From Malacoraja senta (Eukaryota), in assembly GCA_038087875.1 (NCBI GenBank), contig CM075991.1:11968001-12032000 (forward strand): a stretch of DNA of 64,000 nt, written 5' to 3'. The stretch's first letter is position 1. Each line of letters begins with the position of its first letter. Below are positions 1-64,000 of this stretch, in pieces. The notes under the pieces are model-generated. The model searched no databases, was not told where the DNA came from, and worked only from the letters and a program-made list of their open reading frames with translations. A program made the position numbers and the translations under genes.

Positions 1-1582
1 AACCGTGTAATAAACAGTGCAGAAAATTAGTGTAATTTTTAAGGTGTGTTTTTGAGGGGAGAAGGGATTCGGAGGGAATTGGCAAAATTAGGGTGTTGTC
101 ATTTAAAAGAACAGGGATGGTAGATCAATAGAATTAGGAATACAGAAGAAGCTGATGGGGCAGATGCTGAGTTGTTTTTTCTCAGGTGCAGACTCTTGAA
201 TTACAGGTCATAATTAGAGGATAAGATGGCAATAATTAAAGACAGATGATAAAGGGAATGTTCTCGACTTCCAATTTATTTTTAAAAAATAAATTAAAAA
301 AAAATGTTTTAAACCAAATGTTTGTAGGTTCTCTTTTCTTGCCTGATCCACAATGGAATTGAGTTGGGGCCTGAAGGAAATTGACAGATATGAAAGTCGA
401 GTTACTGGTGAAGTTCCTGTTGACTTGTGGAGCAATCTTGATGGATAAATAGTTTGCTCCTGCCATTATGTATGTCTCTGAGATCTAAGACAGGAAAAGT
501 GAAAACATTGCATTGGATCTCTGTTTCAACTTGGGACCAATCTAGCATTCCGATTCTGAATTGTTTTCAAGCTACTCTACTTGAAGTGTGTGTTTTCTTT
601 TAATGCTGTCAGTGTATTGCCTCCTTAATTATACTTGATTATCTCTAATGGGCAGGCCAACTATTTGCATGCCTGATAGCAGACTCCTGAAATAGACATT
701 TTATTCTGAGCTATGACACGGGAAGAAATGACCAGGTGGATGCAGCAAATGACGTGCAAATATTTTCCAAGTCGCCTTGCCGAAAGTCACATTCCTACTG
801 ATCAGTGTGGGTTTACCCATCATCCCAATACTGCTTTAAAAAGAGCATTCAGGAAGGTGTTGAGAGCCTCAAAATAATTTGCTCTGAGTGCACAGAAGCC
901 TAACATAAATAGTGGAACAAATCTTCCAACCACCTCCTACCCCACCTGTGACTGCAACTCTTGGAACCAAGGGACTGATTGGCTGTTTCTTCATTAAACG
1001 ACATATAAATGCTTCTTTTGTGATGGTTATTGTTACCTGTAGATTAGGACGACCTAGCATATGATGGAGAGTATTTGAGATAAATGTATTTTCCTTCTGA
1101 AATGAAATCTGAGCAGTGGTGTGGTGTACCACTGGGCAGCCATCTTAAGTTATATATAGAGGATCACTTAAGTTATATATAGAGCAGTGTTTGATGAACT
1201 TGTTGAAGTAATTTAATCATGGTTGTGATGCCGAGTAAATATCAGCAGAGCCCAGGGATAAAATTACTGCTCTGATCTTACGGATGTTTAGGAGGGTCTC
1301 GACCCGAAACGTCACCCATTCCTTCGTTCCAGGGATGCTACATGACCCGCTGAGTTACTCCAGCATTTTGTGTCGACCTTTTTCAAGTCTGCCATCATTT
1401 CAGGCTTCTTTGAAGACCCTTCTTTAGACTCTTTTCTGAATACATTAAAGTAGAAACTACTTGGGTGGATTTGGAATTCCTTTGGGGGTTTTGTTTAATT
1501 AGCTACTTTTCACCATCTTTACCATTTCATTTCTTCCTTTTGACTGAGTCGATGTGTATTGTGAACTGTTTTTATTCTTTAG

Positions 1583-1747
<165 letters not shown>

Positions 1748-2043
1748 TGAGCAAAGTTAAGGAAGATCGCAGAACGTTAGCCCCATTTCAGGGCAAGGCA
1801 TACAATACTTCAGTCAGTAGTTGTTGCACAGGTTGCTTAAGTGAGTTATTGCTACCCCTGCACAGTGTTTCAGTTCCTTCACTCCGTGCATCCAATGGAA
1901 TTATTTCTACATGTTGTATCCCTGCCATATGCCTCTGAGACAACCGTTATAACGAGAGGCAGTGCCATGTCCTGGATCAAATGGAGAAGCGGGGCATGTC
2001 TATATCGGAGCACTTTGTATTTTTTATCTGGACTAACATTAAG

Positions 2044-2185
2044 TAATACTGAGGGACCCCTGCATTATTGGAGGTGCCATCTTTGAGATGATAATAGACA
2101 ATAGACAATGATGTACTAAATCAAGACTTATTTATTCCAGCTTTAGATGGATCTTTTACAATCCCATGGCATTATGTAAAGAAGT
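2044..2185 (+). mobile_element. Old DeuSINE (Deu-domain/SacSINE-AmnSINE-like) relic
   Basis: GGAGGTGCCATCTTTGAGATGA ... ATCCCATGGCATTATG resembles the Deu-domain consensus as I recall it. Confidence 0.55.
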
Positions 2186-2725
2186 TTTTTTTTAAATTTT
2201 TATAAATTTTGTGGTTTTAATTTATCAAAACCCTTGGCCAAGGCACTTACAGAATCTATGACATTTGTCTGTGCCAGGACACACACTTTCACTGCCTCCT
2301 CCGCCTCTCCATGGAGAGGTGACATCTCTAATAAACAGTGCTGCAATTGAACATTAACCCAGAATTTGCACTAAAGCCACGGAGAGAACCTGATATCTTC
2401 AACCTACCTTGGGCAAAACCCACTTTCCATCATTTTGCCTTTTAATTTGGCCTCTTTGGTCAAATATAATATATTTGAACACTTGTATCCTCCAGTCTCA
2501 AGTGGCATCCCAAAACATTATTGAAGACAAATTATGATTTGCCCTGTGAACATGCTGTATATGTATATCATGGTATGTGTTACACCATTGAAGTTAAAAG
2601 TTTCAGCTGTACAAGTCAGAACTTGGTCGTTGCAGAACTGACTTAAACTTAAATGATTCACACATTAACTTGTGCAATTAAAATGCAACTCTGAATGCTG
2701 CCAACTTTTATTTAATTTCTTGTAG

Positions 2726-2887
2726 GGTTCTGGTTGGTCTGGACTATAATCATCATGCTTAGCTGTTGCTGTGCTTATCGCCACCGGCGGGTGAAACTCC
2801 GACTGCAACAGGAGCAGCGACAGAGGGAGATCAGTTTGATGGCCTACCAGGGTGCCAGCACATACACAACACAACCACTGGATTTAA
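2726..2887 (+). CDS. WBP1: WBP1 coding exon (transmembrane helix, Cys cluster, basic/Gln stretch)
   Basis: Bounded by ttgtag| and |gtgag. Translates (W)FWLVWTIIIMLSCCCAYRHRRVKLRLQQEQRQREISLMAYQGASTYTTQPLDL; frame is continuous. Confidence 0.95.
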
Positions 2888-3711
2888 GTGAGCATACTAG
2901 TTTTATTAAACCATTGCAGAGACACATTATTATGCAGCAATGTAAGTCCTAAATCAATTTTTAAAATTATATTGATAAAATAGAATATGCTGGAGTGCAT
3001 AGGGTATCAATGTAAAAATGACCTGCTATGATTACGAAGGGCATTGGTCAGATCACACCTGGAGTAAAAGTACTTTTATATTCCTTTAAATTCATTGTGA
3101 AGGAGCAATAGATTTACATTGGAGGTCATTGTTAAAAAGATCAGTGGGTAGATTCCTTGGGTAAAGGAGTTGTCTTATGAGGAATGATTGGTGTTTGTAA
3201 GAATGAGGTGATATAACTGAAAGGAAGGAATCAAAGCAAACGACTACTGATGCTGGCAATCTGAAACAAAGGTTGAATGGGTTTGATAAAATATCTGATT
3301 GATTTTATCCCCTCGTGGGGAAGTTTACAACTGGGGGATATTAGCTCAAAATAACGGGTCATCCCTTAACATTAGTGACGCGGAGAATTTCTTCAGCGGC
3401 TTGTGAATTCTCTACCTCCAATCAGTCGGAGCTGAGAGAGACTGACTAGTTAATTATCTGTTGGCAGTGTCCAAAACAGCAGGTCTGTAACAAAAAATGT
3501 AGTCATGTTTTTGGTATCACTTTAAGACTAAAGAAAAAGGTGTGCCAAAACTTGTGGAAATTGCAGTTTGTTTCTGAATGGAGAGCTGAAAGAATTGGTT
3601 GCTTTTTTTTCTTGCTGCTGTGCTGCACCTGCTACTGGTAGGTACTGAAATGATCCTTTGTTCTCCAATACTTAACCTTGAGTACAATTATGGTCAGTAT
3701 TGCAATAGTTT

Positions 3712-4000
3712 AATTTAGACACACAGCATGGAAACATGCCCTGCGGCCCACCAAGTCTATGCCGACCAATGATCACCCATACGCTGGTGTCTTGTCCTAC
3801 ACACTAGGAACAATTTGCAGAAGCTAATTTACCTACAAACCTGCACGTCTTTGGAATGTAGGAGGAAGCCGAAGCACACGGAGAAAACTCACATGGTCAC
3901 GGGAGAACGCATAAACTCCGTACAGACAGCACCCATAGTTGGGTATTGAACCCGGATCTCTGGCGCAGTAAGGCAGCAGCTCTACTGCTGCGCCACTCCG
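3712..4000 (-). mobile_element. HE1-type (V-SINE) tRNA-derived SINE
   Basis: Reverse complement has the head GTGGCGCAGCAGTAGAGCTGCTGCCTTAC and core GGTGCTGTCTGTACGGAGTT...GGCTTCCTCCTACATTCCAAAGAC, shared with the many other copies in the window. Confidence 0.85.
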
Positions 4001-4118
4001 CTGCCTCCACTGTGTTACCCCAAATATATATTTAACACATCCCATACTTAATTAAAATGACAAGACATGTGGCAACAGTGGCATTTCACTGGTTAATTCT
4101 TTGTTTTCCCCCTTTTAG

Positions 4119-4714
4119 GGTTCTGGGCAAACTGTAAGCTTCCAGACTACGAAGAGGTGGCAGGCCACCCTCCAACACCCCCTCCCCCCTACACTGAATT
4201 ACAACAGCAAAACGCACAAACCTCTAGCCAAGAAAATGCAGTTGTGGAGAGCCAGCCTGCGCTGCCAGAGTCTGCAGCACCAGTGCAAGAGGATGAGCCA
4301 ACAATACAAGAAGTGGAGTCCAGCTCATCTGCTTGCCAACAGGAAGAGGAGCATGATGCTTCTGCCGACAGCTCTTCCAGTGAGCGAGAAAACGGTGATA
4401 CCATTCAAAATGAGGAATCTGCTGATTTTAAGACCTTGGAGATGGATTCCCATTTGTGTGATCAAGGGGAAATGAAGGAAGATAACTCCTCGCGGCAGAG
4501 ACGGATCACTGGAGACTCTGGCATCGAGGTGTGTGTCTGCCAAATGGACGAGGACCCTTACCATGAGGATGTGGGGCTGATGGATGGTGGTGCCCAAGGG
4601 TGTTGTGAACCCCAGTCATCCTGCAACTCGCAAGTCTTCAAACAGGCTCAAAACATGCAGCCAAAACAATGTTCTACAAAAGAACCAGAGGAAAAGAACA
4701 GTGACATAGCGTAA
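4119..4714 (+). CDS. WBP1: WBP1 last coding exon (PY motifs, acidic tail)
   Basis: ccttttag| acceptor. Translates (R)FWANCKLPDYEEVAGHPPTPPPPYTE...RRITGDSGIEVCVC...DIA*. The LPxY and PPxY motifs and the TGDSGIE motif are typical of WBP1/WBP1L. Confidence 0.93.
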
Positions 4715-6510
4715 ATGTGCCAATGTTACTGGTACTCGAGTTGAACAGATGGTGCAATCTATGACTGCTGACTGTTAAGCATTAATTCTGGGCTTGCAAC
4801 ATGTTTTCCATAAGGCGCCCCAAGTAAATCAGGTGAAACATGCAGTCTATAGACACAGTTTGTGATTTGTGCAGGATTTCACAATTGGATGGCCTGCAAA
4901 TAGTCCAGATTTCATGTTGGCATTTAAAAAAAATGTGGTAGCAATATAATGCGTTGATAATTTTCAAACCTTTGTCATTGGAGCCTCTTATTGGAAAAAT
5001 TTGAGGTTTGTTTTGCCATTTAAAGCAAACTCACTCCATTTTTTGTTTTAAACTTTGTCATGGTGGATAGGGGGTGGGAGCTTTCTCTAACCTCTCAGTA
5101 TGTTTAGAGTGGCAATTGAATCTTTTGGCCAGACCTCTTCCATTGCTGTTGTGTATTTTTTTGGGATGTGCAAGAGTTTCTCAGGCTACTTTAACTAAAG
5201 GTATCACTGATCTTCCTCCTTGCAGTGTGCATGTCGCTTCCTATAGAGTTCTGGGCATAAGGCCTGCCTAGAATTGGCTGGTCAGTATGTGGTGAGTCTG
5301 TGCCCTGTGGTGCAGCAAGTTGACTGGTTTACTGCCATAACCCAACAGTTTTTCATCGCTTGAGTAATAATTTATTAAAAGATGAATATGTTGGATTGCC
5401 ACATGTTGCCCATCTGAAACTCTCCTGCTCCTGGTTATTCCTTTAAACAGGAGGCTTAGTTTTAATAAAAAGGTGTTTAGACTGCACTAATGCATTGCAC
5501 ATTTAAATATGTTTACTTTTGAGTTTAATTTTAGATTTGCATTAAGTATATTTCTGTGGTACTTTGGTATAAGGTTAACTAAACAAAACACCTTTTACCA
5601 TTTGAATGTTGATATGCTAAAAGATATACCAAACTTTTTTTTTCATACTAGGTATAGCGTCTCCATTTTAAAAAAAGAAGCCAAACTTGAGGCAATCAGT
5701 TGTAGGGTAGTGGTACAGTTTGTATCAGAAGGAAGGAAGTGTTAGATGTTCACTGTGTTTTGCAGGTATTCTGCCAATTGATGCATAGCCTGTGACACTG
5801 GGATTCCAGCGACTCAGGGTGTTTAATATTTGCATCTAAATTATGAAAAGTATGCAGTAGTTATGTTTCCAATTCTTCTCTCTGGGCTAAGAACATTTTG
5901 GATTATATAGCAATTGAAATACTGCCAGGTACAGGAATGTTTCTGCGGGGGAGCAACTGTAGATGTTAATCACTGACAATGTTAATACATTGGCTCCAGT
6001 GTGTTGTTTCTCCCATTGAAAATGTAGGCAATAACCCTGTGAAACTTTATTTCAGCCTTTGGATAGTTATAACAATTTAAGTCGAGTAGGTACAGCATTG
6101 TGTAGGAATGTACAACCTTAAGTACTTCAATTTACTTATTCCACTTTGGAGGGTGGAAGGCATCCAGTATATCGAGTTAGGACTTGATTGCATTGAAATA
6201 AAATAAAAAAGCATTACAAGACCTATAAGCAAAAATAGAATTTTCCTAAAAATTAGAATCTGTAAACTTTCAATTATGTGATGCTGCAATTTGCAAATAT
6301 TCTCTGTGGATTCTGCCAGTCCTGTATTCTGTTCCTCCTTCCATTTATAATGAAAAGCCAATCTTGTGAGTGCCTAAAATGCTGCTAAACAAACACGATG
6401 GAAAGGTAAAAAGGAAGTTGAGTTGAATAAAACAAAATCATGTTTTTAAAAAAAAGTTCAACCAACCGTAAATGCACAAGAATAAATCTGTCTTCAGCTT
6501 TATTACTGAT
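4715..6510 (+). other. WBP1: Probable WBP1 3' UTR with poly(A) signals
   Basis: AT-rich, TE-free stretch after the stop. AATAAA at 6426-6431 and 6481-6486 is followed by GU/U-rich sequence; an earlier AATAAA lies at 5464. Confidence 0.6.
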
Positions 6511-7852
6511 GACTTGGTCTTTTGTTTATAAAATATTTAATAGAAGGAAGGGCATAAGAATAATTGATGCCTTGCAAGGAAGTGAAATGTTTTGAAAAGG
6601 CAAGAGGATCCTGGGAGGCACAAATGGTGAGTTTTAAAATAAATCATCAAATTAGATGTTGATTATAGCGCAATAAAATGAGCAAAGAGTGGAGCACATC
6701 ATTTCAGTTGCACTCTGAACACAATCAATTATTGGTTGACAAGTTGCAGCCTGTGTCAAAATTGAAAAGCCGTATCTGCAATAGGTATTTAATAATGAAA
6801 TCCAGCCCTGATGGAAACTTTTTTGTTCAGTGCTATATTAAAGTGGGTAAAATTTGCACTTGCAGCTTATGCATAACTACTCAGTTTAGACTCCAATTCG
6901 GGGGGAGGCGAGAAAGCAGCGTTCTGTGAACTGACCTGCCAATGAATGACATTGAAAGCAGTCAGAGACTGTTTGAATTGTACGACAGGCCCAACAGCCC
7001 ACCTGATCTGTGCTGACCATGTTTGGTGAAATATGAAGTGAAACAAAATGTAGCCATTACATGAAACGGAACTTGAGAGTTTAAGTAATCCAACCTGGTT
7101 GCCATTTTTGTGGATGTGAACAGCTATTTAAAAAAAAAGAGATCTCTTTTGAACAAAGGAAGTGACGTCTTGAGGCCTTTACATGTTGGTATTTATAAAA
7201 GATGGGAAATGAGTTAACAAAACTAAAGGGGTCCCCTAAATTGGCTCAGGAGAACTTCAAAGGCTGGTCAGATGGGAGAAATGGCACATTGTGGCCATAT
7301 TGTTATTAAGGAGAAAAAAAGATGATGAGAAAAAATTCTTTTGGGTAAAGAATTCCATAATACAATGAAGGATTGAAAGGGACAGTTGTAATTTCAAGGT
7401 TTTGAACATTCACACCTGAGCAAAATAGAAATAATTAGCCTGAACTTGGAGAGCAGATGATACAGGCAATTGAACAATTCTTTCAATGACTTTTTATGTA
7501 AAGAATTGGTTGTCCTTTTAAATATTATTTTAAAGGGAGGTCATTTTTGCAGTCACGGAGTACTGTTATATTTTGATGCCTTTTTAATATGAAATATTTT
7601 AATTTTGTAATTTGATAGGGACACTGATAGAAATGCATGTTCTATGGTGTGATTCATTGTACTCTGAATTACAGTGCTGAAGTCTTTTATATATTAAATA
7701 AATGAAAACTTTCTTTGCTGCTACTTGCAATTATGAATTGAGTTATTTTTATCACATTAGGATTTGATGACAAACAGTCCTGTCTGATTCTGGGTGTAGT
7801 TATGAAACTAGTGAAAAATATGTTGTGATGTATAGGATGAACATCACATACT

Positions 7853-8070
7853 AGGGATGGCACAGCTGGTAGAGACCTGGGTTCGATCCTGACCTTGGGT
7901 GCTGTCTATGTGGAGTTTGCATGGGTTTCCCTTGGTGCTCTAGTTTCCTCCCACATCTGAAAGACGTGCAGGTTCGTAGGTTAATTGGCAATGCGTAATA
8001 ATCGCCCCTAGTGTGTAGGGAGTGGATGAGAGAATGGGATAACCAATGTGAATGTATGATTGCTGAACAA
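7853..8070 (+). mobile_element. HE1-type SINE, interrupted by a CR1/HER1 3' fragment (~8070-8235) and resuming to ~8420
   Basis: GGGTTCGATCCTGACC B-box-like motif, V-SINE core, CTAAA tail. Confidence 0.75.
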
Positions 8071-9469
8071 GTCATTGGGTATTTTTAAGGCATAGATTGA
8101 CAGGTTCTTGATTAGTAAGGCTGTCGAGGGTTGCAGGGTGAAGGCTGGAGAATGGGGTTGAGGGAGAAAGATCTGTGATAGAATGACGGAGTTGATTCAA
8201 ATGGCCTAATTGTGCTCCTATGACTTGTGAACTTGTGGTCAGTATGGACTCTGTGGGGCCAAAGGGCTATATCTCGAAACAAAACTAAAATCAGAATCAA
8301 CATTGTAAAGAAATATAGTAAAGCTGAGATCAAAGTGGGATAACAGAACTAGTGTGAACAGGTGATCGAAGGTCGGTATGGGCTTGGTAGGCTGAAGGTA
8401 TGCTGTATCACTAAACTAAAATCAATTCCAATTCCAATTCAATCATCCATGCATCACGTCCTTCTGCCTTGTGGCTGACCCACTTATCCCAAACCTCTGG
8501 CCACAAAATTGGCTGAGCAGAGCTGTTATTTTCCCAGAACCCTGGGTTAAAAAAAAGATATTTGCAAATCAAACACCCAAGTTGGTGCCATGAATCTTTA
8601 TTGTCGGAGGGCAGTGGGGCACTTTAACAAAGGACTCTTGTGTACTGTAAATGTCAGGCCAGTTGTCTTGTGCTTCAGTGAGCAAGTCAATGATGAGTTA
8701 GAACTCTGCACCCAAATGTGTGCACATGCAAGCATTATCAGGGTTTTACTGTCACTAATGTCTGGCTTTAGCCTTTATTTCACTTTATTAATTTTGATTT
8801 TCCAAGTCTTGCCTTTTGGAATAGGGGCTTTTCGCCTTGCCTCCTCCACCAATTTGTCTGCGCAGCTGAAATCTGTTGCAATATCATCACTGGTTATTAC
8901 ATTCACAAGGTAATATCGTACAGATTTGTAACACAAACCCATATAATAAGATAATAACACTGATCCCTGGAGAAGATGCTATGTGTGAAGAATAACACCT
9001 TGCATCTACTCCACATTTTATATTCCTTTGCCAGGTGAACATCTGTCAATTTAATCCCATTACCTTTAATTTTATTAAGTTATCTTATGTGGTAATTTGT
9101 CAAATATCTTTTGAAGTCCAGGCACGGATCCAAAGAAATTGATTACATTAGTTGAATATAATTTACTCTCAACAAATCCCAGCTGACTTTTATTAGCGGA
9201 GGCACAAGAGACTGCAGACACTGGACTCTTGAGTAAAATGCAAAGTTCTGGAGGAACTTGGCAGGTCAGACAGCATCTGCCAAGGAAATGGACAAATGAA
9301 GATTCTGAAAACACATTCCTGCTCTGAAACGTCACCTGTTCATTCCTTCCTCAGATGCCACCTAACCTACTGAGTTCCACCAGCACTTTGCTTCACTTAT
9401 CAGCCCTTGCCCCCCCCCCCCCCCCCATCTCTCCATATCAATAATCTTTTCCTTGCACTATTATCGCAA

Positions 9470-9990
9470 GGTCATAAATGATGGGAGCAGCATTAGGCCA
9501 TTCGGCCCATCGAGTCTACTCTGCCATTCAATCCTGGCGGATCTATCGCTCCCTCCTAACCCCATTCTCCTGCCTTCTCCCCATAACATTTGACACCTGT
9601 ACTGATCAAGAATCTGTCTCTGCCTTAAAAAATATCCATTCCCTTGGCCTCCAAAGTGGCAAAGAATTCCAGATTCATCACTAACAAAAAGAAATTCCTC
9701 CTCGTATTCCTAAAGGAATGTCCGTTACTTCTGAGGCTATGACCTCTGGTCCTAGATTATCCCACTAGCGGAAACATCCTCTTGTCATCCACTCTATCCA
9801 AGCCTTTCACTATTCAGTCAATTTCAAAGAGGTACCCCCTCATCCTACTAAACTCCAGTGAGTACAGGCCCAGTGCTTTTGAACGCTCATCATATGTTAA
9901 CCCACTCATTCGTGGGATAATTCTTGTAAACCTCATGGTCTCTCTCCAGAGCCAACACACGCTCGGATATGGGGCCCAAAATTGCTCACA
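9470..9990 (-). mobile_element. CR1/HER1-type LINE 3' fragment
   Basis: Minus-strand ORF reads RFTRIIPRMSGLTYDERSKALGLYSLEFSRMRG (CR1/L2 RT C-terminus) and ends in the conserved 3' tail. Confidence 0.85.
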
Positions 9991-11054
9991 ATCTTTAAGT
10001 TTTCTCGATGTTAATGTCAAGCTGGCAGATTTTAATTATCCGCCTCTCCCTTGTCATTGTAACATTAGCAAACCACCATTCCTCTAGCACTACCCTTTTA
10101 TCCAAAGACAATTGTGGTTAGACACCATTCCACTTTCCACATTCCTTGGAATCCTAGAATACATTCCACTCCAACAAGCCACTCTTGTCAGAATTCTAGG
10201 TTGTTAAGTGATGCAAGTCTTTGAGAACTGCCAGTCTCAACTATGTTTCTCTTCCTGGAAAATTACATCATGTGACAGAAAATTACATCATTTGCAGCCT
10301 TGCTTGTGAACATCAACCCAAGCTGAAATGTGAATCCTGTATAAATAAAATAAAGAAGCTTTCTTTCACCTTGTAATTTTGCTCGACTTTGAGCTGCCTC
10401 ACCTCGTGTGTTTCTGATACCTTTTCATACCTTTGTTACATCAGGACCTGGCTCTTCTGAAGTGCTGCTGGCTCCTCTCCATGCATCTACTCTGTCAAGT
10501 TGAGGTCTTGCTGAACTACTGCCACCATCCCAACTAACACCAAGCTCCAACCATTCCTGTTCTTGCTGAAGTACACGGTCTCCCAGATAGGCAAGTCCTT
10601 AATTTTAAAGATCTAATCTTTGTTTGTAAATCTCGCTATCTTTTTCTCCCCTCCCTATCTCTATCCTCCTGCCAAGAGCTAAATAGTTGTCTCCTTTGCT
10701 GAAGATGGTCACAAGGGTGGCAGGTCCCCTGGTGTGGAATGTGAGGTGGTGATTGATGATCCTGCAGATGTAGAAGGGATCTAGCCTGCTCTGGAGCCCG
10801 AGGCATGGTCAAGGACAGGTATGAGTCATGTTGATCAGCTTCTTGAAGTCCTTCCAGTGGGTATTGCTTCTCATTCATGCCAACACAGCCAAACCTTTGA
10901 GTTGCAGCATTTTTTGTCTTTTTGCTCTTTTGACCACACTGTTAAAATCATAGTCAGAGTATGGTCTATGGACAGCTTGATTATAAATCAGCTGACTGGA
11001 TAGCATGCAACAAAAAGCTTTACACTGCACCTCAGTACATGTGACAAACAAAAC

Positions 11055-11370
11055 ATTAGATGCAGCATGGAAACAGGCCCTTCAGTCCACCATTGCATAC
11101 ACTGACCATCAAATGCCTATGTTTAAGACTAAGCCTATCCAGCCCATTTTGTTCTCTCCCCCCCCCCCCCCCAAAACATCTCCCAGACGTTATCCCCTCA
11201 CCCACACACTTGGAAATTTACAGCAGCCAATTAACCTCTGGGATTTGGAATTAAACCGGAGCATACTGAGTCACGAGGAGAACGTGCAAACTCCACGCAT
11301 TCAGCGGCCAAGTTTGGATTGGACCTGGGTCTCTGGAGCTGAGGCAGCTGCTCTACCTGCTGCGCCACCG
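11055..11370 (-). mobile_element. Degenerate HE1-type SINE
   Basis: Reverse-complement head GGTGGCGCAGCAGGTAGAGCAGCTGCCTCA; tail GGGCCTGTTTCCATGCTG. Confidence 0.7.
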
Positions 11371-11589
11371 AGCTGCCCTTGTGTTGTTTGTGAGCAGGTT
11401 TCTGCAATTTGTTAATTTCATCCCGCTTTTCCTATCCTACTCTAATGCATGTTTTCATCCATTTAGTTCTAATAGTTTACACCAGGTTTGTTGGCTCCAG
11501 AAATATAAATACATTGTGTGTTTAGTATTATGCTTTTAAATTCTACTTTTGTGCTGAGGTCTCACTGATCCATCCATCCACTCAGTGTG

Positions 11590-12200
11590 CGATTCTGGTT
11601 GCCCAGCTATAGCAAGGATGTCATTCCAATGGAATGAATGCAGAAGAGATTCACCAGGATGTTTTGTGGGCTTGTGTTATTGGAAGAAGATGCATATGCT
11701 GGGACATTTTTCCTCGGAGTGTAGGAGGCTGAGGGGTGACCTTACTTTGTACAAGATCATTGCGGGATGGATACGGTGAATGCTCACTCTTTTACAGAGA
11801 CAGAGGGTTCTAAAACTAGAGGGCACAGGCTTAAGGTGAGTAGGGAGAGATTTAAGAAGGACCACTGGGCAACTTTTTCCACTTGGAGGCTAGTCCATAT
11901 CTGAAATGAGCCTCCAGAAGAAGCTACAGAAGTGGATATAATTATGACTCTTAAAAGACATTGAGAGTTGCATGGATATTAAGGGTTTCTAAGGGAAGAC
12001 GGGTCTTGACCCAAAACTTCACCCATTCCTTCTCTCCAGAGATGCTGCCTGTCCCACAAAGTTATTCCAGCTTTTTGTGTCTATCTTTAAGGCTTTTTAA
12101 AGGCTATGGGCCAAATGAGACACGCATAATATGCCAACCTAGTTGGCGTGAACAAGGTGGGCTGAAGGGCCTGTTTCTGTGTTGTACAGCACTGACTCTA
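11590..12200 (+). mobile_element. Degenerate CR1/HER1 LINE 3' fragment with a nested fold-back repeat arm
   Basis: ECRRLRGDL and TRGHRLKV-like remnants; 3' tail GGGCTGAAGGGCCTGTTTC. Confidence 0.75.
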
Positions 12201-12681
12201 ACTCTACTTGTACTGCATCCTCAGTACTTTGAATGTAACTGCTATAACGATGATGATTCATGCTCTTGACTCTTCATGTCTCTCACTTCATTTTGAATTC
12301 TGATCACTGTGTTCAAAGGGTCCTTAGACTTCCTCTTGCACTGGTCATTAATAATTCCCAGAATTTTTGAGAGGAGCAGATTAATCAAAAGCAGCCACCA
12401 ATTTGATTGCCTATGTGTGAGCAAGCAACAAGGAGGGAAGCATATTTCATGTTGTCCACATGGATTTTAATAAAGCTTTTTGAGTTCTCACATGTCCAGC
12501 TGGTGAGGTGAGTAAAAGCTTTTGGGATTTGATGTGAAAAGGGTAAATTGGATGAAAAATTGGCTGTGTCAGGAAGGAAATATTTGGTTCTGCTGAAGCT
12601 TTGAACTATTGGTGGGGGAGGTTTCTCATTCAGGGAAACATTTAGAAACTAAAAAGATATGACTGTAGTGCAGCCTAGCAA

Positions 12682-12773
12682 AATAGGTAATGACCACGAG
12701 GGATTTGATGAAGGGATGAAGCATTTCAATAGGTAATGACCACGAGGGATTTGATGAAGGGATGAAGCATTTC
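12682..12773. repeat. Perfect 46-bp tandem duplication (2 copies)
   Basis: AATAGGTAATGACCACGAGGGATTTGATGAAGGGATGAAGCATTTC starts at 12682 and 12728. Confidence 0.95.
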
Positions 12774-12839
12774 AACATTAGAAGGCACCTCCCATTGTGA
12801 TCACAGCAGGAATTTGGGCCCAAGCTGCAGGTAGAGGTT

Positions 12840-13195
12840 GGGAAGGACTTTATTCCTTGAAGTGCAGGAGGTTGAGGGATGATCTTATAGAGGTGTACAA
12901 AATCATGAGGAGAATAGACAGGGTGAATGAACAGAGGCTTTTACCCAGAGGAGTCTTTAATCCAGAGTAGGGGAATCAAAAAACAAAGGATATAGGTTTG
13001 ATGTGAGGGGGGAAAGACTCAATAGAAACATGAAGGACAAGTTTTTCACACAGGTGATGGGTATACAAACGAGCTGCCTGAGAAAGTAGTTGAACTACGT
13101 ACGCTGATGTTTTAAAGACATTTGGACAGGTACAAGGATATAAAAGCTTTAGGATATGGGTAAATGGCCTGTTTCTGTGCTCTATGACTCTGACT
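12840..13195 (+). mobile_element. CR1/HER1 LINE 3' fragment
   Basis: TGCAGGAGGTTGAGGGATGATCTTATAGAGGTGTACAAAATCATGAG and the conserved tail. Confidence 0.8.
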
Positions 13196-13456
13196 AAAGT
13201 TGTTGAGCCAAAACATCATGCAACATTTGCTATGGATAGTTTTTATTGCTGCAAATTGAAATTAATTGCTCATTTGGATTATACCCATTTAAAAGATGTG
13301 CTTGGGAATTAAGCATTCCATGATTTGACTTTAGATGCAGCAACAGTTACATTTGCCTTCCTTGCAAGAGGACATGAGTGTAAGAATAGAAATGTCTTGT
13401 TCAAATTATAGGGCCCTGCTGAGACCATATTTGGAATACTGTGTACAGGTCTGGAT

Positions 13457-13703
13457 GTTGGTCTCCAGGATGGCAGGCTTGTTGTTCAGGAAGAGATTGA
13501 GCAACCTTGGTGTATACAGCCTGGAACTAGAGTACTGTCTAAGTCACCTTTATCCTGCACTCCAAGGAGAGTACACTTGTGATGGAGGATTGAAAAAGTC
13601 ATTGGTTGGTCTCCAGGATGGCAGGCTTGTTGTTCAGGAAGAGATTGAGCAACCTTGGTGTATACAGCCTGGAACTAGAGTACTGTCTAAGTCACCTTTA
13701 TCC
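13457..13703. repeat. 99-bp direct duplication (13457-13555 and 13605-13703) within an old LINE relic
   Basis: GTTGGTCTCCAGGATGGCAGG...GTCACCTTTATCC occurs twice, 148 bp apart. Upstream sequence encodes RPYLEYCVQVW (CR1 RT motif). Confidence 0.9.
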
Positions 13704-14390
13704 CATTGTGAATATTGGGATAAAGCTTGCAACAATGCTGAGAGCTAAATTCTACATTCTATCTCCCCCTTTGCTCTCTATTATACTTGAGTTTGTCCTG
13801 ATTTGTATTCATGTATAGTATTAACTTAGGATATCATACAAAACAAAATGTTTCACTGTACCTCAGTATATGTGACAAAACCAAACCTGAACCCATGCAT
13901 GAGAGAGAATGCACGAAACAGTTTGATGCACGAAAACTGTTGCAGGGTTTGACGTTTGCCATAACTGGGAAATGGAATGCAGACAAGAACAAAGGATAGA
14001 CTGTGATAGGGTGGAGCCCCACATATAATGGATAACACAGATTGCCGTTGACTAAGTGAGGATGGTGAGGACTTGATACTGGCAAATAATCCTACTGGAG
14101 GTGGTTTACACCGCAATCTTATATATATCTGGTGTGGAAGATAGCCTGACGAAACCATTATTACTGAAAGGGTTCAACATTTAGCACGATGTCATAAAAG
14201 CCCTGCATTGTCCCTGCCCCCTCTTTATGACACGCATAGTTCAAAATAATTTGGCCTCTAGTTTCAAGAGCCTTATCCTGTGCCCATGCTAACCTTCAAA
14301 CCCAACGGCAGATATTGATGCAGTGTATTGGCTACTCCACACAGCAGCTCCCACTCTGATCAACTTCTAACCTCACCTCACCACACCACA

Positions 14391-14813
14391 ATGCTGGGCT
14401 GGGAAGACTACGTGAGGAGTTTACTTGCCGATGGGTTATGCCAGGATGCTGCCGTCTTGGCCTGTTCCTGCCCCAGGCTGCTGGCTGCCAAAGAGGACGG
14501 CCTGTTCAAGCAAATGAGCTCAAAGGAAATCGGGAACATCATGAGCAACGAGCGGAAGGCCTTCCTGGTCAAGGGGCTCACCATCGGTGGCAAGAAGTGT
14601 TTCGTCATCCGTGACAACTTCCAGCTGGATGGGGATTACACCATGGACGTCAGGATGAAAAGGAGGGACGGTAACAACCCCTGCAACAGCATCGCCATCG
14701 CTCGGTCAACAAAAGTCGTCATTATGATCATGGGCAAGAGAGGTGTCCATGGAGGAACACTCAATAAAAAGGCCTTCCAGATGGCGACCTACATACGAAG
14801 ATCTGGCTGTTAG
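14391..14813 (+). CDS. Profilin-family protein, single coding exon, 140 aa
   Basis: ATG in acaATG context. Translates MLGWEDYVRSLLADGLCQDAAV...GLTIGGKKCFVIRD...DGDYTMDVRMK...MGKRGVHGGTLNKKAFQMATYIRRSGC*. Full profilin length with no stops or frameshifts. AATAAA at 15092-15097. Confidence 0.93.
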   Translation: MLGWEDYVRSLLADGLCQDAAVLACSCPRLLAAKEDGLFKQMSSKEIGNIMSNERKAFLVKGLTIGGKKCFVIRDNFQLDGDYTMDVRMKRRDGNNPCNSIAIARSTKVVIMIMGKRGVHGGTLNKKAFQMATYIRRSGC

Positions 14814-16235
14814 AAGAGGCATCGGTTACTGCTGTTACAACTGGATAATTCCATCAACGCAACTGGATTTCCAGGCGTTATCTCAAAATGCTTTGACGTC
14901 TCCCCATAAGTAGCCCCAACTATCCATTGTGTGACCAGACATATTGCTGCCTGGGCTTATAGTGGCACTCATATTTTTGATATATACTTATGGAAATTAT
15001 TTGCGTATTTAAAAATCTATGTATGTTGTGCTCTTATTGCAGAAGTGAGTTTGCTGTGTGAATGGAACAGGTATGTTAATCACATTTCTCCAATAAAGAT
15101 CAAAATCTTAAATGTTTCACTGTTTTTAAGACGTTTCAGCCATGATCATATTGAATGGCGGTGCTGGCTCGAAGGGCCGAATGGCCTACTCCTGCACCTA
15201 TTTTCTATGTTTCTATGTTTGATGCTCAAAAGATAAGCGCACAATTGTATGAGCAACATCTAGGATTCAGAGTAAACGTACAAGGAGCCAATGGCAAGAT
15301 TTGGCACAAAGTATCCCGTTCCCTACCAAGGGCAAACTAAGGTAATGCAGCTGCCTCATTGCTCCAGAGATCTGGGTTCAATCCTGACCTGTCTGGATGG
15401 AGTTTGCATGGAAACTGCAGCATTTAGCTCTTCAGTTATAAATTCCCTGGTGTTTGGAGGGTCGGTTTTAAGCTGCATGTAGGTACGGTGAACAGCCATG
15501 GGCTAGTCCAGTCTCTACAGGTAGAAGTGGTAAAAACTAGACGCAGAGTGCTACAAATAAAATGTCAAGCACCACTTCCAACTCATTCAGATTCACTGCG
15601 GGTTTGTTAATATTACAATTTCTACTTACATATTTTTAAAAAAGATTGGTTAAGTGGTCTCTGGAATAAAAAGACATCCAATTCCTGAGTTAAGTACTCA
15701 AATATATTCCACTTCTGGGAAACAAGTTACACATTTTGTTAAAAATATTTAAAGCATATTTAAATAATTCATACAATTCCAAATTACTCAGCAGTCCAGG
15801 CAACACCCCACATAGGGGCAATAATCAATGTAAATGCTGACTGCTGCATAGAGTCACGGACAATGCACCCACATCTTCTGCCCCAAACACTCCTCGCCAT
15901 TGCTGTCGGAGAAAGAAGACAAGGTCTTGGACTGATGGTACGATCCAGTTATAGGATTCATTCATCTGTCCCTGGCAATGTGAACCGAGAAAGTGAAACA
16001 GTGCAAATGTAAAGACAGAGCTCGAACTCTGAGATCACGGCAGTACAGAGAAACGCCATTCTCCAGGTTGCTTTAGCCCGGCTAGGATCCTGCACCACCT
16101 CACTTCCATAGGCATTACTGACCATTTAACCACAGTGTGACTGTCACCCCACATCACTCACATGGTCGTGAATTGAACCGTGAGCAAGAGTGAGCTACAA
16201 TTAATTCTCATCTTGCACATTACAATCCAGAAGTA

Positions 16236-16425
16236 AGTAGACAAAATTGCTGGAGAAACTCAGCGGGTGCAGCAGCATCTATGGAGCGAAGGAAGGAGGC
16301 AATGTTTCAGCCCGAAACGTTGTCCATTTCCTTCGCTCCATAGATGCTGCCGCCCCCGCTGAGTTTCTCCAGCAAATTTTGTCTACCTTCGATTCTCCAG
16401 CATCTGCAGTTCCTTCTTGAACACT
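16236..16425. mobile_element. Fold-back Penelope-derived element with 11-bp TSD, just downstream of the POLR3D stop
   Basis: Inverted arms 16237-16386; TSD ATCCAGAAGTA at 16225-16235 and 16426-16436. Confidence 0.8.
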
Positions 16426-16568
16426 ATCCAGAAGTATCTTTCACACCCGTCCCTCCTGAGAACTGTCCTTTCAAGGCTTCGCCGAGCCCTCCAACAATCT
16501 CCAGTCGCAGACAAGACGCGGAACGCAAGCTGACAACGTGTTTTCTTGTGCAAGATCTTCATTTCCTG

Positions 16569-16688
16569 CTACTGTCTTTGCTCAAGGAGCGCCTCAAAGT
16601 CAGGGGAACAGACCAGCTTGTGCTTGATGTGCCCCAACACTGTCATCTCTCCTGTCCTGTTCTCTCCAATTCCAATGGAAACCAGCTC
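16569..16688 (-). CDS. POLR3D: RNA polymerase III subunit RPC4, last coding exon
   Basis: tttcag| acceptor; ELVSIGIGENRTGEMTVLGHIKHKLVCSPDFEALLEQRQ*. Confidence 0.96.
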   Translation of the reverse strand, partial: ELVSIGIGENRTGEMTVLGHIKHKLVCSPDFEALLEQRQ

Positions 16689-17964
16689 CTGAAACAACAG
16701 AGACATCAACTGAGTAGAACAGTCAGCATGACGTTCCGTAACGTCAGAGTTATCTTCAGAGGGGGAAAGCAAATGAGATCTTGCATTCTTTAACACCGAA
16801 TGTGAACTCAGGAGAACTTGTCAGTTTTACAATATGACCACAAGCAGCTCCCACAAACAGAAGAATCGAATAGACAGGAGGCCCATTGTTTCCGCTGACA
16901 TTTGTTAAGGTATAAACAGGTTCCACAGTGAATTTTCTTTCTAGTCCCCAAATACTGCCCTTGGCTCCCTGACAAGTTCAGGTGAGGCAAGTGTTCAACG
17001 TCTCATGTGAAGGCTGGCATCTCCCATCAGTGCAGTGTCTCCTCGGAGGTTTTGGCCCAGACGCGAACTCTGGAATGGTACTGCGGCACCTGACCTTCTG
17101 GCTCGGGGCGGCCCGCTACCCACTGGACGACGGCTCAGTGTTTTGAACCAGGCCTCCAGTGGCCAGCGCAAGCTGCCAATCCTCCCAAATGAACCCGTAG
17201 TTATTTTTCAGTCAAAGCTCAGCTCACATATTGAAGCCCCTGACTCTGCGAATTGTAATAGCTTAGTTTAGAGTTAGTGCGAAAACAGGCCCTTTGAGTC
17301 TGCTCCAACTAGCGATCCCCGCACGCTAACACTATCCTGCATGCTAGGGACAATTTACAGTCTTTACCAAAGCCAATTGACCTACAAACCTGTACGTCTT
17401 TAGAGTGGGAGGAACCCAGGGTCTCGACCAGAAACGTCACCTATTCCTTCGCTCCATAGATGCTGCCTCACCCGCTGATTTTCTCCAGCATTTTTATCTA
17501 CCTTTGATGTAGTCGTCTGTCTAAAGAAGGGTCCCAATCTGAAATGTTCTCCCAAGATGCTGCCTGACCCGCTGAGCTACTCCAATACTCAGTGTCTTCT
17601 TTTGTAAACCACAAATAAATCACTCTCATGCCCTGTGCATGCTCTCTACACATCTCATCATATGTGTAAATACTCATGGAATTTCCCCTGATGAGGAGAC
17701 GGGCATTTTTTGGCAAAGATTAATCTGTTCCCTTTCTAACAAACCGCTTGCAGCAACTATTGTACATGGATATGACAGGTTTGGAGGGACTAGTGTAGCT
17801 GGGGCATGTTGGCGGTGTGGGCAAGTTGGGCCGAAGGGCCGGTTTCCACACTGTATCACTCTATCACTCTCTAACAATCAGAAAACCTGAGGTTTCCCGA
17901 ATCGCCAAAACGATCAAAACTGGTGGAACTGCTGGCCGTTCCGAAAACGCGATGTGGTACGTAC

Positions 17965-18117
17965 CTGGAGAAATGAACAGGTTGTTCCCATGGTAACATC
18001 CAGGGTGACCTGCCCTAGAACGAGCTGCACTCGCCCTGACTTCCTGATCAGCAGCTTCCCAATCTGACCCTCCGTTAGATCCATCAGCGAGCAGGTATTT
18101 TCAGCTTGTTTCTGTTC
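17965..18117 (-). CDS. POLR3D: RPC4 coding exon 7
   Basis: gtag| ... |gtacgt; EQKQAENTCSLMDLTEGQIGKLLIRKSGRVQLVLGQVTLDVTMGTTCSFLQ (RPC4 C-terminal domain). Confidence 0.96.
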
Positions 18118-18172
18118 CTACACAACACACACACACACACACACACACGATGAGAAAGGAACTCGACCATCA

Positions 18173-18465
18173 TGGGCAGCACAGTGGTGCAGTGAGAGTT
18201 GCTGTCTCACAGCGCTAGAAACCCAGGTTGAATCCTGATCTCAGGAGCCGTCTGTACGGAGTTTGTACGTTCTCCCTGTGACCATGTGGGTTTTCTCCAG
18301 GTGCTCTGGTTTCCTCCCACATTTTAAAGACATGCAGGTTTGTGGGTTAATTGGCCTCTGTAAATTGTCCCTCGAGTGTAGGGTAGTGCTAGTGTACGGG
18401 GTGATCGCTGAATAACGCAGACTCGGAGGTCCGAAGTGCCTATTCCACGCTGTATCTCTAAAGTC
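18173..18465 (+). mobile_element. HE1-type SINE (intronic)
   Basis: GGGCAGCACAGTGGTGCAG head, V-SINE core, GCTGTATCTCTAAA tail. Confidence 0.85.
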
Positions 18466-18850
18466 CAGACATAATCATCTGCACAGACCAAGAACAGCTT
18501 CCACTGTCACCAGCCCACGTAGAGTCCATTTACACTTCTAGTCCAGGGATATTGATGGCACCCCAGAGATGGTAACATTCAGTGGATTACAAAGTAATGC
18601 AATATTACTTTATATTATCCAAAACCCAAGATTCATGATGTGCTTTGTTTCTCAATAGAAACCACTTTTAAAAATAGAAACCTCAATTAGATCCCAGTAA
18701 TATAGAGATTCATTCCTAAGATATGATTTTTCTTTTTAGAAATGACACCCCAACACTATAATCCAGTTGCAACTCATTCCTGGATAACCCAACACTGCAC
18801 TTAATACATCGCAGAATTACAGTTGGTATATTTCTAAATCTCTGAGTATT

Positions 18851-19258
18851 ATATAGTCTTCTGCGTGGATTGTCACCTTGTCGTGGTGGAGAAGCTTGTG
18901 TGGACCTGAGATCCTGAGGGCGATGCCGTCTGGAGCTATGCTCCTGGTAGGGCCACCCATGGCGGTAAGGTCAAGGGGGAGGTCTCTGACAAAGAGCAAT
19001 TCAACCAAGACCTCAATGGTGGAACAGGCGGAGGACGATGGCTGACCTTAGTGGAGCGTTACAACGGCTGGGAAGGTGGGTGAAGGCTGCAGCAGAAAAG
19101 GGTCCCCAGTCGTCTTGTATTCCATGCCACTGGATCCTGACCCAGATCTGTCAAGGACAGTGTAGCACTAGTCTCCCCACGTTAAACAAAGTCACGCACA
19201 GGCATCCTCCAACCCTGGAGACACCCATGGTCAGCCATGACCGATGGGGACCTAAGAA
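18851..19258 (+). mobile_element. Short non-autonomous RTE-derived (bipartite-like) retroelement
   Basis: Carries CACCTTGTCGTGGTGGAGAAGCTTG and GAGCTATGCTCCTGGTAGGGCCACCC, resembling conserved RTE/BovB 5' motifs. TSD GAGTATT at 18844-18850 and 19259-19265. No RT ORF. Confidence 0.6.
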
Positions 19259-19349
19259 GAGTATTTCAACCCAAGTTTGGAAAACCCTGCTGAGTGGAGA
19301 TAATCAGGAGGACCCTTGCAGTAGAACTAGTAATGGTACAAGACAAAAT

Positions 19350-19541
19350 GTGTAGGAAGGAACTGCAGATGCTGGTTTAAACTGAAAATAGACACAAATG
19401 CTGGAATGGCTCAGCAGGGCAGGCAGCATCTCTGGAGAGAAGGAATGGGTGACGTTTCGGGTCGACCCGAAACGTCACCCATGCCTTCTCTCCAGAGATG
19501 CTGCCCGTCACCGAGTCACTCCAGCATTTTGTGTCTATCTT
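19350..19541. mobile_element. Fold-back Penelope-derived element
   Basis: Inverted arms centred on GACGTTTCGGGTCGACCCGAAACGTC; flanking AATGGTACAA is duplicated. Confidence 0.8.
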
Positions 19542-19566
19542 TAGTAATGAATGGTACAATACCGAC

Positions 19567-19838
19567 CTGAGACTTCTCCTGTTTCAGCAGCACAGTCTGC
19601 CCGTCCTCGTTCTGCACCTCAGCTTTCGTTGGCTTCTCTTCACAGGTGGGGGACTGGCCCGGCAACGTGTCGGGGAGCTGGAGGAACAGCAGCTCGTCGT
19701 CTTTGTGCATGCTGAGCTCCTGGAGCAGTTCAGCTACCGAAACGTTCTTTGGGGCAGCCGGAGCCTTCCTCACCACGCTGGGCTTCCCCGATGCCGGAGA
19801 GCCCTTCGCCGCGTCTTCGCCGCCGGGTTCATCCTTCA
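19567..19838 (-). CDS. POLR3D: RPC4 coding exon 6
   Basis: ttttcag| ... |gtcggt; (V)KDEPGG...ELLFLQLPDTLPGQ...EKSQ; phase is consistent with its neighbours. Confidence 0.93.
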
Positions 19839-20019
19839 CTGAAAAAACAAATCCGAATAATGCCGATATAACAGGTACATCACACCTTCATGTGTGCCCT
19901 ACCTTCATTCCTTAATGCAGCATAGAGAGATGCAACGTTAACTTCCTTGTAGCTTCCATTCTCCTTTCCACAATGGAGCCAGCTACCTATCGCAGATTCT
20001 GGACTACAGATAGTTCTGC

Positions 20020-20290
20020 TATAGACAATAGACAATAGGTGCAGGAGTAGGCCATTTGGCCCTTCGAGCCAGCACCGCCATTCAATGTGATCATGGCTGA
20101 TCATCCCCAATCAGTACCCCGTTCCTGCCTTCTCCCCATATCCCCTGACTCCGCTATTTTTAAGAGCCGTATCTAGCTCTCTCTTGAAAGTATCCAGAGA
20201 ACCGGCCTCCACCGCCCTCTGAGGCAGAGAATTCCACAGACTCACAACTCTCTGTGTGAAAAAGTGTTTCCTCATCTCTTCTAAATGGCT
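20020..20290 (-). mobile_element. Young CR1/HER1 LINE 3' end with (ATAGACA)n tail as read on +
   Basis: EMRKHFFTQRVVSLWNSLPQRAVEAGSLDTFKRELD. Near-identical copies lie at ~24510-24715, 31720-31970, 34460-34692 and 41010-41268. Confidence 0.9.
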
Positions 20291-20635
20291 AGCTTGCCAC
20301 AATCACCTGTTCTTAGAGATAAAATGATTATCTAAATACATGCTTCTACCATGAGAGCATGAGTTTCATCTTCAGGGAGAGAAAAGATCTTCACCAAGGA
20401 ATGCGAGAGAGAGAGGGAGGAAGAACTTTGACCGTGGTGTATGTCAGTGCCAGCCAGTGCAGACAGAAGACTCGAATACACAGAGTGGGGTAAGAGTTAT
20501 TTTGAATTGTTTCCTTATTGATAGTTGATAGTTTTTCTGTCTTTTACTTGTGTTTGCTGTAATAGTCATTGTGCTCTTCACCAATGATCCGAATCCTTGA
20601 ATCCTGCATATATTTCATTACAACGATTAATGAAG

Positions 20636-21667
20636 TAACAATGTTACAACATTTTGAGATTTAAAAAATCAAGTCTGTAATTTATCCCATCAGATAAAGC
20701 ATAAAAAGACGTTTAATTTGACACCTAATTCACTTTCATATCTTCAGTATTAAAAAGTTATGGCCATTTTCATACTCGGAAATTAGCATCTTGTTCCCTA
20801 TTGCTTTTCCATTGACTTAACACAAAAGCTGTGATCGAGGACAGTCAAAAGCCCATAACTTTCTTAAAAATTAAGAGAACTGAAAGACATTTTCAGTTAT
20901 TATAGATTGAAGCATTCTGAAACAAATATGAAACAATCTTACTTAGATGACATGAAATTAAAGCATATAATTAGTTAGTTACCTAATTGTAGCTAATTAC
21001 AAAATTCAATTACTAGATCTAAACATCTATCAATTTCTTAAGAATAGATTAACATTTTTAAATAGCCTAAGTGTCCAAATAACATTCACACAAGAATTCA
21101 CAATATAACATAATTTTTAAATCTCATTGTCATGGATTTATAGGCCAAATGGAAGGAATTTAATGTTTAATACCTGTAAATTAATGGGCATTTAAATCAT
21201 CTTGCGAGTGGGTTTTTCTGGAATGCGATCATTTGGAACGTTGATTTGCGGTGAATTTAACCCCGTATCAGCATGAATAATACTGCCGTTAGTTTGGGGA
21301 AAATAATCACCGTTTTGCATTTTAAAATGTGAATTAAAGGCCTCTTAAGAAGCACTTTTATACATAAAATAAACTGCTTTCGTTTACCTGTCCCGTGCGT
21401 GAAATCCGTCCCCGTTGTCGGCTTTCGAAGCTGATTTTAAAATAACTCCAGCGCTGAACTTGTCGGGCGAATAAAAATAAAAAATACACAAAACGCCCGT
21501 CGGAACGATTCTTCAGCAAAAGTTTGCACTCCAACGAAATATAATACAGGACAAGGTAGGAGAAACCCGCGTTTTAACTCTGCACCCCCCTCAAAGGCGC
21601 CAAAATCGTGCACACGGCCAGTGGCAGAATTGCAGCGCCACTGAAGGTAAGTATTGTAACATACCTA
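20636..21667. mobile_element. ~1-kb non-autonomous DNA transposon
   Basis: Imperfect 14-bp TIRs (TAACAATGTTACAA / TTGTAACATACCTA). Direct repeat AATGAAG at 20629-20635 and 21668-21674. AT-rich left part, CpG-rich right part, no ORF. Confidence 0.7.
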
Positions 21668-21824
21668 AATGAAGATAGATACAAAATGCTGGAGTAACAA
21701 TAAATGGTCAAGCAGCATCTCTGGATGGAAGGAGTCCGCTGAGTTACTCCAACATTTTGTGTCTATCTTCGGTGTAAACCAGCATCTGCAGTTTCTTCCT
21801 ACACATAATGAATGAATGAACTAC

Positions 21825-21978
21825 CTTTCACAGTAGAGACATCCATCTCCATCTTTTCCTCCCTGGCCGTCAGCTCCTCATCCTCCGTGTCCTCCTTGAA
21901 CAGCCAGCCTGACTGGGCCAGAGGAAGCTGCACGGGCATGTTGCGGGCATCGTTTTTCAGACCAGGGTCATCGATAAA
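21825..21978 (-). CDS. POLR3D: RPC4 coding exon 5
   Basis: gtgcag| FIDDPGLKNDARNMPVQLPLAQSGWLFKEDTEDEELTAREEKMEMDVSTVK |gtag. Confidence 0.95.
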
Positions 21979-22573
21979 CTGCACACAAGCAAGAATCAAA
22001 TGCATTTGGCGCAACAATACAACTTCAACAGACAGAAAAAGAGATGAACAAATGAGCTCAAGTAGGAAAGGAATTTAGGATGTACAACTCCGGTGGTCTG
22101 CAACCCTCCTCATTCATTCGTCTGGGCTGATCCCAATGTCGTAACGTACACAATTGTGATCAGTTTGCATCAAGCTTCTGTATCCAAATCCTGCCCCAAT
22201 GCACACCAATCATCCTCAAGGGCCTGTCCCACTTACGCAATTTTTTGGGGACTGCCGGCACCCGTCAGTCGCAGCGGGTCGCCGAAAAATGTCAAAATGT
22301 TGAAAAAGAAAAAGGTACGATTCTTTGGGCGACTACTCACAACCATACAGGCATCACAGGTTAATTGGCTTCTGTAAATTGTGTAGGGAGCTGATGGGAA
22401 AGTGAGATAACATGGAACTTGTGTGAATGGGTGATCGATGGTGGGCACAGACTGAGCGGGCCGAAGGGCCTGCTTCCACGCAGTATCTCTGAAAGGCAAA
22501 TGTTATACTTTTCCTCTTTGAACTAATCTCCCACCATGTCCGCATCCCACTGCCTCCATCAAACAATGCTTAC

Positions 22574-22698
22574 ATCGTCCCGGTCCAGCATGCGGAGAAT
22601 CTGCTTGGTTTCTTCCTCCGACTCTCGCTTTTCCTTCTTGATGTTAATAATTGGGGATGTTCCAAACTCCTTCATGTCCACAGAGGAATCCCAACCAG
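22574..22698 (-). CDS. POLR3D: RPC4 coding exon 4
   Basis: tttcag| (A)GWDSSVDMKEFGTSPIINIKKEKRESEEETKQILRMLDRDD |gtaag. Confidence 0.95.
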
Positions 22699-24883
22699 CT
22701 GAAAGTCAGATACAGAAAGAGAACAGTCGGAAAACTGCATCGCTGATAACCAGTGAACGAAATGTTAGCATTGTTGAATACAAATGGTGCTTGAGGAGAG
22801 ATTGATAGATCATAGAACAGAAATAGTCTGAAGACGGGCCACGACTCAAACGTCACCTATCCATTTTCTCCAGAGATGTTGCCCGACCCAGTTACTCCAG
22901 TATTGAAGGGTCTCAACCCAAAACCTCACCTATTCCTTCACTCCATAGATGGTGCCTGAGTTTCTCCAGCTTTTTTGTCAACCTTCGATTTTTCCAGCAT
23001 CTGCACTTCTTTCTTTAACAACTACCTCAGTTATGTCAGGTCAGGGCACCTCCAAAGCTCCATGGAGTCAAACCTATCATCATCCTCTGGGTGAAAGCAT
23101 TTCAAAGGTGAAGCCAAATTTAGACGGCATGCCAATATTCTGCACTCTGTATCTTTCTCTCCACTTGACATTTTGTGCTTGGCTTGTTTGTATTCATGTA
23201 TAGTATTATCTGATTTGATTGCAGAGCATGCAAACAAAATCCTCAGTATACACAGAAATAATAAACCCAAACCTAAATGTTATGAGCCTTTTTGAAGCAA
23301 GCTTAAGAAACAATCCTGACCCATCGGAAGGATCTAAAAATAAAGTTAAAATCACAGTCTTGCATCCAGCCAGCAAATGTGTCATTAAATACTGGCAATG
23401 TTCAGATTGGATCACCCCCCCCCCCCCCCCCCCCCTCCTTCCCTGGTGCACACAGGCACGGAAATACAGACTACAGAATGAGATGTTGATACAGCGTCTG
23501 CAAGAGATGCTCCATCTGATGCTATTCTAGTTGGATTCATGTACAGTAGCTATTAGAAGTGACATTCGGCAGGACATGCCACGGTTGATCCCTGGGGTCT
23601 GAACTGCACTGCTGTTTACTGTCAACTATGGTGTGGAAACAAAGAATTGATGGCACTGCCACTCGATGTAGAGTCTCGTGAGAGCAAATGTAGAAATTGT
23701 TCCCACTGACTGGAAGATCAATAATCCAAAGGCCACAGATTTAAGACTAACCATAAAACAACCAGAAGTGACTTTGGGCAAGAACATTTTGGGTTGGTTG
23801 CGATTTGGAAAACATTGCGACAACAGAGCAAAAACATTTAATAATACTTTATAAAATGGGAATTGGACCAATATCCGAGGGAGAAAGAATTGTAAACAAA
23901 TGAGAAAATGAGTAAGGGAGTTATTGGCATTAACTAGTTTGTTCATTTGAGATGGCCACTGGAGATAAGGTGTGCCGAGCAATCAATGATTTGACCTAAT
24001 GGTGACGCAGGTAGAAAGAGTGGTGAAGAAGGCTTACCTTCATCAGTTAGGTTGTTGAGGACAGGAGTTGGGATATCATTACAGGTGTACAAGATGTTGG
24101 CGAGGGCATATGGTGTACAGTTTTGGTCACTCAGCTGCAGGAAGGATGTCATTAAACTGGAAAGGGTGGGAAGATTTGAAGACGTTACTGGGACAGGAGT
24201 GATTTGAGTCATGAAAAGAGGCTGGATAGGCTGGGACTCTTTCCCCTGCAGCAGAAGAGGCAGAGGAATGAAATTATTGAGATCTATTAAATCATGAAGG
24301 GCACAGATACAGTGAAAATCCATAGTCTCTTCCCCATGGTAGGGGAGTCTAAAATTAGAGGCCATAAATTTAACATTGAGGCGATAGATTTAATAGGAAC
24401 ATGAGGTACAACTTTTTCCCATACAGAGGGCGGTGGGTACATGGAACGTGCAGCCAGAGGTCGTGGTAAAGGCTGACTTTTAAAAGACGTTTGGAGAGGT
24501 ACAGGAAAGGTTAGACAATAGACAATAGGTGCAGGAGTAGGCCATTTGGCCCTTCGAGCCAGCACCGCCATTCAATGTGATCATGGCTGATCATCCCCAA
24601 TCAGTACCCCGTTCCTGCCTTCTCCCCATATCCCATGACTCCGCTATCTTTAAGAGCCCTATCTAGCTCTCTCTTGAAAGCATCCAGAGAACCTGCCTCC
24701 ACTGCCCTCTGAGGTTTGGAGGCAAATGGGACTAGCTCATTTAGGCAACTTGGTCGAGTTGGGCTGAAGGGCCTGTTTGGATACCGTATAGCTCTTCTGT
24801 GCTGCTAGATTTCACAAACATGAATAGAAAAGCTATCGACTGCAGGATTTGAAGAGCACACACACACACTTCCCATTTCTCAC

Positions 24884-25038
24884 CTCTCTTCTTCATCATT
24901 TCAGCGGGCCCCTGCTCGAAGATGGAATGGGACTGGATGGTCTCAGGTCTGCCTCGTCCTCGCCCGCGACCATCTCTCTGCCGATCTCTTTCTCGCTCTT
25001 TCTTCTCTTTCCTCTGTGAAGCATCCTCCTCCTTTGGT
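24884..25038 (-). CDS. POLR3D: RPC4 coding exon 3
   Basis: ctgcag| PKEEDASQRKEKKERERDRQRDGRGRGRGRPETIQSHSIFEQGPAEMMKKR |gtgag. Confidence 0.96.
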
Positions 25039-25699
25039 CTGCAGGGAGTGAAATCACACTTTACGTGATGCAATTGAATGCTCCATCAGTTACTAACTGA
25101 GTCAAAGTATATCTTTCCCTTCAAGAAGCAATGGGACATCTTTAATATTTCATTATCCATGGACATGATGCCCAACACTAGCTTGTTGCTGTCTGCTGCT
25201 ACTGCTATGGACATTATTATGCTGCTTTTTTACTTTTAACTATTTTTTTTATAGGCTCACTATTATTTAGTTTATTGTAGAAGGTTTTTATATGTTAGAA
25301 TTTATTGATATCTTTACTGTACTTTATTGATGTCTTACTGCACTATTACGCTGCTCGGACCCGAGTACAAATTTCGTTCATGATTCATGTGGAAGCATGT
25401 TTTTATCGAATGACAATAAATAAATGAACAGAACTGAATGAACTGAACTTAAATGTGTGGAGACTTGTAAAGGAATATCCTTCCATTTGGAGCAAAGAGG
25501 CAGCAGATGGGGCTTAATTTGGGGGAATGTTAGTCGAAAGAAATGCAAAATTTATTTTAAAAGATGGAAGACGAGTATATTACGGAATCTGGGCACACAG
25601 GTTAACAATTAGAATAGTTAACAGAAGCGTTTATTGTAGATGGTTAAAAAGCATGAGGATGGAAGTCACTGCAGTTGCACTGGGCTTTAATCAGGCCAC

Positions 25700-26400
25700 A
25701 TCCCAAAACCTTTTCTTCAGCTGTGATTTCCTCTCCACCATTAGTGCCAGGGCTCTTAAGTGGTTCTGGTCAATTTCCTGCACTTTTCAATCTATCGTCG
25801 AACAGAAAAACGGCTGTGTTCCCCCGAGTGCGCTCCACCCACCCCAGTAAGTTCCACATTCAAAGGATCATCCTCTCTCCTTCATCTCTCCGATCCCGTC
25901 AATGTCGTGCCACCAACAGACCCACCTCCCTCTCCCGCCTCATTATTCTTTACGGAGCAACATACACCATCGAGCTTCATTCTTCTAGTGCAACATGCCC
26001 TGTGATCTTTGTCCTGCCATTCAGGAACTAAACACTCCTTTCAGGTGAAGCAGTGATTTACCTATGTTTCCACCAATGTTGTATACTGCATTCAGTGCTC
26101 ACAATGTGGCCCGTTCTACATTTGGGAACCCAAACATAGTTTGTTCAGCCACACATCTCCATTCAATTCTCAAGAGTAACACTGACCTTCTAGGTTATTT
26201 CCATTTTAATTCTCCATCGTATTTCCACTCTGAGCTCTATGTCTTTGACCTCCTATAATGCTTCAACAAAACGCATTGTGTGCACAAAAAACATCTCATC
26301 CGTTTGAAATTTGGCACAGGATTCAGACGAGAATTAAAAAATTTCAGATAATCAATTAGCCCCGTAGCCTGCATTTCCAATTAGTTTTCTCTCTTTTCTC
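25700..26400 (+). mobile_element. Decayed Penelope-like element, GIY-YIG endonuclease region
   Basis: ~26030-26135 translates KHSFQVKQ*FTYVSTNVVYCIQCSQCGPFYIWEPK, a decayed NVVY..C..C...YIGET motif, with an internal stop. Confidence 0.7.
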
Positions 26401-26761
26401 CTACATCTGGTTTAATTTATGTCCAAGTGCCAACTTCCCCAGACAAACCTTCCCTCCAGTCCGTCAGCCTGCGCCACTACAATGTGCATCATTCACGATT
26501 ACCTGGTCCCTATAGATACAATAGCAAGGCTTAGGGGATATTTAGAGAGGGAGATGAACAGGCAGGGAATTGAGGGAATATACATCACTTGTGGGCAGAT
26601 GTGCTGTTTCAATTAGCATCATATTCAGCATAGACAGCACGGGCCAAAGGCCGATTCCTGTGCTGTACTGCTCGTTGTGCAATAATCTGTTTTAATTATT
26701 TAAAAATGGAGTGAGACAATACCAATCTGCCACAAATTCTTCGTTGCAAAGCAATACTTAC

Positions 26762-26805
26762 TCTTCCTTAACTTTCCTGCTGATGATGTTTGGAGTGAAT
26801 GTTTT
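26762..26805 (-). CDS. POLR3D: RPC4 coding exon 2 (44 nt)
   Basis: ttacag| KTFTPNIISRKVKE(E) |gtaagt; conserved FTPNI motif. Confidence 0.95.
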
Positions 26806-27179
26806 CTGTAAGAGAGGACATCAGATATCATTCTTAGGTCACATCAACACACGATGATAAAATAGACTTCACTGCCTCTGTTTGACTTGATGCCAATGAC
26901 TTAATGCGATCAGAAGGCAATGTTGAAGGCTGACAGAGCCACTCCAACCTACTACACCATTGCGCCCCATTCGTTGGTTATTCAGGATGGCAATGGTGAA
27001 GTGTGAGACGTTGATGAGGGGCTGAGAGTTCACCAGGCTGTTGTTCGACTGGAATGGGCGAATAGGTCACCGCACATCCTGTGTCTTGGGAACTGTTCAA
27101 GCTTCATTAGCTTCACTACTGTTGCCATTCCTTTGCCCTATCTAATATCTAGGTCGATACTAGACAGGTCATGTGGCTT

Positions 27180-27353
27180 GGCAGACACAAAATGCAGGAA
27201 AAACTCAGCGGGTGAGGCAGCATCTATGGAGAGAAGGAATTGCCGACGTTTCGTTGCCAATTCCCTCTCTCCATAGATGCTGCCTCACCCGCTGAGTTTC
27301 CCCAGCATTTTGTGTCTACCTTCGATTTTACCAGCTCTGCAGTTCTTTCTTAA
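27180..27353. mobile_element. Fold-back Penelope-derived element with 16-bp TSD
   Basis: TSD ACAGGTCATGTGGCTT at 27164-27179 and 27354-27369; inverted arms. Confidence 0.8.
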
Positions 27354-27379
27354 ACAGGTCATGTGGCTTAGTTCATTTA

Positions 27380-27855
27380 CATTCCACAATGGTTTTGCAC
27401 AACCGAGCAACTCAAAATCAATTATCAGTACTTCACACCCAGGCAGTTAAAAGGAAAGCCAACCTCATTACACAGGATCCCACCCACCCACTACACAAGT
27501 CCTTCCAACTTCTGCCATCAGGCCGCCGATATAAAGTCCCCCTATCTAAGAAAAACATCCACAAAAACTCATTCATACCCATTGCCATAAACAGCTTAAA
27601 TAAAAAATGAACAATGGACAAATTAACCCTGACGCACTGTCACTTTACACGTATCCACAACTTTCATCTTGTCTATTTTTACAGTTTTTAATCCTTATAC
27701 TTGCTTTTAAGATCTATGCACACGGTGTGTGCTCGCAGAAATCTGTGTTGTATGACTGCTTATCAGTACATTGTCCTGTTTGTATGTTGAGCCACGCCAA
27801 AGAAGATTTTCTGTTACTACAGACAATAAAGTTTTCTGAATCTGAATCTGAATCT
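27380..27855 (+). mobile_element. Rex1/Babar-type LINE 3' end with (TCTGAA)n tail
   Basis: DPTHPLHKSFQLLPSGRRYK...KNSFIPIAINSLN*, then AATAAA and (TCTGAA)n. Confidence 0.8.
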
Positions 27856-29524
27856 GCTGCGTCACTTCAGAGAACGACCAAGGCTCAACTTACATTGGCA
27901 TGAGGCCAGGCAAAACTCAGCAGATTACATTCAAAGGCAGATGGCTGAACAGGTGCCCAACACAAATATTTGCTTTATTGACTTCATTAGCTGAATTTAA
28001 AGTTTCCAACCGGCATGGTAAGAGAGAGAATGGAAAAGCAGCAAGAAGTGTGCACACCAGTTGGTTACCAGCGTCAGAACTGTAGCAATTCCCCCGACCA
28101 ACCAGAAACCAAAATAGAAAAACACCAATGCTTTTTATGTAGACACAAAGGTGCCTTTAATAAACATACGTGCCACATAGCAGGAAAACACAGTGAAGAC
28201 ACTTAACTTTTTAAGAGGTTCCAGCACACTGTAGCAGTGCACACAGCGCACACAAAAATAATACTGGAACAAATCATTATCACAATAAAAAACAAGTGGG
28301 GGACAAACAGATGTGGTGTGGCTAGCTGAGCACACGTTGTATATAGCACATTCAACGCCCTTTTCATTGTAAGGCTTGCTGTTATCTTCAAGGTGACAGA
28401 TACAGAGGTCAGTCGCGTGGGTCTGCCCACATTACAATCCCAATCACTTCCACCACAGTCATATGATCATGCGATGTGGCATGATATAAATAATTTCTGT
28501 GTGTTTAAATCTGAAGTACTTTGATTGTTGTCACTGAATCGTGGCAGCAAATTTGCGTCCAACAATCTCCCACAAATAGCAGTAAAATCAGTTAACAGTT
28601 TTAGTGTTGCAATTTTACATCAAAATATTAGCCAGAACCAGTCTTGAGTCTGAAGAAGAGTCTCAACCCGAAACGTCACCCATTCCTTTCCCCCCCAGAG
28701 ATGCTGCCTAACCTGTTGAGTTACTCCAGCATTTTGTGTCTATCTTCAGTCTTTTAAAGAGACAGGGTTTGAATATTTAATGTCCACAGGAGGATACAGA
28801 GTGTTGGTTTGACATCTCCACCTATAGACAGCAACGTGAACAGCCTAACGACCCCCCTGCATTGCACGAACGTCAGCACAGATTAAATGCTGAAGTGTCT
28901 GGAATGCCATGGAGTTACATGACTGACATAAATACTAATCACAACAACCTCACTCCCATCAAAACTTTGTTGCATGTTTTATAATCTTAGAAAGCACCAA
29001 TGAGTTCCAATAGAAACTGACAGCAGGAACGGGAAATAAAAAATAACATTGCTGCAAATGCTAAACAAATAACAGCTGTTGGCAAAGAACACATTTGACC
29101 CAAAACTTTACTTATTCTGGATCATTTTTCATCCTGTTTTCACTCCATGTCTCCAGAAGAGACAATCTCTGCTTTTAGCTCTGCCAATTGCACAGACTCT
29201 TTAACACAGAGTAGGGATTTAAGAACCAGAGGACATGTTTAAGGTGAGAGGGGAAAGATTTAATAGGAACTTCAGGGGCTACTTTTTCGCACAGAGGGTG
29301 GTGGGAGGAAACCGAAGTTCTCGGAGAAAACCCACGCAGGTCACGGGGAGAACGCGCAAACTCCGTAAAGCAAGCACCCGGGTCTCTTGCACTGTAAGGC
29401 AGTAGCTTTACTGCTACGCCACCAATACCACCTTGGAGAAAATGTGTAGGTGCTGTTTCGGGTCAGGATCCTGGTTCAGACAATCTGACAGAAACAACTG
29501 GACTGGCTTTCTAAGGCTGCTGAC

Positions 29525-29689
29525 CTTTTTCATTCCTCCCAATGTTAGATCCCGTGATCGGATGGAGGGCAAGCGGCCCGGCGTGACAGCGGCTGAAGTC
29601 CGGCGTCCTGGCAGACCCCTGCCCACGGTGACGGGAGGTCTGACCCCGCTGGAGTTGCCGGGTTCACCGCTGGCACCTCTCTCAGCCAT
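29525..29689 (-). CDS. POLR3D: RPC4 first coding exon (exon starts ~29703)
   Basis: MAERGASGEPGNSSGVRPPVTVGRGLPGRRTSAAVTPGRLPSIRSRDLTLGGMKK |gtcag; the RLPSIRSRDLTLGG motif is present. All 8 coding exons splice in frame to 395 aa. Confidence 0.95.
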
Positions 29690-30028
29690 CGCAGCTCGCT
29701 ACTCTACAAAACAAAATCAAGCACATTTTCAAACAAACAGATGACAACTTCGCCATGACTTTGCAGGAACTCTTTCACTCTAAACACATCCTCCTCCTCC
29801 TCCCCTGTGTGTAGGAAGGAACTGCAGATGCTGGTTTACACCAAAGTAGATGCAAAATGTAGGCATAACTCAGCGGGCAAGGCAGCATCTCTGGAGAAAA
29901 GCAATGGGTAACGTTTCAGGTCAAGACCCTTCTTCACACCCAGAAGGATCTCAACCCGAAGCATCACCGTTTCCTTTTCTCAAGAAATGCTGCCTGACCC
30001 GCTACATTTTTACACATTGTGTTTTACT

Positions 30029-30565
30029 AGACAGAGACAGACAGACAGACAGACAGAGAGAGAGAGAGACAGACAGAGACAGAGACAGACAGAGACAGAC
30101 AGAGATACAGAGAGAGAGAGAGAGACAGAGATACAGAGACAGACAGACAGACAGGGAGACAGAGGCAGAGAGAGACGGGGGAGACAGACAGACAGAGAGA
30201 GACAGACAGACAGTCAGAGATGGACAGAGATGGAGAGAGAGAGAGCGACAGACAGTGAGGGAGAGAGAGAGAGAGAGAGAGAGATACAGAGAGAGAGAGA
30301 CAGACAGGGAGACAGAGGCAGAGAGAGACAGAGGGAGACAGACAGATAGATAGACAGACAGAGAGAGACAGAGACAGAGAGAGAGACAGAGAGAGAGACA
30401 GACAGACAGAGACAGAGACAGAGATACAGACAGAGAGACAGACAGACAGAGAGAGAGAGACAGACAGATAGACAGACAGACAGTCAGAGATGGAGAGAGA
30501 GAGAGCGACAGACAGTGAGAGAGAGAGATGGAGACAAAGAGCTGGAGATGAGAGATAGATGGAGA
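30029..30565. repeat. Compound (GA)n/(GACA)n purine-rich microsatellite in POLR3D intron 1
   Basis: ~530 bp of almost only AGAG/AGAC units. Confidence 0.95.
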
Positions 30566-30608
30566 TGCTGGGTCTAAGCGAGACCCCACCCCGCTAGGCC
30601 GCAGTTAC

Positions 30609-30920
30609 CTGCACGCCTACCGATCCTCTGACCTGCTATCCGGCTCCACTAATCGGAATCTATATGTATTTCTTCAGGCTCCTTCCCCTTTTCCGCCTGC
30701 CTGCCCGCCTGTCCGTCCGTCCGTCCGTCCGTCTCCCTCCCCCTGGGCTCTGGACCTCGCCGGCCAACTGTCCCCACTCTCACTGCCGGCCCCTCTCCGC
30801 CGCCATCTTACTGCGGGGCAAATCGCCGGCTTCCCACGAGGTGAGCATGCGCGGTGGACGGCCGGGGCCGGGCCGGATGGGGTCTGGTCTGGTCTGCCCC
30901 GCACAGACATGGCGGGGCAT
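30609..30920 (-). promoter_or_regulatory. POLR3D: POLR3D CpG promoter and probable non-coding exon 1
   Basis: CpG/GC-rich island. YY1 motif CGCCATCTT at 30801-30809. Minus-strand donor CAG|GTAAC at 30609/30608. Confidence 0.7.
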
Positions 30921-33558
30921 GAAGGCAGGTCATAAGCAAAGAGACTAGTATCTTTGGTCATAAGAGATAGGAGTAGAATTAGTCTATTCCGCCATTCAAT
31001 CATGGCTGAACTTCCTCTCCCCCCCCTAACCCCATTCTCCTGCCTCTGACACCTGTACGAATCTAGAATCCATCTCTACAGAGGGACTGAGTGAGTTTCT
31101 CAGGAGCACTGGTCTCATTCACTGCAATGGAAGTGGCTAGGTTTTAATATGGGGGGGGTTGCTCGTAAAATCATCGCGTCAAAGGGCGTGACGCACGGAC
31201 CAGCTCAATCCATATGGAGGACATGGCAGCTTCCGGCATATACTGTTAATACACGAAACGCGTACTTTCTTATGCGATATCTCGATATCTGCACGGCCAA
31301 TGTTCGCCAAGCACTTTAGCTGTTGAGTCTTCAGCTGCCGCTTCTCTCTACTGTCATTTTTCCTCACTTATGGAATTCTGAAGTGGGATAAATGTCTCTC
31401 ATGCTTACCCCGATTTCCATAATTGATTACCGCGCAAAAATTTACCATTTCGGCAGTTTTTAACGGGCCCACTACGCTGGAAACAATGGTAAGTGCTTAC
31501 CTGTAGTTCATCGCGTGTACTCCAGTTAGCGTAGCGTGGCAACAGTACGGGTCACGAGTCGTGACCCAACTGCCGTGCAACATCCCTATACTCTAATTTT
31601 GATATTTGCCACAATTTTGGTTGCCGCTCCCTTGTAATTAAATTCAACACCTTTGCTTTGGTAAAGAGATCCTATTAAGATCTCTGGAGTTTGGAGAACT
31701 TAATCACCGTACCAAGCACATAGAAACTTTGAAACATATAAAACAGGCGCAGGAGTAGGCCGTTTGGCCTTTCGAGCCAGCACCGCCATTCAATATGATC
31801 ATGGCTGATCATCCAGAATCAGTACCCTGTTCCTGCTTTCTCCCCATATCCTTTGATTCCATTAGCACTGAGAGCTAAATCTAACTCTCTCTTGAATACA
31901 TCCAGTGAATTGGCCTCGACTGCCTTCTGTGTCAGAGAATTCCACAGATTCACAACTCTCTGGCTGAAAATGTCACGGTAGTTGTAAGAATATAATTTAG
32001 TGTAAAATTAGGTAGAATCAATTAGATAACTGATAGGATGCATTATAAACCAAGAGCCTTTTCATTTGCCAATATGTTCTTTCTTTGATTCTGTGGTTAC
32101 TTAAGATGCAGAAATTCCTCAGGTTTAAATATGGAATTTAGTTTTAAACACACATGCTGCTGGAGAAACTCAGCAGGTCAGGCAGCATCTGTCGAGGGAA
32201 ATGCGCAGGCGATGTTTCAGGTTTGAAATCCTTCATCTTCCACAGATGTTGCCTGGCCCGCTGAGTTCCTCCAGCACCTTGTATTTTACGTAAGATTCAG
32301 ACATCTGTACTCTTGGGTCTCCATGGAATTAGGTTTGTTGAGAGTACTGTATCATTAGGTCCCTCAGAGTAAGCAACTGTGCATTCTTACAAAATATATG
32401 GTGCTGCTACCTCACCGTTGCAGTGATGTGGGCCTGACCTCAAATGCTGTCTGCGTGGAGTTTGCACATTCTCTCTGTGACCACATGGGTTTCCCCTGGG
32501 TGCATACACACTATTCATAACAATATATATACAGGAAATCCAACACAATCAGTACAAATCTTTCTTTATATTCATTATGCCAGAAAATCAATCCTGTATA
32601 TTCATTGAAGCATCAAACTAATACTTTTGATTTACAACACATTGATGGCATTTATGTTTCATCTTTAAGTGATACTCCCAGGAAGTGTTTGAGAAGCTGG
32701 CGCACAAGGTTCTACCCACCTTGTGATAGCAGGACCTTAGACTGTGGTCAAGCAGTGGAAGATGTTGGTGGCTTGTATAGGTTTAGATTTATTATTGTCA
32801 CGTGTACCGAGGTACAGTGAAAAGCTTTGTTTTGCATGCAGTCCAATCAAATCAGATAATCCTATACATAAATACAATCAAACCAAATTCAAGTACAATA
32901 GGTAGAGCAAAGTGGAAGATACAGAATGCAGAATGTAGTTCTCAGCATTGTAGTGCACCAGTTCCATAGACCTATGTGGTAGAGGAGAATCAGGCAGTAC
33001 CCTACATTATAGGAGGACCATTCAGAAGTCTGAAAACAGAGGGCAAGAAGCTGTTCCTGAGTCTGGTGGCGCACATTGCTGTCTGTTCCCTACGATGGAG
33101 ATAGAGAACTGGGGAAGGAAGAGAAAAATCAAAGATAGCCTGGGTATAGTTGAGAGCAGGGTGGAAGTTAATGGCAAAAGTGATGAGATTCCTACAGGAG
33201 CTCAATCAGTGTCGTGGTTAAAGAGCCAGGAGCGTGTGCTGGAATTGTATTGGAAGTGAGGTTGAGTGCCCCCCCCCCCCCATGAACTGTCTCCCTCGGA
33301 TGGTCACGTCGCACATCGACCCGGCACAGACCTATTTGCGCTTTATACTGCTTTAACTGTTTTTTCAATCTTGTTTCTCTGGGTGTCTAAATTTTTAGCT
33401 AATTAAGTTATTACATCGGATGGAAGTTGCATTCCAAATCTCGTTGTACCTCTGTGCAATGACAATAAAGATATATTATTACTCTCCTACACAAAGATAT
33501 CAGTGGCAAGTCTGCTTCCTGAGAGAAAAATGTGAGATCCATAACATGTCAACGGTAA

Positions 33559-33759
33559 GACAGGAAACAGCTGGAGTAATTCAGCGGATCAGACAGCATC
33601 TCTGGAGAAAAGGAATAGGTAACGATTCAGGTCAAGACCCTTCTTCAGACCGGGGGTCGAGCCGAAACGTCTCCTATTCCTTTTCTCCAGACCTGCTGAG
33701 TTACTCCAGCTTTCTGTGTCTATCTTCAGTTTAAACCAACATCTGCAGTTCCTTCCTAC
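33559..33759. mobile_element. Fold-back Penelope-derived element with 15-bp TSD
   Basis: TSD ACATGTCAACGGTAA at 33544-33558 and 33760-33774. Confidence 0.8.
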
Positions 33760-34814
33760 ACATGTCAACGGTAAATCTGTTCTTGGACTCTGAGGTTGTG
33801 GTCCTTCCTCACAGAGACTCTAGTTGCTGCACTGAGCTTCAGTTTGTCCCTCAGCATGCACAGGCATGGAGCATGAAAGGAAAGTGTGGTCCGCTAACCA
33901 GTCTTCAAACCAGTTGCCTGTGTAGGAAGTACGTTGGAATGTATCCAAAACATCTTAAAGACCTGTTTCTTCTTTAGTATGTTTTTACATCTATGGTTAT
34001 TTTTTACTGCTGGAGTTGTGAATGAGATCTGAGAAATATGTTTCACACTTCGAGTAACGTAGGCACCTGGAGATTTGCAGTAGTGACAAGATTGTACAAT
34101 ATGCCCATAGCTCAGCAGGATACACCACTCACTCAAAGTTTGATCTGGTGAGGCTTTTCACAGCCAAAGCACCTTATATTGAATGAAGCATTTTACACGG
34201 GATAGTTTCTGCCATAATGTTACAAAACATGGAATCAAACTCATGCTTCACCTCAGAGTTAGCTATCATGGGGAAAAAGACTGTGGTTGTCTTATCTATG
34301 CCCCTCATCACTTTGTAAACCTCTGTAAGGCCACTCCCTCAGCTTCCTTCACACCAAGGAACCCAGTAGAAGCCACCGTCAAATTTGTTGGGACCATGTT
34401 TTAAAATACGATAGTTGGGTGTCTTTCATACATCAAGGTTACACGTGCAGATTGAGTCAAAATGAGTCTGTGGAATTCTCTGCCTCAGAGGGCGGTGGAG
34501 GCCGGTTCTCTGGATGCTTTCAAGAGAGAGCTAGATAGGGCTCTTAAAAATAGTGGTCAGGGGATATGGGGAGAAGGCAGGAACGGGGTACTGATTGGTT
34601 ATGATCAGCCATGATCACATTGAATGGCGGTGCTGGCTCGAAGGGCCGAATGGCCTACTCCTGCTCCTATTGTCTATTGTCTATTGTCTATTGACCTCCT
34701 TTTTCATTCTAGGATAGACAAAAATGCTGGAGAAACTCAGCGGGTGAGGCAGCATCTATGGAGCGAAGGAAATAGGCGATGTTCTAATATCTTTGTATAT
34801 CATGTTGCTTAGAG

Positions 34815-35048
34815 CAAGGGTTCCCAACCTTGGGTAAATTTAACCCATGGGGATAAATTTCGCCGACCCAGGGGGTAAATTTGTTGATTCAGGATCTGTA
34901 CATATTTTTTCTCATTGACTGACTGTGTTTGGTTCTGTTATATCGGTATCTGTTCATCATTAGTTGTTCATAAATAAGTGAAATAACATTGTTATGTGCT
35001 ATTCAAGTTGCCGGGGGTAAACGGGATGAAAAAGGTTGGGAACCCCTG
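34815..35048. mobile_element. hAT (Charlie-like) MITE
   Basis: TIRs CAAGGGTTCCCAACCT / AGGTTGGGAACCCCTG. Degenerate 8-bp TSD GCTTAGAG/GATTAGAA. Internal GGGTAAA subterminal repeats. Confidence 0.8.
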
Positions 35049-35912
35049 GATTAGAACCTCTGTGTGGCCAATGAAGTATTTGCCAACACTCCATGTATTC
35101 CCAAACTGGACCTACGGCCGACCCAATTCCATGCTGACCGTCGATCACCCGTCCACACGGGTTCTATGTTATCCCACTTTCTCATCCACTCGGCAATTTA
35201 CAGAGAACCAATTAACCTACAGGTCTTTGAAATATGAGAGGAAACCGCAGCACCAGGGGGAAATCCATGTGGTCACAGAGAGAACGTGCAAACTCCACGC
35301 AGACAGCATTCGAGGTCAGGATCAAACCCACATCACTGCAACTGTGAGGTAGCAACACTATATATTCTGTAAGAATACACAGTGAAAATTGTACTGACCA
35401 ACATTACATTTGCCCCAATGACTGCATTGCATTGCCATGGAAAATGATACATAGACCTGTCATATAGAAATATTAACCTCATTTCTACCCATTTTACTTA
35501 TGAAGGCATTGGCCTTTTGATCAGGAAGGTTTTCAAAGACACTAGATATCTCTTGGTATGTAATCCCAGTAACAATTCTTCATCTGTGAATAATACAGAG
35601 ATATTAAATCTTTTAAAATTTCCAGACCAGGCGCACAAAACATGGCCACGTAATTTATCACGGTCTGCAGTTTCTTATTGCCTGATTCAATATTGCTCCT
35701 CACTATCACTTTTTTAATCATATTATATTCATCAGTGAGTCAGTGTTGTGCTGCTTCCACTGGCTCCAGCAATCCATCTTCAGCTCCTGGCAGTGTTCGC
35801 TTAACACATCCTCTTAATCATTGGAGCATTTGGAGAGTATTTCTCCTTTGCACTGTGCCTGGCTCAATCTATAATCTTGGTCTAAGCAACTGCTCTATTC
35901 CATCCTGCAATA

Positions 35913-36232
35913 GGGTGGCACGGTGGCTCAGCGGTAGAGTTGCTGCCTTACAGCGAATGCAGCGCCGGAGACCCGGGTTCGATCCTGACTACGGGTGCTG
36001 TCTGTACGGAGTTTGTACCTTCTCCCCGTAACCGCGTGGGTTTTCTCCGAGATCTTCGGTTTCCTCCCACACTCCAAAGACGTACAGGTTTGTAGGTTAA
36101 TTGGCTTGGTATAAATGGAAAATTGTCTCTAGTGTGTGTAGGATAGTGTTAATGTGTGGGGATCGCTGGTCGGCGCGTACTCGGTGGGCCGAAGGGCCTG
36201 TTTCCGCGCTATATCTATAGACTAAACTAAAA
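35913..36232 (+). mobile_element. Full-length young HE1-type SINE
   Basis: tRNA-like head with A box (TGGCTCAGCGG) and B box (GGTTCGATCC), V-SINE core, HER1-like tail GGGCCGAAGGGCCTGTTTCC, then CTAAA repeats. Further copies at ~36335, 37747, 40020, 48080-48300 (-) and 49640. Confidence 0.9.
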
Positions 36233-38291
36233 TGAAATCATCTGGGTCATAAGACAGAGGCAAGGAGAGCGATTTGCAGCTGGGGCAATAAACCAGGAAC
36301 CATATCCAGCAGAAAGAACAGCCATCCTACACAGGCACTGTGGCACGACGGGTAGAGCTGCTGCCTCGAAGCGCTAGAGACCCAGGTTCGATCCTGACTA
36401 GGGTGCTGTCTGAATGTAGTTTGTACGTTCTACCTGTGACCACGTGGGTTTTTGCCGGGTGCCCTGGTTTCCTCCCACACTCTAAAGACACACAGGTCGC
36501 CTATTCCTTCTCTATGGATGGATTCCTTCCCTCAGCCATGATCACATTGAATGACGGTGCTGGCTCGAAGGGCTGAATGGCCTACTCCTGCACCTATTGT
36601 CTATTGTCTCCATAGATGCTGCCTCACCCGCTGAGTTTCTCCGGCATTTTTTGTCGACCAACAAATGTCATGGAATCTTTGCAGCCTTGTCTGGTTCAAC
36701 ACGTTATGGGTCATCATTGATAAGAAGCATCAGATGCCCAGTAATCAAAGATTCATCACAGCACAGGAGGAGGACATTCGGTCCATCAAACTCATGCCAA
36801 CCCCCTGTAGAACAATCCAGTCAGTCCCACCCCTCAGCTTCTGCCCCACGGCACCACAGGTGGTTTTATGGATATAAGCTAATTAGTCAAAAGATCAGAC
36901 CCTGGTGAGAATGTAGAACCTACGATGAATGGTGGAAACAGAATTTGTGTTCATTTTTAACAGTATATATGGGGATAAGGATATGGAGAGCTTTGTCCTA
37001 CGGGAGTGGGATCAATCTCGTCCAGTTTTGTCCAGCATGGGGAAAACAGGCTGAATGGCCTCAGTCATTGTCAGATCTAAGTTTAGAAAATACTTTTCAA
37101 GCTGTCTGATAATTTGCACTGCTTTGAATTTTGGGCGGATGCAATTCATTGCAAACAATGTTCTTGTCTTGTCCTTCGAGAGGCTGCTGTGAACATCCCA
37201 GTCTATGGCCGTGTGGAGAAGGAGGGTCAACCTCCCCCCAGCTGCCCATGGAAGCCAAATTGGAGACCACCCCTCAATCCATGAGAATGGTTCCCCAGAC
37301 ACTTCATTCATGCAACAGTAGGCGGCGCCCTATTCCAGTTCAAGGCTCTATTTTACAGCCTTTAAAATACCTTCAGATTTGGGGCGTCCGCATTGTGTTC
37401 AACTGTGTAATTCTTTCACTTCAGATGTCATAAACTCCCAGACTCATACGGCACAGAAATAGACCCTTCAGCCCAAGTCATCCTTGCCGACCAAGATGCC
37501 CCATCTCTCCCCACTCCCGTCTCCCAGCTTTCTTCTCCCCTCCTACAATCAATTTGAAGAAGTGTTTTGACTTAAAGCATCATTTCTCCATGTCCTCCAG
37601 AGATGCTGCCTGACCTGCTTGTGTCCAGGTGTGTATGAACCACCATTTTGACTTCCCCAACTAAGCTAGTCCCATATGCCCACAGTTGGCTCATGTCCTT
37701 CTAAACCTTTCCTATCCATGCACGTACCTGACCAAGTGTTCTTTAAGGGCAGCACAATGATAGAACCGCTGCCTCACAGTGCCAGAGACCCAGTTTGATC
37801 CTAACCTTGGGTGCTGTCTTTGTGTGGAGTTGGCACGTTTTCCCAGTGGGTTTCCTCCGGGTTCCCTAGTTTCCTCCCACATCCCAAAGACATGCGGGTT
37901 TATAAGTTTATTGGTCTCAATAAATTGCCCAAGTGTGTAGGAAGTGCATTAGAAAGTGGGATGACATAGAACTAGTGCGAATGGACGATTGATAATCAGC
38001 ATGGACTCACAGTGGGCTGAAGGGCCTGTTTCCATGCTGTACCTCTAAACTATACCATACGATTGAACTTTATTTATCCCAGGAGGGAAATTGGTCTGCC
38101 AAGTGTCACAAAACACAACAGGATACATGAAACATGAAATTAAAGTGACGAGTGGAAATGGTTGGAGATGTGCAAAGATTGGGTGGGGGGGGGGGGGGGG
38201 GGGAAGGAGTCAGTCACCCCTAAACTAAACTAAATACTTTTACTAGTATCTGCTTAAACTACCTCCTCTGGCAGATCATTGCATATGCCCA

Positions 38292-38618
38292 TCTAAGTGA
38301 ACCATCTAGGCTACACCATTACATCACTGACCCCATGGATGTCCCTGGCCAGGACCTGCCCAGAAAGCAGTGGACAACCCTCAACCGCTTGAGGACAGGC
38401 ATTGGACGCTATGGAGTAGCGATGAAGAGGTGGGGCCTCGTGGACAGCGAGTGCCTCCTGCGAGTGTGGGGACCCAACACAGACAGTGGCGCACATAGTC
38501 ACCAGTTGCCCCAAACACCGGCCACCGAATGGTGAACGAGGTGTGATTGACCTGGACAATGACACGTTGGCCTGGCTCGCCTCAACGGAGCTGCAGTTCT
38601 AAAAGACACACGACAGAA
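38292..38618 (+). mobile_element. Vingi/Ingi-like LINE 3' end nested in a CR1 fragment
   Basis: LPRKQWTTLNRLRTGIGRYG...WG, then after a frameshift CECGDPTQTVAHIVTSCP (CCHC). TSD GCATATGCCCA at 38281-38291 and 38619-38629. Confidence 0.75.
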
Positions 38619-38886
38619 GCATATGCCCAACCACCCTCATTTTTGAGTGAAAATGTTGCCTCTCAGGTTCCTATTAAATCTTTCTCCTCTCACCATAAAC
38701 CTATGTCCTCTGGTTCTTGATTTCCTACTCTGGGTTAAAGACTGTACATTCATCTGATCTATTCCTCTCATGATTTTGCACACCTTTATAAGATCACCCC
38801 TCAGCCTCCTGCACTCCGAGTAATAAAGATGTATTTTAAATACCACGTAACTTTCAATTAACTGAGGAAAACAGGAAGAGATGTAA

Positions 38887-39126
38887 GGTGGACACAAAAT
38901 GCTGGAGTAACTCAGCGGGACAGGCAGCATCTCTGGAGAGAAGGAGTGGGTGGTGTTTCGGATCGAGACCCTTCTTCTCTTCAGAAGAGTCTTTTCTTCA
39001 GAAGGGTCTCGACCCGAAACGTCACCCATTCCTTCTCTCCAGAGATGCTGCCTGTCCCGCTGAGTTACTCCAGCATTTTGTGTCTACCTTCGATTTAAAC
39101 CAGCATCTGCAGTTCTTTCCTACACT
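38887..39126. mobile_element. Fold-back Penelope-derived element with 13-bp TSD
   Basis: TSD GGAAGAGATGTAA at 38874-38886 and 39127-39139; near-perfect inverted arms. Confidence 0.85.
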
Positions 39127-39544
39127 GGAAGAGATGTAAAATTGACAGGGTTTTTGATGTCGAGTTTCAGGTAGGGACCAAAACGACACTAAGGCAGAAA
39201 GCGGAAATAATCAGAGCTAACCTTCGAAACTGGATACTGAGGTTATAATATACTGAGGCATAATATACTTCAGCTGAGGGGAAATTGAAACACTGGGGTT
39301 AGCAACCTATTGGAATTGCAGGGGGAGGAAGGTGAGACTACGCTAGTGAGCCACATTTGATCTGCCAGCATTGCAGTAGCTTCAACAGATTGCAGTCACT
39401 GGTTGGTGGTACGATGCTCCAGTCCTCTCCCTGCCAGGCAACAAACCATCTGCTGCACCACTGAGCAGTTCACTCGGGTAGATCCCCAGCTCCATCCAAA
39501 CAACAAAATTACTGCAGAGAATCTAAATGGAACTACCAGGAATG

Positions 39545-39980
39545 AGTAGGTTAACCTATGATGAGCGTCTGTCGGCACTCGTAGGAGTTTAGAAGAATGA
39601 GGGGGGGGACCTCAATGAAGCATACAGAATGGTGAAAGGCCTGGATAGAGTGGATGTGGATAGGATGTTTCCACTAGTGGGAGAGTCTAAGACTAGAGGT
39701 CATAGTCTTAGAAGTAAAGGACGTACATTTAGGAAGGAGATGAGGAGAATTTCTTTAGTCAGAGAGGGGTGAATCAGTGGAATTCTTTGCCACAGAAGGC
39801 TGTGGAGGCCAAGTCAGTGGATATTTTTAAGGCAGAGATAGTAAGATTCTTGATCAGTACGGGTGTCAGAGGTTATGGGGAGAAGGCAAGAGAATGGGGT
39901 TAGGAGGGAGAGATAGATCAGCCATGATTGAATGGTGGAGTAGACTTGATGGCCTAATTCCACACCTATGACCTTATGAA
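39545..39980 (+). mobile_element. CR1/HER1 LINE 3' fragment
   Basis: LTYDERL...EFRRMRG and TRGHSL remnants plus the 3' tail. Confidence 0.8.
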
Positions 39981-41499
39981 CGAGAAGTGTGAGTCAGGCA
40001 GAGAAAAACATGCTTGAAGAGTGGTGCAGTGGGTAGAGCTGCTGCCTCACAGCAACAGGGAACCCTGGTTCGATCCTGACCTGGGGTGGTGTTTGTGTGG
40101 AGTTTGTACATTCTCCCTGGGACCTCGATGGTTTCCTCTGGGTGCTCTGGTTTACAGTTCAGTTTATTGTCACGTGCACTGAGGTACAGTGAAAAGCCTT
40201 TTGTTGCTCGCTATCCAGTCAGCGGAAAGACTGCACATGAATACAATCGAGTCATTCGCAGTGTTGCTGCAGGAGTAGGCATTTAAGAGTGTGGAGCGTA
40301 GATCTGATTCTGTTATATCCTCCCACATCCCAAAGATGCGAGTGTTTGTGGGTTTATTTGCCTCTGTAAAACTGCCCCTAATGTGTATGGAGTGGATGCA
40401 AAAGTGGCATAACAGAGAACATGTGTGAACATGCATGGCCAGTGTGGGCTGAAGGGCCTGCTTCTATTCTGTATCTTTCAACTCAATTCAATTAAGGTGA
40501 AGGGGAAAAGATTTAATAGGAATCTGAGGGGTAACTTTTTTTTGTGGGCTAATTGGCTTAGTAAAATTGTAATTTGTCCCTAGTGTGTGTAGGATAGTGT
40601 TCATGTGCGGGGATCGCTGGTCGGTGCGGACTTGGTGGGCAGAAGGGCCTGTTTCTGCACTGTATCTGAACTAAACTAAGTCTATTGAATGTGCTGCCGG
40701 GCGTGGTGGTGGAAGCAGACACGTTGGTGGTATTTAAGAGGTGTTTAGATGGGCACCTAGATTTGGAGGGATATGGATCACGTACAGGCAGAGGAGATGC
40801 AAGTTTAACTTGGCATCATGCTCAGCATAGACATTGTGGGCTGAAGGGCCTGTTCCTGTACTCAGCCCTTCCATGTTTTACCTATGACCTGTTTTCTATT
40901 GGTTAGGGACTCATCTAACATTGGAAACTGTCTCGTCATCTTATGGAACCCATTCCCAATATTAAAGTTATCTACCAGATTCCTCCCTGCCTCAATAGAG
41001 CCCTCGTCTACGTGAGAAAATACTTTTTCACCCAGAGATTTGTGAATTTATGGAATTCCTTGCCACAGATCGTAGTGGAGGCCAAGTCATTGGATGGATT
41101 TAAGAGAGAGTTAGATAGAGCTCTAGGGACTAGTGGAATCAAGGGATATGGGGAGAAGGCAGGCACGGGTTATTGATTGGGGACGATCAGCCATGATCAC
41201 AATGAATGGCGGTGCTGGCTCGAAGGGCCGAATGGCCTCCTCCTGCACCTATTTTCTATGTTTCTATGATGAAGGGCTTGGAGTGGCCTGTCTATCCTTG
41301 CCCATTGACTACTGAGGAAGCAAACATTTGGACCTTTAATCTTCAGTCTGAAGAAGGGTCTCGACCAGAAACGTCACCCATTCCTTCCCTCCAGAGATGC
41401 TGCTGCCTGTCCCACTGAGTTTTTGTGTCTATTTGGATCTCTAAGATGGACCAGCAATATTTGTTTTTGATCCCACATCTTTCTTTAACAAAGACTGTG

Positions 41500-41891
41500 G
41501 TGGCCACGCTAATATTGGTGATTGTATGGGTTGGTTTGGCCGGTGTTGAGGGGAAGGGGAAGGGGAGGGGAGACAGGCGCTGGGAAGCATACGTTGAGCG
41601 GGGCTGTGTACCTGGGGAGGCGAAGTCTCCCCCCGGAGAAACGGCGAGTGGTGGATTATGCAGCGGATTGACGTCGGATCAGCTGTTGCCAGGAGGCTGG
41701 TCCTTCGAGTACACAGCAGCGTCTGAGACGGAGGGAGAAGGAGATGCACTTGGAATGAATTCAGCCCGCAACCCCATCCTAAATTAAATATAGAGAGAGA
41801 GAGAGAGAGAATAAAACCAGTTGAACGACAGGCAGCTGCGATTTTGCTTGTCGCTTCCCATTGAAGAGTTAAGCAGAAGCTGCAATTCCAG
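41500..41891 (+). promoter_or_regulatory. Putative promoter and non-coding first exon of an unidentified + strand gene
   Basis: TE-free GC/CpG-rich region. CRE-like TGACGTCG at 41669-41676, E-box CAGCTG at 41680, GA-repeat leader, donor CCAG|GTAGGT at 41891/41892. Confidence 0.5.
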
Positions 41892-42271
41892 GTAGGTGCA
41901 TTGAGGAATCTGCTTCACAGTCGGTTGAATGCGGGAATTCATTGCAGGGGAGAGAGGGATCGTGGCTGCCTAAGGGTGGTTGTACAATGTAACCCCCTCC
42001 CGCCCCCATCCCCACCCTCGGGCCGGCTGGGGCTCAGAGGGACCAGGGGGTTGTGCATGGAAAGGGGCTCCTTGTGCCCACGCTAACACCCACCGCCCCT
42101 TCACAACGGGGGAGGGGGGGGGGACGATGGGCAAGGGATGGGGGTGCAGGGTGCAAGTGCCATCCACGGTCCCCACCCCCCTTGTAAAAGCAAGGGGGCA
42201 AGGGGGGGGGGAGCAAGCAAGGTGGGGGGTCGCTGACAGTCGCGCCCAGTGGGCTGGTCACCCATTTCATT

Positions 42272-42292
42272 TTCAGCACCTTGGACAGAGGT
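42272..42292 (+). promoter_or_regulatory. RE1/NRSE (REST-binding site)
   Basis: TTCAGCACC-TT-GGACAG-AGGT: both half-sites are exact, with the canonical 2-bp spacer. Confidence 0.85.
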
Positions 42293-42631
42293 CCCCACTG
42301 GTCGCGACTGCCACTGCCTCTGGCTCGGGATAGCAGGCACGACCCAGAATGGCCGTCCGGGCTCCGAGCACGGATCCTATCTGAAATAAATCAAACTCAT
42401 CCGCAACCAGACAGCAATAATTGCATGGTTTCTCCCCCCCCCCCTTCCTTCCCGCTGCGGGTATGAGATAGACCAATAATTTATAGTTATTTATATAAAT
42501 TATTATTATTATTGTTATTTTTTGTTGCCTTATTTTATAAAAATCTATTTGTGCGGCTACTTTCGTACTTGTTGTGGGCGGGAGTATCAGTGTGGGGAAT
42601 GTCACTGTCGGCAGAAAGCAACACACTCCCC

Positions 42632-44491
<1,860 letters not shown>

Positions 44492-45619
44492 TGTGCTTCC
44501 ACCCACGCCGAGAGCTTTCGTTTCTGCTCTGCACCAACCCCACACATCCCAGCCTCAACCCCCCCCCCCCTTCGGCCAGCACCAGTCACGGGTGAAATCC
44601 GTGCAGAAACCCCGCAGCCCGGGCGGAGATTGTCGTCTTGGGAAGTTTACCGAGGGTCGAGGGGTCTGTGGTCAGGCATCAGGGCAATCTCAAGGCCCCC
44701 CCCCCCCCATACCCCCCCTCCGGCCGCCCAGTGTGGGGGCGAGAAACGTGTACCAGTCACGGGATGTCCTCATGTAATAATCTGTTTGGCATACAACCTT
44801 CATCGCCTCCACAAGTGCCACCAACATAGCACTCAATGTTTTCACTGCTGGAGGTGTGCGTCAGATTGGTGGTAAATTATTTGTAGCGAGGGCTGGCAGG
44901 ATTAGCACAGTAGCCATATGATAGGAAGTGGAGGCTTAGAGTCCCAGAGTAATACAGCAGGGAAACAGGCCCTTTGGCCCGACTCGTCCATGCCGAACAA
45001 GATGCCCCATCTAAGTCATGGGACCATAATTATTCAGCACAGAAACAGGCCCTTCAGCCCATCTCATCCATGCTAACCAAGCATGCCCCATCCACACAAG
45101 TTCAATTTTCCCATGTCTGGCCTATTCTCCTCTAAACCTTGTAGGAAGGAACTGCAGATGCTGGTTTACACCGAAGATTGACACAAAATACTGGAGTAAC
45201 TCAGCGGGATAGGCAGCATCTCTGAGGGGGAACTTCTTTACTCAGAGAGTGGTAGCTGTGTGGAATGAGCTTCCAGTGGAAGCGTTGAAGGCAGGTTCGT
45301 TTTTATCATTTAAAAATAAATTGGATAGGTATATGGACGGGAAAGGAATGGAGGGTTATGGTCTGAGTGCAGGTAGATGGGACTAGGTGAGAGTAAGTGT
45401 TCGGCACGGACTAGAAGGGCCGAGATGGCCTGTTTCCGTGCTGTAATTGTTATATGGTTATATGAATGGGTGATGTTTCGGGTCGAAACCCTTCACGAAA
45501 TGTCACCCATTCCTTCTCCCCAGAGATGCTGCCTGTCCCGCTGAGTTACTCCAGCTTTTTGTGTCTATCTTCGGTTTAAACCAGCACCTGCAGTTCCTGC
45601 CCACACCTATGCACTCCTT

Positions 45620-45789
45620 TCACCATTTATACCTGGCCTCCGCTTACTCCTCAGGAGACACAAGGCGATTGCTGCCTTTCCACAAGTTCCTTCTCCATTT
45701 TGAGTGGTTGAGCCTGGGATTACCAAGAGTTGATATGGGTGTTACATCTTTCCAAGGGTGTTTGGAGATCATCTTTGAAGCATTTCCTC
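45620..45789 (-). mobile_element. RTE-clade LINE 3' fragment cut by the gap
   Basis: RKCFKDDLQTPLERCNTHINSW resembles the RTE ORF C-terminus. Confidence 0.55.
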
Positions 45790-45989
45790 NNNNNNNNNNN
45801 NNNNNNNNNNNNNNNNNNNNNNNNNNNNNNNNNNNNNNNNNNNNNNNNNNNNNNNNNNNNNNNNNNNNNNNNNNNNNNNNNNNNNNNNNNNNNNNNNNNN
45901 NNNNNNNNNNNNNNNNNNNNNNNNNNNNNNNNNNNNNNNNNNNNNNNNNNNNNNNNNNNNNNNNNNNNNNNNNNNNNNNNNNNNNNNNN
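45790..45989. other. Assembly gap (200 N)
   Basis: Run of N; the round length suggests a placeholder of unknown true size. Confidence 1.
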
Positions 45990-46844
45990 CCCCTCCCCTC
46001 CCCTCTCCTCTCCTCTCCTCCCTCCCCTCCCCTCCCCTCCCCCGCACACACTCTGATACAAGTGGCGATAACACAAGTGGGACAAGCTCTGCCCGCGGAC
46101 AACCCTGAGCTCCGAGTCCCTGCACCTCTCATTAAACCTTTTCTCAATCACCACAAGCAGAATATATTTGCAGATGGCATCATTTCCTGCTCAGCGTACA
46201 GGGTTTTCATTTATTTCTGGCAGACTCGCCTCCTGGGCTTCGTGTCGTTCAAACATTCCTTAGAGAGGGAGAGAGGGAGAGAGAGAGGGGGGGGGGGCGG
46301 ATGAAATGTTATTTATTTGGCAAATAAATAATATGGCGAGACTCAAAACTGTTTAGATGCAAAGCCCGAGGTCGGTCTCGATCCCGCAACTCGAGGTTCA
46401 ACCGGGCTGGGGATGGGGGAGTTGAGAACGCAAGTTAGAGTAGAAGTAGGCCATTCGGCCCATCGAGTCCTATCATGGCTCATCTCTGCCTCCTAATCCA
46501 ATTTTCCTGCCTTCTCCCCATAACCCTTGACACCCGTTCTAATCAACAGGTTAGTCTGTCTCTGCCTTAAAAATATGAGGCTGGGTTCCACAGATTAACC
46601 ACCCTCTGACTAAAGAAGTACCTACTTTCTAAAAGTGCGCCCGTTAATTCTAAGACTATGACCTTTGGTCCAGTGGAAACATCCTCTCCACACCCACTGT
46701 GGGGACAGATCTGGAGAAGTGGATGGGGTCCATGAGGCAGGGAGGTGACTGATGGGTGGAAAAAGCTAAGAGGTTAGTGGGAGAGGGAGGCTGATAATGA
46801 GATGAGTCTTGTGTGGGATTGGGGAAAATGGAAATAGGGTGAGA

Positions 46845-47190
46845 AATAGATCGGGTAGATGCACAGAGTCTCTTGCCCAGAGTAGGTGAATCGAGGACCA
46901 GAGGACATAGGTTTAAGGTGAAGGGGAAAAGATTCAATAGGAATCTGAGGGGTAACTTTTTCACACAGAGGGTGGTGGGTGTGTGGAACAAGCTGCCAGA
47001 GGAGGTAGTTGAGGCTGGGACTATCCCAACGTTTAAGAAACATTTAGACAGGTGCATGGATAGGACAGGTTTGGAGGGATATGGACCAAACACAGGCAGG
47101 TGGGACTAGTGTAGCTGGGACATGTTGGCCAGTGTGGGCTAGTTGGGCCACAGGGCCTGTTTCCACACTGTATCACTCTATGACTCTATG
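46845..47190 (+). mobile_element. Young CR1/HER1 LINE 3' end
   Basis: PRVGESRTRGHRFKVKGKRFNRNLRGNFFTQRVVGVWNKLPEEVVEAG plus the tail. Confidence 0.9.
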
Positions 47191-47354
47191 GGTGAGATGG
47201 TGGTGGGAATAATCCCACTGATCTATATGCAATAAAAAGGATTTCACTGTACCTTGGCAAATGTACATTGAATGGGGTCAGAGAAAATGGATGGTGGCTG
47301 AGAGGTCAGATTCAAGAGGGAAGAGCAATGGCGATGGCAATGGACACAGGGAAA

Positions 47355-47830
47355 GTGATCTGTCACAGCAAGAAATTGCAGAGAGTTGTGGATGTAGCCC
47401 AGTCCATCACGCAGACTAGCCATCCCATCATCAATTCCATCCACACTTCATGCTGACTCGGGCAAGCAGCCAGTATAATCAAGGACTTTTTTTTCACTCC
47501 TGTTTCTTCTCCCCTCTCCCATCAGGCAGAAGATTTTAAAAAAGCTTGACCACCAGGCTTCCTCCACTCTGTCATCAGACTTCTGAATGGTCCTTCTATG
47601 AGTTACGGTGTAGGCCCGATCTTCCAACCTACTTCATTGTGGACATTGTACTTTTTCTCTGGAACTGTTACGCTACAATGCTGAAAAACTATATTCCACA
47701 CTCTGGTATTTTTTTGTCTTTGCTCTACCTGTTGTACTTGATTGTAATCATGTATATTGTTATCTGATTTAATTGGACATCATGCACACAATAGCTTTTC
47801 ATCGCATCTCAGAGCACATGACGATAATAA
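47355..47830 (+). mobile_element. Rex1/Babar-type LINE 3' end (related copy on - at ~32790-33070)
   Basis: KKLQRVVDVAQSIT...PLPSGR remnants, then a 3' UTR ending in AATAAA. Confidence 0.7.
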
Positions 47831-50800
47831 ACCAATATCTGCAGAAGAGACTCGGACAAGTAATGGCCGTACATGACAAATTCTCATGAACTGCTCCAAC
47901 CATTGGCCACTTCTAAAGGCACTTGGGGCCCTCTCCAGATTCCCTTCACCACAGAGCATTCAGCTCAAAATAGCCCACCCGCACTCCAAATGTAGGAATG
48001 TTGAGTATACAACTAGACTGGTTGCAAATTCAAGGAGATAAAGCAAGAAAATGTCAGCCATGGGTGATGTCATAAAAGTTACAGCATGGGAACAGGCCCT
48101 TTGGTCCACTGAGTCCATGCCGACCCATTCACACTTTCACATCCCTACACACTGGCGGCAATTGATGGAGGCCATACAACAGGAGCTCCCATAGGAAGTC
48201 TATGGGGTCTCAGGGAGAACGTGCAAACTCCACGCAGACAGCACCCACCGACAAGACCGAACCCGGGTCTCTGGCGCTTTGAGGCAGCAGCTCTACCAGC
48301 ACCAGTAATCCCAGTAACATGACTGACAATATCCAGCAGGGCACTCTTCTGTAGGAACGTGCTCAGGTACTGGGGAAATACTGTCCTGCTCCTCACAACA
48401 ACAGTAACAAAGTTAGAGCCCACGGAACAAATAATATATCTGGGAGAAAGTACCTGGAGAACGACCCAGAACAAAGGAATGTTTTGTGAAATTAATAAAC
48501 CAGATCAGATTTGGGGCTTTAAAGAGCCTTCAATGCAACAAAATGATTTTCATTCTCAAGATGTGACAGATTTGTACGGTCAAATGGAACTGATAAAATC
48601 TGATTTAGAAATCCATGCAATGCTATATTTCCTGGGTACAAGCCAGGAATTCTTTTCACTTGGTTGTGCTCAAGAGGCCAGTTATAGGAGATAAATTATA
48701 GCAGATATTTCAAAGACAGGGAGAGAGGGGGACGAAGGGGGAGGGAGATAGAGAGAATATAACAACATTTAAAAGACATTTCAACAGGTACATGGATAGG
48801 AAAGGTTTAGCGGGATATGGGACAAACCCGGGCAAATGGGACTAGCTTAGATGGGGCATCTTGGCTGGCATGGGTGAGGTGGGCCGAAGGGCCTGTTTCC
48901 ATCCTGCATGACTCTAGGAGATGATTCCTCCATTTCATTAGTAGCTCCTTTTACCAGCTGCCTGATGCACTTGAGAACATTCAGAACTGCAGCTTTCCCA
49001 ACTATTAGTCCCAGGGGGAACATTTGCATCATTCTGCTCTGCTGTTTAATAAACATGCCCAAGTACATCAAAGCTTACGTAAAAGACGGACTCCCACATC
49101 ATTGAGAGTTGTTCCGGGCGTGCGACATGGTCACTGCACGATTGCAATGGGACCACGGAGACAACATTCCCGGAGATGTTACTTGCAGTGTGATCATGCG
49201 ATCCATCAATTTTTGGAGAGAACATTTCAAAGTTAAGCACAGGTCAGAAAATATACATTCAGTCATTGTCCAAGATGTTTTACAGTCCAACCTTGGTTTC
49301 TTGGCCATCATTTATCCCTCAAAACATCAGTGAAACAGATATTGCAACTTTGTTTTATTTGTTAGATTGCAGTGTGCAGTGAAATCTCAAAAGTGCTTTC
49401 TGAGCTTATAAAACACTTTAACATCATCACTAGAGGCTCTGTGAGCAGCGAGAGTTGGAAAACATAAAACCTTTATGAATTTCAATGGTCATACCTATCC
49501 TCAAAACTGCGCTTAAGTGTGGAAACAAAGATGCAATTACTGTAAGTAATCTTTAATGATACACAACACGGGAATAAAACGGCTTTACTGCTTATTGGGA
49601 GATACTTTTAATAAGTTGAGCAACTACTGTTTCTTCCGGGTTCAATCCTGATCTCGGATGCTGTCTGTGGGGTGTTTGCATGTTCTCCCCGTGACTGCAT
49701 GGGGTCCCTCCAGATGCTCCGGTTTTCTCCCCCAATCAATCAGCCACTCTAAATAACCACTTGTGTGTGCGTGTGGGTGAGTGGAAGGATCAGGGAGGAA
49801 TTGATGGGAATATGTTGAGAATAAAAAAACAAGGAATAATGTAAATAAGTGGTTGATGGTTGAAGGGTCTTTTTCCCATGCTGTATGTCCCCACGACGTA
49901 GTGTTTTCTTGCAAGGTATTCGAGAAATACCAGCCTAGAAATTCTAGAAATACCAATCTCTCTTGTTTTGGAAATTAAGAAGCATCCATGGTAATAATGA
50001 ATATCAACCCCCTGCTTTCCAGAGCCCCCTCCCATAGAACACTATTTTTACTGGGGATAGTCCCAGGGACACTCCTTCATCTGTTGCATCACCAATGTGT
50101 CCCCATGTACATCAATTGCTGGCAGACCATCCACTGCAAGTTCCACCAACCCAGTCCATATTTCTGCAGCTCACTGCATGAAGGCGGCTCTCCTGTTACC
50201 GACATTTGAATGACAGAAATTCGCCCTTGCAGAATTCACAAATCAAGAATCACATCAAATGTTTGAGATTTGGAATAGAATTCACCCTCACACAATGAGG
50301 AGGGGGGAATCAGCAAAATATTTCTTTCCAACTCGCATTTCTTGATGTCTGTACAAATGACACAGCTTTGCAATATGAAAAATGGTGACACGGCCCATTT
50401 TCTAGGAGCGCAGTGCCCCCATATCAAGGGGCAGCCTGTAGTAAAGACAGCTGAACAGTGGCTGATTCGCCTCTGCTCTGATTGAGGTGTGATGTTCATT
50501 GGAGATTGTCGGGACTTTGCCCTGTGCTAGACTGCAGCAGCCTCACACTATATCCCGGAAGTACGTTGTGCAAAAACAAAAAGGCTTCACCAAGGTTTGG
50601 AAGGCAACAAAAGACCCAAACTAAAGCATACACACTATTCATACACTCAACTCGAGCACAGCATTTGCATTGGCTTCAAGGAAGGCTTGTGCCTGGGCTG
50701 AGTTGCTGAGCAGAAATGGAGGTTCCAAAGAGCTGGTGGCCTCTAGGTTGTTGTGGAATCAGCGCTGGAAACAGATTTGAAAAATGCATGATAATTTGAA

Positions 50801-53119
50801 CTTGAGAGGAGAAACTTCATCTAGATTTTCTCTTATGATTGCTGTCTAGCAATCCTTTCATGGAAAGTATGTACAAGATTGAAAACGGAACAGGGCAAGG
50901 CTACTCGCTGACATTTAATTCATATTTTTTAGAGTTTCTGGTGTTGTCTAGATTATCATGCTCCAATGATTTAGTCCAGTTGAAATTGTAATGCAGATGA
51001 TCTATCATTACTGACACGCCAAGTTCCTTCAGGCATATTTGAGTTAAGTAATAACAGAGACAACATGAACCTCCCAAGGGAAGAGCGGACAGTGGACTAG
51101 AGGATCAGATGCATGTGCAGCTGAATCTAATTGACCTGTTTACTCACCATTCCCCACTAGAACACAACCATGGATCTGTTATTGCTTAAATCCAATAAAC
51201 TCAAATCCTTTGGCACCTTTCACAATAGAAAAGCAGCGAAGCACTGAACTAATAATTTAACACAGCACGGAATTAGAGATAATCAAATCGCTCCAAATCA
51301 CAAAAATCTGAGTTCCTAAGGTCCAATAAAATCTCTCTTGTTTTCTTACCTTCAGCAACAAATACATAGGACCAGGTAGATATAAAGAGAATGGTTCAAA
51401 GAGGCACACAGGGCTTCTGTGATGTCTTGGACAATTTTACTCTTTCATCTATCACCAAACACTTTGAACAAATCCCTCTATTGTTGGTTTGGTTCCTGTA
51501 CTGCACAAATCAACTGCTGCATGCCTGCATCAAAGTGGCCACAATTCTGAAGTGATTTACTGCCAGTGAAATATGGTCAGAGTCATATACGTCTCTTGTG
51601 CTTTCATAGTTTCTAGGTATTACAGACTTCTTCCAAACTGCATCATCCTATGATTTGAGTATCCTCAGAGTTTGGTTCTGATGTTGGAGATTAGTTTGAA
51701 ATATTAACCTGTCTTTTCTGTCAAACACTGACTGAGTTAAAGTCAGTAATCAGGGCAGAGAACTGCCTGCTGCGTCAGCCAGGCTCAGAGCAGCCCATCC
51801 AGCAAGGGCTAGCATCACTTCCAGTTACTCAGGAGTGAATAAAAGAAGAATAGGATCTATTTGTCACAGGTGCAGGCCCTTCGGCCCACCGCATCCAACC
51901 TGATCGTGATACCTATCTACGTTAAGAACTACCAGACCAAGTGGGACCTGTTGGGTCCCTGTCACAAGGGAGGCCTGGTCCCCCAACGCAATATTCCACC
52001 ACTAACCCATAGCCCCCAACTGCACTGACCTGGCAAGATGAATATGAACGCATCTCACTCTCCCCCAAGATGGTGAAGCAACTCAGCGGGACAGGCAGCG
52101 TCACTGGAGAGAAGGAATGGGTGACGTTTCGGGTCGAGACACTTCTTCAGCCTGAAGATGCTGCCTGTCTTGCTGAATTACTCCAGCATTTTGTGTCTAT
52201 CTTCAAATAAAGTAATAACTGTAATACCAAGTGCATAATCCCCATCATCAGGCACTTTATATAACATGCCCCGCTCTTATTGATTCTAACCCTGGCATTT
52301 AAGGTGACATTTCCAGATTAAGATCTTTATAAAAATCTTCATGATTCTCGAAATAATTCAGTTCAGTTCGCCCCCACTTGTTGATTCAATTTTGGATCGC
52401 TGCCCTCCAAAGACATTATCCCCTCTACGCCAGTACACCAGGAACCAAAGTGGCCAGAGGATCATTGGATTCCCACAGCTTACACGCATATCCCTTTGGT
52501 CATCAGTAAGGAGAGCGTAGGGGGGAAATAAGTTGTTTTTTCTCACTTTCAGACTCCTCGTTTGTGCTTTCTGGTTTAGTATTTTTAGACCGATCAAGTA
52601 TTCTGTGCATCTCTTTGAAATATTATTTAATGTCCAAAATTCAGAACCAAGCATATCTCCCAAGGTCCCATCTTCCAGTTAGTGGTTTAGTATTAAACAC
52701 CTTAAAGGTATGCTTTTATTTGAAAAGAATAGACTCCTCCTGATCTCCTGAGCATTATTGTCAAAAGCCCATTAACCAGATATGATGCTTATTGTGATTT
52801 TGTGAGATTGCTGGACCCACCAATGGCTCACCAACAAGACAAAGCAATTCATTGTGTAAGGCAGTGCCTTCTGAAACACCAAACCAGACAGGTCTCAACA
52901 CAGGATGTCAGTCTGGTGCAGGCCAGGCCAGGCCAAACTGCACATTATAATGACTACACTTTATTTGTCAGATATTTTTTCTATGGGCGAGTTGCACTGC
53001 TGTGGAAAATATCACATAACATTTCCGTACATAAGGCACTTTGCCATTTCACTGAAATGCAGGAAAGATGTCCCTCTAGTGGTAAGAGTTGGATTTGTGG
53101 CTTACTGTGCTCAGAGTAA

Positions 53120-53664
53120 AGGGGCTGTCCCACTTGGGCGACCTAATTGGCGAGTTTAGAAGAGTTTGAAAAACTGACATGTTGAAGACCTCCTTCAACT
53201 ATGTTGAAGACCAGCTTCGACTAACTACGACTAGCTACGACTAACTTCGGGAAAATTGGACATTGGAGATTGGAATAGTGGAGAGTGAAGACGACCTCCT
53301 TCGATCTCCTTCGACCTTCCTTCCACCTCCCTTCGACCGTGATGAAGACTATCTACGACTACCTTCGACTACCTTTGACAACCTACGACTAACATGCCGA
53401 CCTACTACGACTAAACCTACGAGCAAAAAAGGAATCGATTTTTTCCATGACGATCTTTTTTTTACTCGCGGGCATTTTTTAACATGTTGCAAAAAAAAAC
53501 ACGTCGCGACCTAGCTGAGGCCTCGAGTACGCGGAGACCACTCTCGAGCATGAAGGAGAGTAACGAAGACCTTCTAGGACCTCTTGTCGACCATGCTGCG
53601 AGTATGAGTCGAGGGCAAACTCGGCAGAACTCGCGGATTAGGTCGCCCAAGTGGGACAGGCCCT
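53120..53664. mobile_element. PIF/Harbinger-type MITE
   Basis: TIRs AGGGGCTGTCCCACTTGGGCGACCTAAT / ATTAGGTCGCCCAAGTGGGACAGGCCCT. TSD TAA at 53117-53119 and 53665-53667. Internal CGAC-rich mini-repeats. A truncated relative lies at ~22218-22352. Confidence 0.9.
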
Positions 53665-55060
53665 TAAGAAGTCTCCATCAGAATAATGTAAAAATCTGAC
53701 CCCTTGCAGTGACTGCTCTCAAAGGAACAGGTGGAGTGTCTTCAGAACTTTGAGTTCATGCTGGGTTTAGGATCATGACTGGCCCGATCTTAATTCCATT
53801 TACACGCTGTAGATCTTACCGATTGTTACCAACAACCAAAATAAAATGACTAATTTCAGTTTTCATAAGTTCATAAGTGATAGGAGCAGAATTAGGCCGT
53901 TCGGCCCATCAAGTCCACTCCGCCATTCAATCGCGGCTGATCTATCTCCCCCTCCTAACTCCATTCTCCTGCCTTCTCCCCGTAACCCCTGACTCCCTTG
54001 AAATACAAAAAAAAAGTTTGGAGGTGACTTGGGAGAAGAGTAAAGAGAAAGAATTACGAGTGAGAATCTCATTCTGGGTGTCCATTCTCAGCTCGCTGAT
54101 ATCATTAGGTAAATGGTGCAGGAGCCTGAGAACTGATCTCCAGGTTCAAGAACAACTTCTGCCCAGCAACTGAAATGTTGTAGGAAGGAACTGCAGATGC
54201 TGGTTTAAACCGAAGATGCTGGAGTAACTCAGCGGGACAGGCAGCATCTCTGGAGAGAAGGAATGGATGATGTTTCGGGTCAGTCTGAAGAAGGGTCTCG
54301 ACCCGAAACATCACCCATTCCTTCTCTCCAGAGTTGCTGCCTGTCCTGCTGAGTTACTCCAGCATTTTGTGTCTATCTTGCAGCGACCATCAGGCTCTGG
54401 AATCACCCTGCACAACCCTAACCATACACCTCGACAACCATTGACTACGGACTCATGTTTGGTTGCTGTATGAACTTCAAGTTTGCATTATTATGGTCCA
54501 GCTAGCTGGTATTACTGCCAATTCATTTATTGCTCTCTTGATTATTGCATATTTACTTCTTGTGTTATTGTGTTACTGGGTCTGTAAAGCTGTAGCAAGT
54601 AAGAAGTTCAACCTTCTGTTCTCGATGCAATATGACAACCAAACAATCTTGACACGTCAGTGTGAATGTGTGGCTGATATTCAAAAAGTATATTCATAGT
54701 AGTGGATCCTGTTCTGGAACAGCACCCTAAGAGTCTTCATGTTTTGTTGTCCTGAGCAATACAAATTCTATACAAATACAAGTTGCTCCTACCTTTCTCT
54801 CCCTGTGTAGCTATTCTCTATGATATATGCAGGAAGGAACTGCAGATGCTGGTTTAAACCGAGGATAGACACAAAAAGCTGGAGTAACACAGTGGGTCAG
54901 ACAGCATCTCTGGAGAAAAGGAATAGGTTACGTTTCGGGTCATAGAAACATGGAAAATAAGTGCAGGAGTAGGCTATTCGGCCCTTCGAGCCAGCACCGC
55001 TAATGTGATCATGGCTGATCATCCACAATCAGTACCCCATTCCTGCCTTCTCCCCATATT

Positions 55061-55960
55061 CGACCCCCTCTCCCTACCATCCTACTGGCCAATGCACAGT
55101 CCCTTGAAAACAAAGTGGAGGACTTAAGGGCAAGGCTGTTTTACCAAAGGGAGCTGAGGGAATGCTCTGTGTTCTGTTTCACAGAGACATGGCTCACCCC
55201 CAGCTCCCCAGACTCAGCAGTCCAGCCTGAAGGTTTCTCCATCCACCGTATGGACTGTACGCAGGCATCTGGGAAAGGGAGAGGAGGGGGCGTCTGCCTC
55301 ATGGTCAACTCTGCATGGTGCTCAGACGTGGCAGTCCTGTCCAACTCCTGCTCTCCACACCTGGAACACCTGGCTGTGAAGTGCCGTCACTCCTACCTTC
55401 CGAGGGAATTCACCTCCATCATCCTGACCGCGGTCTACATCCCACCCCAGGCTGATGTCCATCTGGCACTGGGGGAGCTGCACGCCATGGTCAACAAGCA
55501 CCAGACGGCTTACACCGAGGCGTTTACCACCGTAGCCGGGGACTTCAACAAAGCCAACCTGAAGAAATCACTCCCTAACTTCTCCTGCAGCACCAGAGGA
55601 TCAAACACCCTCAACCACTGCTACACAACCATCAAAGACGCCGATCGGTCTATCCCTCGCCCTCACTTCGGTAAATCTGACCATGCTGCGGTGAATGGAC
55701 TTTGGAAGGGGTAGGATGGGGTCCCACAGTCCCGTTTATATCAACGGGTCGATGGCGGAAAGGTTCAAAAAGGCTGCCAACACCTTCAAAGACCCACACC
55801 ATCCTGGCCACACACTCATCTCTCCGCTGCCATCAGGTAGAAGTTTCAGGAGCCTGAAATCTGATACATCCAAGTTCAGGAACTGCTTCTTCCCCACAGC
55901 CATCAGGCTATTAAACTCGCCATCAAACAAACTCTGAACTATAACAGCCTATTGCACTTT
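55061..55960 (+). mobile_element. Internally deleted Rex1/Babar LINE: APE endonuclease domain joined to the 3' end
   Basis: ANAQSLENK...FCFTETWL...GGGVCLMVN...AVYIPP...AGDFNKANL...HFGKSDH, then DPHHPGHTLISPLPSGRSFRS...FFPTAIRLLN. Confidence 0.88.
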
Positions 55961-56109
55961 ATGTTTTATGTGTGTGTATATATATGGTCTCTGCTATATA
56001 GACACACTGAACTGCTCTGTATTTATGCTTACTATATTCTGTTGTGCTGCAGCAAGCAAGAATTTCATTGTCCTATCTGGAACACATGACAATAAACTCT
56101 CTTGACTTG

Positions 56110-56345
56110 ACTTGATTCCGCTAGCTCTAAGAGCTCTATCTAACTCTCTTTTGAATGCATCCAATGAATTGGCCTCCACTGCCTTCTGAGGCAGAGAATT
56201 CCACAAATTCACAACTATCTGGGTGAAAACGTTTTTCCTCATCTCAGTTCTAAATGGCCGACCCCTTATTCTTAAACTGTGCCCTCTGGTTCTGGACTCC
56301 AACATCAGGAACATGTTTCCTGCATCTAGCTTGTCCAATCCCTTA
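56110..56345 (-). mobile_element. CR1/HER1 LINE fragment
   Basis: ESRTRGHSLRIRGRPFRTEMRKNVFTQIVVNLWNSLPQKAVEA. Confidence 0.85.
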
Positions 56346-56775
56346 ATATTTGTTATTAAATAGTTCTTGAGACCCATCTTCAGACCTATTCCCTATGATA
56401 TGCTATTCTATGCACAGGTAAATAGTTTTAATATGTGCATTATAATTCCACTTTAACTGCTTATTCTGGTAATGCCCTCTACCAACCTGCTCTTCAATGA
56501 GGCTTATTTTTATTCTTCTCTGCACCAGTTGGCCATTTGCATCTAAATTAATTTACTTGTTTGCAGGAGATTATCCATTCCTTCAGGCTGTTAAAAACCT
56601 CGGATTTTATCTAATCTCTCTCGTTAATGGAAACAAGGCTGAGAATTCTAATCACCCCAGGGAGAACAGTGTGGAACAATGCTGGGTAAACAACATTATC
56701 TCTCCCCCAACCCGCATTAATATCATGACGTGGGTGTCAAGCAGGGCAAGTCACTAAACCTAGATAATAGTTATT

Positions 56776-57007
56776 GGAATTATCATTGGACAGCATGTGG
56801 AAAACTATTTGCAGCCATGAGCACAATTGGATGTGAGCCCTTGCACCCTTGGTCAGAACTCAACTGTTGAATTAATGAATTAAGCAACCAAGTAATTATT
56901 TAACTAATTAATTTGACAGTTGGGTTCTGACCAAGGTTTCAAGTGCTTACATCCAATTGTGCTCATGGCTGCGAATAGGTTTCCACATCCTGTCCAGGGG
57001 TAATTCC
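56776..57007. repeat. Long imperfect inverted repeat (~100-bp arms, ~30-nt AT-rich loop)
   Basis: Perfect pairs include GCAGCCATGAGCACAATTGGATGT / ACATCCAATTGTGCTCATGGCTGC and CCTTGGTCAGAAC / GTTCTGACCAAGG. Confidence 0.95.
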
Positions 57008-59384
57008 CATCAATATCAATTAATTAATTGGCATCTTCTCCTTTCTTTTCTTTCAAATACCAACTAACCATGTTTCTTGATTAGGACGGGTGTTAGAGAT
57101 TATGGGGAGAAGGCAGGAGAATGGGGTTAGGAGGGAGGGATAGATCAGTCATGATTGAATGGCGGAGTAGACTTGATGGTCTAATGGCCTAATTCTGCTC
57201 CTATCACTTATGATCTTATGAACCACTGGTGTTTTTCCAGCTTTTTTATTTGTTTTCCAGTATGTCTTCCTAAAGAGCGACGTGGAAAACTCAATGGAAG
57301 ATTCATATTCCAACCAATCATAAATCCCAGCCAAATTAAATGGAAAATAATGAAAGATGCAAAGATTTATTAATCAAGGTCCCTACATTATTTGCTATTC
57401 TGATAAAGACATTTATTGAGGCTGGCAATGAGTTTTATTTACAGCACTGCCCTTTACAACAAGTATATTGACAAGCATTTGGATGTTACTCTCATTGGCA
57501 GTAAACAAAGAAGGTTCCTGCTAAAACACAAATTGCTGGAGGAACTCAACGGATCAGGCAGCATCTGAGGAGAAAATGGACAGGCAACATTTCACATTGG
57601 AAGGGTCTTGACCCAAAACGGCATCTGTCATCTGTCCGTTCCCTCCCGATGACGCCTGCCCCAAGTTCCCCCAGCACTTTGTGTTTTGCTCAGTATTCTA
57701 GCACCTTCAGTTTCTTGTGTCTCCATACTGTGAATATTCTTACCAAATCTCACATCCTTGACTCAAATTAGTTCATATACGTGTGGATAGACACAAAATG
57801 CTGGAGTAACTCTCTGGATAGAACTCTCTGAATAGAAATCTCTGGATATTTCTAGTATCATTAGATATTTTCCCGACTGGTGAAAAACATGCCGTGGAGA
57901 CCACAGGAGTTGGAATTAGAACCATTCCTCGTCGTGTTGCACTTCAACTGACATTGGATCCAAGAGCATAATTTCAATCTTGCAGGCAAGATAAACTTTG
58001 CGGACGGTGTACAGGAACTAAGGAATGCTGATCTAGTCCTGGTGAATTAAGTTGGTTGACATGGGAGAACCTCAGGGTAGCAGTGAATATGACATGGTTC
58101 AAGCAATTATGGAACTGGCCAGAGAGTAATTAGAAAGGGGGATATAATTGAATGAGTGCCAATTTCTGTGATTCCTGGAGCCAAGAACTGGATACTAAAA
58201 TTACCCCAAATTATGAAGTAAAAAATGAACAAAGATTTATGACAAATGTCATGATAAAATTCAGCAGCAAACTAGGCCAGAAATGATTTTGAAAAGGACC
58301 AGAGGAGGATGCAAGGATCAGGGGAAAGACTTAACAGGTAATATAAAAACAAAAAATATTGAAAACAAAAATGATTTTAATAAGTTATAAATTATTTGCA
58401 GTCTTTCAGTATTCAGAAAGTAAATTTTCCTCTGGGAAGCAGAGGTCAAGACTGAAGTGCTAAATGCAGGAAGACCAAATATTCCTCTTCAGAAAGCAAT
58501 CCTGATCAGGGCACTTTTTTTGTTTGAATTTGTCTTGCTTTTACGGAATCTACTTCTCTGAAATGTATTAATTCCTACAAATATGTTTGCAACCCTCAAC
58601 TAAAATAAGTGTACTGAGAGTGGATAGAGCTCAGTCAAGTTGGTGGTACTGAAGAAGGGTTTCGGCCCGAAACGTTGCCTATTTCCTTCGCTCCATAGAT
58701 GCTGCTGCACCCGCTGAGTTTCTCCTGCATTTTTGTGTACCTTGGTGGTATTAAAGTTGATCTAGCTGACAATCCATTACCAATCTTTGATCATTCATTT
58801 ATGGTTTCAGCCAAGCTCTCTCCTCAAAACAAGATTTTCACTATTTGCATTAATGATCAAATTTATTTTTTGTTAATAGCAAAAGTATTCTGCGAAGGAA
58901 ACGTCAAATTTTCATAGACCTCATTGGTACAAGAAATGAATGCTCTCCCATACCCATCAACTGTTGAAAATGTAGCATTAAAAAGATGGATAGACTCAAG
59001 GAGTCGAGATTGAACTATCCTTAGTCAGCATGGGCAGGTTGGGCCAAAGGGCCTGTTTCCATGCTGTATTAGGACCATGGTATTATTGGACTGAGCAATG
59101 ATAGAAATACATGTCCATTGTGGAAAATTACCTTTCACCACATACACTGTTCTAACTCGTATAGCAATCATTCTCAAAGAAAGAAATTGGGACAATTATG
59201 CATATATGTGGCTGTCTGAAGAGCACGGATAGAACTAGAGCGTTTACACTTCATTAGGCATGCAAGGCTTTTGGCATCTAGTTCTTTTGAAATGCTGAAC
59301 TCAAGGACGAGTGTGGTTTGAGGGACGGGTTCCGCCTTCAAGGTGGTCACTCCACAAAATATCGCAATTGTTAAAGTACATTTA

Positions 59385-62300
59385 AAGGCGCTTTTGTGTT
59401 CCAATTTATTAAACTGACCTGCAATCTAATGCAACAGACTTCAACTCATCGGTACAATAAAACACAGTACAGACCCATTTCTCTTTAAATATATATCTCC
59501 AATGTCACAATAAAAATGTACATACAAATAACATTTTAATTGCAATGATTAAAAAATATTTACCTAGAATGTAATTTAAAATATGTACCAGAACTTACGT
59601 GATTTTAATACATTTGTTTGCATATAAAATGTAGACTGGTTAAATAACCCAGAAATCAATAAATGAAACCTGATGATGACTTCTCAATAATGAAGCTCCT
59701 AGAAATATTGAATACAGAGTTTAAAATGACAACAAAATGTAACTTTGGCTGAATTATTGGCACTTACATTTTGCTCTAAACTCTTTGGTAAAACTACAGA
59801 ATTATCAGTTAGATTTTTTATTTTTTTCTGTTTTGTTAAAAAATGGTAATTTTGAATAGTGTGCTTCTTAGTGTGAGCAAATGAAATCTTAGAGAGAGAG
59901 AGAGAGAGAGTTTGGTGGAGGTGCCTCCTCATATTGGGAATTTGCTTTGGACCGACCGAGCCAGCCAGGATCCCTTTCTTCACCCAGCAAATTAATTTTC
60001 TGCACCATGTCCTTTCTGCATAATGTGGTCACCATCAATTAACTAAACTGACGCCTACTGGAAGTAAAGGCTTGACCCCGTTCCAGTTTCTCATTCCTTG
60101 GCAAGGCCATAAACATAGAGTCAGATCCTATCCCCAGTCTCTTCTAAGCACTCAGGCGTTCTAATGGCAGCAGTCAAGAGAAGCAAACCTTGGATGAATT
60201 AATTCCCCACTCGGAGGGATTCTCAGAAAACCAAGGCCTTTAGAAAATCAACCTTTTTCTATCAACTTTTCCCAAGTTCAGACTTCTTAATATAAAAGGA
60301 CTTCTTTTTTTTTAACACAAAAAAGGACTTTCTTGCCATATAGGTCAGCTGACCGCGAGGAGCTATCCAAGCCATTGAAAACACAATCTATCCAAAATTT
60401 CAATTCACATTCCGTATGCATCCATAACCTGCAGGAAAGCGCAATAAAAAGGTTACAAAGATTAGAGATCACCAGACAGTTTTGGTATTTACAAATAAAT
60501 GGCCTCTCACAATCACTTGATAGCAAATGAACAAAGTTTAGTTTGTGGATGGTTATAGCTTTGCGGAAAACATGCCCCAGGAACATAGAATGTAGCAGAA
60601 TAGTAGATGTGAAATATCAATAACGACAAGTTGTAACCATTCTCTTCATTTAAGAGGTAGTCAGTCTCCATGTTCACTTACTCTGAAGGTTATAGTGACC
60701 TTGTCATTCTCAAGATGGAAGCAACATACTCGTGCAGAAAATAAATACTCGGGTCTCATACAAGTTTTCTGTAAAAGGGATCCAGGTAAGTGGGCAAGTC
60801 ATCGCATCATTCCTAAAGCACTGCCTTTCCAGTAAAACCGGAGCTTCAAGCTTTTATTTAAAATATGCTGATTAAAAATAATACCTTTCATCCTCTCTTT
60901 CTTGATGAACTCAGCCAGGGACGCAGGGGCAACTAATCATTATGTTCCGGGTAAGTCTACAGGAGGGAGACACAGGGCTAATTCAGTTCTCCTATACACT
61001 GAGTGGAGTGGTGGGCACTATATCAGAGCCCAAATGAAAGAATCTGCATTAGTGCTAGCAAATAACCACAACCCTCTTACAGCTGTGAAAATGCCAAAAT
61101 GGCAGTGTACTCACTAAAAAAGACAAAATGCTGGAGTAGTTCAGTGGGTCAGGCAGCATCACTGGAGAACATGGATAGATGACATTTCGGGTATGGACCC
61201 TTCTTCAGACAGAGTTCTCACTACTCTTCTCAACAACTTGCTTTTTTCATCCACAATGAACCAAACCTACTTCAATCTAACAACATTTATTTCTGATAAA
61301 GAATTCCTGGGATTTGTTTTAATATTGTCAATAGCGAAGTCAAAAGCTAACAAGGTCAGCAATTTGTTATTATTTCCTATTAATTTCTCAAATTCAAAAT
61401 ACTTGACAATTACATCTATCTGAAGAAGGGTGCCGATCCGAAACATCACCAATCCATGTTCTCTAGAGATGCTGCCTGACTCTGAGTTACTCCAGCACTT
61501 TGTCCTTTTTCATTTACTTCTATCTTGTTTATCTATTTCTTTTTTATGTTGTTTGAAAAATGGCTTTCTAGTCAATTGCAAGCAATTGCAGACATTTTCA
61601 ACTAGGGCAGTTAGTGATAACCTAACCTTAAATATTCTAAATTCAACCTTAGTGTCATTGGAAACATTGCCAGATTTATCGACTTTCACAATTTGCCGCA
61701 ATTTGATCTAAGCATATGGTCTACCAGGATCATTTGCCTGAGAATCCTGTATCACTTCCAGTGCTAACCAGTAGCACAGTATTTCTTCAGCACCATATTG
61801 CAATGCAATAACCAGATAGGTCCTAATACGATGAGCTGAGTGGCTCTTTGACTTTCTCCATCATTGAAAGGCAAATTACAGGATAGATTGCTTAATGAGA
61901 ATTCTTGTCCGAAAGCATCGCAGCGTGTCCTTTCAAAAGCTCTTTGCCAACTGAAAATAGTGCACGCGAACAGCAGGTTATGGATTCAAATGACAAATGA
62001 TTGGAGCCCGATTATCTAGAATGTCAGTGGTCAGGGTGCTGCATGGTCACAGATATGCAGTTAGGGTTAGCTGACAAAGTGAAGAAAGGACAGTTGGGTA
62101 CACGAGGTGCACAAGATGGACTGCGTGCTAGATCTTGTATGGGGTGGGGAGAACAGTGCACCAATAGACCTTATCATATGCTTGATACTACCTGTAGCTT
62201 GAGATCTCTACAGCTACCATTTAGAAGTTAAATTCAGATTTCATGGGAATTACTCGAGATCAAAGACTGCTAAATTACCAAATAAAACCACTGGAATGTG

Positions 62301-64000
62301 TACTGTGTGCTTAACAGCAAACTTATTGGGTTTCATCAAGGGAATGTAAGTTGGTGGTTTAATAAATTCCTCTGCTGGCTTCCTCAAGCGATTGACTCTT
62401 TCTAGAGGCAGCATCCATGCAGTACCCGACTCAAGGGACTATTCATGTGCGAGGCTCGATGGTGTGCCTCTTACTGCAAAGGGCATCACAAAGAACCCTA
62501 TTCTATTCTCATTCAAAAGCTTCAAACAGCAGGTGGAAACTTGTTTTAACTGGGAACCTTTACTGGTTTATTCCCCCTCCATACTCTGTGGATGCAAATA
62601 GTATATTAGCTCTAAGACCAATATAAGATGATGGGGGAATCCGGGACCAAAATAAACCATTAAGACAAATTATCAACAATGCTCTTAATGGTGGGACAAA
62701 CTGGAGGGGCTGAGAGACTTGCTCCTACTTTTAATTCTTATTTACTCAAGTCAATTATATATCAGCATTGGTGAGATTAACATGGCTTTAAAAATACATG
62801 CAGGCCCTGCTATTGTTTGGTTTCACACCAATGAAATTACATCAGGTACCACCCAGACGTCTGCACATAATCTTGGTTGATATGCCCAGAAGAGTGGATC
62901 ACCTTTCAGATGAGAGTTAACTAGAGGCTCTGTCAATCCTTTAAAAGTTCACATGGGAACAACAATACCTCCGAGCATCCACACCAGTTTATATCTCAAT
63001 CTACAGGTTTCCTAAGCACTGCATCAATGCTGCTGCATTTTTCCCATTCTGCAACAGTGATTTGACTTCAAATGTAGTTAAATGACTATGAAGCATTTTG
63101 GAACCCAAGGCTGGTAATGGCGTTTCTTTCTTCTTAAATGGAGTCACCGTGAGAAGTGAAAAGCTTGCAAGCAATTGACAAGGAATTCAAGGCATTAACA
63201 AATCTAGGTTTTACCATAATATCACCACTGTAACATTAAAAGAAATAACATTTAATTGTGTTATTGCTGGAGTCTTCAAGTAACTGCACAAGAACCCGTA
63301 GACCAAGGGTACAAAAGTCAAGATGATTTTTTTATCCATTATATGCAATTGATTAATATTGATTATAATCTTGGAAGTCTAAAATCACTGATACCAGTTC
63401 TATGAGGAGTAAGTCACGTTAGCTTTTTAGTATAACACACTCCACTGTCTTTTCACTGTGCACAATATCTACAAAAATAAGTCCTCTTCTTTCTCCCAAC
63501 TCCTGCATTGCAACAGCAAGTGCATGCAGTTTTTCCAACAAAATGGTTGGCACCAGCTCCAGCCAGTGCTAACACAGTACGTTCACAGCTTACTGAAGTG
63601 GTGTCGCTTTGGGCAGAGAGAACTCAAGCACCCTCCGTTGCTTTCCTTCACTAGACGCCAGCATTCCTCTCTGGGCTGTCTTCCTCGCTAGTTTGCGATT
63701 TACTTCTGCTAGTGCCTGATGATGATATTGAAGAGGAAAAAAAGTGCATTAAAGTTAATTTTTTTGTGGTCATCGGAGAGCCTCCAGGTGCACTACCAGG
63801 TTGAATGCCACATGTCTATGACATGCACTCAAAGCCAAAATGCATAAACTTGAGTAAAAGCAAGCAGAAGCCTCCATCATGTAGACCGCCCATCGAGAAT
63901 GTGAACAACCATTCCTTCTCTCCTATCTTGTTTTCACTTCCTGGTCTTCAGAATCAATCTGGCAATGGAAATTGGTATACACCTTTGTGAAGAAAAAATA
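59385..64000 (-). other. Possible long 3' UTR of a minus-strand gene whose CDS lies beyond the window
   Basis: Minus-strand AATAAA (TTTATT at 59405-59410) ends a block that is U-rich and UGUA-rich on the minus strand. The region is relatively TE-poor and has no coding exons. Confidence 0.4.
62890..63110 (+). mobile_element. Old DeuSINE relic (similar relics at ~16990-17130 -, 28500-28910 -, 49230-49430 +)
   Basis: CCTTTCAGATGAGAGTTAACTAGAGGC and ACAGTGA...CTTCAAA...TGAAGCATTTTGG resemble Deu-domain and tail sequence. Confidence 0.45.

What the first reader, a model, noticed from the sequence alone, without database searches (positions are those of the whole stretch)
14391..14813. Intact intronless profilin between WBP1 and POLR3D: candidate ancient PFN3 paralogue
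Seen: a complete 140-aa single-exon profilin with good start context and AATAAA. It is strongly diverged from PFN1/PFN2 yet uninterrupted, with no visible poly(A) scar or TSD. Known: PFN1 and PFN2 have introns, while mammalian PFN3 is intronless, testis-specific and on 5q35 near PRR7 (a WBP1-family gene). WBP1 (2p13) and POLR3D (8p21) belong to the 2p/8p arm of the 4/5/8-2/10 paralogon, and I know of no human profilin beside either. Inference: this may be a genome-duplication-era sister of PFN3 kept in cartilaginous fish. The alternative is an old functional PFN2-like retrogene.
Basis: partly seen in the sequence, partly recalled or inferred. Interest (0 to 1): 0.7.

Follow-up and report, generated by a model that had tools for sequence, protein, structure and literature searches.

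The report
Skate member of ancient profilin-5 lineage
This is a real, intact actin-binding-protein (profilin) gene shared by sharks, rays and chimaeras, and it most likely belongs with the little-studied mouse testis gene Pfn5 (dead in humans), which would make that fifth profilin as old as jawed vertebrates.

Summary
The 140-aa intronless profilin ORF between a WBP1-family gene and POLR3D is real. Orthologues (77-98% identical, NCBI 'profilin-2-like') occur in 12 chondrichthyan species including chimaera; POLR3D lies on a record of the same length in 4 of 4 comparable species. It is no recent retrocopy and not the PFN3 orthologue: 11 of the 12 species hold a separate PFN3-like gene (38-45% identical in seven pairs measured). 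Three trees join it to amphibian, turtle (two trees also herring-type) and rodent proteins that match mouse Pfn5/human PFN5P (96/96, 96/95), though AU tests do not reject PFN3 or PFN2 as sister. So it is probably the cartilaginous-fish member of the PFN5 lineage, not a shark-only PFN3 sister. It lies on the skate GGA22-type microchromosome (8p/2p arm), but skate PFN3-like lies outside that paralogon, so a genome-duplication origin is unproven. The actin face is largely kept; two poly-proline aromatics are lost. Expression is not shown: RNA contigs over it are continuous with POLR3D mRNA, whose long 3' UTR probably covers it antisense. No earlier scan note matched.

The parts
14391..14813 (+). 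Profilin coding sequence, 140 aa, no intron; chondrichthyan member of the PFN5 lineage
   Evidence: model pLDDT 88.6, TM 0.93 to mouse PFN2a
15092..15097 (+). AATAAA, likely poly(A) signal of the profilin mRNA (inferred)
14138..15132 (+). Conserved block (upstream region, CDS, 3' UTR): 2.6% differences against 6.0% in five flanking pieces in run X2; 3.9% (14122-14925) against 6.0% in four pieces in run X13
   Evidence: Fisher p 9e-6 and 0.02
13950..14200 (+). Possible promoter: TGACG half-sites at 13950 and 14147, TATA-like words at 14120 and 14193; motif matches only, no control, no TSS data
1583..4714 (+). Last three coding exons of a WBP1-family gene (about 1583-1686, 2726-2887, 4119-4714), upstream neighbour; WBP1 rather than WBP1L is inferred
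   Evidence: a 'Wbp1.2' is on Leri_15C in the skate table
16569..29689 (-). POLR3D (RPC4), 8 coding exons, convergent downstream neighbour
13242..16568 (-). Inferred long 3' UTR of POLR3D, running antisense over the whole profilin gene; first canonical poly(A) signal on - at 13242
   Evidence: (X8 record 20, X9 record 26)
15136..15217 (.). High-copy repeat insert just behind the poly(A) signal, absent from organism B contigs
   Evidence: depth, loose ends, pieces

Best explanation
A functional, single-coding-exon profilin gene that has sat on the POLR3D/GGA22-type chromosome since before chimaeras and elasmobranchs split, and that is the cartilaginous-fish orthologue (or co-orthologue) of the lineage named Pfn5 in mouse and PFN5P in human. 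Origin (inferred): an old retroposition from an intron-bearing PFN1/PFN2-type gene before the bony/cartilaginous split; the mammalian copy later came to lie on X. How it works (inferred from residues and family knowledge, not assayed): a G-actin- and phosphoinositide-binding profilin with a weakened or altered poly-proline groove (Trp31 to Leu, Phe139 to Cys), so an actin-monomer buffer only loosely coupled to formins/VASP, most likely in male germ cells, like mouse Pfn5 and PFN3. Shown: intact ORF, conservation, fold, neighbours. Likely (about 0.7): PFN5 lineage. Inferred (about 0.6): testis/spermatid role.
For: Orthologues in 12 named chondrichthyan species, 77-98%. As conserved as POLR3D: 77-81% against 74.5-84% for the same four species. 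POLR3D record length equals that of the profilin orthologue in S. canicula, Hemiscyllium, Stegostoma and Callorhinchus. Trees: window clade + bony PFN5-like rows SH-aLRT 92 (65 rows), 96/96 (45 rows, LG+G4), 96/95 (25 rows, mixture model, clupeiform and long rows dropped); the order chondrichthyans, clupeiforms, tetrapods fits the species tree (clupeiform + tetrapod node only 76/19). Rodent rows P0067/P0188 (153 aa) match the mouse/dog/human PFN5 alignment in Mudge 2019 (by eye, 41 of the first 60 residues P0188 against dog). 14 of 15 bony PFN5-like rows score best against the window clade, against 1 of 31 control rows. Leu at Trp31 in 12 of 12 chondrichthyan and 9 of 9 bony rows, Trp in 9 of 9 PFN1/2/3 rows. 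One PFN5-type lineage per species. Actin residues named by Behnen 2009: Arg74, Arg88, Lys90, His119, Lys125 kept in 12 of 12 chondrichthyan rows; Trp3, Tyr6, Tyr133 kept. Mouse Pfn5 is intronless and testis-specific.
Against: AU tests do not reject window clade + PFN3 (p 0.18, 0.23), + PFN2 (0.15, 0.11) or + PFN1 (0.10, 0.07); only 142 columns. Near-exclusive shared columns: 2 with tetrapod PFN5, 3 with PFN3, 1 each with PFN2 and PFN1. The window clade itself scores best against PFN2 in 6 of 6 rows (PFN2 evolves slowly). 10 of the 15 bony rows were found with a profile that held P0001 and P0020, which favours the result. Position differs from human PFN5P (chrX:64.4 Mb); no bony-vertebrate locus could be read. 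No gar, coelacanth, bird or lamprey member was identified by name, and no named shark PFN1/PFN2 or mammalian PFN3 was in the trees. Expression and tissue not shown.
Confidence: 0.62

Rival explanations
1. One reading: a genome-duplication sister of PFN3 kept only in cartilaginous fish; the bony 'PFN5-like' genes are unrelated fast-evolving profilins drawn to it in the tree.
For: AU does not reject window clade + PFN3 (p 0.18, 0.23); 3 near-exclusive shared columns; locus is on CLG I/Q 1-beta, and GGA13 (human 5q35 homologue, recalled) is 2-beta of the same group.
Against: All three ML trees prefer PFN5; Trp31Leu shared with PFN5 rows only, and PFN3 marks (137 aa, His125) absent; little-skate PFN3-like is on LER37, CLG H.
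Confidence: 0.13
2. An independent, old PFN2-derived retrogene fixed in the chondrichthyan stem and since kept by selection.
For: Highest raw similarity is to PFN2 (46%); NCBI calls it 'profilin-2-like'; Tyr133 as in PFN2a; AU p 0.11-0.15.
Against: PFN2 rows form their own clade (100/99, 96/98) without it; 14 of 15 bony PFN5-like rows are nearer to it than to PFN2.
Confidence: 0.12
3. It is in the PFN5 lineage but is a paralogue (ohnologue) of the X-linked mammalian gene: two ancient copies with reciprocal loss.
For: Skate copy on LER35 = GGA22, human copy on X (homology of Xq to GGA4p/LER12 recalled).
Against: No species showed two PFN5-type lineages; rodents nest with turtles inside tetrapods (91/83; tetrapods 100/99); LER35 and LER12 are not duplicates of one linkage group.
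Confidence: 0.1
4. A recent retrocopy, a pseudogene, or simply the translocated PFN3 orthologue.
For: Intronless coding sequence; no transcript of its own shown.
Against: Intact and 77% identical in chimaera; depleted of substitutions; separate PFN3-like genes in 11 of the 12 species, 37.5-45% identical in the seven pairs measured.
Confidence: 0.02

Closest known systems
Mouse Pfn5 (Gm45800) / human unitary pseudogene PFN5P (Mudge et al. 2019, PMC6886504)
   Same: Intronless coding region; same clade in three trees via rodent rows that match the printed PFN5 alignment; Leu at Trp31, a hydrophobic residue at Ser71, no C-terminal aromatic at 139.
   Different: Only 33-35% identical to the rodent rows; 140 against 153 aa; keeps His119 and Lys125, lost in 9 of 9 bony rows; GGA22-type autosome against X; tissue unknown here. 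The paper aligned only human, mouse and dog and proposed retro-insertion without a date.
PFN3 (testis profilin; Behnen 2009, PMC2694148)
   Same: Single-exon testis-type profilin with a partly lost poly-proline site and Leu59; tail-to-tail with a neighbour whose transcript it may overlap (mouse/human PFN3-SLC34A1, PMC2673434, PMC4996343).
   Different: 43% identical to elasmobranch PFN3-like proteins of the same species; loses Trp31 and Phe139 and keeps Tyr133, whereas mammalian PFN3 keeps Trp31 and lacks both C-terminal aromatics; Phe not His at 128; different chromosome in skate (LER35 against LER37).
PFN2a (PDB 2v8c, 1d1j)
   Same: Best sequence and fold match: 46%, TM 0.93, rmsd 1.3 A; actin/PIP2 basic residues kept.
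   Different: PFN2 is multi-exon; Tyr29, Trp31, Phe139, Phe59, Ser71, Tyr128 changed; separate clade.
RefSeq 'profilin-2-like' models of sharks and rays (e.g. XP_032869583.1, XP_055518397.1, XP_042200413.1)
   Same: These are the orthologues; the gene is already annotated automatically.
   Different: The name implies PFN2; the trees here place them with PFN5.

Membership tests
Profilin family | Pfam PF00235 above cut-off over the full domain | tested here: met
   75.6 bits against cut-off 25
Profilin family | Profilin fold | tested here: met
   AF2 pLDDT 88.6; Foldseek TM 0.93 to PFN2a
Profilin family | Actin-binding residues (Phe59, Arg74, Arg88, Lys90, His119, Lys125, Tyr128) | tested here: met
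   5 of 7 identical, Phe59Leu and Tyr128Phe conservative; binding itself not assayed
Profilin family | Complete poly-L-proline site (Trp3, Tyr6, Asn9, Trp31, Tyr133, Phe139) | tested here: not met
   3 of 6 kept; Asn9Ser, Trp31Leu, Phe139Cys
PFN5 lineage | One clade with mammalian Pfn5/PFN5P | tested here: inconclusive
   Found in 3 of 3 trees (SH 92; 96/96; 96/95) but rivals not rejected by AU, p 0.07-0.23; Pfn5 identity of the rodent rows judged by eye
PFN5 lineage | Intronless coding sequence | tested here: met
   Pfn5 intronless
PFN5 lineage | Same genomic position as mammalian PFN5 (chrX:64.4 Mb in human) | tested here: not met
   Skate orthologue on LER35 = GGA22 beside POLR3D; X-to-GGA4p homology is recalled
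PFN5 lineage | Testis-specific expression | not testable with these tools
   Runs are coded, tissue not given; contigs are unstranded and joined to POLR3D
PFN3 orthologue | 137 aa, Trp31 kept, His125, clade with PFN3-like genes | tested here: not met
   Another gene of the same species has these marks; PFN3-like rows form their own clade 98/99, 100/99
2R ohnologue of PFN3 | Sister lineage to PFN3 and paralogous chromosome segments | tested here: inconclusive
   PFN3+PFN5 split 87/80, SH 88, 53/58; window gene on I/Q 1-beta, skate 137-aa PFN3-like on H 2-beta
Recent processed retrocopy of PFN1/PFN2 | High identity to parent, poly(A) tail, species-restricted | tested here: not met
   46% or less to PFN1/2 rows, no A-run, present from skate to chimaera
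Gene under purifying selection | dN/dS well below 1 | not tested
   No orthologue DNA held; proxies only

The most novel reading that the evidence does not exclude
Jawed vertebrates began with a small family of intronless germ-line profilins (PFN3, a second 139-aa PFN3-like lineage seen in sharks and coelacanth, and PFN5) born of one retroposition before the genome duplications; this skate gene is the 1-beta ohnologue still in its first place beside WBP1, keeps the ancestral actin face (His119, Lys125) that bony-vertebrate PFN5 lost, and lies antisense inside the POLR3D 3' UTR as PFN3 faces SLC34A1.
Probability: 0.25. Interest if true: 0.65.

Novelty: new member of a known kind. Interest (0 to 1): 0.45.

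Why it matters
Reviews read here count four vertebrate profilin genes (PMC8387879, PMC8632698, PMC12452346), one paper holds Pfn3 to be mammal-only (PMC4996343), and Pfn5 is known from a human-mouse-dog alignment. If the placement holds, PFN5 is a jawed-vertebrate-wide lineage, so the ape loss (PFN5P) ended a gene as old as jawed vertebrates, many 'profilin-1/2-like' database names are wrong, and the slow-evolving shark protein gives a ready comparison for when PFN5 lost its actin and poly-proline residues. It is a gene-family correction, not a new mechanism.

Tried and rejected
No whole genome held, so same-species PFN1/2/3 could not be read. My recalled idea that Pfn5 is Gm6970 beside WBP1L at 10q24 was wrong: the two Gm6970 hits are histone papers and PFN5P is on X; PFN1P11 had no hit. 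The look-up of sequencing runs: no RNA holder listed on record; no evidence either way. The RNA-like contigs over the ORF are not counted as expression of the profilin. A bony-vertebrate position test by record length failed: Mauremys, Pleurodeles, Discoglossus, clupeiforms and the two rodents were not among the 120 of 167 POLR3D rows shown, and Pelodiscus profilin has no length. The Mauremys protein is on a 300-Mb record and chicken chromosomes 22 and 26 are fused into testudinoid chromosomes 2 and 4 (which to which not stated in the passage): a weak hint only. The side-necked turtle preprint gave nothing. ESM Atlas: generic profilin clusters only. Pfam on 135 open frames from 30.5-64 kb (of 314 that passed my filter): none above its cut-off. 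The first careful mixture tree did not finish; the quick tree was used. Counting shared columns did not separate PFN5 from PFN3. No complex was predicted (no actin sequence held; a textbook pair). dN/dS not computed. Earlier scan notes: none by sequence, one unrelated DIO2 note by words.

Full report
Observation. The start has A at -3 and C at +4; AATAAA lies at 15092; there is no A-run of 6 or more from 13500 to 15637. The neighbours are a WBP-1 family gene on + and POLR3D on - (8 coding exons). An AlphaFold2 model (32-row alignment) has pLDDT 88.6 and TM 0.93, rmsd 1.3 A to mouse PFN2a. No whole genome is held. Nearest proteins are from skates (98%).

Orthologues. Searches give 139-154-aa 'profilin-2-like' proteins in 12 named species: Amblyraja, Leucoraja (98%), Hypanus, Mobula (84-86%), two Chiloscyllium, Hemiscyllium, Stegostoma, Carcharodon, two Scyliorhinus (79-83%) and Callorhinchus (77%). 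Against four of them the profilin is 77-81% identical, POLR3D 74.5-84%. In laid contigs of two related organisms the block round the gene differs at 26 of 995 and 31 of 804 letters, against 216 of 3610 and 168 of 2809 in the flanking pieces that the cut table showed (p 9e-6, 0.02). These are proxies; dN/dS was not computed. Position: five species appear with lengths in both the profilin and the POLR3D lists; in four (S. canicula 24,906,204; Hemiscyllium 22,250,077; Stegostoma 20,570,595; Callorhinchus 4,626,286) the record length is identical, and the fifth (S. torazame) gives a 192-kb and a 144-Mb record, apparently of two assemblies, and cannot be compared (120 of 167 POLR3D rows shown). This shows the same chromosome or scaffold, not adjacency; adjacency to POLR3D is seen in organism B contigs.

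Not PFN3, not a recent retrocopy. Eleven of the 12 species also hold a 'profilin-3-like' protein, 37.5-45% identical to their copy of this gene in the seven pairs measured. The 137-aa type carries the PFN3 marks that Behnen 2009 names (Leu59, His125). The window protein is 46% identical to PFN2a.

What it groups with. A phmmer scan of 1.84 billion representatives (236 hits, best 150 listed) and a tree of 65 near-full-length rows (of 80; 15 fragments, pseudogene-like and near-duplicate rows dropped) joined the chondrichthyan clade to five rows (SH-aLRT 92): Pleurodeles, Discoglossus, the rodent Perognathus and two unnamed. A profile search added turtles, Thomomys and clupeiform fishes. Mudge et al. 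2019 (PMC6886504; passages, supplement hits, and part 8 of supplement file 9; files 1 and 8 not searched) describe mouse Pfn5 as an intronless, testis-specific profilin and human PFN5P (chrX:64,405,660-64,406,074) as its unitary pseudogene, stopped in apes, 'likely formed by retro-insertion'. Their human-mouse-dog alignment matches the 153-aa rodent rows (by eye, 41 of the first 60 residues). Careful trees give window clade + PFN5-like rows 96/96 (45 rows, LG+G4) and 96/95 (25 rows, mixture model, clupeiform and most long rows left out). Fourteen of 15 bony PFN5-like rows score best against the window clade, 1 of 31 control rows does (10 of the 15 were found with a profile holding the query). 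Trp31 is Leu in 12 of 12 chondrichthyan and 9 of 9 bony rows and Trp in 9 of 9 others. Against this: AU tests reject none of the rivals (PFN3 p 0.18/0.23, PFN2 0.15/0.11, PFN1 0.10/0.07), near-exclusive columns are 2 for PFN5 and 3 for PFN3, and the clade's own best score is to PFN2. Labels PFN1 and PFN2 for unnamed rows rest on their match to the PDB alignments; no named shark PFN1/2, mammalian PFN3, gar or lamprey row was in the trees.

The duplication argument. The Leucoraja orthologue's record is 15,576,883 bases, the end of Leri_35C in Marletaz et al. 2023 (PMC10115646; passages, supplement file 2 part 1 and search hits, file cut when stored); LER35 = GGA22 = CLG I/Q 1-beta, with LER15, LER1/3 and LER11 (= GGA13) as the other copies. 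Polr3d's gene-number neighbours there include Dpysl2, Adam28, Loxl2, Gfra2, Dguok (their human 8p21/2p13 places are recalled). But the skate 137-aa PFN3-like record is 13,149,398 bases = Leri_37C, CLG H 2-beta, and human PFN5P is on X. Both intronless genes differ in chromosome between skate and human, so human PFN3-PRR7 linkage cannot carry the case. PFN3 plus PFN5 against PFN1/2 has 87/80, SH 88 and 53/58; PFN5 lineage + PFN2 is not rejected (p 0.26). A single pre-duplication retroposition is possible, not shown.

Mechanism. With the residue lists of Behnen 2009 (PMC2694148; part 1 of 7 and passages): Arg74, Arg88, Lys90, His119, Lys125 are kept in 12 of 12 chondrichthyan rows; Phe59 is Leu in 8, Gln in 2, Phe in 2; Tyr128 is Phe; Ser71 is Phe or Tyr. 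In the poly-proline groove Trp3, Tyr6, Tyr133 are kept, Trp31 and Phe139 lost in 12 of 12. His119 and Lys125 are lost in 9 of 9 bony rows. Inference: it binds G-actin and phosphoinositides and binds proline-rich formin/VASP tracts weakly, as PFN3 does by another route; a spermatid role is inferred from Pfn5 and PFN3 only.

Expression. No run on record as RNA was listed. X8 and X9, marked 'RNA? (probably DNA)', behave as RNA: their contigs stop at the WBP1 and POLR3D last-exon acceptors (4114, 16687) where DNA run X2 goes on into the introns, and X9 record 26 has 1211 further letters, about the spliced POLR3D length (the joined piece itself was not displayed). The contig over the profilin is that same POLR3D contig and runs on past the profilin to at least 13558 in X8. 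The minus strand has no AATAAA/ATTAAA between the POLR3D stop and 13242 (2.9 expected, none in 5% of shuffles; weaker variants exist). So the gene probably lies antisense within a 3.3-kb POLR3D 3' UTR; both runs are of one study, contigs are unstranded, and the cover cannot be credited to the profilin. Mammalian PFN3 makes an antisense pair with SLC34A1 (PMC2673434, PMC4996343; passages).

Novelty. The gene is annotated in RefSeq under a PFN2-like name. Nine paper searches found vertebrate Pfn5 only in PMC6886504 and PMC7779007 (one passage) and no paper on chondrichthyan profilins. Reviews count four genes (PMC8387879, PMC12452346, PMC8632698; passages). Polet 2007 (FEBS Lett) and Pandey and Chaudhary 2017 were seen only as citations and may bear on this; subscription papers are mostly outside the library. 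Verdict: a new member of a known kind, real and old, most likely the cartilaginous-fish PFN5; interest 0.45.

Noticed in passing
proteins P0007-P0012, P0023-P0029 against P0058, P0179-P0185: Two 'profilin-3-like' lineages in cartilaginous fish: 137 aa (skates, rays, catsharks, Mustelus; little skate LER37) and 139 aa (carpet and mackerel sharks, on 129-229 Mb records, grouping with coelacanth 100/96). No species was listed with both, which may be sampling or reciprocal loss. PMC4996343 calls Pfn3 mammal-only.
   Followed up: partly
window 13242-16568 (-): POLR3D appears to have a 3.3-kb 3' UTR that covers the profilin gene antisense.
   Followed up: partly
proteins P0040, P0068, P0187, P0189, P0194, P0193, P0195, P0196: PFN5-like proteins in salamander, frog, turtles and clupeiform fishes carry names such as 'profilin-1-like' or 'hypothetical'; the clupeiform ones are fast-evolving with odd composition.
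   Followed up: partly
proteins P0020-P0022 (Callorhinchus, one 4.6-Mb scaffold): A full model and two N-terminally short isoform models under a separate accession block: a local duplicate or an assembly artefact.
   Followed up: no
window 4119-7900 (+): In X8/X9 the WBP1 last-exon contig runs to about 7900, past AATAAA words near 6200-6480, suggesting a long 3' UTR.
   Followed up: no
window 15136-15217 and 16236-16438: High-copy repeat inserts present here and absent from organism B contigs.
   Followed up: no
window 12682-12775 and about 13457-13705: Exact 46-bp tandem duplication and a roughly 100-bp direct repeat seen in the sequence upstream of the gene.
   Followed up: no
window 42500-44600; 45790-45989; 55019-55714: About 2 kb of AC repeat, a 200-N gap, and a weak endonuclease-like frame (Exo_endo_phos E 0.006, below cut-off), probably a LINE remnant.
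   Followed up: no
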